Source: a virus
Lineage: Duplodnaviria > Caudoviricetes
Length of the DNA stretch: 36,992 nt
Virus record (IMG/VR): IMGVR_UViG_3300037424_000758
Span: 1-36,992 of that record
Direction: 5' to 3' (one strand)
The position numbers were made by a program, and so were the translations under genes. Numbering within the stretch: position 1 is the stretch's first letter; each line of letters starts with the position of its first letter. A model generated the notes under the pieces. That model did not search any database. It was not told the DNA's origin and saw only the letters and a list, made by a program, of their open reading frames with translations. Positions 1 through 36,992 of the stretch are shown piece by piece.

Positions 1-63
1 TAGCTCGAGCGCATCGCCGTGGTAGAGGGTCACCTGGTCGTCTTGGTAATATGGTCTTTGCAT
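1..63 (-). CDS. DNA methyltransferase (N6/N4 type), N-terminal fragment running off the window
   Basis: Reads MQRPYYQDDQVTLYHGDALEL, a typical start of phage DNA methylases; only 21 codons visible. Confidence 0.65.
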   Translation of the reverse strand, partial: MQRPYYQDDQVTLYHGDALEL

Positions 64-72
64 AAAGTTGTC

Positions 73-138
73 TGCCAACAATGCGCTCTAGCGGGACCGC
101 GCGAAAAGCCGCGCGGCCCCTAAGCTAGATCGTTCGGC
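73..138 (+). repeat. attC site 1
   Basis: TGCCAAC-AATGC-GCTCTAGC...CCTAAGC-TAGATC-GTTCGGC. Confidence 0.85.
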
Positions 139-458
139 ACCTCAAACATATCCACCGTCTGCGTGCAGCGCGGCGCAGGGATCGTCTCTCCTGCTGACAC
201 AAACGCGGTGCAACAAGGCTGCCCGTGCTTGTCGTATTGCCACTCGACCGCCTCGCCGCGAAATGACGCGCCGATGATTTCGCATTTCTCGTCATCGTCG
301 CAGTCGTCGAAGTCGCAGCCTTCGCGCATGGCTTTGTCCCGCGCGCAGTTGCAGCACCAGGCCTCAATGAAAATCTCGCCCTCGGTGCCGTTGCTTGGCT
401 CCCACTGTTCTCCGGCCTGTTCCTTTGTCCGGTCTGCGAGTTCTTGCGGGTAAATCAT
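120..458 (-). CDS. Cys-rich hypothetical phage protein (cassette)
   Basis: 112-aa ORF with GGAG RBS; stop codon lies inside attC1. Confidence 0.75.
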   Translation of the reverse strand: MIYPQELADRTKEQAGEQWEPSNGTEGEIFIEAWCCNCARDKAMREGCDFDDCDDDEKCEIIGASFRGEAVEWQYDKHGQPCCTAFVSAGETIPAPRCTQTVDMFEVPNDLA

Positions 459-483
459 GGTCGTCTCCTATGGTTGCGCCGGT

Positions 484-548
484 GCCGAACACATCATCCG
501 AGCGGGACCGCGCAAAAAGCGCGCGGCCCCTCAATTCAGCCGTTATGC
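484..548 (+). repeat. attC site 2
   Basis: GCCGAAC-ACATC-ATCCGAGC...CCTCAAT-TCAGCC-GTTATGC. Confidence 0.85.
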
Positions 549-763
549 CTCTTGTTCCAGCGTTCTCGCAGCAGGTCGGTAACGTCGTCCATCAGCGGGT
601 AAATCAAGCCGCTGGCCGCGCCGCATGCGCTGCTCGTGCATTGCACGCACTGAGCGCCGATGCTCGGCTCGTCGGTCTCGCCCTGGAGCGTGATGATTTC
701 CGCCTCGGCGCCGCAGAACGGGCACGGCTTAAGCCGGTCGCTGTCGTCAATCAGGTGGTCCAT
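536..763 (-). CDS. Lar-family restriction-alleviation-like Zn-finger protein (cassette)
   Basis: LKPCPFCG...CxxxxC...WNKR pattern; GGAGG RBS before ATG at 763. Confidence 0.7.
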   Translation of the reverse strand: MDHLIDDSDRLKPCPFCGAEAEIITLQGETDEPSIGAQCVQCTSSACGAASGLIYPLMDDVTDLLRERWNKRHNG

Positions 764-789
764 GTCATTCCTCCGTTTTTGGCGCCGAG

Positions 790-846
790 GCATAACCCGG
801 CGTTGGTTCGGACGCCCTGCGGGCGCCGCACAACTCTGCGTTAGCC
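790..846 (+). repeat. attC site 3
   Basis: GCATAAC-CCGGC-GTTGGTTC...GCACAAC-TCTGC-GTTAGCC. Confidence 0.8.
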
Positions 847-1077
847 ACGCCTCGGCTTGCGTGTCGTGAATTCATCCAAAACCCGGAATGCCTCTTCTGT
901 TCGCGGGTCAATCGTGTACTGGCGCACATGGCGCATTTCGTAATTAATGCTTGCCAACATCGCCGCCTCTCGAAGTTCGGACGGTGTGAATTGCGCTCTC
1001 TCAATAAAATTTTCCAGCATCAGCACAAGCTGGTGATACTCCGGGTCATTCATGTATTTTTCGCGTGGTGTTTTCAT
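841..1077 (-). CDS. Hypothetical phage protein (cassette)
   Basis: 78-aa ORF with AAGGA RBS; TAA stop is part of the attC3 core. Confidence 0.75.
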   Translation of the reverse strand: MKTPREKYMNDPEYHQLVLMLENFIERAQFTPSELREAAMLASINYEMRHVRQYTIDPRTEEAFRVLDEFTTRKPRRG

Positions 1078-1102
1078 CGTGCATCCTTTCGTGGTACGCC
1101 GT

Positions 1103-1166
1103 GGCTAACACGGCGTTCTAGCTGGACTGTCCGCAAGCGGCCAGCCCCTAAACTTTGTCGTTATGC
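1103..1166 (+). repeat. attC site 4
   Basis: GGCTAAC-ACGGC-GTTCTAGC...CCTAAAC-TTTGTC-GTTATGC. Confidence 0.85.
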
Positions 1167-1167
1167 G

Positions 1168-1554
1168 TCAATCGTCTTCAGCCGTTTCCAATTCGCCATC
1201 GGCGCGCACTGCCATGAGTTTCTGGCCGCAACATCCGTAGGTGGCAATCCACAGCGGCGTCAGTGCGCCCATCACATAGTCGCCGCCCTTGTAGCCGGTG
1301 AACACTTGGCCCATCGCAGCCTTGCAATCTGCCAGCAGTTCGGATGCAGGGCGGGTCCCTTCCTGCCGCTCAAAGTACAGGTCGCTGTAATAGCCTCGGT
1401 AGCTGTCAGGGTCGCGCAGGTTCGCCACTTGTGCGTCGGCTGGCATCGACTCCAGCGCGTCGATCAGTTTACCGAGCGTAAGTTGGGTTTCAGCCCGCTC
1501 CCGCTGCCATTGGGCGCTCATGCCGTTAATCATTGCTTGCAAATTCATTGTCAT
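1168..1554 (-). CDS. Hypothetical phage protein (cassette)
   Basis: 128-aa ORF with AGGAG RBS; SYRGYY and FTGYKGG motifs resemble phage hypotheticals. Confidence 0.8.
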   Translation of the reverse strand: MTMNLQAMINGMSAQWQRERAETQLTLGKLIDALESMPADAQVANLRDPDSYRGYYSDLYFERQEGTRPASELLADCKAAMGQVFTGYKGGDYVMGALTPLWIATYGCCGQKLMAVRADGELETAEDD

Positions 1555-1571
1555 CTCCTAGTTGAAAAGCC

Positions 1572-1660
1572 GCATAACACGGCGGTCAACAAGACCGCCC
1601 GCAAGCGTCGTCGTTTATCAATCGCCCGTTGTGGGGCGGCTTGTTACCTCGGCGTTGGGC
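1572..1660 (+). repeat. attC site 5
   Basis: GCATAAC-ACGGC-GGTCAACA...TGTTACC-TCGGC-GTTGGGC. Confidence 0.85.
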
Positions 1661-2211
1661 GCCTTCATGAACGCTACCCAGTGCGTCTTCTGCTGCTTGC
1701 CGCTCCGGTGTCCGATCAGCGGCTTCTCGGGCGTCAGCGCCAGTATTTGCGAAACCGGAATCTCGTCTTCGCACCACTTGAAAATCAACACCCCTTCCGG
1801 GCGCAGCACGCGGAAGCATTCGGCAAACCCCTTGCGCAGTTCCTCGCGCCACTCACCTTTCAGCGTGCCGTACTTCAGGCCCACCCATCCGGTCGCGCCG
1901 TTGCGCTCAAAGTGTGGCGGGTCAAACACCACCAGCGCGAAGGTGTCGCTCGGGAAAGGCAAATCCGTAAAGTCGGCTTGGTGGTCTGGGTCAATCACCA
2001 ATTCCCGCGAGCCGCCCTTGCTCGAAACATCGGGCAGTGTGTGCCGCTCTCGGCGCTTGTCCACAAATACGGCGCGGCTGTCCTGGCGGTCAAACCAAAA
2101 CATCCGGCTCCCGCAGCAGGCATCAAGCACTGGCGGCAAGTCGCCCAACACGGCGGTCAAGGCCGACCCGCCGCCAGCGGCTTCGTTTTCGTTCTGTTGT
2201 GTGTCTAGCAT
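1618..2211 (-). CDS. Phage class I SAM-dependent (probable DNA) methyltransferase (cassette)
   Basis: VLDACCGSRMFWFD motif I, VVFDPPH catalytic-like motif, LIFKW. Confidence 0.85.
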   Translation of the reverse strand: MLDTQQNENEAAGGGSALTAVLGDLPPVLDACCGSRMFWFDRQDSRAVFVDKRRERHTLPDVSSKGGSRELVIDPDHQADFTDLPFPSDTFALVVFDPPHFERNGATGWVGLKYGTLKGEWREELRKGFAECFRVLRPEGVLIFKWCEDEIPVSQILALTPEKPLIGHRSGKQQKTHWVAFMKAPNAEVTSRPTTGD

Positions 2212-2265
2212 TCGTTTCCCTTGTTCGGTTCGTTGGCGGCGGTCGGCTTACCTGATGCGTTATCC
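2143..2265 (+). repeat. attC site 6 (long; its loop contains the methyltransferase start codon)
   Basis: GCCCAAC-ACGGC-GGTCAAGG-CCGACC...GGTCG-GCTTACC-TGATGC-GTTATCC. Confidence 0.85.
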
Positions 2266-2732
2266 ATCAAAGCACCCACACGGAATTTCCGTGGTGTGCG
2301 AAAACAAATCAAGCTGCGCCTCGCTGTATTTCACAAGGTCAGCCCACGCGAAGGACCGGCCCAACCCCTTCACGCTGGTCAGTTCGGCGCGTGCTTCCAT
2401 CGCCAGCGCCCGCTGCAATAGCTCCGGGTGCGTGCGTCCCAATTCCAGAATCTCTCGCGGCTTGCTGGATGGACAGAAAAAGCAGGCGCTTTTCCCCGGC
2501 TGCGGCAGTCCTGCGCGGGCTATCGCCTCGATACATTCCTCGCGGCCCCAATCCCATTCAATCAACGGGTAGCGCGTTTCCTCATACTTCGCCCGGTGCG
2601 CTTCGCCTGCGTCAATGCCAACCCAAAACCACGGGGCGGTTATCCCATGCGCTTTGAGCCATCGTTTTTGAGGCCGCACCTTGTAGTGGTCGCTACAACT
2701 TTTGGCTCTACGGAATAACGTGTTGAAGTTGA

Positions 2733-2760
2733 TTGACGTGCTAGCCGCGACACGCAAAAT
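2733..2760 (+). promoter_or_regulatory. Putative sigma70 promoter for the passenger gene
   Basis: TTGACG-16bp-CAAAAT upstream of GAAGGA RBS and ATG 2784. Confidence 0.5.
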
Positions 2761-2783
2761 GCGGCACAACTGGAAGGACCAAG

Positions 2784-3161
2784 ATGAGTGACCAGGCAAT
2801 TGAGAAAGAGATTCAGGAAAAGGGTTTGACCGCGCCGCGCGTGACGCCGTCTGACATCGAGGAGAATATCGAGCGCGAGCATTACTTTACGGCTGCTGAC
2901 GGCGTGTATAGCGCGCGCCCAGGTCTTGTGGAATTTGCCCCGGGTGACCCGGAACTGCTGCTGACCTTCTGCGTGCTGGTGCTGTGCAACGGTTTCACTG
3001 TCACCGGAGAGTCGGCCTGCGCCAGCCCTGAGAACTTCGATGCAGCGCTCGGACGCAAAATTGCCCGAGCAAATGCTGTGCAGAAAATCTGGCCGCTGAT
3101 GGGCTACGCGTTGCGCAGCAAGCTGGCCACACATTACCCGCAGGAAATGAAGTCTGCGTAA
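2784..3161 (+). CDS. Gp49-family phage protein (N4 gp49 / Sf6 gp66-like)
   Basis: KGLTAPRVTP...LTFCVLVLxNGFTVTGESACASPENFDxxxGRKIA...IWPLMGY signature. Confidence 0.85.
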   Translation: MSDQAIEKEIQEKGLTAPRVTPSDIEENIEREHYFTAADGVYSARPGLVEFAPGDPELLLTFCVLVLCNGFTVTGESACASPENFDAALGRKIARANAVQKIWPLMGYALRSKLATHYPQEMKSA

Positions 3162-3169
3162 TGGCATTC

Positions 3170-3195
3170 CCGCCGCCGGCGTGTGCTGGCGGCGG
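3170..3195 (+). terminator. GC-rich hairpin after passenger gene
   Basis: CCGCCGCCGGC-GTGT-GCTGGCGGCGG stem-loop; no clear U-tract. Confidence 0.45.
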
Positions 3196-3491
3196 ATAAT
3201 CCGCAGAGCCCAACTTTTGAATCCATACGCGATCCCTGGCAGGGCGCTCCTCCGCAAGCAATCTTCTTCAAGCGTAACTTCTTCGCGCACCATAACGATT
3301 GGCGGAAAACCAACGCTCTCACACCACCTACTCATTTCTTCAACATCACGGTAAATTCCTGGCAACTCGCCGCCAGGATCGGCCATCAAGATAATGTCAG
3401 GCCGTTCCCCGCGTTCGCGCAGCCCGACCAAAACAGCTTTGCTATTGGTTCCGCCGCCGTAGCTTAAAACCGATGTCTGCGCCGGTTTGAT

Positions 3492-3569
3492 GGATAACAC
3501 GTCGGTCAAGGCCGCTCCTTTCAGTCGCTGGACGGCGCTGAAGCGCCGCCCCTTACCTGTTTGTTAGAG
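3492..3569 (+). repeat. attC site 7 (contains RBS and TTG start of the PAPS-reductase-like gene)
   Basis: GGATAAC-ACGTC-GGTCAAGG...CCTTACC-TGTTT-GTTAGAG. Confidence 0.85.
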
Positions 3570-3570
3570 A

Positions 3571-3792
3571 TCACCAGTAGCTCACGCTGTAGCCGCAATC
3601 GTCGCAACTTTCGCCAGCGGTGCAGTCCGTGTAATTCGTGCTTCCGCACTTCGGGCATGTTGGGCCAGTGTGCCTGGGCGTATATGTCACCGCTGGCGCA
3701 TTCTTCTCGGCCACGCACCACTTGCACAGGCCCTCGCGCACGGGCGCGTCGTCGTAAAAATTGTGTCCACATCCGGGGCATCGTGCAGCCAT
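3571..3792 (-). CDS. Small multi-CxxC zinc-ribbon protein (cassette)
   Basis: MAARCPGCG...CKWC...CPKCG...CDDCG; GAGGAG RBS supplied by the attC8 spacer. Confidence 0.7.
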   Translation of the reverse strand: MAARCPGCGHNFYDDAPVREGLCKWCVAEKNAPAVTYTPRHTGPTCPKCGSTNYTDCTAGESCDDCGYSVSYW

Positions 3793-3853
3793 CTCTAACT
3801 CCTCATTCAAGCGGGACCGGCTGAAAGCCGGTCCCTTAATTCAATCGTTGTGC
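3793..3853 (+). repeat. attC site 8
   Basis: CTCTAAC-TCCTC-ATTCAAGC...CCTTAAT-TCAATC-GTTGTGC, very close to canonical attC architecture. Confidence 0.9.
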
Positions 3854-4113
3854 GCCTTCTCACGCACCGTCACCACCACCTCAAGCCCAAGGTGCGCCGC
3901 GAGCTGCTCCAGGTGCTCTATGGTCGCGGGCTGGTTGCCCTTCTCGATATTTGTCACGCTGGTTCTGCCGAGTCCGAGAATTTCCCCAACTTCGCCCTGG
4001 TTCATTCCGGCCAGCTTTCGCAGTTCAAGCATCATCCCGGCAATCCCGGCCAGCGGGGCAGTCTGCTTTGGCTCTACCGCAGCCTTCGCCGCGTCTGTTA
4101 TCTCTGCTCTCAT
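3841..4113 (-). CDS. XRE-family HTH DNA-binding protein (cassette)
   Basis: LRKLAGMNQGEVGEILGLGRTSVTNIEKGNQ HTH motif. Confidence 0.85.
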   Translation of the reverse strand: MRAEITDAAKAAVEPKQTAPLAGIAGMMLELRKLAGMNQGEVGEILGLGRTSVTNIEKGNQPATIEHLEQLAAHLGLEVVVTVREKAHND

Positions 4114-4339
4114 TCAATCTCCAGTCGCACAACACGTTGGGCACCTCTGCGCCGTCCTGGTCGAACACTGCGGTCTTATGGCATGCAGTGCATACCTTCT
4201 CCACGGTCCACAGCATTTTTTGCATATTGCTAACGTCCTGTTCTTCGGATCGGCACGCCGGCGTCCTAACGATAGTTGCCATCCGTGGCCCATTCTCAAT
4301 GTAGTGGTGTGGCCCGCGTAAAATCGCGCATCTGTCCAT
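4025..4339 (-). CDS. Hypothetical protein (cassette; C-terminus reads through the deleted attC9)
   Basis: GGAG RBS before ATG 4339; frame ambiguous versus alternative ORF 4114-4299. Confidence 0.4.
   Translation of the reverse strand: MDRCAILRGPHHYIENGPRMATIVRTPACRSEEQDVSNMQKMLWTVEKVCTACHKTAVFDQDGAEVPNVLCDWRLNESRDNRRGEGCGRAKADCPAGRDCRDDA
4127..4142 (+). repeat. attC site 9 remnant (only the two core sites left)
   Basis: GCACAAC-AC-GTTGGGC; each core complements the core at the other end of its adjacent cassette. Confidence 0.7.
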
Positions 4340-4357
4340 TCTTCGCTCCAGTTCGTT

Positions 4358-4415
4358 GCCCAACAAGTTAATCGAGCGGGGTCGGCGCTTTAGCGACGGC
4401 CCCTCATTGTTATGA
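4358..4415 (+). repeat. attC site 10 (L'-R' spacer missing)
   Basis: GCCCAAC-AAGTT-AATCGAGC...CCTCATT-GTTATGA. Confidence 0.7.
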
Positions 4416-4613
4416 GCCGCGCCAGTGGATGTTCAGCCCCAGCAGCGTGGCGCGAATTTCCCGGTATTGCCGCTGCCAAAAGAACAGCCGGCGGTGCAGC
4501 GAAACTGAAACCTTCCAGCCTTCGCGGTAGGCCCAGCGTCCGCTCTCAAATTGAAACAGGGTTATCCGGCTGTCTCCGGTGGCGCGTGCGCCAATCCAAA
4601 ACACCAATCGCAT
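4410..4613 (-). CDS. Hypothetical protein (cassette)
   Basis: 67-aa ORF filling the inter-attC space; start could be 4643 inside attC11. Confidence 0.55.
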   Translation of the reverse strand: MRLVFWIGARATGDSRITLFQFESGRWAYREGWKVSVSLHRRLFFWQRQYREIRATLLGLNIHWRGS

Positions 4614-4634
4614 TCCGTTATCCAATAGTTCTGT

Positions 4635-4698
4635 GCCCAACAAATCATTCCAGCGGGACGGGCGAAAATCCGCCCGCCCCTGAATTCAGTCGTTGGGC
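4635..4698 (+). repeat. attC site 11
   Basis: GCCCAAC-AAATC-ATTCCAGC...CCTGAAT-TCAGTC-GTTGGGC. Confidence 0.9.
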
Positions 4699-4979
4699 AC
4701 CAGCCCCTTACCGCCACACTTATCGCAGCCTGAATCAAACCCGCAAGCGCACCCACGCGGGTTATCTGCCTCGCACCATTCTTCAAAGTCGGGGTCTTCG
4801 TTGCGGGCTTCAATTCGTGCGTCTTCGCACTCAGGGTGCATTTTCACAACCGTTGGCCCGTCGTCGCCAAAGTAACGCCAGCGGTGGTATGTGCCTCCGG
4901 TTTCAATTTTCTGGCCGCACCAAGAGCAGCGGTGGTCTTTTATGGCTCTCAGTGTTTCCGTCGTCGTTGCTGTTCCCAT
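4686..4979 (-). CDS. Cys-rich hypothetical phage protein (cassette)
   Basis: AIKDHRCSWCGQKI...KMHPEC motif; AGGAG RBS. Confidence 0.75.
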   Translation of the reverse strand: MGTATTTETLRAIKDHRCSWCGQKIETGGTYHRWRYFGDDGPTVVKMHPECEDARIEARNEDPDFEEWCEADNPRGCACGFDSGCDKCGGKGLVPND

Positions 4980-4981
4980 CG

Positions 4982-5548
4982 CTATCTCCTGTGCCCAACA
5001 AATCGCTCAAGGCGGGACGCTCCGCGAGCGTCAGCGGCCTTGCGTTGGTCTTTAATCGCGCACCTTAGCTGGGTCGTCGGAACCACACGCATAGGTGTGT
5101 CACCATGCAGCGCCAGCCGAACCCGGCGCAGAAAGTCTGGGCCGTCGTAAACACCCTCCTCCCATTCAGCCAATAATGAATGCAACTGTTCTTTCTCACG
5201 GTGCAGCCGCTCGATCTCACTTCCGGCGTCGGCCGGCGCCCGTGTGCCCAGCGCCGGAAAATCCTGCTCCGCCAGCCGCCGAAGCGCGCCGCCGCGCACG
5301 CGGGCCATGGCATAGTCGGCCGCCAGCAGCGCGCAGTGCACGTCGGCCGGCACCGGATAGGGGTGCGGCCAGCATTCGCGGTGCGCTTGGCTCAGATCCT
5401 GCGTGGCGGCCACCAGCACGCGCACGTCGGCCAGCAGCAGGTTGCGGCCGGAGTCCTGGCTTGGCTGCATGCTCGGCGTGTAGGTCACGCCGCCGGCGTC
5501 GTTCAGGATGAAATGCCTGCTGGCATTTATCGTGTTCTCTCCGTTCAT
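4982..5548 (-). CDS. Hypothetical protein reading through attC12
   Basis: 188-aa ORF, GGAGG RBS, coupled to upstream gene. Confidence 0.6.
   Translation of the reverse strand: MNGENTINASRHFILNDAGGVTYTPSMQPSQDSGRNLLLADVRVLVAATQDLSQAHRECWPHPYPVPADVHCALLAADYAMARVRGGALRRLAEQDFPALGTRAPADAGSEIERLHREKEQLHSLLAEWEEGVYDGPDFLRRVRLALHGDTPMRVVPTTQLRCAIKDQRKAADARGASRLERFVGHRR
4993..5082 (+). repeat. attC site 12 (GTC instead of GTT core)
   Basis: GCCCAAC-AAATC-GCTCAAGG...CCTTAGC-TGGGTC-GTCGGAA. Confidence 0.75.
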
Positions 5549-5751
5549 CGAAAACCTCCCGCGTCAAGCCAGTCGTGCTGCTGCACGGTTTCGTAGTCGT
5601 CCTGCATCCCTCGTACGGGGCAGACCATTATCGGGGCGTGCTGGCGGATTGTCTCGGCCACGTTGGTGTCGTGGGACGACACATAGCCGCGCCTGGTGTT
5701 GGTGATCGGCAGCGGGCACCAGGGTGCTGTGCCTGACGTCGGCGCGCTCAT
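5545..5751 (-). CDS. Hypothetical phage protein
   Basis: MSAPTSG... start chosen from ATGA overlap with upstream ORF. Confidence 0.55.
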   Translation of the reverse strand: MSAPTSGTAPWCPLPITNTRRGYVSSHDTNVAETIRQHAPIMVCPVRGMQDDYETVQQHDWLDAGGFR

Positions 5752-5918
5752 ACGCCCACCTGCGAAAACATCTGCCGGAACAGCTGCTCGGCCAGGATCA
5801 CAATTAGGCCGATTGCGCAGGCCAGCGCGATGAAGCGGTCGATGGGCCTGGTGTCGCCGTTGTGTTGCGGCCGGCCGGCGGCGCGCGCGAGCTGGTGGCG
5901 GGTGTGCAGGCCGTTCAT
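5748..5918 (-). CDS. Small membrane protein (56 aa, below ORF-track cutoff)
   Basis: MNGLHTRHQ...FIALACAIGLIVILAE; ATGA overlaps on both sides. Confidence 0.6.
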   Translation of the reverse strand: MNGLHTRHQLARAAGRPQHNGDTRPIDRFIALACAIGLIVILAEQLFRQMFSQVGV

Positions 5919-6154
5919 GGTCTGCCCCGCACATCGTTGATCGGCCTGGAATATATCCGTTTCGTGTAAAAGTACATCTTGTGCCCGTCGGTGACATCAG
6001 ACGAATTAGGCTGCAGCAGCGACAGGTAAGCCTTTCTCAGGCGGTCGTCATGGATTCGGTGGGCGAAGTTGATTCCCTCATACATCCAGGTGTCGCCGTG
6101 CCTGCGGACGAGATCGGCGATGCCGAGCGGGCGGGAGTAGGGTGCCGGGATCAT
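5915..6154 (-). CDS. Hypothetical phage protein
   Basis: 79-aa ORF with ATGA overlaps. Confidence 0.65.
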   Translation of the reverse strand: MIPAPYSRPLGIADLVRRHGDTWMYEGINFAHRIHDDRLRKAYLSLLQPNSSDVTDGHKMYFYTKRIYSRPINDVRGRP

Positions 6155-6387
6155 GCTGCCACATCCTCAAGCGTCGAGCGCGGCATGCGCATCTGGTAGG
6201 TCGCGCGGTTCAGCGCCTGTTGCGCGGCTTCGCGGTAGAGCTCGGCGCCCACGGGCAGGTTTTCTGCCTCCAGCACGCGGGCCACGCGGGTGAATTCCTC
6301 AAAGCGGTCATACCAGCACGATGAATTGTCCGGCGTGGCCATCCAGGTGCGCGCCAGGACTTGTTCGGTAAGCGTCATTGTCTGCAT
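6151..6387 (-). CDS. Hypothetical protein, first gene of the leftward early operon
   Basis: GGGAG RBS before MQTMTLTEQ. Confidence 0.65.
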   Translation of the reverse strand: MQTMTLTEQVLARTWMATPDNSSCWYDRFEEFTRVARVLEAENLPVGAELYREAAQQALNRATYQMRMPRSTLEDVAA

Positions 6388-6557
6388 GTCGACTCCCATT
6401 GGGTTGATTGGGCCGGTGCTCTCCCGGCTTGTCATGGCGCTTTCGTTCCAGAGGCATGCACTCTCGCCCCCTCACCATTACGGCCTGTCTCGTATTCAGG
6501 CTTCGTCGCTGTTCGGTCGGCCAGCGATGCCGGGGCCGTTTTGGGCGGCTTGGGAGG

Positions 6558-6599
6558 ATTATTCATCCATGTATTCTATCTGTCAATACATGTATGAAT
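6558..6599 (-). promoter_or_regulatory. pL-like promoter with two operators
   Basis: TTGACA(6586-6581)-17bp-AATAAT on the minus strand; 14-bp operators ATTCA-TCCA-TGTAT (6561) and ATACA-TGTA-TGAAT (6586). Confidence 0.75.
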
Positions 6600-6674
6600 A
6601 ATTCGTGAGAAAATAAAAACGCGCCCGGTGTGGGCGAGTCAATTGGTATGCTTATCCGACGGGAGGGGGACTTA

Positions 6675-7163
6675 ATGGATACGGAAAAACTGCGCAGGAT
6701 TGAATGGATCGACGAAGCCGGGCGGGAGAATCTTCGCTTCCGGCTGCAGAACGCGGAGACGCTGGCGCGCGAGGCGCATCAAACGCTGATGGTGCTGCTC
6801 GCGGGCATGGGCGCCGCGCTGGCCTACGTGGTGAGGGTGCTGGAGTACGGTCCGGTGACGGCGGTGGGCGCCGGCGTGGCGGCGGTCACGGTTTGGTTGA
6901 CGTTGTCGGCAGCGGTGCTGGTTGTGGAATGCATTCTCAGCCGCGACCTGCCAGTGCCGGCCAACGAGCCGGACAACCTATGGCAGGAGGGGTGGACTTT
7001 GGAGATGGACAGGATGGGCGAGCTGAAGGGGCTGCAGGCGCGCATCGACGCGACGCGCGTCCGCAACCACGCGGTGGCCGCGTGGCTCGACCGCGCGCGC
7101 CTGATGGCGGTCGCCAGTCCGGTGGTGTTTCTGCTTACCGCGCTGGCCTGGGTGGGACTTTAG
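6675..7163 (+). CDS. Three-TM membrane protein (immunity-region moron)
   Basis: Strong RBS; three hydrophobic segments. Confidence 0.75.
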   Translation: MDTEKLRRIEWIDEAGRENLRFRLQNAETLAREAHQTLMVLLAGMGAALAYVVRVLEYGPVTAVGAGVAAVTVWLTLSAAVLVVECILSRDLPVPANEPDNLWQEGWTLEMDRMGELKGLQARIDATRVRNHAVAAWLDRARLMAVASPVVFLLTALAWVGL

Positions 7164-7249
7164 CCTGTTCCCGGCGTTCTGGCTGCGGCGAGGGCTGCGG
7201 CGGGACGTTGGGCGGCAGGGCAGTGTGTTTGTCGCTCATGGCGGCGCGG

Positions 7250-7729
7250 TCAGTCGATTTCGGGGATGCCAAGCCAGATGCCATAATAATCTCCTCCGCC
7301 GCCGCGAATCATCGCTGGGACGGTGGCGACAGATGGAAGATTGCGTTGCTTCACTAATTTTCTGTATGCGCGAGCAGTGGCGCGCGCCAGGTATCCGACG
7401 GTTTGTCCGCCGATTTTTATGACGACTGCGTTGTTGTCGTGTGGGTTGTTGTCTTCCAACTCGATGGTGGCTTGGACGATATTGTGCCCAGGCGGCAGGG
7501 ATGTCGCGACAACATGAATGGCCGGTTGATAACTGGCTTCGCCGACGATTTCTTGGTCGAATTCGCCTTCTCCGCACAGCGTATGGTCATCGCTTACCGC
7601 CTCGTCGCGGTCCTTGTAGTATTTGATGGTAACGCGGTTTGATGGAGGTGCCGTATCGCTGGTGGCGAAAAGGTGAAACAGGTACCACCCAAGCCCGACA
7701 ATAACGAGCAGTGTGATCGCAACTTCCAT
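7250..7729 (-). CDS. Membrane-anchored HIRAN-domain-like protein
   Basis: N-terminal TM; IVGEASYQ...LEDNNPHDNNAVVIKIGGQTVGYL HIRAN motif. Confidence 0.8.
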   Translation of the reverse strand: MEVAITLLVIVGLGWYLFHLFATSDTAPPSNRVTIKYYKDRDEAVSDDHTLCGEGEFDQEIVGEASYQPAIHVVATSLPPGHNIVQATIELEDNNPHDNNAVVIKIGGQTVGYLARATARAYRKLVKQRNLPSVATVPAMIRGGGGDYYGIWLGIPEID

Positions 7730-7781
7730 TTTTGCTTTCTCCCCTGGTTATTCGAATTTCAGTTCAATCTTATTGATATTT

Positions 7782-8027
7782 TTATTCGTTCCCATCCCTT
7801 GCTCGGCTGGCTACGTCGTCCGATAGCATGCACACCACGCCCAGGGCAAATAGCGGGTTTCGGTAGGCTTCCCCGGCTGTGTCGACGATGCAGGCGCGGC
7901 GCTTCATGATCGCGCCGTAGGCGAGCCCAATCACTTCGCCGCGCTTGGCCTCGTGCAGCAGAAATTCCAGCGCCTCTACCGTGTCGTGCGAGATCGTGGC
8001 TCGCATCATGGTGAAGGGCGGCTTCAT
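7782..8027 (-). CDS. Hypothetical protein downstream of repressor
   Basis: 81-aa ORF, ATGA overlap with repressor stop. Confidence 0.7.
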   Translation of the reverse strand: MKPPFTMMRATISHDTVEALEFLLHEAKRGEVIGLAYGAIMKRRACIVDTAGEAYRNPLFALGVVCMLSDDVASRARDGNE

Positions 8028-8527
8028 TTCTCCTTCTCCTGCTTCCCAGTTTTTTTTGCGCGGTGGTGTTTAGGTGGACCGCCGGTGACGGCCGTGGCGG
8101 GGCGTTTAGGTGGCTGGCGTGCCTCCGTATGGCCAGTGTCAGATGGCGCGGCAGGTTCTGCGGTCGCCGACCTCGCATCGTCTGAGGCGAGGGTGCGCGC
8201 CATGCTGACAAGGGCTGCTTTCCTGTATGGAGCCATGGCCTGCATGGCCCTCAACACCGCGTCAGTATCGTCGTCGCATTCCAGCGGAGTTTCGCCGATG
8301 AGCTGCGAAACCGTCACCTCGAAATAAGCCGCCAGCACGCGCAGCGTCGGCAGCGTCGGGGTGTAGTCCGGCGTGTCAAGGATGCGCCAGATCGTCGGCT
8401 GATAGTTCTTTTTTTGTTCCTCCGGTGCAGGGTCGTCTTTCACCAGTTCAGCAGCGAGCTGGTGAGCATTGATGTTTTTGCGCGCCATCAGGGTGGTCAG
8501 CACGCTATTTATCGTGGGTTGTGCCAT
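8024..8527 (-). CDS. XRE-family prophage repressor (CI-like, no S24 peptidase domain)
   Basis: HTH with PTLPTLRVLAAYFEVTVSQLIGE; divergent from cro; start at 8527 or 8536. Confidence 0.8.
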   Translation of the reverse strand: MAQPTINSVLTTLMARKNINAHQLAAELVKDDPAPEEQKKNYQPTIWRILDTPDYTPTLPTLRVLAAYFEVTVSQLIGETPLECDDDTDAVLRAMQAMAPYRKAALVSMARTLASDDARSATAEPAAPSDTGHTEARQPPKRPATAVTGGPPKHHRAKKTGKQEKEK

Positions 8528-8563
8528 ACGCCGCATTGTCCCGATGACGCCGATTGGATGGAA

Positions 8564-8616
8564 ATACACGGGTGCATATTGCAAAGTATTCATCGATGTA
8601 TTATTCTCGTGTGCAT
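8564..8616 (+). promoter_or_regulatory. pR-like promoter with three operators
   Basis: TTGCAA(8579)-17bp-TATTCT; operators at 8564, 8588 and 8603 match the pL consensus ATWCA-N4-TGHAT (third has one mismatch). Confidence 0.75.
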
Positions 8617-8827
8617 GTTCACCAAAATGATCGAAGAACTCATCGAGGAAGGGCTGACCGAACAGCGAATCGGGCAGCTCGTCGGCGCGTCGCAGCCAAC
8701 CATCAACCGCATCAAGCGAACCAACCAAAATCCTAAATACGACCTCGGTGTGGCCATCGTGGCGCTGCATAAACAGGTGATCGAAGACAAGCCGATCAAC
8801 ACGCCAGAAAGCCAGGTCGCCGCATGA
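8615..8827 (+). CDS. Cro-like HTH regulator
   Basis: GLTEQRIGQLVGASQPTINRI HTH; 70 aa; divergent from repressor. Confidence 0.85.
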   Translation: MFTKMIEELIEEGLTEQRIGQLVGASQPTINRIKRTNQNPKYDLGVAIVALHKQVIEDKPINTPESQVAA

Positions 8828-8833
8828 ATCAAT

Positions 8834-8908
8834 CGCAAGGTGGAGCAGTGGCAGCTCGCCGGGTTCATACCCCGGAGGTCGCGGGTTCGACTCCCGCCCT
8901 TGCAACCA
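8834..8908 (+). tRNA. tRNA-Met(CAT), initiator type
   Basis: Cloverleaf with C1xA72 mismatch, GGG:CCC anticodon stem, GTTCGA T-loop and encoded CCA. Confidence 0.92.
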
Positions 8909-8914
8909 GCACCA

Positions 8915-8984
8915 CGCTGGCAGGCCGTTTGTCTGCCGCCTCCTCCGACCTTTCCCCGGCGCTGTCCTGGCCGGGGATTTTTTT
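8915..8984 (+). repeat. Structured repeat copy 1 (hairpin, CTCCTCC, terminator-like end)
   Basis: CGCTGGCAGGCCGTTTGTCTGCCG...GGCGCTGTCCTGGCCGGGGATTTTTTT, near-identical to 9230-9302. Confidence 0.8.
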
Positions 8985-8998
8985 GGGATAAAAAAACA

Positions 8999-9217
8999 AT
9001 GAGCCTCGAACGCAAGGACGTAAGACTGAAACTGGACCACGACAAGCACGCCGCGGCGAAGGTGATCGCCGAGACCGAGGGTAAGGATATTGCCGAGTGG
9101 ATCGAGGAAGTGATCGTCGATGTGATCAAAAAGCGTGTCCATTTGGCCAATGTAATCGTTTCCCGGCTGGAAGAAACCGGCGCCATCGGGACGTTCAGGG
9201 ATGAGTCGGGAAAATGA
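8999..9217 (+). CDS. Small putative ribbon-helix-helix DNA-binding protein
   Basis: MSLERKDVRLKL strand followed by two predicted helices. Confidence 0.65.
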   Translation: MSLERKDVRLKLDHDKHAAAKVIAETEGKDIAEWIEEVIVDVIKKRVHLANVIVSRLEETGAIGTFRDESGK

Positions 9218-9229
9218 CCATCGAGCATG

Positions 9230-9302
9230 CGCTGGCAGGCCGTTTGTCTGCCGTTGTCTCCTCCGAACTTGCCACGGCGCTGTCCCGGCCGGGGATTTTT
9301 TT
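9230..9302 (+). repeat. Structured repeat copy 2
   Basis: Direct repeat of 8915-8984. Confidence 0.8.
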
Positions 9303-9368
9303 CGCGTGTGTCCATGAGGGCATCGTAGGGGGTCCGGTTTCTGTGTTCAGCGTTTTTCGGAGGTTTTT

Positions 9369-9812
9369 ATGAACGTGAGTGATGCGGCATACGCGACTGT
9401 GCACGATTACCCGGGCGGGGCGATCAGCCTGGCCCCGCGCGTCGGGATGAATCCGACGGTGCTGAATTCGAAGGTGAATCAGAACACGACGACGCATCAC
9501 CTGACGATGCTGGAGGCGCAGCGGATCATGGGTGTGACGGGTGACCACCGAATCCTGCGCGCGCAGTGTGAGGATCTGGGCTACCTGCCACCGATTCCGC
9601 GTGTGGAGGCGGGGGTTTCTGACGCTGCGCTGCTGGAAACCTACACGCGCTTGATGAGCGAGCTGGGCGATTTCTCGGGGAAGTTCCACAAAGCGCTGTC
9701 TGACGGAAAGCTGACCTCGAAAGAGGTCGATGGGCTGCAGGTCGAGATGCTGGAATTCTTCGCCGCAGGCGAGGAGCTGCTGAACCGCGCCCGGCAGATT
9801 GCTGAGGGCTGA
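9369..9812 (+). CDS. Phage regulatory CII-family protein
   Basis: VHDYPGGAISLAPRVGM...LNSKVNQNTTTHHLT signature. Confidence 0.8.
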   Translation: MNVSDAAYATVHDYPGGAISLAPRVGMNPTVLNSKVNQNTTTHHLTMLEAQRIMGVTGDHRILRAQCEDLGYLPPIPRVEAGVSDAALLETYTRLMSELGDFSGKFHKALSDGKLTSKEVDGLQVEMLEFFAAGEELLNRARQIAEG

Positions 9813-9822
9813 GACGCGATCG

Positions 9823-10047
9823 ATGAGCCAGGACCAGCAGGATAGGGCAGCGCAGAACCGGGCGATGTTTCCGGAGACGGCGCGCTTCGTGGACGAGATG
9901 CGCGAGGCGTTCGGGCCGGATGTGAGGCTGGTGTGGGCTAGCGAAAACGGCCGCGAGATCGGCGAACGCGGGCCGGACGGGGTTCAGCCGGTGATCGAGC
10001 GGCGGACCGAGGCGGTTAAAACATTGAAAACCAGGGGGAAGAAATGA
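9823..10047 (+). CDS. Hypothetical phage protein
   Basis: FVDEMREAFG...ASENG; coupled to ssb. Confidence 0.7.
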   Translation: MSQDQQDRAAQNRAMFPETARFVDEMREAFGPDVRLVWASENGREIGERGPDGVQPVIERRTEAVKTLKTRGKK

Positions 10048-10448
10048 TTTTGACGGGATTGGTGCGCCTGGGGCGCGATGCGAGCCTGCGCTACCTGGGC
10101 GATGGCACGCCGGTGCTGAATATGGCGCTGGCGTACAACTGGGGGACGAACGGCAAGCGGGCGTCGCAGTGGGTCGACGCGGCGCTGTTCGGCAAGCGCG
10201 CGGAGGCGCTGGCGCCGCATCTGCTGAAGGGGACGGCGCTGGATGTGGCGCTGGACGATGTGCGGCTGGATGAATGGACGCGGCAGGACGGCACGCCTGG
10301 CAAGCCGAAGCTGGTGGGGCGGGTGGTGGTGCTGGAGTTTGCCGGGCGCGCGGCGGGGGCAGATTCAGCGCCGGCTGCGGCGCCTGCGCAGCCTGCCGCC
10401 GCCCCGGCCGATGCCGGGGTTGATCCATTCGACGATGTTCCCTTCTGA
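10044..10448 (+). CDS. ssb: Single-stranded DNA-binding protein
   Basis: OB-fold pattern RLGRDA...QWVDAALFGKRAE; acidic tail FDDVPF. Confidence 0.9.
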   Translation: MILTGLVRLGRDASLRYLGDGTPVLNMALAYNWGTNGKRASQWVDAALFGKRAEALAPHLLKGTALDVALDDVRLDEWTRQDGTPGKPKLVGRVVVLEFAGRAAGADSAPAAAPAQPAAAPADAGVDPFDDVPF

Positions 10449-11899
10449 TGGGCGCCGCCGCCGCCAGCGGCATCAAGGCCGCGCCGCACAGCACGGAGTC
10501 TGAGCAGGCGATTCTGGGCGCGCTGTTGATGGACCCGACGGCCTGGGACCGGATCGCCAGCCTGATCGGGGAGGGGGATTTTTTTACGCTGGATCACCGG
10601 CTGATTTTCCGCGCGTTTCTGGGACTGATCGAGTCCGGCAGGGGGATTGACGTGGTGCTGCTGGCGGAAGCGCTGGAGCGCGGCGGGTCGCTGGATTCGG
10701 TGGGCGGACTGCCGTATCTGGTGCAGTTGCAGTCGGCGTCGGCGGGCGCGGCGAATATCGTGCGCTACGCCGAGATCGTTTCCGAGCGGGCGCTGATGCG
10801 GCGGCTGATTGCGGCGACCAATGAGATCGCGGACAAGGTCTACGCGACGGGCACGATGGCGGCGCGCGATCTGCTTGAATTCGCCCAGGCGCGGATGATG
10901 GCGATTGCCGATTCGGCGGTGCAGCGCACCGGCGGTCTGCAGCACGTGGGCACGGTGATGGCAGAGACGATCGCGCACATCGACGACCTGATGACGCGCA
11001 AGGCGGTGTCGGACGTGACGGGGCTGGCGACCGGGTTTGCCAGGCTGGACAAGCTGACGACGGGGCTGCAGCCTGGCCAGCTGGTGATTCTGGCGGCGCG
11101 CCCGTCGATGGGTAAAACCACGCTGGCGATGAACATCGCCGAGAACGCGGCGATGAACAGCGGCGCGCGGGTGGCGTTCTTCAGCCTGGAGATGGTGAAC
11201 AAGCAACTCGGCATCCGCATGCTGTCGAGCGCGACGCAGGTGCACCAGCAGCGGGTGCGGGTGGGGCGGGTGAGCCAGTCCGAATTCGAGCGCCTGCACG
11301 CGACCAGCATGAAGCTGCGCGAAACGAAAATCTACCTGGATGACGAAGGCAGCATCTCGGTGCAGGAAATCCGCGCGCGCTGCCGGAGGCTGGCGCGCGA
11401 GCTGGGCGGGCTGGATCTGGTGGTGATCGACTACCTGCAGCTGATCGAGATCGCGCGCAGCACGGACAACCGGGCAAACGACCTGGCGGCGGTGTCGCGC
11501 GCGCTGAAGACGATGGCGAAGGAGCTGCACGCGCCGGTGATCGCGCTGTCGCAGCTGAATCGCGGGCTGGAAAACCGGCCGAACAAGCGCCCGATCATGA
11601 GCGACCTGCGCGAGTCGGGCGGCATCGAGCAGGACGCGGACGTGATCCTGTTCGTGTACCGCGACGAGGTCTATCACGAAGACAGCCCTGACAAGGGCAT
11701 CACCGAGATCATCATCGGAAAGCAGCGCGATGGCCCGACCGGGACGGTGCATGTCGGGTTTCGTGGCGAGTGCGTGCGGTTCGAGGATCGCCACCCGGAT
11801 GCGCCGGTGCCGTCGATGGTGGAGCGTGCGAACAGGCCAACGCGGGGCAGCAAGGCACCGCCACGCGGCGGACGCGAGGCATCCTACGTGGATATGTGA
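10448..11899 (+). CDS. dnaB: Replicative DNA helicase
   Basis: PHSTESEQAILG, AARPSMGKT Walker A, VIDYLQL, LSQLNR, DLRESGGIEQDAD. Confidence 0.97.
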   Translation: MGAAAASGIKAAPHSTESEQAILGALLMDPTAWDRIASLIGEGDFFTLDHRLIFRAFLGLIESGRGIDVVLLAEALERGGSLDSVGGLPYLVQLQSASAGAANIVRYAEIVSERALMRRLIAATNEIADKVYATGTMAARDLLEFAQARMMAIADSAVQRTGGLQHVGTVMAETIAHIDDLMTRKAVSDVTGLATGFARLDKLTTGLQPGQLVILAARPSMGKTTLAMNIAENAAMNSGARVAFFSLEMVNKQLGIRMLSSATQVHQQRVRVGRVSQSEFERLHATSMKLRETKIYLDDEGSISVQEIRARCRRLARELGGLDLVVIDYLQLIEIARSTDNRANDLAAVSRALKTMAKELHAPVIALSQLNRGLENRPNKRPIMSDLRESGGIEQDADVILFVYRDEVYHEDSPDKGITEIIIGKQRDGPTGTVHVGFRGECVRFEDRHPDAPVPSMVERANRPTRGSKAPPRGGREASYVDM

Positions 11900-11971
11900 G
11901 CCTGGCGATTTGATCGCGCCACAGGCGTTTTTTGCGGCGGAAATTTCCGCGCGATTTTTGGGAGGTCAGGC

Positions 11972-12235
11972 ATGAGTACAAGTGCGGTGGTGGATGCGTG
12001 GGAGGCGGAGATTCCGCCGTTGCAGAAGCTGGTGTTGCTGGCACTGTCGGATGGGGTGAGCTGCGATGGCGGGCTTGGGTTCGACGTTGCCCCGCTGTGC
12101 ATCCAGTGCAGCATGCTTGAGGTGGTGTTGCGTCAGGTGCTCGACGGGTTGGCGGCGGATGGGTGGATTCAGTACCACATCGAATCCGGCCGGCTGATGG
12201 GCCGGCTTATCGGATATGGGGAGAAGGCAGCATGA
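11972..12235 (+). CDS. Small winged-helix protein resembling the initiator N-terminus
   Basis: LQKLVLLALSD resembles TQKLVLIVLAE of the next gene. Confidence 0.6.
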   Translation: MSTSAVVDAWEAEIPPLQKLVLLALSDGVSCDGGLGFDVAPLCIQCSMLEVVLRQVLDGLAADGWIQYHIESGRLMGRLIGYGEKAA

Positions 12236-12978
12236 GCGTCAATCTTGTTAAATGGGCGATCCGTCAGCAGCTGACGGCGACGCAGAAGCTTGTCCTGATC
12301 GTTCTGGCTGAGCATGGGGACAAGGATGGCAGGTGCTACCCTGGTCAGGAGCTGCTGGCACGCGAAACCAGTCTGACGGAGCGTGCGGTGCGGAAGGCGA
12401 TTCATGTGCTGCGCGACGTTGGGTTGATCGGGGTGCAGCGAAGAACATTCGTAAAGGGCGGGTCGACCTCGAATTACTACACGTTCAACATCGATGTGGA
12501 CGTCGAAACAATTCCACAGGAAGGCGTGGATGAAGTCGAATCCGGACAGGAACCACGTTCCTCTCCGGTCGAATCCGGACAGGAACCATGTTCCTCGTCC
12601 GGACAGGAACCATGTTCCTCACCCTATAAGGAAGAACCACCAGTATTAACCACCAGAAGCGCGCACGAGCGCGTGCGCGACGCTTCGGTGATCTTCGATA
12701 CCGAACGGAATGCATTCCAGGTTGCACCCGAAGTGCTCGACGGATGGGTGGAACGATACCGAAGGCTGGTCGACCCCGATCACTGGTCGCCAGACATGGC
12801 CGAGGAGTGGGTTCGTCACCAGGTGCGCAGCGCGGCGGTGTACCTGTCGAACCCGGCAAACCGGAAGAAATACCGCGACCTCAAGCGCTTCCTCGAAAAC
12901 CAGCTCAGCCGTGCCGGAGAACGCCTGATCGTGCCGCATGCACGCTACCCGCAACGCCAGCACAGGGCCACAGCATGA
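12232..12978 (+). CDS. Phage replication initiator (N-terminal HTH)
   Basis: CYPGQELLARETSLTERAVRKAIHVL HTH; internal iterons. Confidence 0.85.
   Translation: MSVNLVKWAIRQQLTATQKLVLIVLAEHGDKDGRCYPGQELLARETSLTERAVRKAIHVLRDVGLIGVQRRTFVKGGSTSNYYTFNIDVDVETIPQEGVDEVESGQEPRSSPVESGQEPCSSSGQEPCSSPYKEEPPVLTTRSAHERVRDASVIFDTERNAFQVAPEVLDGWVERYRRLVDPDHWSPDMAEEWVRHQVRSAAVYLSNPANRKKYRDLKRFLENQLSRAGERLIVPHARYPQRQHRATA
12541..12620 (+). repeat. Iterons, probable replication origin
   Basis: Three copies of TCCGGACAGGAACCAYGTTCCTC at 12541, 12574 and 12598 inside the initiator gene. Confidence 0.8.
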
Positions 12979-13379
12979 TCACTCACATCAACGCCAAGCT
13001 CAACGTGTGGGCTATCTGGGTCGTCGGTGGTCGCAAGGTGGTGGGGCTCGGCTACCCGAGCCAGTGCGCGTTCTCGCGGCTGACGCCGAACGCCACCACG
13101 CTTCGTTCGCCGATCGCCAACGAGGAGGCATGGGAGATCGAGCAGGCCGTGCACCGGCTGGAGGCTCCCCTGCGCGATGTGGTCGAGCAGTTCTACCTGC
13201 GCGCGGGAACCGTCGAGACGCATGCCAAAGCGCTCGGCATCGGTCGCACCACGCTATTCACGCGAATCCACGACGCCCATGTGAGCATCATGGAGTGGCT
13301 GCAAATCGGCGACGATGAGATTCATCTAAAAAAGTTCTTGACCTCGTCGGACGGTTTTGCTACAAAGCATGTACGCTGA
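12975..13379 (+). CDS. Antiterminator Q-like late regulator
   Basis: Position before late genes; LNVWAIW start and C-terminal HTH. Confidence 0.7.
   Translation: MITHINAKLNVWAIWVVGGRKVVGLGYPSQCAFSRLTPNATTLRSPIANEEAWEIEQAVHRLEAPLRDVVEQFYLRAGTVETHAKALGIGRTTLFTRIHDAHVSIMEWLQIGDDEIHLKKFLTSSDGFATKHVR
13338..13366 (+). promoter_or_regulatory. Putative late promoter
   Basis: TTGACC-17bp-TACAAA followed by a terminator, as in pR'/tR'. Confidence 0.55.
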
Positions 13380-13397
13380 GATTAGCTGTCACCCCAC

Positions 13398-13420
13398 AAC
13401 CCGCCAAAAGCGGGTTTTTT
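13398..13420 (+). terminator. Intrinsic terminator (tR'-like)
   Basis: AACCCGC-CAAAA-GCGGGTTTTTT. Confidence 0.8.
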
Positions 13421-13421
13421 C

Positions 13422-13763
13422 ATGCCTGTAGCAGCCCCAAGACCCTGCACCTACCCCGGGTGCGGCGTGCTGGTGTACGGCGGCTCACGCTGCCCCAGGC
13501 ACCCATACGAACAGAGTCGACACGGTTCACACGGCAAGCGTAAGACCGGCCGATCCGGTGTCAACGACCGAGAGCGCATTAAGCGCAGGGACAAAGGGCT
13601 TTGCCAGGAGTGCTTAAGGCAAGGCCACGTCACTCTCGGAGAACAGGTAGATCACATCATCCCTTTGGCGTCCGGCGGATCTGACGCGGACAGCAACAAA
13701 GAGCTGCTGTGCTTCGAGTGCCACAAAGCAAAATCACGGCTGGAGCGCCGGGTCATCAGGTAG
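13422..13763 (+). CDS. HNH endonuclease (packaging-associated)
   Basis: RDKGLCQEC...VDHIIPLASGG...LLCFECH; adjacent to terS. Confidence 0.92.
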   Translation: MPVAAPRPCTYPGCGVLVYGGSRCPRHPYEQSRHGSHGKRKTGRSGVNDRERIKRRDKGLCQECLRQGHVTLGEQVDHIIPLASGGSDADSNKELLCFECHKAKSRLERRVIR

Positions 13764-13860
13764 GGGGGGGCAAAATCTCTGCACCCCACCACCCGTACAC
13801 CGTGCCCCAAGTCGTTTTTTCGCGTGCGGGAGTTTATAGGGGGGGTATACCCCGAGGTGA
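13764..13860. other. Probable cos region
   Basis: G-run-bounded intergenic between HNH and terS, the usual position in HK97-like cos phages; cut site not determined. Confidence 0.5.
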
Positions 13861-13865
13861 GATGA

Positions 13866-14366
13866 ATGGGACAGCGAGGACCGAGACCACTGCCGAAGAA
13901 CGTGCACCTTTTGCACGGGAACCCGAGCAAGTTGACCGCTTCCCAGTTGCGCGATTCGATTTCGCCTGTCGTCGAGATTCCGAAGCCGCCGCCTCACTTG
14001 AAGGGCGCCGCGCTGAAAGAGTGGAAGCGCGTCGGTGTCGAGCTGAAGAAGCTCGGGCTGATCTCCCAGATCGACCGCGCTGCGCTGTCTATGTACTGCA
14101 CGGCGTGGGGCCGCTACTGCGAAGCGGAATCGATCCTGCTGATGGCTGGGCCAAAGGGGATGGTCACCGAAACGCCCAACGGGTTCGAGGTGCAGTCCGC
14201 ATGGCTCAACATCAGCAACAAGGCAATGGAGCAGTGCATCAAGTATCTCGCCGAATTCGGCATGTCGCCAGCTGCGCGAACGCGCGTCACGCCGAGCGAT
14301 GTTCAGCCTGACCTTTTTGAAGGCACCGCAGACGAGAAGCCGAGCATCGGCTCGATGATGAAGTAA
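13866..14366 (+). CDS. terS: Terminase small subunit (P27 family)
   Basis: RGPRPLP...GNPSK...EFGMSPAARTRV. Confidence 0.92.
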   Translation: MGQRGPRPLPKNVHLLHGNPSKLTASQLRDSISPVVEIPKPPPHLKGAALKEWKRVGVELKKLGLISQIDRAALSMYCTAWGRYCEAESILLMAGPKGMVTETPNGFEVQSAWLNISNKAMEQCIKYLAEFGMSPAARTRVTPSDVQPDLFEGTADEKPSIGSMMK

Positions 14367-14369
14367 CCC

Positions 14370-16022
14370 ATGTCCTACTTCGAACGCGCTGTGCGCTACG
14401 CGCAGCGCGTGATCGCGGGCGAGATTGTCGCCTGCAAGCTCACGCGCCTGGCCTGTGAGCGATTCCTGAAAGACCTGGCCCGCACCGATTGGAACTGGCG
14501 CTTCGATGAAGCGCTGGCCACGCGGGCCTGCACGTTCATCGAGCACCTGCCGCACATCAAGGGCCAGTGGGCACGGCAGCGGCTGAAGATCGTGCTGGAG
14601 GACTGGCAGGTTTTCATCATCTGCAACCTGTTCGGCTGGGTAGACCGCGAAACCGGGCTGCGGCGGTTCATCACCTGCTACCTGGAGGTGGCGCGCAAGA
14701 ATGCAAAGTCGACGCTGGCCGCCGGCATCGGGCTCTACATGCTGGCGGCCGACGGCGAGCCGGGCGCCGAGGTCTACAGCGCGGCGACCACCGGCGACCA
14801 GGCGCGCATCGTGTTCGACGTGGCGCGGCAGATGGTGCTGCGCGAGGCGGACTTCATCCGCGGCGGCATCGACCCGCAGCGGCATGGGCTCTACATGCCG
14901 GACGACGCGCGCAAGTTCGAGCCGCTGAACGCGGAAGGCTCGACGCTTGACGGCCTGAACCCGCACTGCACCATCATCGACGAGCTGCACGCCCACAAGC
15001 GGCGCGACGTCTACGACGTGCTGGACACCGCCCGCGGCGCGCGCGACCAGAGCCTGCTGGCCAGCATCACCACCGCCGGCAGCGACCGCGCCGGCATCTG
15101 CTACGAGCAGCGCACCTACGTGGTCAAGGTGCTCGAAGGCGTGTTCGACGATGAGCGCTACTTCGGCGTGATCTACACGCTCGACGACGACGACGACTGG
15201 ACCGACCCGGCGGTGTGGCCAAAGGCCAACCCAAACTACGGCGTCTCGGTCCTGGCTGACGACTTCGAACGCAGCGCGCGCGAGGCGATGAACAAGCCTT
15301 CCGCGCAGAACAACTTTCTCACCAAGCGGCTCAACGTCTGGGTCAACGCCGACAGCGCCTGGATGGACATGCGCGCCTGGGACCGCTGCGGCAACCCGGC
15401 GCTCAAGATCGACGACTTCGAAGGCGAAGAGTGCCTGGCCGCATTCGACCTCGCCAGCAAGGTCGACATCGCCGCCAAGATCCGGCTGTTCCGCCGCGGC
15501 ACCAAGTATTTCACCTTCGGCACCTACTACCTGCCCGAACACGCCGCCGAGGATGGCCGCAACAGCCAGTACAGCGGCTGGGCGCGCATGGGCAAGCTCG
15601 TCGTCACCGACGGCAACGTGGTCGACTACGACCGCATCGAGACCGACCTGAAGGAAGACGCCGGCCGCTTCCAGCTGGTGGAAGCGCCCTACGACCCGTT
15701 CCAGGCCATGCAGTTCAGCCAGCGCATGCAGGCCGAAGGCCTGCCCATGGTCGAGATGCGGCCCACCGTGCTGAACTTCAGCGAGCCGATGAAGGAACTG
15801 GAAAAGCTCGTGCTCGAAGGCAACATCGAGCACGACGGCGACCCGGTGCTGACGTGGATGGTATCCAACGTCGTCTGCCACCGCGACGCCAAAGACAACA
15901 TCTACCCGCGCAAAGAGCGCGAAGAAAACAAGATCGACGGCGTCGTCGCGCTGATCATGGCGCTTGGGCGTGCGATGGCTGGACGCGAAGAAACCCCACA
16001 ACCCGGAATCGAGGTCTGGTAA
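14370..16022 (+). CDS. terL: Terminase large subunit
   Basis: VARKNAKST Walker A, IIDELHAH Walker B, KIDGVVALIMA. Confidence 0.97.
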   Translation: MSYFERAVRYAQRVIAGEIVACKLTRLACERFLKDLARTDWNWRFDEALATRACTFIEHLPHIKGQWARQRLKIVLEDWQVFIICNLFGWVDRETGLRRFITCYLEVARKNAKSTLAAGIGLYMLAADGEPGAEVYSAATTGDQARIVFDVARQMVLREADFIRGGIDPQRHGLYMPDDARKFEPLNAEGSTLDGLNPHCTIIDELHAHKRRDVYDVLDTARGARDQSLLASITTAGSDRAGICYEQRTYVVKVLEGVFDDERYFGVIYTLDDDDDWTDPAVWPKANPNYGVSVLADDFERSAREAMNKPSAQNNFLTKRLNVWVNADSAWMDMRAWDRCGNPALKIDDFEGEECLAAFDLASKVDIAAKIRLFRRGTKYFTFGTYYLPEHAAEDGRNSQYSGWARMGKLVVTDGNVVDYDRIETDLKEDAGRFQLVEAPYDPFQAMQFSQRMQAEGLPMVEMRPTVLNFSEPMKELEKLVLEGNIEHDGDPVLTWMVSNVVCHRDAKDNIYPRKEREENKIDGVVALIMALGRAMAGREETPQPGIEVW

Positions 16023-16025
16023 TCC

Positions 16026-17246
16026 GTGAAACTTATCTGGCCCTGGGCCAAAAAAGCCGTCCGCCCGTCCGACCTCGCGCTCGAACTGCTGGAGCAGTCC
16101 GCCAGCCGTGCCGGCGTGCGCGTCACATGGGAGACCGCACTGCAGGCGTCCACCGCCATGGCGTGCTCGCGCGTCATCGCCGAAGGCCTGGCCCAAGTGC
16201 CGCTCAAGCTCTACCGCGCGCTGCCCGGCGGCGGATCCGAGCCCGCGCGCGATCACCCGCTCTACAACATCATCTCCACCGCGCCGAACAGCCACACCAC
16301 CAGCTACGAATGGCGCGAGACCTACGGCCTGCACCTGGCGCTGCTCAACCGCAGCTATGCCTACATCAACCGCATCGGCATCGGCCGCGCGCAGTCGATC
16401 GAACTGCTGCCGCTGATTCCGGACAACGTCCGCACCGAACTGGCCAGCGCCGGCGGCCTGCGCTACTTCGTCCGCTTCGGCGGCAAAGGGGATGAAATCG
16501 AAGTGCCAGCCGCAAACATGCTGCACTTCAAAGGCCCCAGCTGGAACGCGCTGGAAGGCCTGGACGGCATCCGCCTCGCGCGCGAAGCCATCGGACTCGC
16601 CCTGGCCACCGAAGAACATGGCTCGCGCCTGTTCAAGAACGGCGCCATGCCGGGCGGCCTGCTGACGACCGAAGCGACCCTGAACAAGGAACAGTCGGAC
16701 GCCCTGAAAACCTCGTGGCAGGAAGCCCAGGGCGGACTCTCAAACGCCTACAAGACCGCCGTCCTCTGGGGCGGCATGAAATACCAGCCGCGCGCCATGC
16801 AAAACGATCAGGCGCAGTGGATCGAAGTCCGTCGCTTCCAGGTCAGCGAAGTGTGCCGCTTCTTCCGCATTCTGCCCATCATGGTCGGCGAGGCCGAAAA
16901 GACCGCCACCTACGCCAGCAGCGAGCAGATGTTCCTCGCCCACGTCGTCCACAGCATGGGCCCGTGGTATGTCCGCATCGAACAGCGCCTCGACCTGCAG
17001 CTGCTCACCGAGCAGGAACGCCGCGACGGCTATTTCTTCCGCCACAACCTGGCTGGACTCATGCGCGGCAGCCACGAAGCCCGCGCCAACTACTACAGCA
17101 AAGCGCTCGGCGCCGGCGGCTCGCCGGCCTGGATGACGCAGGACGAAGTCCGCGCGCTCGACGAACTCAACCCCATGGGCGGCATCGCCTCCCAGCTTCC
17201 GGTCGCCACCAACGTGCCGGCCGCACCCGCACCGACAGGAGCCTGA
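16026..17246 (+). CDS. Portal protein (HK97 family)
   Basis: IAEGLAQVPLKLY, FKNGAMPGG; follows terL. Confidence 0.95.
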   Translation: MKLIWPWAKKAVRPSDLALELLEQSASRAGVRVTWETALQASTAMACSRVIAEGLAQVPLKLYRALPGGGSEPARDHPLYNIISTAPNSHTTSYEWRETYGLHLALLNRSYAYINRIGIGRAQSIELLPLIPDNVRTELASAGGLRYFVRFGGKGDEIEVPAANMLHFKGPSWNALEGLDGIRLAREAIGLALATEEHGSRLFKNGAMPGGLLTTEATLNKEQSDALKTSWQEAQGGLSNAYKTAVLWGGMKYQPRAMQNDQAQWIEVRRFQVSEVCRFFRILPIMVGEAEKTATYASSEQMFLAHVVHSMGPWYVRIEQRLDLQLLTEQERRDGYFFRHNLAGLMRGSHEARANYYSKALGAGGSPAWMTQDEVRALDELNPMGGIASQLPVATNVPAAPAPTGA

Positions 17247-17248
17247 CC

Positions 17249-17965
17249 ATGCGCCACCTTGCCTGCCAATTCAACGAAATCAAGCTCGCGCCGCCCGACG
17301 CATCCACCGGCACCGAGACCATGACCTTCTCCGGCTACGGCGCCGTCTTCGGCAACGTCGATGCCTACGGCGACGTTATCCAGCCCGGCGCGTTCGCGTC
17401 CTACCTGTCCGACGCACAGGCCGGCCGCCAGCCGTGGCCCGCCATGCTCAGCCAGCACGGCGGCTACGGCATGAGCGCCGAAGACATGACCCCGGTCGGC
17501 ATCTGGACCAGTCTGGCCGAAGACGGCCACGGCCTCAAGGTCGAGGGCAAGTTCGCCGACACTCCGCGCGGGCGCGAGCTGTACGCCCTGATGAAGATGG
17601 AGCCGCGGCCCGCCATCGACGGCATGAGCATCGGCTACATCGCCAAGGACTTCGCTCCGCGCAGCAAGCCGGAAGACCCGCGCCGCACGCTCAAGCGCAT
17701 CGACCTCATCGAAATCAGCCCGGTGACATTCCCTGCCAACCGGCTCGCCCGTGTCGGCAGCGTCAAGAGCCTGGACCAGCTTTCAAGCATCAGAGAAATC
17801 GAAGATTACCTACGGGATGTGGGTGGTTTTTCACAAGGTGAGGCCAAAGGCCTTATCGCACGCATCAAGTCGGCCGATCCACGTGAAGCGGAAGCAGACC
17901 TGGCGCAACTCGCTGCATCACTTACCCGCAACATCAATTCCGTGAAAGGACTCCACCATGTCTGA
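17249..17965 (+). CDS. Prohead protease (HK97 family)
   Basis: FSGYGAVFGNVDAYGD, GMSIGY, EISPVTFPAN. Confidence 0.95.
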   Translation: MRHLACQFNEIKLAPPDASTGTETMTFSGYGAVFGNVDAYGDVIQPGAFASYLSDAQAGRQPWPAMLSQHGGYGMSAEDMTPVGIWTSLAEDGHGLKVEGKFADTPRGRELYALMKMEPRPAIDGMSIGYIAKDFAPRSKPEDPRRTLKRIDLIEISPVTFPANRLARVGSVKSLDQLSSIREIEDYLRDVGGFSQGEAKGLIARIKSADPREAEADLAQLAASLTRNINSVKGLHHV

Positions 17966-19175
17966 CGTACTCGAAATCAAGAACCTGATCGACGCCCAGG
18001 GCAAAGCCTGGGAGGAATTCAAATCCGCCAACGACGCCCGCCTGGATCAAATCGAGCAGAAAGGCCACGCCGCCGAAGACGTCGTCGCCAAGGTCGCCAC
18101 CATCAACGCCGACCTCGACAAGCTGTCCAAGGACATCGCCGACCAGATGCTCAAGCTGCAGCGCCCCAACATGGGCGACAGCAAGGGCCTCACCTCCGAG
18201 CAGGTCGAGCACAAGCAGGCGCTGCACGGCTACCTCACCAAGGGCGACACCAACGGCCTCAAGGACATCGAGCGCAAGGCGATCTCCAGCCTGATCGACA
18301 CCTCGGCCGGCTACCTGGTCACCGAAGAGATGGATGCCCAGATCGACCGCGTGATGCCCACCCTGTCGGCCATGTTCCGCATTGCCCGCACCGTCAACGT
18401 CGGCACCCAGAAATGGTCCAAGCGCACCAAGACCAGCGGCATGACCATGGCCCGCCCCGGACAGGGCGGCACCTCCGGCGAAACCACCCCGCCGAACTGG
18501 GCCAAGGTCGAGATCGAAGCGCACAACGCCGAAGTCGAGCCGTGGGTCGAGAACGAAACGCTGGAAGATGCCGACATCGACCTGGCTATGGATCTGGCCG
18601 ACGAAGCCGCCATCGCCTTCGCCGAAGGCCTGGGCGCCGAGTACATCAGCGGCAACGGCGTCGGCAAGGCGCGCGGCATCACCGCCTACGACATGGTTGC
18701 CAACGCCTCGTATGCCTGGGGCAAGGTCGGCTACATCGCATCCGGCAAATCCGGCGCCTTCGCCTCGGTCGCCCCGGCGGACAAGATCATCGACCTGCAG
18801 CACGCCCTCAAGGCGCAGTACCGCAACGGTGCCGTGTTCCTCATGTCCGACGCCACCCTCGCATCGGTGCGCCAGATGAAGGACAGCTCCGGCGCCTACT
18901 ACCTGTGGCAGCCCGACACCACCGCCGGCTTCGGCGGCCGTCTGCTCGGCAGCCCGGTCGAGGTCGACGACAACATGCCCGTTGTCGCCGCCAACAGCCT
19001 GTCCATGGCCTACGGCAACTTCCAGCGCGGCTATGCCATCGTCAACCGCCGCGGCACCGTGCTGATCCGCGACAACCTGACGCAAAAGGGCGTGACCAAG
19101 TTCAACTTCACCCGCCGCGCCGGCGGTGGCATCTACAACTTCGAAGCCATCAAGCTGATGAAGTTCGCCGCCTAA
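17958..19175 (+). CDS. Major capsid protein (HK97 fold)
   Basis: Coiled-coil delta domain, GYLVTEE, YLWQP, LLGSPV. Confidence 0.95.
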   Translation: MSDVLEIKNLIDAQGKAWEEFKSANDARLDQIEQKGHAAEDVVAKVATINADLDKLSKDIADQMLKLQRPNMGDSKGLTSEQVEHKQALHGYLTKGDTNGLKDIERKAISSLIDTSAGYLVTEEMDAQIDRVMPTLSAMFRIARTVNVGTQKWSKRTKTSGMTMARPGQGGTSGETTPPNWAKVEIEAHNAEVEPWVENETLEDADIDLAMDLADEAAIAFAEGLGAEYISGNGVGKARGITAYDMVANASYAWGKVGYIASGKSGAFASVAPADKIIDLQHALKAQYRNGAVFLMSDATLASVRQMKDSSGAYYLWQPDTTAGFGGRLLGSPVEVDDNMPVVAANSLSMAYGNFQRGYAIVNRRGTVLIRDNLTQKGVTKFNFTRRAGGGIYNFEAIKLMKFAA

Positions 19176-19197
19176 CAGCAGCAATCCAAAGCCAACC

Positions 19198-19226
19198 AAA
19201 AAGGCCCGCCCCGCGCGGGCCTTTTT
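19198..19226 (+). terminator. Intrinsic terminator after capsid gene
   Basis: AAAAAGGCCCGC-loop-GCGGGCCTTTTT. Confidence 0.85.
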
Positions 19227-19253
19227 CATTTCCTGAACTGAAAGGACACCACC

Positions 19254-19682
19254 ATGAACGACCTCCACAACAACGCCCGCACCAAGGTCGCCATCGCGCC
19301 CGTCGCGGTCGGCACCACCGGCACCGGCCAAACCGGCAAAGTCATCGACCGCCAGGGCTACGGCGGCGTCGAGTTCATCAACGCCATCGGCAGCATCACC
19401 TCCTCGACAGCGGTCATCACCGTCACCGTCAAGGAAGGCGACGCCACCGGCTCGCTCACCAGCGTCGCCGACGCCGACCTGCTCGGCACCGAGCTGCTGG
19501 CAGGCGTGGCAGCCGGCGCCCGCGCCAGCGGCACCACCAAAAACGTCACCACCCGCATCGGCTACCGCGGCGACAAGCGCTACGTCCAGTGCAACATCAA
19601 GAGCACCGCCACCGCCGGCACCCTGATCAGCTCCACCGCCGTCCTGCACAACCCGTCGATCGCCCCGACCGACAACCCCTAA
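19254..19682 (+). CDS. Putative head decoration protein
   Basis: 142-aa Thr/Gly-rich predicted beta protein after MCP; IGYRGDKRYV. Confidence 0.6.
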   Translation: MNDLHNNARTKVAIAPVAVGTTGTGQTGKVIDRQGYGGVEFINAIGSITSSTAVITVTVKEGDATGSLTSVADADLLGTELLAGVAAGARASGTTKNVTTRIGYRGDKRYVQCNIKSTATAGTLISSTAVLHNPSIAPTDNP

Positions 19683-19757
19683 GCCCGGGTAAGGCTTCAA
19701 GAATGGGGCGGGCGCTCATCCCGTCCGCCGCCGTGCAACCCGGCACCCATCAACCCT

Positions 19758-21170
19758 ATGGATGAGATAGGCCAGAACATGCTTTTAAGCGGCGAAAGAC
19801 AAGTCACCCCCAACATGAACGAGATCCGCGCCGATCACCGCGCCCGCTACCAATGGGCTGCCCAGCAGCTCAAAGGCGCGCGCGTGCTCGACCTCTGCTG
19901 CGGCATCGGCTATGGAAGCAAACTGCTGGCCGAGGCAGGATGCAAAGTCGAAGCGTGGGACATCGACGGCGAGAGCCTGGTCTACGCAAAGCGCCACCAC
20001 GGCCATGCGAACATCGAACATCTGCGCGGCGACCTTGGCAGCGCGGACGTCGCCTTCGACTTCAACGACGCCGCCGTCTGCTTCGAAGGCATCGAACATA
20101 TCGCCGATCCGCGCCCCATGCTGCGCGCCGCCGCTGCGGCTGCCCCCATCCTGCTGTGCAGCGTCCCCGACGAAGACGGCTTCCCCTACCGCCAGCCCGA
20201 CGGCAGCACCGTCGCCTTCCATCACCGCCACTACACCATCCACGAATTCATCGGCCTGCTCAACGAATGCGGATGGTCCGTCGCCCGCCTCGGCCGCCAG
20301 GAAGGCCCCGAGTCCGACGTCGAAGAACTGCGCGACGGCGCGGCCTACTACCCGGCCCGCACCATCGTCGCCTACTGCGTGCGCACCGCCGACCTGCATC
20401 AGATGGTCCGCGAGGATACCGAAGCCGCGCCCGAGCAGCATACGCCGGCCGCCCCCGGCCCCGAACACATCGCCATCCTCGGCCTCGGTCCCAGCCTCGA
20501 AGAATACGTCAACATCACCAAGCGCCTCGGCGGCAAACACGCCTTCTGCGACGAAGTCTGGGGCATCAACGCCGTCGGCGGCACCATCATGTGCGACCGC
20601 ATCTTCCATATGGACGACGTCCGCATCCAGGAGCGCCGCGCCGGCGCGCTGCCCGAGAGCAACATCGCCCGCATGATGGAATGGCTGCGCGTTCACCCCG
20701 GCCCCATCGTCACCAGCCGCGCCCACCCCGACTATCCAGGCCTGGTCGAATACCCGCTCGAGGACGTGCTCAACCACCTCGGCCACGACTATTTCAACAG
20801 CACCGCCGCCTATGCCGTCGCCTACGCCATTCACATCGGCGCCAAGCGCATCAGCCTGTTCGGCTGCGACTACACCTATCCAAACGCCCACGACGCCGAA
20901 AAGGGTCGCGCCTGCGTCGAATTCTGGCTCGGCGTCGCCGTCGCCCGTGGCATCAAAATCGCCATCGCCAAAAGCAGCAGCCTCATGGACGCCCTGCACA
21001 GCCGGCAGGAAAGGCTCTACGGCTACGACACCCTGAACATCGACCTCAAGGTTGACGAAGCCGGCCGCGCAAAACTCACGTTCACCGAGCGCGAGCAGAT
21101 ACCCACGGCAGAAGAGATCGAAGCGCGCTACGACCACAGTGCGCACCCGAACGCACTCGTGAAAGGCTGA
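19758..21170 (+). CDS. SAM-dependent methyltransferase fused to a Rossmann-like transferase-type domain
   Basis: HRARY...VLDLCCGIGYG...FEGIEH N-domain; IAILGLGPSL...VWGIN...ISLFGCDY C-domain. Confidence 0.75.
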   Translation: MDEIGQNMLLSGERQVTPNMNEIRADHRARYQWAAQQLKGARVLDLCCGIGYGSKLLAEAGCKVEAWDIDGESLVYAKRHHGHANIEHLRGDLGSADVAFDFNDAAVCFEGIEHIADPRPMLRAAAAAAPILLCSVPDEDGFPYRQPDGSTVAFHHRHYTIHEFIGLLNECGWSVARLGRQEGPESDVEELRDGAAYYPARTIVAYCVRTADLHQMVREDTEAAPEQHTPAAPGPEHIAILGLGPSLEEYVNITKRLGGKHAFCDEVWGINAVGGTIMCDRIFHMDDVRIQERRAGALPESNIARMMEWLRVHPGPIVTSRAHPDYPGLVEYPLEDVLNHLGHDYFNSTAAYAVAYAIHIGAKRISLFGCDYTYPNAHDAEKGRACVEFWLGVAVARGIKIAIAKSSSLMDALHSRQERLYGYDTLNIDLKVDEAGRAKLTFTEREQIPTAEEIEARYDHSAHPNALVKG

Positions 21171-21174
21171 TGAA

Positions 21175-22872
21175 ATGACAGATCGATACAAAGTCCCAGG
21201 CATCAGCCTTCCGAGCGTACCTGTTGCGGATGATCTTGATGGCGAGGAACTGGTTCTTGTTCTTGAGAACGGCGAACTCAAACTGAAAGCGGCACGAACG
21301 GTCGCGCAGTCTCTGCTGCAAACCGTCAACGGCGCTACCGTCTTGGTGGGGGCGGATGGGGTGGCGCTGCTAAATAACGGATCAGCGGTTGCAGCCCCAT
21401 ACATCCTTGCGTCATGGGGAGACAGCCGCGCAAACGTTACGGCCATCACAGCGCCGACATTTGACGTATCTGCGTCGGCAAAGACGTTATACAGGTCTGC
21501 CTCATGGGTTGAGGCTTTGATGGGCGATGCCGACCTTCAATACAATTTTGGGTATTCCGGTGGAACGGCCGCAAACTGGGACATTCTTACAGCATCAGAC
21601 CGTGCCACGCATGGCAAAACCATCAAGGCGCTTGAAGCGATATACACTGATGTGGTTGTCATGCAGCTTGGCGTGAATGACGCCATTGCAGGTACAGCTG
21701 CTGCGACCATCGTTGGGTATCTCAAAGAGAACATCGTAGAGATACTCAAGCAAGGCAAGCGGCTTCTCTTCGAGGCGATCTATCCGGTCAACACACCCGG
21801 AACGAACTATGAGGCGGCACAGGTAATCGTAGATGCGGTCAATGCTTCAATGGCTGCGTGGGTTCCCACCTTGCCAGCAAGCTCGATCAAGTATGTCGAT
21901 GTGGCGACCCCGCTCAAGGACGCGAACGGCTATCTCAGCACAGCGTATTCCGATGCGACCGGCATCCATCCTAATGCGGCTGCTGCAAAGCTCATAGCCG
22001 CGCTCGACGTTGCCGCAATACGTGAGTGGTTGCCCAAACGGGTAGCGCAGTTTTACTCCCCGGAGCCAAAAGCTCCGAACATGCTCAACCTGTTCAACCC
22101 CACCACTCCGCAGAATCAAGTATTCCTCACTGCCGTAGGCGGATCTACTTGGGCCGCCATCTCACCGACTGTGGGGGAGGATTCGTATGGATCGTACATC
22201 GACATTGACCTTCAGCCGACCGCACTTGCCTCAGGTGTGGCAACGGCGAGAATTGATTTTTCGGCAAACTTCAACACGTCGGTATCGCCGTACTACGCCC
22301 TTCTCGGCAACGAGAAAATCCAGGGCGGGGTAAAGTGCATCATTGACGACGGCAACGGTGGCGCATCATCTGTCATTGGTTTCGGGTTCAGGCAGCGCAA
22401 TTACACCGCCGCCGCCTACAACGATTGGGGTATCTCTGCTGCCGTGGCAAGCACAGAACCTGCAATCGGTTATGTAGATGCTCAGGTCAACACGCCTAAG
22501 CTGCTCAACCTGACAGCCTCCGCAAGTGCTGTACCATCAGCCGGATCGGGGTATCAGCTTCAGTTTTTTATCTGTGTCAACACGTTGGATGCTTTGCGTG
22601 TGCGTGTCTACAACCCCAGGCTTGGTGCTGTCGGGTTTGTGAATTCTGTTCTGACTGCCGCGAGTTTCGACATCCCTGCATCAACTGTTGCGTACACCAA
22701 TGCGAGCACCGGGAAACAGCAAATCACAGTCGGCGGCGGAACGGTGTCTGAAATTGCGCTCAACGGGGTTGCCACCGGTCTTACCGCTGGAGTGTTCATC
22801 CTTAACCCAGGCGATACCATGACGCCGACCTACTCGGCTGCGCCGACGTGGACCATTAATCATATCCAGTAG
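21175..22872 (+). CDS. SGNH/GDSL hydrolase-domain protein, possibly virion-associated
   Basis: WGDS, GYSG, GVND and DATGIHPN blocks; appears lower in GC than flanks. Confidence 0.8.
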   Translation: MTDRYKVPGISLPSVPVADDLDGEELVLVLENGELKLKAARTVAQSLLQTVNGATVLVGADGVALLNNGSAVAAPYILASWGDSRANVTAITAPTFDVSASAKTLYRSASWVEALMGDADLQYNFGYSGGTAANWDILTASDRATHGKTIKALEAIYTDVVVMQLGVNDAIAGTAAATIVGYLKENIVEILKQGKRLLFEAIYPVNTPGTNYEAAQVIVDAVNASMAAWVPTLPASSIKYVDVATPLKDANGYLSTAYSDATGIHPNAAAAKLIAALDVAAIREWLPKRVAQFYSPEPKAPNMLNLFNPTTPQNQVFLTAVGGSTWAAISPTVGEDSYGSYIDIDLQPTALASGVATARIDFSANFNTSVSPYYALLGNEKIQGGVKCIIDDGNGGASSVIGFGFRQRNYTAAAYNDWGISAAVASTEPAIGYVDAQVNTPKLLNLTASASAVPSAGSGYQLQFFICVNTLDALRVRVYNPRLGAVGFVNSVLTAASFDIPASTVAYTNASTGKQQITVGGGTVSEIALNGVATGLTAGVFILNPGDTMTPTYSAAPTWTINHIQ

Positions 22873-22953
22873 GCCTGATGACCTCCCGCACCATCCGCCC
22901 CCATCGAAATCACCGCGCCCCTGCGAGTGATTGAGGGATAGCACAACCAACAC

Positions 22954-22975
22954 AGCCGCCTTCGGGTGGCTTTTT
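22954..22975 (+). terminator. Intrinsic terminator
   Basis: AGCCGCC-TTCG-GGTGGCT-TTTT. Confidence 0.8.
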
Positions 22976-23003
22976 CTTGCCCCGCAACCCACCAGGAGCC
23001 ACC

Positions 23004-23237
23004 ATGTATCAGACAAAAGCCGCAATCAAAAGCGTCGGCGTCGTTTCCCAGCTGCTGGCCATTGCCGTCATCGTCGCCAAGATGAGCGGCGTCGACATCG
23101 GTGAAGACGTCGCCGGACTGCCAGAGAAGGTCGGGGCCGCGGTCGATGCCGGCGCGATACTCGTGCTTGAGCTGACCGCGCTGTGGGGGCGCCTGCGCGC
23201 CAACAAGCGGATCAGCGGCCTCTTCTCGGAGAAGTAA
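23004..23237 (+). CDS. Holin-like membrane protein
   Basis: 77 aa, two hydrophobic segments, basic C-terminus, AGGAG RBS. Confidence 0.55.
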   Translation: MYQTKAAIKSVGVVSQLLAIAVIVAKMSGVDIGEDVAGLPEKVGAAVDAGAILVLELTALWGRLRANKRISGLFSEK

Positions 23238-23242
23238 GTCCG

Positions 23243-23518
23243 ATGGAACGCCGAGACGACCGATGGCATGTTGGGCGTGAAATCCCCATTGCGCTCATCT
23301 TCGCGCTCATCGTGCAAACCGCCGGCTGGATTTGGTGGGCTGCCACGCAGTCGGCCAAGCTCGACACGCTGACCGCCATGGTGTCCGAATTCAAGGCCGC
23401 GCAGTACACGCAGAACGATGCTCGGCGCGATCAGGAAATCAACCTCGGGCGCGACCGCGACATGGCGCGCCGGATCGATATGCTTGAGGGCGACAAGATG
23501 TCGCGCCTGCGCAGATGA
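23243..23518 (+). CDS. Single-TM phage protein (lysis region)
   Basis: WHVGREIPIALIFALIVQT TM plus coiled coil. Confidence 0.7.
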   Translation: MERRDDRWHVGREIPIALIFALIVQTAGWIWWAATQSAKLDTLTAMVSEFKAAQYTQNDARRDQEINLGRDRDMARRIDMLEGDKMSRLRR

Positions 23519-23700
23519 GAAAACTCACCGTCCACCTCCACATCTGGTTCAACGACCTGGCCGCCGAGTCCACCGACGCCGCGTCCGAGGCCGTCAAGCA
23601 GGCGCTGGTCGAAATGCACGGGCATTGCAAGGACGAACTCACGTTGGCGCTTGAATCTGTCGGCGCCAAGGACGTGCGGCTGGAAACGGTGGTGTTCTGA
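23515..23700 (+). CDS. Hypothetical protein
   Basis: 61-aa ORF translationally coupled on both sides. Confidence 0.6.
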   Translation: MRKLTVHLHIWFNDLAAESTDAASEAVKQALVEMHGHCKDELTLALESVGAKDVRLETVVF

Positions 23701-24101
23701 TGGAGATCAAGTTCGGTTTCCTCACCGCGCTCAACGTCGCCAAGGTGCGCGAGGCAGACAGCACCGGGCGCAGCACCTGGCGGCTGCAGACCGACCTCGC
23801 CTACCTGTCCGAGCGCTACGGGATGATCGTCGTCGAGGCTGGCTTCGAAACCGACTTTGCCAGCGTGCCGCGCGCGCCGTTCGCCTTCTGGCTCACCGGT
23901 GGCACCGCCGAGGCCAGCGCCGTCATCCACGACTACCTGGTGCGGTTCCACTACCCGCTGGTGAAAATCAGCTGGCGCGGCGCCGCCGACGTATTCCGCG
24001 AGGCGATGAAACACGAAGGCGTGCCAGCCTGGCGCCGCTGGTTGATGTATCAGGCCGTTCTGGGCGCCGACCCCGCCAAACACTGGGAGACCGAAGCATG
24101 A
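23700..24101 (+). CDS. DUF1353-family protein
   Basis: GFETDFASVPR...AVIHDYL...ADVFREAM. Confidence 0.85.
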   Translation: MEIKFGFLTALNVAKVREADSTGRSTWRLQTDLAYLSERYGMIVVEAGFETDFASVPRAPFAFWLTGGTAEASAVIHDYLVRFHYPLVKISWRGAADVFREAMKHEGVPAWRRWLMYQAVLGADPAKHWETEA

Positions 24102-24346
24102 AATATTCCATCCTGCTTGCCGCGCTGCTGACGATCATCCTCAACGGCTGCGCCAGCTTCGACGCCGCGCAAACCGCAGCCGCCACCCGCGGCGCGCAGG
24201 CCGCCGACGACGTGCGCGAAACTGCCGAGTGGACCCTATGCAACGGCATCACCGTCGGCGCCTGGCGCCGCGCCTATGCCGGCGACAGCGACAGGGCGGC
24301 CGGCTGGGCGGCGTTATGTACTCCATCCGCCGGGCAGCCCAAATGA
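24098..24346 (+). CDS. Lipoprotein (lysis region)
   Basis: Signal peptide with lipobox LNGC. Confidence 0.75.
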   Translation: MKYSILLAALLTIILNGCASFDAAQTAAATRGAQAADDVRETAEWTLCNGITVGAWRRAYAGDSDRAAGWAALCTPSAGQPK

Positions 24347-24768
24347 TCGTACTCGATCGCACCGCGCATACCCCATGGGGCACCTTCGGCACCCTGCGCC
24401 TGCCGGACGGCACCGCGTTCCCCACCATCGAGCGCCGTTGGGAATACAACGCCAAAGGCAAAAGCTGCATCCCGGCCGGCACCTACGAAATGCGCCAGCG
24501 TGCCAGCGCCATGGTCTACCGCACCAGCGGCAACCTGTTCCACCAGGGGTGGGAGATCACCGGCGTCAAGGATCGCAGCCTGATCATGATCCACCCCGGC
24601 AACTGGTCCAGCGACAGCAACGGCTGCGTGCTGGTCGGCCGCGCGCATGCCGTCGTCAAAGGCATTCCAGGCGTCACCTCCAGCCGCCCCGCATTCGAAG
24701 ATCTGATGCGCAGGCTGTCGACGCGCGACACCTGGCAGATCACCATCCGCTGGACCACACCCGAATAA
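24343..24768 (+). CDS. DUF5675-family putative endolysin
   Basis: GTFGTL...SCIPAGTY...IMIHPGN...DSNGCVLVG. Confidence 0.8.
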   Translation: MIVLDRTAHTPWGTFGTLRLPDGTAFPTIERRWEYNAKGKSCIPAGTYEMRQRASAMVYRTSGNLFHQGWEITGVKDRSLIMIHPGNWSSDSNGCVLVGRAHAVVKGIPGVTSSRPAFEDLMRRLSTRDTWQITIRWTTPE

Positions 24769-24794
24769 CCGCAAACCGTGAGACGCCACAGAAC

Positions 24795-25322
24795 ATGACC
24801 ACACGCCGCATCACCACCACCACCGAGCCGGTCACCGCGGCGGACGTGAAGACGCTGCTGCCGCTTACCGGCACCGACTTCGACACCCGCATCGCGCTCT
24901 TGATCCCCGCGCTGCGGCTGCAGGCCGAGCAGATCACCCAGCGCGCGCTGGCCGTGTCCACCTGGCAGCTCAAGCTCGACGCCTTCCCGGACAACGAAAT
25001 CCGCCTGCTGTGGCCGCCGATCACGGCAATCTCGTCCATCACCTACGTCGACATCAACGGCGACACCCAGACCCTCGATTCGTCCGCCTACTCGCTCGAC
25101 TCCCACAGCGAGCCCGGCTGGGTACTGCCGGCCACGGGAACCGACTGGCCGGAAACCTACGACACCGCCAACGCCGTCACCGTCAACTACACCGCTGGCT
25201 ACGGCGCCGACGCCCCCGAGGCGGTCAAGCTGTGGATCGCCGCCATGATCCGCGCCGACCTCGACGGCGCCGAGCCGGGCGCCATCGACGGCCTGCTCGA
25301 CAACCTGAAGGTCTACGCCTGA
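24795..25322 (+). CDS. Head-tail adaptor protein
   Basis: EPVTAADVK...AEQITQRAL...VTVNYTAGYG. Confidence 0.85.
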   Translation: MTTRRITTTTEPVTAADVKTLLPLTGTDFDTRIALLIPALRLQAEQITQRALAVSTWQLKLDAFPDNEIRLLWPPITAISSITYVDINGDTQTLDSSAYSLDSHSEPGWVLPATGTDWPETYDTANAVTVNYTAGYGADAPEAVKLWIAAMIRADLDGAEPGAIDGLLDNLKVYA

Positions 25323-25666
25323 TGGCCGTCCCGCGCCCTGTCTACAACAAGGCCGTCGCCCTGCAAAGCCCGGGCGGCACGCAGTCGGCCACCACCGGCG
25401 AGCGCACCACCACCTGGACCACCGTGGCCACCGTGTGGGCCGACATCAGCCCGCTGTCCGTGCGCGACATGCTCGCCGCCGGCCAGATGCAAAGCGAAGT
25501 CAGCCACCGCGTCAAGGTGCGCTATTCCAGCACCATCGCCGCCATCGACGCCAGCTGGCGCGTGCTGTACGGCAGCCGCGTGCTCGTCATCAGCGGCGTG
25601 CGCAACCTGGAAGAAGACAGCCGCGTGATCGAACTGATCTGCGGGGAAGGGATGCGGGAAGAATGA
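25322..25666 (+). CDS. Head closure protein
   Basis: WTTVATVWADISPLS...HRVKVRY. Confidence 0.85.
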   Translation: MAVPRPVYNKAVALQSPGGTQSATTGERTTTWTTVATVWADISPLSVRDMLAAGQMQSEVSHRVKVRYSSTIAAIDASWRVLYGSRVLVISGVRNLEEDSRVIELICGEGMREE

Positions 25667-26010
25667 GCTTCACCTCCGACATCATCAGCGCGCTGTCCGG
25701 CGTGGCCAGCGGCCGCGTGTATCCGCACGTCGCGCCGGAAGGCAGCGCCTATCCGCTGGTCAACTACCGCATCCTCGGCGCCGAGCCCATCGTCACCATC
25801 GATGGCACCCTGCACGCCACCGACTACCAGGTGGCGTTCGAATGCTGGGGCACCACCTACGCCAGCGCGCTCGATACCGCCGCCGCCGTGCGCGCCGCAA
25901 TCGCCGCCAGCAGCATGCGCTACGCCCGCATCGCCGAATCCGGCGAAGAGTACGACCCGCCCGCCGACTCCTACATGGAGCCGGTATATTTCGAATTTAC
26001 CTACCCCTGA
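25663..26010 (+). CDS. Tail terminator (DUF3168-like)
   Basis: GRVYPHVAPEGSAYPLVNY; position before tail tube gene. Confidence 0.8.
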   Translation: MSFTSDIISALSGVASGRVYPHVAPEGSAYPLVNYRILGAEPIVTIDGTLHATDYQVAFECWGTTYASALDTAAAVRAAIAASSMRYARIAESGEEYDPPADSYMEPVYFEFTYP

Positions 26011-26027
26011 TTTAACGCTTTTCAACC

Positions 26028-26052
26028 AACCGCCCGCTGGGCGGTTTTTTTT
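26028..26052 (+). terminator. Intrinsic terminator
   Basis: AACCGCCC-GCT-GGGCGGTTTTTTTT. Confidence 0.8.
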
Positions 26053-26076
26053 CGTCTGTAAAAAAGGAGAAACACC

Positions 26077-26736
26077 ATGGCAACAGTTCGCAAATGGTCC
26101 GGTGTGGCGGTTGCCATGCAATCCGCCCTGGGCGCCGACAAAACCATCACCGCCATCGCCGTTGGCGCCACCGCCACCGTCACCGCCACGCACGACTTCA
26201 GTGCCGGCGACTACGTCGTGTTCGACGTGCTGGGCATGCATCAGGTCAACGGCCGCGTGTTCCGCGTGCTGTCCGTGTCGACCACGGTTTCGTTCGTGAT
26301 CGAAGGCACCGGCTCCGCCAGCCTGGACACCAGCGATTTCGACGCCTTCACCTCGGGCACCTGCAACAAGGTCACCTTCGGCACCTCGATCACCACCGCC
26401 ACCACCATGTCGGCCAGCGGCGGCGACTTCGATTTCATCGATACCACCACCATTCACGCAAACGTCAAGACGCAGATCCCGGGCACCGCCAACCCGCTAT
26501 CCTACAGCTTCGACAACCTGTGGGATGCGGCCGACGCCGGCCAGATCGCCATGAAAGCGGCATCCGATGATCAGGTCCAGCGCGCTTTCAAGTTCACCTT
26601 CGGCACCGGAGGCCCGATCATGGTCTTCAACGGCTACGTCGGCTACACCGGCGCACCCACCGGCAGCGCGCAGGACAAAGTTGTCTCCCCGGCCGCCATC
26701 ACGGCGTTCGGCAGCCCGGCGTACTACGCGAGCTGA
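26077..26736 (+). CDS. Major tail tube protein
   Basis: Strong RBS; SASGGDFDFID...QIPG...FNGYVG pattern; position. Confidence 0.85.
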   Translation: MATVRKWSGVAVAMQSALGADKTITAIAVGATATVTATHDFSAGDYVVFDVLGMHQVNGRVFRVLSVSTTVSFVIEGTGSASLDTSDFDAFTSGTCNKVTFGTSITTATTMSASGGDFDFIDTTTIHANVKTQIPGTANPLSYSFDNLWDAADAGQIAMKAASDDQVQRAFKFTFGTGGPIMVFNGYVGYTGAPTGSAQDKVVSPAAITAFGSPAYYAS

Positions 26737-26741
26737 TACCC

Positions 26742-27071
26742 ATGAGCCTGATCGACAAAATCCGCAAGGCCCGCGAAACCACCGTCGAGGCCGCCGGCAA
26801 GCCGTTCACCATCCGGCGGCCCACCGACGAGGAGGCGCTCCAATTTCGACACCTCACCCTGATCGAGGTCGTCAAGCGCTTCACCATCGGCTGGGACGTC
26901 GTCGAGCTTGACCTCATCCCGGGCGGCGGCCCGGAGAAAGTGCCGTTCGATTCAGACCTGTTCACCGAGTGGGTTGTCGACCGGCCGGAATTCTGGGTCC
27001 CGCTAGGAAACGCGATCAAGGATGCCTACAAGGCCCACGCCGACAAGCGGGATGCCGCCGTAAAAAACTGA
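26742..27071 (+). CDS. Tail assembly chaperone (G-like)
   Basis: Between tube and tape measure genes; ends in a slippery site. Confidence 0.8.
   Translation: MSLIDKIRKARETTVEAAGKPFTIRRPTDEEALQFRHLTLIEVVKRFTIGWDVVELDLIPGGGPEKVPFDSDLFTEWVVDRPEFWVPLGNAIKDAYKAHADKRDAAVKN
27062..27068 (+). other. Programmed -1 frameshift site A AAA AAC
   Basis: GTA AAA AAC TGA; the -1 frame stays open to 27274. Confidence 0.8.
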
Positions 27072-27274
27072 CCGCCTGGCTGGAACAAACGCAGCATCCC
27101 GTCCAGCCAGGCGCCTGCCCGTCTCCCATCGCCCTGCAAATCTGGAACCAGTTGCGCAGCATCGACTGGCCGGCCATCGACATCCTGGCCGAGATCCACG
27201 GCTGCAGCCAGCCCGAAATCCTCATCGCCGAACTGCTGTCGATCCGCAACTTCATGGAGTCGCTGAATGGCTGA
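27068..27274 (+). CDS. Tail assembly chaperone frameshift extension (T-like)
   Basis: Open -1 frame LTAWLEQ...IDWPAI lacking its own good start. Confidence 0.7.
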   Translation: MTAWLEQTQHPVQPGACPSPIALQIWNQLRSIDWPAIDILAEIHGCSQPEILIAELLSIRNFMESLNG

Positions 27275-27779
27275 GTTTCTCAGCATCGAAGGCATTGCCG
27301 ATGCCAAGGCCGCAATCGATGCACTGACCAAGGATCTGCGCCGGCGCGTCGTGCGCGGGGCCCTGCGCGCCGCCGCCAAGCCCATCGTCAACGCCGCGCG
27401 TGCCAACGCGCCGGTCAAGACCGGGCTGGTGCAAAAGCGCATCGGCGTATCGGCCAGCAAGATCAAGAACGGACGTAACGGCGAACTCGGCGTCTACATC
27501 CGCCCGCGCGCCACCAAGCTCGCCCGCAAGACCAAGCTCAAGTCGCAAGACCCGTACTACTACCGCTTCCAGGAGGCCGGCTTCCATGCCGTCGGCAGCC
27601 GCCGCGTGTCCGGCGGACGCCGCGCGCGCGCCGCCAACCTCAATAAAAGCAAGGCCCGCTTCATCCCCGGCAAGGTCTTCCTCGGGCGCGCATTCGCATC
27701 GCAGCAGCGCAACGCCCTGGCCATCTTCCAGGACGCCATCAAGAAACGCATCGATCAAGCCAATCAAAGGAAACCCTGA
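27267..27779 (+). CDS. HK97 gp10-family tail component
   Basis: ARANAPVKTGL...YYRFQEAG...FLGRAF. Confidence 0.85.
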   Translation: MAEFLSIEGIADAKAAIDALTKDLRRRVVRGALRAAAKPIVNAARANAPVKTGLVQKRIGVSASKIKNGRNGELGVYIRPRATKLARKTKLKSQDPYYYRFQEAGFHAVGSRRVSGGRRARAANLNKSKARFIPGKVFLGRAFASQQRNALAIFQDAIKKRIDQANQRKP

Positions 27780-29740
27780 TGGCATTCGCAGCCCTCACCA
27801 TCGATCTGAATGCCAAGCTCGCCAAGTTCGAGCAGGACATGCAGCGCGCCACCAAAAGCCTCGACGGCCTCGACCGCAAGGCCAACGCTGCCGCCGCCGG
27901 CCTGAAAACCGCGTTCGGCGCCCTGGGGGCAACCCTCAGCATCGGCGCACTGGCATCGTTCGCCAAGTCCGGCATCGACGCCGCCGACGCCTTGCAGGAC
28001 ATGAGCAACCGCACCGGCGTCGCCGTCAAGACGCTGGCCGAATACAAACTAGCGGCCGACCAGAGCGACACCAGCCTGGAAAGCCTGTCCAAGGGGATTC
28101 AGAAGCTCACCCTGTCCATCGGCCAGGCCGAGCAAGGCAGCAAGGAACAGGCTAAGGCGCTGCAGAATCTGGGCGTCACCGCGCGCGATCCCAAGCAGGC
28201 ATTCGAGCAGCTGGCCGAATCCGTCGCCAGCAGCAACAATCCGATCAAGACCAACGCCGACCTGCAGAAAGTGCTGGGCAAAAACTACGCCGAACTGCTG
28301 CCGCTGCTGCAGGGCGGTGCGCAGGGGCTGCGTGATTCCGCCGAGGCTTCGAAGACATTCGCCGAGCAGATGGAAAGACTGGCGCCGGACGCAGCCAAGT
28401 TCAACGACCAGCTCGATCTGCTGAAGACCAACGCTGCAGGCGCCTCGGCGACGATTCTGGCTGAACTGGTGCCGGCGCTGAATGAAGTATTCGAGCGGAT
28501 CGGCCTGGTAAAAGACCTGATCGGCGCGGGTGGCCTGTTCAACACGCTGGTCAATACCGCGGGCACCAGCGACCTTGGCGAGGTGATGAGCAGCATCCGC
28601 ACGGAAATCGAACTGACGCAACAGGCCATCGACGGAAAGAAGGCAAGCGGCCGCGACTCCAGCGCCTTCGAGGAAAAGCTGAAGGGGCTGAATGCCCAGC
28701 TTCAGATCCTGATCGAGAACCGCATCAAAGCATTCAACGCCCCGCCAGATACCGAAACTATGCGGCTGATCAAGGCCGACAGGGCGGCATCTGGCGGCGG
28801 CGACACAGGCGCGCAAATCGCCTGCATCTCTGACGGCGGCACCTGGGCAAACGGCAAATGCACGCCCAAGAAAAGCGGCAAGACCATCGACAAGGCATCC
28901 ATCGTCGCCGAAGACCTGGCCTCAGCATGGAAGGAAGCCGACCGCGAGCTGAAGCAGTACATTGATGACGAGCGCTTTATCGCCGAAGGCGATCTCGATC
29001 GCAGCAACGACATCAACGCCATCCAGAAGTCATGGGAGGAGGCGGGGCGGGCGATTGAGGAAGCCATGCGCACTCCGATGGAAAAGGCCAACCTCGAACT
29101 CGGCCGCCTCGACGAAATGCTCGAACGCGGCGTGATCAACTGGGAGACGTATTCACGCGCGGTATTCAACACGTTTGACGCGGTTGAAGACAAGTCCCAA
29201 AAGACGAACGAGTTTGCCAAGGAACTCGGCCTGACGTTTTCTAGCGCGTTCGAAGACGCGGTGGTGGGCGGCAAGAAATTCAGCGACGTGCTTAAGGGCC
29301 TGGCGCAGGACATGCTCCGCATCTTCGCGCGGAAGGCGATAACCGAGCCGCTGGCCAATGCGGCCGGCAGTTGGGCTGCCAGTCTTTTCCCGTCCGCCAA
29401 TGGCAACGTCTTCAGCAGCCCGGCCCTGTCCGCCTATTCCGGCTCGGTCGTTTCCAGCCCTACCGTGTTCCCCTTCGCCAGCGGCATCGGCCTCATGGGC
29501 GAAGCCGGCGCCGAGGCGATCCTGCCGCTCAAGCGCGGACGTGACGGCAAGCTCGGCGTGTCGATGGATGGCGGTGGTGGCGGCGTGGTGATTCAGTACA
29601 ACATCGATGCGCGCGGCGCAGACGTAGGCGTCGAGCAGCGCATCCGCCGTGTGATCAAGGAATCCGAGGATTCCGCGGTCCACCGCTCGGTGCAGCAGGT
29701 GAAAAACCTCAACCAGCGCGGCCAGTTGAGGCTTACCTGA
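27779..29740 (+). CDS. Tail tape measure protein
   Basis: 653-aa Ala-rich helical protein; C-terminal GLMGEAGAEAILPLKRG. Confidence 0.92.
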   Translation: MAFAALTIDLNAKLAKFEQDMQRATKSLDGLDRKANAAAAGLKTAFGALGATLSIGALASFAKSGIDAADALQDMSNRTGVAVKTLAEYKLAADQSDTSLESLSKGIQKLTLSIGQAEQGSKEQAKALQNLGVTARDPKQAFEQLAESVASSNNPIKTNADLQKVLGKNYAELLPLLQGGAQGLRDSAEASKTFAEQMERLAPDAAKFNDQLDLLKTNAAGASATILAELVPALNEVFERIGLVKDLIGAGGLFNTLVNTAGTSDLGEVMSSIRTEIELTQQAIDGKKASGRDSSAFEEKLKGLNAQLQILIENRIKAFNAPPDTETMRLIKADRAASGGGDTGAQIACISDGGTWANGKCTPKKSGKTIDKASIVAEDLASAWKEADRELKQYIDDERFIAEGDLDRSNDINAIQKSWEEAGRAIEEAMRTPMEKANLELGRLDEMLERGVINWETYSRAVFNTFDAVEDKSQKTNEFAKELGLTFSSAFEDAVVGGKKFSDVLKGLAQDMLRIFARKAITEPLANAAGSWAASLFPSANGNVFSSPALSAYSGSVVSSPTVFPFASGIGLMGEAGAEAILPLKRGRDGKLGVSMDGGGGGVVIQYNIDARGADVGVEQRIRRVIKESEDSAVHRSVQQVKNLNQRGQLRLT

Positions 29741-29741
29741 T

Positions 29742-30353
29742 ATGACGATTGCCTATCCCATCACCCTGCCGTCGTCGCCGGCGCCGGCAAGCCTGCGCAT
29801 CTACCCGCGGTCCATCGTTGCGGTGGCGGCGTCGCCGTTCTCCGGCGCGCAGCAGGCCTACCAGCACCCGGCCCAGTTCTGGCAGGCCGACATCACCTTG
29901 CCGCCGATGCGCCGCGCTGATGCCGCGCCGTGGATCGCCGCCATGCTGCAGCTCAACGGCCGCTACGGCACATTCCGCCTCGGCGATGATTCGCACCGCA
30001 CGCCTACCGGCGCCGCCACCGGAACGCCGCTGGTCAAGGGCGTCGGGCAGACCGGGCAATCGCTGATCACCGACGGCTGGACAGCGGGCGTCACAGGCAT
30101 CCTCAAGCAGGGCGACTACATCGAGGTGGCCAACCGGCTCTACATGGTGATGGTCGACGCCAACTCGGACGGCTCCGGAAATGCCACGCTCGACATCTGG
30201 CCGCGCCTGCGCGCCGCCACCATCGATAACGAGGCGATCACCGTGACGAACTGCCGCGGCATCTTCCGCCTGGCCAGCAACGAAATGCCGTGGGACGCGC
30301 GGCCCGGCAGCATCGTCGAGTCGATTTCGTTCACCGCGATCGAGGCGATCTGA
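29742..30353 (+). CDS. Distal tail / minor tail protein
   Basis: Follows tape measure gene; SPFSGAQQ...WQADITLPP. Confidence 0.75.
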   Translation: MTIAYPITLPSSPAPASLRIYPRSIVAVAASPFSGAQQAYQHPAQFWQADITLPPMRRADAAPWIAAMLQLNGRYGTFRLGDDSHRTPTGAATGTPLVKGVGQTGQSLITDGWTAGVTGILKQGDYIEVANRLYMVMVDANSDGSGNATLDIWPRLRAATIDNEAITVTNCRGIFRLASNEMPWDARPGSIVESISFTAIEAI

Positions 30354-30356
30354 GCC

Positions 30357-30917
30357 ATGGGACGCGAACTCACTGCGGGCATGGAAGCCGAGGTCGTCAA
30401 GACTTCGGTGTCGCCGATCTTCCTGGTGGAAATGGATTTTGCCTCCGGTTTCGTGCGTGCGTGGTCAGGCTACGGCGAGTTGTCGTGGAACGGATACACC
30501 TGGCTTGGCGCAGGCGAGCTGATGGAGATCGACCCGGTCGAGGAAACCACCAGCTTCGTCGCCAACGGCGCGAGTTTCAAACTCAACGGCATCCCCAGCG
30601 CAATGGTCTCCATCGCGCTCGACCAGGACTACCAGGGCCGCCCGGCCACGCTCTACCTCGGCATGCTCGATAGCAGCGGCGCCGTCATCACCGACCCGGC
30701 CGAAGTCTACGGCGGGCTCATGGACACCATGGAAGTCGACGACAGCGGCGAGGCCGCGTCGATCATCGTGCGAGTCGAGAGCCACGCGGTGGCGTTGAAG
30801 CGCCCCAAGGAATGGCGCTACACGCACGAGGACCAGCAGATCGACTACCCGGGCGACCTCGGGCTGGAGTACGTCGCCGGCTTGCAAGACAAGGAGATCG
30901 TGTGGAAACCAGCATGA
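30357..30917 (+). CDS. Minor tail (hub-like) protein
   Basis: WNGYTWLGAG...DQQIDYPGDLGLEYV. Confidence 0.75.
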   Translation: MGRELTAGMEAEVVKTSVSPIFLVEMDFASGFVRAWSGYGELSWNGYTWLGAGELMEIDPVEETTSFVANGASFKLNGIPSAMVSIALDQDYQGRPATLYLGMLDSSGAVITDPAEVYGGLMDTMEVDDSGEAASIIVRVESHAVALKRPKEWRYTHEDQQIDYPGDLGLEYVAGLQDKEIVWKPA

Positions 30918-31318
30918 CCCGCCTCGAATACTGGCCGCAGATCCTTGCCGACTTCATGGCTGCCGCAGACCGTCCGTTCGAGTGGGGCGCGTGGGATTGC
31001 GGTTTGTTTTCTGCTGCATGCGTGCAGGCGATGACAGGCGTCGATATTGCCGCCGAGTTCCGCGGCCGCTACAAGACGGCCAAGGGTGCGCGGCGCGTGA
31101 TGCGCGGCACTATGGGCGAGATGATGACGCGCGTGGCGGCAACCTACGGCATGCCCGAGATCCGCCCATCGCTCGCGCAGCGCGGTGACATGGTCATGAT
31201 CGATACGCCGGATGGCGAAGCGCTCGGGATTTGTATTGGTGCGACGATCGCCTGCCTGTCTCCGTTCGGCCTGCTGTTCCTTCCGATGACGCGCGCGCGG
31301 CGCGCCTGGAGGGTCTGA
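30914..31318 (+). CDS. NlpC/P60-like tail-tip assembly protein
   Basis: PFEWGAWDCGLF...AQRGD. Confidence 0.8.
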   Translation: MTRLEYWPQILADFMAAADRPFEWGAWDCGLFSAACVQAMTGVDIAAEFRGRYKTAKGARRVMRGTMGEMMTRVAATYGMPEIRPSLAQRGDMVMIDTPDGEALGICIGATIACLSPFGLLFLPMTRARRAWRV

Positions 31319-34137
31319 TGCCGCCAGTCCTGGCGTATATCGCTGTAACGATCGCGTCGATCACGGTCGAAAGCATCATCGCATTCGTCGTCAAGACCAT
31401 CGTCACCATGGCGGTGAACATGGCGATCTCGGCCGCGTTCAGCAAAAAGCCCAAGGGGGGGCAGGGCGCGTTCTCGAACTACTCGCGCGACCGCACGCTC
31501 ACCGTGCGCCAGCCGGCCGCTCCGCGCCGCGTGATCTACGGCGAGGTCAAGGTCGGCGGCGTGATGGTGTTCCTGCACACCACCGCCAACGACACCAAGC
31601 TTCACCTCATCCAGACGCTGGCCGGGCACGAATGCCAGGCGATCGGCGACGTGTACCTAAACGATGAGGTTGTCCCGCTCGACGGCTCCGGCAACGCCAC
31701 CGGCAAGTACGCCGGCTACGTGCGCATATTCAAGCACCTTGGCAGCGCGTCGCAGACCGCCGACACCACCCTGATCGCGTCGGCGCCGGACAAGTGGACC
31801 ACGGCACACCGGCTGCAGGGCGTGGCCTACCTCTACGTCGAGCTCACCGGCAATGCCGACCTGTTCCCCAACGGGGTGCCGAACGTGTCGGCCATCGTCC
31901 AGGGAAAGAACGACATCTACGACCCGCGCACCGTCACCACAGGATGGAGCGACAACGCCGCGCTGTGCGTGTCCAACTACCTCACCGACAGCAAATACGG
32001 ACTCGGCGTCACCTACGCCAGCCACATCAATGAGACAGACCTGATCGCTGCGGCCAACATCTGCGACGAGGCGGTGGCGCTGACGGCCGGCGGCACCGAG
32101 GCGCGCTATGCCTTGAACGGTTCGTTCGACGCCGGGCAGCCGCCGGAAGACACCATCGGCGAGATGCTGACGGCGATGCACGGCCACTGCGTGCGGCCGG
32201 GGGCTCGCTGGTCGATCCTGGCCGGCGCCTACCGCATGCCGACGATCACGCTCGATGAGGACGACGCGCGCGGGCCGGTCAAGGTCATCCCGCGGGTGTC
32301 GCGGCGCGAGCTGTTCAACGCCGTCAAGGGCCTTTACACCAGCCCGGACAGCCAGTGGCAGCCGGTCGATTTTCCGTCGGTGACGAATGCCACCTACGAA
32401 ACCGAAGACAACGGCGTGCGCATCTGGCGCGACATTTCGCTGCCCTACACGATCAGCGGGCCGACAGCGCAGCGCATCGCCAAGATCGAGCTCGAAAAGG
32501 GCCGCCAGCAGCAAGTGGTGCACTACCCGGCCAAGCTCACTGCGCTGGGGCTGTATGCCGGCGGCACGGTCAAGCTGTCGCTCGCGCGCTTCGGCTGGGT
32601 GGAAAAGGTATTCGAGGTGCTGACATGGCGTTTCGAGGTATACGACGACGCCCAGGGCGAGCCCGCGCTCGGCATCGACCTGGTGCTGCGCGAGACCGCC
32701 AGTGCGAACTACGACTGGTCGAGCGGCGAGGAAACCACGATCGACCCGGCACCGAACACCAACCTGCCGGACGTGTTCACCGTCGCCGCCGTGAGCGGCC
32801 TGGCCTGCGCATCCGGCACAGATCACCTACTGGCCACCGGCGACGGCGGGGTGACGTCGCGCATCTATGTGAGCTGGACGGCGCTTTCCAGCGGCTACGT
32901 CAAGGAATACGAAGTCGAGGGCAAGAAGTCGTCCGACACCGCCTACGTGCCTGCGGCGCTGGTGCGCAGCGGCAGCGAGGCCTATGTCTCTCCGGTTGAC
33001 GACGGCGTCGCATACGACGTGCGCGTGCGCGCGGTCAACTCCGTAGGCGTGCGCGGCGCGTGGGCCTACGTGCTGAGCCACACCGTTGTCGGCAAGACCG
33101 AACCGCCGGCCGAGCCCGATACGTTCACCATCGCGCGGCTGGCCGACGGCACCCGGCGCTATGCGTGGACGCTCGGCACCGTTCCCGCCGACGTGCGCTC
33201 GGGCGGCGGCTACAAAATCCGCTATTACGCCGGCACCACCAGCGACTGGTCGGTGATGACAGACCTGCACACCGGCCTGCTGACATCCAGCCCCCTCGAA
33301 AACAACGAGCTTGCGGCCGGCGCCTACACCTGGGCGATCAAGACGCTGGATTCAAGCGGCAACGAAAGCACCGTGGCCAAGTTCATCAGCGGCACCATCG
33401 GCGACCCGCGCCTGAAAAACGTGCTGCTGCAGCGCATCGAGCAGGATCTCGGCTGGCCCGGTACGCTCACCGGCTGCTTCATCCACGCCAACACCCTGAT
33501 CCCGCTATCGACCACCACCATTGCCGGCCTGCCGGCGACGATTGCGGGCCTTGCGTCGACGATCAACGCGATCGGCACCAACACCGACCCCATCGTCTAT
33601 GAGACGCCCGTTATCGATCTTGGTGCGGACGTCAGCTTCACCCCGCTGGTGACGGTGTACGGCACCGGCACGCCGACCATCACCATGAAGACTGGCACCA
33701 CGGCAGACGGCACAGTGGTCGGCGCCTACGGCGTGTTGGCGCCCGTGGCCGGCACGCGCTACGTGCAGATCAAGGTGAGCATGGCCGATGCCGCCGCGGT
33801 GATCCAGTCGATGACACTGCTGCTCGATGCCGAGACTCAGGTCGACGAATTCGAGGACGTGAACACCGCGACCGAGACCGCCACCTGGTTCGACAACACC
33901 AGCGCCGGCCTCGGCGTGGGGCACTTCCGCATCGGCAGCAAAAGCGGACAGATCAGCAGCATCACCCAGGCCAGCATCGTCGCCCTGCAGGGCGTGGGCG
34001 GCGCATGGACGTGGGAGCTGGTCAACAAGAGCAGCACCGTGGGCGGCGAACCCGCCGCCGAATTCAAAGTCCGCGACGCATCGGGCACGCTCGCCGATGC
34101 ACTCGTCGACGTGATGATCAAAGGACCAAAGGTATAA
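31318..34137 (+). CDS. Tail tip / central fibre protein (J-like, with FN3-like domains)
   Basis: 939 aa; RRVIYGEVKVGG, IYDPR, DNAALC, YDVRVRAVN. Confidence 0.88.
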   Translation: MPPVLAYIAVTIASITVESIIAFVVKTIVTMAVNMAISAAFSKKPKGGQGAFSNYSRDRTLTVRQPAAPRRVIYGEVKVGGVMVFLHTTANDTKLHLIQTLAGHECQAIGDVYLNDEVVPLDGSGNATGKYAGYVRIFKHLGSASQTADTTLIASAPDKWTTAHRLQGVAYLYVELTGNADLFPNGVPNVSAIVQGKNDIYDPRTVTTGWSDNAALCVSNYLTDSKYGLGVTYASHINETDLIAAANICDEAVALTAGGTEARYALNGSFDAGQPPEDTIGEMLTAMHGHCVRPGARWSILAGAYRMPTITLDEDDARGPVKVIPRVSRRELFNAVKGLYTSPDSQWQPVDFPSVTNATYETEDNGVRIWRDISLPYTISGPTAQRIAKIELEKGRQQQVVHYPAKLTALGLYAGGTVKLSLARFGWVEKVFEVLTWRFEVYDDAQGEPALGIDLVLRETASANYDWSSGEETTIDPAPNTNLPDVFTVAAVSGLACASGTDHLLATGDGGVTSRIYVSWTALSSGYVKEYEVEGKKSSDTAYVPAALVRSGSEAYVSPVDDGVAYDVRVRAVNSVGVRGAWAYVLSHTVVGKTEPPAEPDTFTIARLADGTRRYAWTLGTVPADVRSGGGYKIRYYAGTTSDWSVMTDLHTGLLTSSPLENNELAAGAYTWAIKTLDSSGNESTVAKFISGTIGDPRLKNVLLQRIEQDLGWPGTLTGCFIHANTLIPLSTTTIAGLPATIAGLASTINAIGTNTDPIVYETPVIDLGADVSFTPLVTVYGTGTPTITMKTGTTADGTVVGAYGVLAPVAGTRYVQIKVSMADAAAVIQSMTLLLDAETQVDEFEDVNTATETATWFDNTSAGLGVGHFRIGSKSGQISSITQASIVALQGVGGAWTWELVNKSSTVGGEPAAEFKVRDASGTLADALVDVMIKGPKV

Positions 34138-34140
34138 ATC

Positions 34141-34959
34141 ATGCCATCATTTCCAACCTCGGCCAGCAAGGCCAACTGCGACGCCTCGACCGACGATCCA
34201 AAGCTGGCGATCCTCACCGACCTGGCCACGCTGATCGACAAGTTCAACGACCTGCTGCTCACCGTCCAGCCGCTGGACGCCGAACTGTCGACGCTGGCCC
34301 TGATGAACACCACCCGCGTCGCCGAGATCGCCGCTCTGTCGGCCTTCATCGGCGGGTTGCTGGACGATGCCGACGCCCCCACCGCGCTCGCCACGCTGGG
34401 GGCCCTGCTCAATGCAACTGTTGCGCTGACAGGCGCGACCACGGTGACCACATTGCATCGCGGCAAGCTGCTCGACTGCACCAATACCTGGACGCTCTCG
34501 TTCACCGCAGCCGCCACCATGGGCGTGTGCGCGTTCGCCTACCGCAACAGCGGCAGCGGCACCATCACCCTCGACCCCTCCGGCGGCGAGCTGATCGACG
34601 GCGTGGCCACGCTGGCCATCGGGCCGGGCGAGTCGGGGTTCGTGTTGTGCGATGGGGCGGCGTTCAAGACGGCCTGCAAAATAACCAATCCAGGTTTTGG
34701 GGAGGCGGTTACGTCCCCGACCCGCGCGTTCAATACCAATTACACCAACACGGATAGCCGCCCGCGATACATAGCTGTGGTCGGTGGATACGGATCTGGC
34801 GCAACCATGACGTTGGTGCTCGATGGAGTCACCGTCTGCCGAGGGTACGCATCTGGCTCGGCTGAAGCATTAATCACGTATGAGATCCCGGTAGGCTCAG
34901 TGTACAGCGTCACGGCCACCGTGATGGTTCTCACCACATGGACTGAACGACTAAACTAG
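34141..34959 (+). CDS. Tail fibre / receptor-binding protein
   Basis: LLDDADAPTALATLG repeat motif; position after J-like gene. Confidence 0.7.
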   Translation: MPSFPTSASKANCDASTDDPKLAILTDLATLIDKFNDLLLTVQPLDAELSTLALMNTTRVAEIAALSAFIGGLLDDADAPTALATLGALLNATVALTGATTVTTLHRGKLLDCTNTWTLSFTAAATMGVCAFAYRNSGSGTITLDPSGGELIDGVATLAIGPGESGFVLCDGAAFKTACKITNPGFGEAVTSPTRAFNTNYTNTDSRPRYIAVVGGYGSGATMTLVLDGVTVCRGYASGSAEALITYEIPVGSVYSVTATVMVLTTWTERLN

Positions 34960-34972
34960 ACTAGGTGGGGAT

Positions 34973-35269
34973 ATGAAATATTTCAAAGACAACGCCGGAA
35001 AACTATATGCCTATGCTGCAGATGGATCTGAGGATAGCTGGATCAAGCCAGGCCTGACTCAAATTACAGATATTGAGGCGCGCGTTATTCAGCAACAATC
35101 ACCGACGCCGGACGAAATAATATCCGAAGCAAAGCAGCGCCTCAAGGAAATCGACAGGGCCAGTATTCGGGCTATACGGGAATGGCTTATAAAGCGCCAG
35201 GACGCGCCGCAGGTGCTCAAGGAGCATGAGGCTGAAGCGGTGCTTGAGCGCGCGAAGGTCGTCCCCTGA
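34973..35269 (+). CDS. Tail-fibre assembly-like protein
   Basis: MKYFKD...YAY...LKEIDRASIRAIRE; follows the fibre gene. Confidence 0.6.
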   Translation: MKYFKDNAGKLYAYAADGSEDSWIKPGLTQITDIEARVIQQQSPTPDEIISEAKQRLKEIDRASIRAIREWLIKRQDAPQVLKEHEAEAVLERAKVVP

Positions 35270-35326
35270 AAGCGGGCCTCCAGAATCGCCGTGGCGCGAT
35301 TTAATCCTGGCGGCTGGGGCCTTACC

Positions 35327-36925
35327 CTATCCGTCGACCATTCGCCCCGTCTCACGATCCACCCGCAGCCATACCTGCCCGCCCCCACGCGCGGTGATCT
35401 CGATCTCGGCCACCTTGCCGTCTGCCACCCCGGCCGGCTCTCCCCTGTGCCAGACCACGATGCGCTGAAAACTCGCCCGCACCAGTTCGCGCGCCCGCAG
35501 CCGCGGCTCGGGCTCCAGCAGTTCAACCCCTTCCATCAGGTCGAGCCACTGGCTGGCGAATTCCGGCGAGGCGGCGGGCTTCCAGCCGGCCAGCTCGCGC
35601 TCGGCCGTTGCAATTTCGGCGCGCGCGGCGTCGGCCTCGGCTTCCATCGCGCGGATCTGGCGCATGACGGTGATCGGTGCCGGGCCGTCGTCGTCCAGCA
35701 GCACGCGGCCGAGCTTGTCGAGCTTGGTGTCCAGAGCGGCCAGCCGCCGCCGCGCCGCCGCCAGCCCGGCGCGCAGGCTGTTGCCCGCATCTCCGCCGGA
35801 TAGCAGCGCATCCATGCGCAGCTGGTCGGCGCAGTACCGCATCAGCGCGCGCTCGATCGGCGCGGCATGGATTGACCCCTGCACGCTGCAGCCGTGGCCT
35901 TTGGAATGGCGGGTGCACATGAGCCGCCGGTGTCCGGGCCACGGCCTGCCGTCCGGCATGCGCGGGCGCCCCATCTGGTTCTGCGACGCCATCGCCGCGC
36001 CGCAGTAGCCGCACACGGCAATGCCCATGCCGGTGAGGATGCTGGGTATTTCGCCCACGCCGCGCTTGCCCTTACGGCGGTCGAGCGCCAGCTGCAGGCG
36101 GTCGAATTCGTCCGGCGTGAGCAGGGCGGGGTAGTAGCCCTGCAAATGATACGTCTCGCCACCCACGGCAATCTCGCGCTCTCCCAGCAGTAGCCGTTTG
36201 CGCAGCGTCTTGTACAGATGCGCCGCCCCCAGCGATCCGGATTCCGTTGTCGCCATCCCCCGCGCCGCCAGCTCGCGCATCACCTGCACCCCGCCCAGCC
36301 CGTCCAGAAAGCGATCGACCGCAAAGCGCAGCGCCGCCGCGCGATCAGGCACCAGTTCCCACGCCTTGCCTATGTGGCGCACCCAGTGCGGGTCTTTCCC
36401 CACCCGGATCACCCCGCGCCAGGTGCCCGCCTGCCAGCCTGCGCACTGCCGACGTATCGCCGCGCGCACGCGCTTGGATTTGGTGTCGCTCTCCTCGTGC
36501 GCGCGCGCCATCACAACCAGGGCGCCGAACAGCTTGAACGGATTGGCTTTGATCTCGGCACGGCTGTACTCTTGCCCATCCACCGCCGTCACCACCGTGA
36601 CCCCGGCATTGATGATCTGCGTCAACTGCGACAGCGCGTCGATAGGCTCCGCCCGGCTCAGCCGGTCCAGCGCCTCCACCACCAGCACCGACCCCGCATC
36701 CACCATCCCGTCCTCTATCGCCCGCAGGAACAGCCCCAGCGCGCCGTGCGTCACATGCCGCTGGTGATACCCGCTCAGCCCCTCGTCGCGCAGCGACAGC
36801 GCCTCGTCCAGCGCCAGCCCATGCTCAGACGCCCACCGCTGCGCATAGTCCGCCTGCCGATCCGCCGACGACCCCGCCGCCTGCTTCGGGTCGCTGAAGC
36901 GCAAATAGCTGTACACTTTCGGCAT
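35327..36925 (-). CDS. Large serine recombinase (integrase)
   Basis: YSYLRFS catalytic Ser, VEALDRLSR, recombinase domain, CGYCG Zn ribbon, coiled coil. Confidence 0.95.
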   Translation of the reverse strand: MPKVYSYLRFSDPKQAAGSSADRQADYAQRWASEHGLALDEALSLRDEGLSGYHQRHVTHGALGLFLRAIEDGMVDAGSVLVVEALDRLSRAEPIDALSQLTQIINAGVTVVTAVDGQEYSRAEIKANPFKLFGALVVMARAHEESDTKSKRVRAAIRRQCAGWQAGTWRGVIRVGKDPHWVRHIGKAWELVPDRAAALRFAVDRFLDGLGGVQVMRELAARGMATTESGSLGAAHLYKTLRKRLLLGEREIAVGGETYHLQGYYPALLTPDEFDRLQLALDRRKGKRGVGEIPSILTGMGIAVCGYCGAAMASQNQMGRPRMPDGRPWPGHRRLMCTRHSKGHGCSVQGSIHAAPIERALMRYCADQLRMDALLSGGDAGNSLRAGLAAARRRLAALDTKLDKLGRVLLDDDGPAPITVMRQIRAMEAEADAARAEIATAERELAGWKPAASPEFASQWLDLMEGVELLEPEPRLRARELVRASFQRIVVWHRGEPAGVADGKVAEIEITARGGGQVWLRVDRETGRMVDG

Positions 36926-36943
36926 GGTCAACACCCCACACGG

Positions 36944-36992
36944 TTGCTGAAAGTGGCGAGTATAGCTTTTATATCTTTAGGTTGTCCGAAGG
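36944..36992 (+). other. rimO: Probable prophage att junction; reading frame encodes a RimO-like N-terminus
   Basis: + frame reads (L)LKVASIAFISLGCPK, matching the SLGCPK motif at the start of RimO methylthiotransferases; only 16 codons visible. Confidence 0.6.

Follow-up and report, generated by a model that had tools for sequence, protein, structure and literature searches.

Integron cassettes are likely present in a temperate phage, where their phage-type genes lie opposite to the strand used in bacteria and where they are likely moved by the integron integrase (IntI) of the host acting in trans. The window, meaning the whole stretch of DNA analysed, is a lambdoid temperate phage of 36,992 bases, in the form of a linear record that is 94% complete. 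Its left side (73..5082, plus strand) is occupied by an array of 11 small gene cassettes and 12 attC-type sites; the contig break falls inside this array, and the array head is absent from the window. The best named hits of the window's integrase are from Burkholderiales, at about 54%, and the host, judged by protein similarity only, is presumably betaproteobacterial. The sites are the following.

73..138, plus strand: attC 0
484..548, plus strand: attC 1
790..846, plus strand: attC 2
1103..1166, plus strand: attC 3
1572..1660, plus strand: attC 4, with 93% identity over 88 bases to attC of the related phages G001 and G003
2143..2265, plus strand: attC 5, with a long variable stem
3492..3569, plus strand: attC 6
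3793..3853, plus strand: attC 7
4127..4142, plus strand: collapsed junction of inverse core, 2 bases and core, hairpin absent
4358..4415, plus strand: attC 9, with a short right arm
4635..4698, plus strand: attC 10, fully paired in place
4993..5082, plus strand: terminal attC-like site with degenerate core, overlapped by the minus-strand ORF 4982-5548

Ten of the 12 sites are complete, with AAC and GTT triplets around a paired stem, one is collapsed, and one carries GTC. The core of the terminal site is most likely the GTC at 5076, or else a weak GTT at 5044. Since just 2 bases separate AAC and GTT at 4133/4136, this junction is regarded as a collapsed site and not as an attC; the contig of run X2 that spans 3845-4214 has identical letters there, and the hairpin-less junction suggests that cassettes 8 and 9 are probably fused. 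The attC arms covary (90.5% of cells paired, two-sided changes in 8 of 19 pairs), one arm carries unpaired extra bases, and the window sites score higher in plus polarity by arm pairing. The array also agrees with the density rule for CALINs, which the available text of PMC4889954 gives as two or more same-strand attC within 4 kb. This attC anatomy, and the fact that one detector also finds such sites beside bacterial intI, support the original prediction of an integron-type array.

The two ends of each cassette had been claimed to be private reverse complements, with matches of 8-13 bp in 10 of 11 cassettes, and to mark excisable units. With segments taken from the G of GTT to the C of AAC (11 segments), the ten end pairs lie where they had been placed, all 20 quoted words are at their positions, and the exact complements measure 10, 10, 10, 8, 8, 13, 9, 8, 8, 3 and 9 bases by segment; among the off-diagonal end combinations, 4 of 110 reach at least 8 bases. 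Permutation of the ends gave a mean summed match of 47.1 (sd 7.1, max 91), and the observed value of 96 was reached in 0 of 300,000 permutations. As claimed, the segment's own start pairs better than the other end of its own attC in nine of ten segments (the latter matches are 3, 4, 4, 3, 3, 4, 3, 4, 3 and 9 bases in the first ten segments), and circularisation gives a junction that folds more stably than its in-array counterpart for 10 of 11 segments, an advantage that is partly trivial because the match is longer. The exception is segment 4409-4641, with a 3-base end match, whose attC is fully paired in place. The word private does not apply to two cassettes, since 9 bases are common to the starts at 4136 and 4692, and the former pairs over 9 bases with the ends at 4641 and 4999 but over 8 with its own end. 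Excisability is an interpretation of the pattern, and it does not extend to the cassette that ends at the collapsed site.

From integron biochemistry, a cassette would be expected to travel as a circle, with the two core sites of its attC paired in the folded bottom strand; a crossover at G/TT would then divide the stem between the two ends of the cassette once integrated, which would account for the paired ends. Paired ends are also shown by 98 of 143 segments beside bacterial intI genes, and end pairing by itself is the usual integron signature and ordinary. What is unusual, and absent from the earlier finding, is that the cassettes sit in a phage, that their genes are antisense, that attI-like sites head the arrays of relatives and that the codon phase is fixed. 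It is hardly credible that the hairpins instead act as terminators, as REP-like repeats or as linkers that provide homology for general recombination, with incidental end pairing: they are indeed GC-rich inverted repeats between genes, some with sequence in common, but 0 of 15 terminator-like matches fall on an attC, the pairing tracks the segment and not the hairpin, and homology between contigs ends at the G/TT position. A search of positions 1-8000 against Rfam gave no match at threshold and one below the gathering score. The earlier argument against terminators and REP elements stands.

The cassettes and other features of the window are listed below, with cassette limits in brackets.

1..79, plus strand: cut cassette at the contig end, with a minus-strand open frame that runs off position 1
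120..458, minus strand: gene of cassette 1 (132-490), 112 aa, PHROG unknown families, running 12 bases beyond the crossover
536..763, minus strand: gene of cassette 2 (542-796), Lar-like restriction alleviation protein (phrog_599, E 3.5e-10; PF14354, E 3.4e-10)
841..1077, minus strand: gene of cassette 3 (840-1109), 78 aa, no family, stop inside the core site
1168..1554, minus strand: gene of cassette 4 (1160-1578), 128 aa, phrog_12889
1618..2130, minus strand: gene of cassette 5 (1654-2149), phage DNA methyltransferase (phrog_954, E 5e-70), start codon uncertain
2260..3498, minus strand: PAPS-reductase-like gene of cassette 6 (2259-3498), phrog_424, E 5.8e-22 on the 3' part
2784..3161, plus strand: N4 Gp49 / Sf6 gp66 family gene inside cassette 6 (PF13876, E 6e-32)
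3563..3799, minus strand: cassette 7, two candidate ORFs (73 aa, stop 3571; 86 aa, stop 3521)
3841..4113, minus strand: gene of cassette 8 (3847-4133), HTH_3 regulator
4136..4364, minus strand: cassette 9, ORF from about 4339 that reads through the collapsed junction
4410..4613, minus strand: gene of cassette 10 (4409-4641), 67 aa, in the cassette with unpaired ends
4686..4979, minus strand: gene of cassette 11 (4692-4999), 97 aa, phrog_7314
6558..6586, minus strand: sigma-70-type promoter-like site aimed at the array, predicted early leftward promoter, 11/12 consensus match
12547..12628: three direct repeats within the O-like initiator gene, likely replication origin
35327..36934, minus strand: large serine integrase, not IntI

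The cassette genes lie on the minus strand, antisense to the attC polarity, with their own ribosome-binding sites, and the cargo is of phage type (Lar, DNA methylase, PAPS reductase, HTH). Homologues of the cassette 4 gene occur both as cassettes and as ordinary phage genes, cassette 1 has one viral homologue, which lacks attC matches, and the one candidate ORF of cassette 7 that was scanned has no family. Three-frame translation shows that the PAPS-reductase-like gene lies in pieces in two frames and is interrupted by the opposite-strand gene at 2784..3161. The product of the latter shows a weak PDB match to Acb4 (E 0.06), and its homologues carry the annotation label 'anti-CRISPR'. With cassette 6 broken and three sites degenerate or unpaired, part of the array is decaying.

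Gene orientation was compared between a viral set and bacterial integrons. The attC detector was based on arm profiles, gave one hit scoring at least 18 in 625 kb of shuffled DNA and was used at thresholds of 16-24; detection by arm pairing alone was dropped as not specific. The viral loci were found with motifs from the window and its relatives and thus sample one attC family, with records taken without a per-record check of phage hallmark genes, and the bacterial control comprised 40 intI-flanking loci picked for apparent room among the IntI hits in betaproteobacterial genomes (a first control, which was too small, had 11 of 14 segments sense). Of the 291 inter-attC segments in the viral set, which includes the window, 181 pair over at least 8 bases, against a mean of 57.8 and a maximum of 79 in 2,000 within-array permutations, and 13 of 291 do so with their own attC. 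Among segments of at most 1 kb with at least 7 paired bases, 175 of 211 viral cassettes are antisense versus 5 of 103 bacterial ones (Fisher p 9e-44), and 36 of the 211 are sense by the ORF rule. PHROG matches were obtained for 21 of 75 antisense ORFs; among the 75 sense ORFs from these cassettes, 1 had a match. In 40 of 45 arrays the genes past the last attC remain antisense; ahead of the first cassette neither strand prevails (18 antisense, 13 sense, 2 tied). In one host array, next to intI (L292), an antisense cassette encodes an N6_N4 methylase and is related to cassettes of phages.

Antisense genes could also result from ordinary cassettes turned upside down, as top-strand recombination of attC inverts a cassette according to the available text of PMC5027507. 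This origin is very improbable here, because the attC would invert together with its gene, and 279 of 291 sites have their extra bases on the canonical arm, a partly circular count, given that this polarity was used to train the detector. Furthermore, the attI-like sites are on the same strand as attC, and for bacteria the same model finds arrays whose genes are sense, on the strand that points away from intI. Because phage-type genes run backwards relative to bacterial cassettes, the phage likely borrows the host recombinase to swap accessory genes.

Homologous cassettes recur with the same boundaries and different neighbours: of eight full-length cassette pairs common to two contigs, both neighbours differ in six and one in one. 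In runs X3 and X4, homology to window cassettes starts at 1653, 2259 and 4409, behind other DNA, and in L443/L444 a homologue covers exactly 4409-4631. No array match was found in G002, whose terminase is 76% identical, and BLAST searches of cultured phage records with the array or with single attCs yielded no array. The low depth of run X1 over 2341-4446 does not indicate cassette loss, as about 73% of the run is covered and 99% of words are present. The array might be a frozen piece of a host chromosomal integron that was captured once and has stopped recombining, in line with the collapsed 4133/4136 site, the GTC core at 5076, the broken cassette 6, and the phages with captured host integron pieces described in PMC9892861. 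This is improbable, given the phage-type cargo and the opposite orientations (host arrays 98/103 sense, phage 175/211 antisense), near-identical cassettes (up to 99.8%) among different neighbours, and a phage with 91% terminase identity that holds a different set of 12 attC-bounded segments.

Gene ends show an exact geometry, with the stop at -8 or -1 or with readthrough in one phase only. A single codon phase is used by all genes that read across the crossover point (71/71), whereas readthrough in bacterial integrons has no fixed phase (7, 5, 2). A stop codon in the cassette's own attC is a weak explanation of this phase (25/64 vs 13/59, p 0.05). Codon usage was rejected as a cause, with 38.8 of 64 expected versus 64 seen. 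In-phase start codons before the core are not specific to phages, as they occur in 53 of 57 viral and 53 of 65 bacterial cases.

A motif scan gave 36 distinct attI-like sites; among the 29 that had room, 19 have an attC after them within 1.5 kb, and in 13 cases site and attC pair over at least 8 bases. Such a site lies at L147:6352 in the relative G001, others in further viral arrays, and similar words precede the first cassette in bacterial intI arrays. In the window (G000), TIGR02249 has no match within the 36,992 bases present; its left end is absent (94% complete), so its attI is out of sight and an intI could sit in the gap. The record breaks inside the array, and in one viral record (G013) an antisense array lies next to a full intI, while G011 and G042 have N-terminal intI pieces; these findings would fit a recombinase of the phage's own, either an intI in the missing part or the serine integrase. 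We consider this unlikely, since the 6.3 kb upstream of the attI-like site in G001 has no IntI match and full IntI is lacking in 52 of 53 viral records, including all 5 that are at least 90% complete, and we know of no serine integrases that act on folded single-strand sites. IntI scores over the cut-off in 1 of 53 viral records versus 61 of 151 genomes of the sampled betaproteobacterial order, and we infer that host IntI acts in trans on the phage array.

The window cassette genes lie downstream of the leftward promoter-like site at 6558..6586, a product of a consensus scan only (4 sites vs 3.2 expected by chance at a looser threshold). An early leftward promoter would read the array from its old end towards attI, and new cassettes would thus join the early operon at its promoter-distal tail, whereas the bacterial order is the opposite. 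A broader proposal, to which we give slightly less than an even chance, is that phages run their own branch of the integron system, with attI and a pool of phage-gene cassettes that are antisense and of fixed phase to fit the early operon, that host IntI shuffles counter-defence genes, that cassettes pass into host arrays, and, jointly with this, that the gene-end geometry is a trace of the way in which cassettes form. The genesis of cassettes is, to our knowledge, an open question in the field; since the same families exist in cassette form, with end rules exact to the base, and also as ordinary genes of phages, models of this genesis could be tested directly. Read this way, the phages would use host integron machinery as a modular exchange of methylase, restriction-alleviation and other accessory genes, and this exchange would stand opposite the bacterial arrays that are reported, in the titles of two bioRxiv preprints, to hold anti-phage systems.

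Among known systems, phage CALINs, attC clusters without an integron integrase and with DNA methylase cargo, have been published, and five of their sites served as substrates for IntI1 (Qi et al., 2023, PMC9892861). The window array resembles them in its attC cluster, its methylase cargo and, for the 36,992 bases present, the lack of a match to an integron integrase, but has 12 sites versus 2-4 in their non-integron arrays. The sites of TJE1 are sense to the genes, unlike those of the window; MW202573 is antisense by the present test, with three minus-strand sites and CDSs on the plus strand. The available text of PMC9892861 makes no remark on this layout and does not discuss attI-headed, integrase-less antisense arrays or codon phase, and the literature searched, in which subscription journals are thinly covered, held no paper describing antisense phage arrays. 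Betaproteobacterial chromosomal integrons (IntI, TIGR02249) share the attC family, attI-like words and paired ends (98/143), but differ in their sense genes (98/103), adjacent intI and readthrough without fixed phase. IntI can also put cassettes into other DNA at GWT (SALINs/attG), a possible route to the founding of an array; as far as the accessible text of bioRxiv 10.1101/2022.09.11.507474 goes, these are single cassettes without attI, whereas phage arrays are long, with attI-like heads in relatives. Accessory genes, including Lar, methylase and PAPS-reductase-like genes, stand at the tail of the lambdoid early leftward operon. The window genes resemble them in tail position and in kind, but each has integron recombination sites on both sides. 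Paired ends by themselves are textbook; it is the arrangement around them that is unusual.

Between 132 and 4999 lie 11 segments, each running from the G of GTT to the C of AAC between attC sites; their starts and ends are exact reverse complements over 10, 10, 10, 8, 8, 13, 9, 8, 8, 3 and 9 bases, respectively. Such private pairs of ends had been proposed in the original prediction as the mark of excisable units, and all of the end words quoted there were found at their positions in the window. The summed match of 96 was reached in 0 of 300,000 permutations of the end pairing (mean 47.1, maximum 91), and only 4 of the 110 off-diagonal combinations matched over at least 8 bases. As had also been claimed, a start usually pairs better with the end of its own segment than with the other end of its own attC; the latter match covers 3-4 bases for 9 of the 10 starts compared. 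The ends are private for most cassettes, the exception being the starts at 4136 and 4692, which have 9 bases in common.

The window sites are attC sites. In the alignment of the seven short ones, AAC and GTT are invariant, two-sided changes occur at 8 of 19 pairs and 90.5% of the cells are paired, the structure being taken from one of the aligned sequences, hence lenient pairing controls. A covariance model and a script detector were both derived from these seven sites; the detector gave 1 match in 625 kb of shuffled DNA and found arrays in 35 of 40 loci adjoining bacterial intI genes; 98 of the 143 segments there paired at 8 or more bases. Paired ends had been expected from circular cassettes integrating at G/TT (mechanism in PMC5027507), and the bacterial segments agree; given the detector and these segments, the pattern is real and ordinary, and the prediction is correct as written but describes an ordinary feature.

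At junction 4133/4136, a collapsed site, only 2 bases separate AAC from GTT, a form with 3 occurrences among the viral segments examined; the last site of the array most likely has the end triplet GTC. Cassette 10 (4409-4641) has unpaired ends (3 bases). Its homologue at L443/L444 (loci from compared records) is 93% identical over exactly 4409-4631, with a like core at the start and a different inverse core at the end, pairing over 7 of 8 bases; the attC of the window copy has therefore probably been replaced. About 15 bases are identical between the inverse core of cassette 10 (4633-4647) and that of cassette 11 (4990-5004), which may have to do with this replacement. A 188-aa ORF (4982-5548, minus strand) spans the whole terminal attC-like site and terminates within cassette 11's ribosome-binding region.

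Recurrence of cassettes with the same boundaries beside other neighbours was confirmed: among eight full-length pairs common to two contigs, neighbours differ on both sides in six, on one side in one and on neither in one. Contigs of sequencing runs X3 and X4 (85% threshold) carry homologues of cassettes 5, 6 and 10 that begin at 1653, 2259 and 4409, preceded by other DNA. Homologues of the cassette 4 gene at 18 loci have antisense-polarity attC matches in 10 cases and lack them in 8; the gene is flanked by its own paired ends at L384, L387, L392 and L393, not at L389, and is a plain gene at L388 and L394. Read from sequence comparison, these recurrences are footprints of exchange rather than observed recombination.

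The window encodes CII, DnaB, an O-like initiator, terminases, portal, capsid and tail genes, and a serine integrase, and is a lambdoid siphophage. No IntI match was found in the 36,992 bases of this linear record (94% complete). The best named relatives of the serine integrase are from Burkholderiales (~54%), which suggests a betaproteobacterial host. The head gene block is interrupted by a gene with a methyltransferase-like N-terminus (19758-21170, plus strand) and likewise by a tail-spike-like gene of lower GC (21175-22872). The cassettes carry Lar, a DNA methyltransferase, a broken PAPS-reductase-like gene, an HTH protein and orphans, all on the minus strand against attC polarity, and upstream lies:

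6586-6558, minus strand: leftward promoter-like site (11/12)

Inside and opposite the PAPS-reductase-like gene of cassette 6 is a Gp49/gp66-family gene (2784-3161, plus strand); its product is weakly similar to the anti-CBASS protein Acb4 (E 0.06), and its homologues carry an anti-CRISPR label in two Pseudomonas phage records. In a contig of run X1 (depth 96.8), attC-like pieces matching 4698 and 2136-2188 are joined to position 1, which hints at an extension of the array to the left.

Three motif scans of IMG/VR, together with relatives of the window phage, gave 97 locus-strands with at least two attC sites and 291 distinct segments including the window's, a set biased to the window's attC family and taken as viral from the source records. 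Pairing at 8 or more bases occurs in 181 of the 291 (13 with the own attC; 57.8 under within-array permutation). Among segments no longer than 1 kb and with at least 7 paired bases (211/291 viral, 103/143 bacterial), the best ORF is antisense, i.e., opposite to attC polarity, in 175 of 211 viral versus 5 of 103 bacterial cassettes. For 75 viral cassettes, a random sample of the 170 that have ORFs on both strands, PHROG matches, six of them DNA methyltransferases, fell on 21 antisense ORFs and 1 sense ORF. Within this sample, phrog_12600 (function unknown) is an antisense cassette in three arrays (L175, L176, L347).

In many viral arrays, the words ahead of the first cassette resemble those found in bacteria between intI and the array. 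When one such attI-like word was searched for independently, 36 distinct sites resulted; an attC follows 19 of the 29 with room, and 13 of these sites pair with theirs. The related viral record G001, whose terminase is 91% identical, combines such a site with 12 attCs and different cargo; IntI gave no match in it. Full IntI was found in 1 of 53 viral records tested (G013), N-terminal pieces in two more. In that fragment (L368, 4485-6775), an attI-like site and a full intI, with a lambda-type integrase directly behind, head 12 attCs with antisense cargo. Two records (L345 and L360/L361) have two attI-like sites 902 bases apart with the first cassette between; that of L360 has an intI fragment too. 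Of the 151 genomes examined from the betaproteobacterial order that includes the bacterial genome G056, 61 have IntI over the cut-off. The chromosomal integron array of G056, beside intI, holds an antisense N6_N4 methylase cassette (L292:1914-3045) akin to phage cassettes.

The antisense genes scored, all with ATG and a Shine-Dalgarno match, number 127; 71 of them (45 loci) read through past the crossover, the core AAC being a codon in 71/71; 47 of the remaining 56 stop at -8 or -1. Codon usage was rejected as the cause of this single phase, predicting only 38.8/64 (64-gene set). Of the remaining frames, one is closed in only 40/72 and the other in 23/72, and in bacterial sense genes readthrough occurs in every frame (7, 5 and 2). 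Early stops on the attC bottom strand are most frequent in the read-through phase (87/289 vs 28 and 21), a bias that may contribute to the single phase without explaining it; selection for continued translation is a candidate cause (PMC11511950).

Beyond the observed anatomy, orientation and recurrence of the array, we infer that host IntI would act in trans to recombine attC bottom strands with phage attI. The leftward early transcript of the phage would read the cassettes, new ones being added at the tail of the operon; genes past the last attC stay on the antisense strand in 40 of 45 arrays. If replication starts at the repeats at 12547-12628, the attC bottom strand would serve as template for the lagging strand, a position that raises excision (PMC5371416).

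The unusual part is the array, not the pairing: an antisense, phase-locked phage cassette array, with no IntI match in the 36,992 bases, of a kind itself known. Qi et al. (2023; PMC9892861) report 17 phage CALINs; no description of antisense phage arrays was found in the literature searched, which included PMC4889954, PMC8876359 and bioRxiv 2022.09.11.507474. Unlike the antisense window array, the phage CALIN TJE1 of Qi et al. is sense. MW202573 from the same study is, by our own analysis, antisense like the window array, with a stop at -1, a feature unremarked in the portion of the PMC9892861 text available.

What the first reader, a model, noticed from the sequence alone, without database searches (positions are those of the whole stretch)
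120..5082. All cassette ORFs are antisense to attC polarity and borrow translation signals from the attC sites
Seen: attC top-strand polarity is on +, but every resident cassette ORF is on -, co-oriented with pL and opposite to usual integron cassettes. Stop codons fall in attC1, 2, 3, 5, 6, 8, 10 and 11, so several proteins carry a core-encoded Asn near the end (EVPNDLA, RHNG, KAHND, LVPND). The methyltransferase start (2211) lies in the loop of attC6. The RBS and TTG of the PAPS-reductase-like gene lie in attC7. The attC8 spacer supplies GAGGAG for the ATG at 3792. Inference: these are phage-adapted inverted cassettes that would be silent from a standard Pc promoter. Each gene's start stays with its own attC, while its C-terminus and stop depend on the neighbouring cassette.
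Basis: partly seen in the sequence, partly recalled or inferred. Interest (0 to 1): 0.8.

Follow-up and report, generated by a model that had tools for sequence, protein, structure and literature searches.

The report
Phage gene cassettes built backwards
A lambda-like phage keeps eleven small accessory genes between integron-type recombination hairpins, with every resident gene on the strand opposite to that of bacterial cassettes, so they would be read from the phage's own early promoter and are likely swapped as a phage-specific gene pool, a layout that recurs in many other phage contigs.

Summary
Largely confirmed. A model built from integrase-adjacent attC sites finds 10 full-length sites, all with the top strand on +. 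All 11 resident cassette genes lie on −. One + gene sits in a small transposon-like insert that splits the PAPS-reductase-like gene. Cassette-flanking cores match in 10 of 11 (shuffle mean 1.9). Motif-sampled attC sites give 73 antisense versus 10 sense in viral contigs, and 14 versus 64 in metagenomes.

'Borrowing' is overstated: 3 of 11 genes use attC start signals and 6 of 11 take their stop from beyond the crossover. All read-throughs use the core-Asn frame.

Related phages carry a full integron integrase just downstream of such arrays, facing the same way, mostly without a LexA box. Most likely this geometry lets only inverted cassettes be expressed from the phage early promoter. The window has no intI, and the array runs off the contig. 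Sense-oriented phage arrays also exist. Expression is untested. Ten literature searches found no report of this layout, but this scan has noted it before on other DNA.

The parts
1..63 (-). 5' end of a further cassette gene (DNA methyltransferase), cut by the contig end; the array continues left
   Evidence: phrog_67 E 3e-4 on 20 aa; a contig of run X1, possibly the source run, extends 1,530 nt left with attC-like pieces
73..138 (+). attC1, top strand +; holds the stop of gene A
   Evidence: 37.8 bits
120..458 (-). gene A, 112 aa, unknown phage family; ends ...VPNDLA, 13 nt taken from attC1
   Evidence: phrog_13210 and phrog_6074
484..548 (+). attC2
   Evidence: 31.8 bits
536..763 (-). gene B, Lar-like restriction alleviation protein; ends ...RHNG, stop in the attC2 spacer
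   Evidence: PF14354, phrog_599
790..846 (+). attC3
   Evidence: 32.7 bits
841..1077 (-). gene C, 78 aa, no family hit; TAA in its own half of the core
1103..1166 (+). attC4
   Evidence: 37.4 bits
1168..1548 (-). gene D, phrog_12889; own RBS and own stop; homologues occur with other attC sites and with none
1572..1660 (+). attC5 (89 nt); codes the 11-residue tail and stop of gene E
   Evidence: 43.3 bits
1618..2211 (-). gene E, DNA methyltransferase; inferred start in the loop of its own attC6; 94% identical homologue in phage integron L001
   Evidence: phrog_954 E 5e-70
2143..2265 (+). attC6 (123 nt, long loop carrying ATG 2211)
   Evidence: 47.2 bits; folds
2260..3509 (-). gene F, PAPS-reductase-like, split by an insert (halves about 2260-2700 and 3213-3509); RBS and TTG in attC7; TAA in its own core half
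   Evidence: phrog_424 on both halves; intact homologues L418 and L419
2704..3210 (+). transposon-like insert with terminal inverted repeats and an 8-bp target duplication; carries a + strand Phage_gp49_66 gene (2784-3161) and a promoter-like site (2733-2760)
3492..3569 (+). attC7; same family as attC sites in Thauera and Propionivibrio integrons
   Evidence: 26.9 bits; alignment
3571..3792 (-). gene G, 73 aa, four CxxC motifs; GAGGAG from the attC8 spacer; no homologue in the loci held
3793..3853 (+). attC8; stop of H and RBS of G on opposite sides of the spacer region
   Evidence: 31.8 bits
3841..4113 (-). gene H, helix-turn-helix protein; ends ...KAHND
   Evidence: PF01381
4127..4142 (+). 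stub site 9: two cores 2 nt apart, attC body missing (a deletion or a Delta-attI-type hybrid)
   Evidence: sequence; attI sites with the same spacer in L112 and L130
4025..4339 (-). gene I; reads 36 codons past the core Asn into gene H because the attC body is missing
   Evidence: homologue P0015 is 69 aa and ends two residues after the Asn
4358..4415 (+). attC10, degenerate (L'-R' spacer lost)
   Evidence: 11.7 bits; sequence
4410..4613 (-). gene J, 67 aa; TAA in its own core half; the only cassette with mismatched cores
   Evidence: 13 homologues
4635..4698 (+). attC11
   Evidence: 46.6 bits
4686..4979 (-). gene K, phrog_7314; ends ...LVPND
4993..5082 (+). attC12, last site on the top strand, core mutated to GTC; crossed by the 188-aa ORF 4982-5548
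   Evidence: 28.8 bits
6558..6602 (-). best promoter-like site of the region, facing the array, inside an 18-bp inverted repeat (operator-like)
   Evidence: 11 of 12 consensus; inverted repeat I13

Best explanation
The region is an array of integron-type gene cassettes in the leftward early region of a lambda-like phage; its genes lie antisense to their attC sites, would be transcribed from the phage's leftward promoter rather than from an integron promoter, and are likely excised and reordered by an integron integrase. Shown: the attC sites and their polarity, the gene strands, matching cassette cores, homologous cassettes with other neighbours, and complete integrons of this layout in other phage contigs. 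Inferred cause of the inversion: in those phages intI sits at the end of the early operon, facing downstream, with attI just before it. Cassettes accumulate with the top strand pointing away from intI, that is against the transcript, so only cassettes with an antisense gene are expressed and kept. Each attC body then travels with the 5' end of its gene. A minority of genes reuse or evolve a ribosome-binding site and start in it, and genes whose core AAC is in frame take a short tail and stop from whichever site follows. The integrase for this array is inferred to lie beyond the contig's left end or to act in trans from the host or another phage.
For: Polarity; controls. Cores complementary across 10 of 11 cassettes but in 1 of 10 hairpins, and across 50 of 68 other phage cassettes (shuffle mean 4.3). 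DNA similarity to homologous cassettes ends within 8 nt of the 3' crossover in 8 of 10 alignments of E, F and D; the other 2 continue across a similar neighbouring attC. F keeps its own attC arm in L418. Motif-sampled attC sites: viral 73 antisense, 10 sense, 24 unclear; metagenome 14, 64, 38 (Fisher 2e-20). Bacterial intI loci: 48 sense, 4 antisense, 4 unclear of 56. L001, L184 and L130 carry integrases above the TIGR02249 cut-off among phage early genes, and L001 holds a 94% identical copy of cassette E. At viral intI loci, 73 of 81 cassettes are antisense; a LexA-like box is present in 1 of 37 against 8 of 12 comparators; 23 viral integrases form one branch (95/95); and 23 of 25 share an attI-like motif. 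The best promoter-like site faces the array.
Against: No intI or phage-type attI motif lies in the window. Sense-oriented arrays exist in phages: L222 carries a sense cassette of a gene family that is antisense elsewhere, TJE1 is sense, and L527 has 2 sense cassettes. The same gene family occurs with different own attC sites and with none, unlike resistance cassettes (PMC12901181, Introduction). Several sites are decayed (stub 9, attC10, attC12) and F is interrupted, so parts of the array may be inactive. Strand calls outside the window rest on my composition score. The tree has only 11 non-viral rows and needs 3 changes of the viral label. The insert has its own + strand promoter-like site.
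Confidence: 0.75

Rival explanations
1. The attC sites arrived as gene-less or solitary units at GTT sites between existing phage genes. Gene exchange now runs mainly through the phage's own homologous recombination between the repeats, with integrase playing little part.
For: No intI in the window. Genes D and E occur naked in many phages and with different attC sites in others. L001's methyltransferase shares only the inner arm of window attC6 and has a new attC further upstream. IntI inserts attC substrates at GWT genome sites in either orientation (10.1101/2022.09.11.507474, passages).
Against: The 7-bp cores match across cassettes but not within hairpins, which is what crossover at G|TT produces. 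Similarity ends at the core. Complete phage integrons carry the same cassette.
Confidence: 0.12
2. The inversion is itself the selected trait rather than a by-product of operon geometry. It silences host cassettes, many of them anti-phage, that enter the array, and it places the recombining bottom strand on the lagging-strand template and the non-template strand, raising shuffling during lytic growth.
For: Many chromosomal cassettes are anti-phage (10.1101/2024.07.02.601686, abstract). A bottom strand on the lagging template folds and recombines more (PMC5371416, section 6). With an origin to the right, near the replication gene at 12163-12978 (position inferred), the leftward fork would put the - strand on the lagging template. 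Identified cargo is methyltransferase, Lar-like and PAPS-reductase-like.
Against: Sense-oriented phage arrays exist. No host-type sense cassette was seen inside the window array to show filtering. Geometry alone accounts for the bias. This reading is compatible with the best explanation and differs only in cause.
Confidence: 0.09
3. The array is a fragment of a host chromosomal integron captured by the phage, and its genes are ordinary cassettes with their own promoters.
For: The attC sites belong to families seen in betaproteobacterial integrons. Phages have captured chromosomal integron segments (PMC9892861, section 3.1).
Against: Bacterial arrays are 48 of 56 sense. The cargo matches phage families and its homologues lie in phage early regions. 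No promoter-like site lies on - inside the cassettes, and gaps of 14-27 nt leave no room for one.
Confidence: 0.04

Closest known systems
Clusters of attC sites lacking an integrase (CALINs) and integrons in phage genomes (Qi et al. 2023, PMC9892861)
   Same: attC arrays in phage DNA without a neighbouring intI; DNA methyltransferase cargo; sites of the kind shown there to be IntI1 substrates.
   Different: The paper describes TJE1 and PH101 as typically oriented and holds no occurrence of 'antisense' or 'opposite'; TJE1 is sense by my model. Here 11 of 11 resident genes are antisense, and related phages carry their own intI and attI in the early operon.
Class 1 and betaproteobacterial chromosomal integrons (intI, attI, Pc, cassette array)
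   Same: attC anatomy and sequence families; cores complementary across cassettes; stops at or next to the core (PMC11511950 passage).
   Different: Gene strand is reversed, so the attC body sits at the gene's 5' end. Read-through past the crossover is commoner (20 of 57 against 6 of 70). In related phages intI faces the same way as the cassette genes and mostly lacks a LexA-like box.
Inverted-integrase integrons (certain Treponema; Cury et al. 2016, PMC4889954)
   Same: intI is on the same strand as the cassette genes.
   Different: [quoted passage not shown] Here intI and attC keep the regular opposite orientation, and it is the cassette genes that are flipped.
attG insertion and single attC sites (Loot et al., 10.1101/2022.09.11.507474)
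   Same: Gives a route for attC substrates to enter phage DNA at GWT sites and be expressed from a resident promoter.
   Different: No orientation bias was found in those assays; it does not describe arrays of antisense cassettes.
Delta-attI-type cassettes (PMC12901181)
   Same: Stub site 4127-4142 has an inverse core followed by a short spacer and GTT, with the spacer seen in attI sites of L112 and L130.
   Different: Described for attI1 and attI2 in resistance arrays; a plain deletion of the attC body explains the stub equally well.

Membership tests
attC site | R''-L''...L'-R' inverted boxes, RYYYAAC and GTTRRRY cores, extrahelical base in L'', 57-141 bp | tested here: met
   10 of 12 sites are full-length model matches with E<1e-3; anatomy; attC10 and stub 9 are decayed
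attC site | Bottom strand is the recombining hairpin | not testable with these tools
   The - strand folds more stably as DNA in 8 of 11 sites, but attC6 alone is no more stable than shuffles (z -0.57); needs an attC x attI assay
integron gene cassette | One ORF between complementary core sites, exchanged at G|TT | tested here: met
   10 of 11 core pairs complementary; homology ends at the cores
integron gene cassette (canonical) | Gene on the attC top strand, attC at the gene's 3' end | tested here: not met
   11 of 11 resident genes antisense
CALIN | Cluster of attC sites with no intI nearby | tested here: inconclusive
   No intI in the 36,992-nt contig, but the array runs off the end where related phages keep intI
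complete integron | intI gene and attI site next to the array | tested here: inconclusive
   Absent from the window; present in related phage contigs
complete integron | Pc promoter reading the cassettes from attI, and LexA-controlled intI | tested here: not met
   Genes face towards the attI end; LexA-like box in 1 of 37 viral intI loci
inverted-integrase integron | [quoted passage not shown] | tested here: not met
   At viral intI loci 122 of 127 attC matches are on the strand opposite intI
non-autonomous insertion element (insert 2704-3210; IS1595-like label recalled, from no call) | Terminal inverted repeats and target-site duplication | tested here: met
   8-bp duplication and 17-nt ends matching at 14 positions; single empty site in L419
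non-autonomous insertion element (insert 2704-3210; IS1595-like label recalled, from no call) | Assignment to a transposase family | not tested
   No transposase in the insert; no IS library available

The most novel reading that the evidence does not exclude
Temperate phages run their own branch of the integron system: a phage clade of integrases with a distinct attI, expressed from the early operon without LexA control, and a pool of back-to-front cassettes that are silent in host integrons while host cassettes are silent in the phage. Because the same phage genes occur naked, inverted and occasionally sense, always with the core laid on the stop, just past it or on an in-frame Asn codon, these arrays record how cassettes are made from ordinary genes.
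Probability: 0.5. Interest if true: 0.88.

Novelty: new variant of a known kind. Interest (0 to 1): 0.72.

Why it matters
Integron cassettes are defined with the gene on the attC top strand, and chromosomal arrays are now seen as stores of anti-phage genes. A reversed cassette pool in phages, carrying methyltransferase and restriction-alleviation genes and served by phage-borne integrases, would mean the same recombination system also works on the phage side. The series from naked gene to cassette, and the strict reading-frame pattern at the core, give material for the open question of how cassettes arise. The layout can be tested at once with standard attC x attI and reporter assays.

Tried and rejected
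No RNA holder was listed, so expression was not examined. Laying contigs of runs X1-X4 showed other samples' matches starting at or next to core positions, but joints had short sides and were not used as evidence of excision. Laying X1 on L001's intI could not show whether this phage has its own intI. Rfam gave no attC family. blastn of attC8 against plasmids found nothing. The gp49 protein has no solved-structure match. The 188-aa ORF that crosses attC12 has no relative in viral contigs, so no empty site for the array could be seen. A scan with one phage integrase alone found only itself and distant recombinases; an alignment was needed. Rctr41k gave only weak sense matches (18-21 bits) and was not counted.

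Rejected: that in-frame stops in attC are a phage adaptation (they are as frequent in bacterial attC); that all C-termini depend on the neighbour; that all phage arrays are inverted; that top-strand insertion explains the layout (by reasoning, it would flip gene and attC together). The window core count (9 of 11) had an off-by-one position at attC7 and was corrected.
Full report
Context. The window is the whole contig. It is a lambda-like phage: CII, SSB, DnaB, terminase, portal and capsid genes lie on + to the right. Left of about 6.6 kb the genes run on -. The best promoter-like site in 1-9500 is on - at 6586-6558 (11 of 12 consensus; 4 sites found against 3.0 expected in shuffles), inside an 18-bp inverted repeat. 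The array occupies 1-5082 and is cut by the contig end in a further methyltransferase gene. A contig of run X1, possibly the source run, continues 1,530 nt to the left with attC-like pieces.

Polarity. I collected attC sites next to integron integrases, aligned 40 of them (one came from viral locus L130) and built model R1. The sites were picked by a heuristic written with top-strand features, so polarity was checked independently. In 57 integrase loci, 127 of 132 matches lie on the strand opposite intI. R388 sites are sense to their annotated genes, and TJE1 has 3 of 3 sites sense to GenBank genes. In the window, R1 finds 10 full-length sites with E<1e-3, all on +, a weak eleventh (attC10) on +, and none on - in the array.

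Genes. Eleven resident genes (A-K) lie on -. Seven have family hits: two unknown phage families plus A's, a Lar-like protein, a DNA methyltransferase, a PAPS-reductase-like protein and an HTH protein. J has 13 homologues of 66-74 aa and I has one. C and G have RBS and ORF support only. It lies in a 507-bp insert with terminal inverted repeats and an 8-bp target duplication that splits gene F; intact homologues show the single empty site.

Cassettes are real recombination units. The cores that flank each gene are exactly complementary in 10 of 11 cassettes (shuffle mean 1.9, 0 of 100,000 reaching 10), while the two cores of the same hairpin match in 1 of 10. Other phage arrays give 50 of 68 (shuffle mean 4.3) and bacterial ones 46 of 55. 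DNA similarity to homologous cassettes ends within 8 nt of the 3' crossover in 8 of 10 alignments; in the other 2 it continues over a similar neighbouring attC. Homologue L418 of F keeps the attC7-like arm with its RBS and TTG but has different neighbours. Against a fixed gene-attC pairing, D and E homologues also occur with other attC sites and with none.

Borrowed signals. Stops: A, B, E, H and K cross the G|TT crossover and stop 7-37 nt into the neighbour. C, F and J use the TAA on their own side. D and G stop one base before the core. I crosses the stub at 4127-4142 and runs 36 codons into H, whereas its homologue ends two residues after the Asn. Methyltransferase tails differ with the neighbour in the window, L001 and L007, and are absent where TAA lies in the core. 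Of 57 well-covered phage cassettes elsewhere, 18 stop before the core, 19 at the core TAA and 20 read through, all 20 in the Asn frame. The same holds for 11 of 11 read-throughs into phage attI sites. Taking the 36 read-throughs with a true AAC core (one ACC core left out), 22.1 are expected in that frame from codon use (P about 1e-7.8, overstated because families are related). Canonical cassettes read through less often (6 of 70 against 20 of 57; p 3e-4) but also mostly in that frame (5 of 6). In-frame stops are as common in bacterial bottom strands (56 of 71) as in phage ones (71 of 96), and attC overlap with stop codons is usual in resistance cassettes (PMC11511950, passage). So the stops are reuse, not adaptation.

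Starts: only E, F and G use attC signals; the other 8 start 14-27 nt outside the core. E's RBS is weak and its start is inferred from the lack of alternatives and from homologues L003 and L007. F's motif exists in bacterial attC sites of the same family. A strong RBS and start, open 150 nt into the cassette, is found in 20 of 242 phage attC against 1 of 156 sense-array attC (p 4e-4). Of the 28 phage sites with a start open to the end of the attC, 24 use ATG, against 0 of 6 in the sense set. That part does look phage-specific.

How general. Arrays found through homologues of E and D, plus L134, give 69 antisense, 2 unclear and 0 sense of 71; bacterial intI loci give 48 sense, 4 antisense and 4 unclear of 56. 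Viral: 133 sites, 22 not confirmed, 4 too near an end, then 73 antisense, 10 sense and 24 unclear. Metagenome: 175 sites, 41 not confirmed, 18 too near an end, then 64 sense, 14 antisense and 38 unclear. Strand calls use my amino-acid composition plus RBS score. Counter-examples are real: L222 carries phage-type genes sense to attC, as do TJE1 and L527.

The platform in related phages. L001, L184 and L130 encode integrases above the TIGR02249 cut-off, and L148 a truncated one, among RecE-like, excisionase, anti-repressor or Mu transposition genes. L001 holds a 94% identical copy of cassette E. An alignment-based scan returned 66 viral loci, four of them repeats of these. There 122 of 127 attC matches lie opposite intI, and 73 of 81 cassettes are antisense, so they face intI. 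A LexA-like box is present in 1 of 37 viral loci examined against 8 of 12 comparators. Twenty-three viral integrases form one branch (95/95) in a 46-row tree whose 11 non-viral rows are a narrow sample, two of them metagenome contigs of unknown origin. An attI-like motif precedes intI in 23 of 25 loci examined. The window has neither intI nor that motif, but both would lie beyond its left end.

Mechanism. Shown: sites, strands, core matching, neighbour exchange and the related complete integrons. Inferred: transcription from the leftward promoter through the array; integrase-driven exchange; and the cause of inversion. With intI at the end of the early operon facing downstream, cassettes enter with the top strand against the transcript, so only antisense-gene cassettes are expressed. 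Bottom-strand selectivity fixes insertion orientation (10.1101/2022.09.11.507474, passages), so such cassettes would be silent behind Pc and host cassettes would be silent here. Whether that filtering, or faster shuffling with the bottom strand on the lagging template (PMC5371416, section 6), is itself selected cannot be told.

What is known. Papers seen: PMC9892861 (parts 1-4 of 7 of the text, passages and supplement passages); 10.1101/2022.09.11.507474 (passages; bioRxiv supplements not available); PMC12901181 (abstract and first part of the Introduction); PMC5371416 (abstract and section 6); 10.1101/2024.07.02.601686 (abstract); PMC8946536, PMC11511950, PMC13323075, PMC13108822 and PMC4889954 (passages). 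Ten searches returned no paper describing antisense cassette arrays in phages. The library lacks most subscription papers, and the figures and annotation file of PMC9892861 were not seen. This scan's own notes report the same layout in at least 15 other genomes; they were leads, not evidence.

Verdict. The inversion is real, strong and widespread in phage contigs. The translation-signal claim holds for a minority of genes. This is a new variant of the integron cassette system; interest 0.72.

Noticed in passing
window 2704-3210: A 507-bp element with terminal inverted repeats and an 8-bp target duplication carries a + strand Phage_gp49_66 gene and a promoter-like site. Two Pseudomonas phage records label DNA homologues of the gene 'anti-CRISPR protein'; plasmid records call them Gp49 family. 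It looks like a passenger-carrying mini-transposon.
   Followed up: partly
L516:4488-4624: 140 nt at 74% identity to the 5' part of that insert, inside another phage's cassette array.
   Followed up: no
window 4127-4142: Stub site with two cores 2 nt apart; its spacer equals that of attI sites in L112 and L130, so it may be an attI hybrid rather than a deletion.
   Followed up: partly
window 4358-4415 and 4635-4641: attC10 has lost its L'-R' spacer, and cassette J is the only one with mismatched cores.
   Followed up: no
window 4982-5548: A 188-aa ORF runs through the whole of attC12, whose core is GTC, and stops on the RBS of gene K; no relative was found.
   Followed up: partly
window 8834-8905: A tRNA gene on + between the cro-like and CII genes.
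   Followed up: no
window 19758-22872: A methyltransferase-domain gene and a GDSL lipase-domain gene follow the capsid gene in the late region.
   Followed up: no
L130:8465-10954: A Mu-like transposable phage carries a complete integron with inverted cassettes in its early region, with attI only about 40 nt from the intI start.
   Followed up: partly
L006:72-2587 and 5817-6533: Two arrays of opposite polarity in one phage contig, both with antisense genes.
   Followed up: partly
L027:3439-4030: Two near-identical attC-like sites each hold GGAGG and an overlapping stop/start (GTGA), which would couple translation across the junction.
   Followed up: no
L222:1085-4700: A phage array with genes sense to attC, including a gene family that is antisense in L010 and L164.
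   Followed up: partly
L493-L532, upstream of intI: In several phage attI sites the first in-frame stop for the adjoining gene falls 28-31 nt past the core, in the Asn frame (9 of 11 read-throughs).
   Followed up: partly
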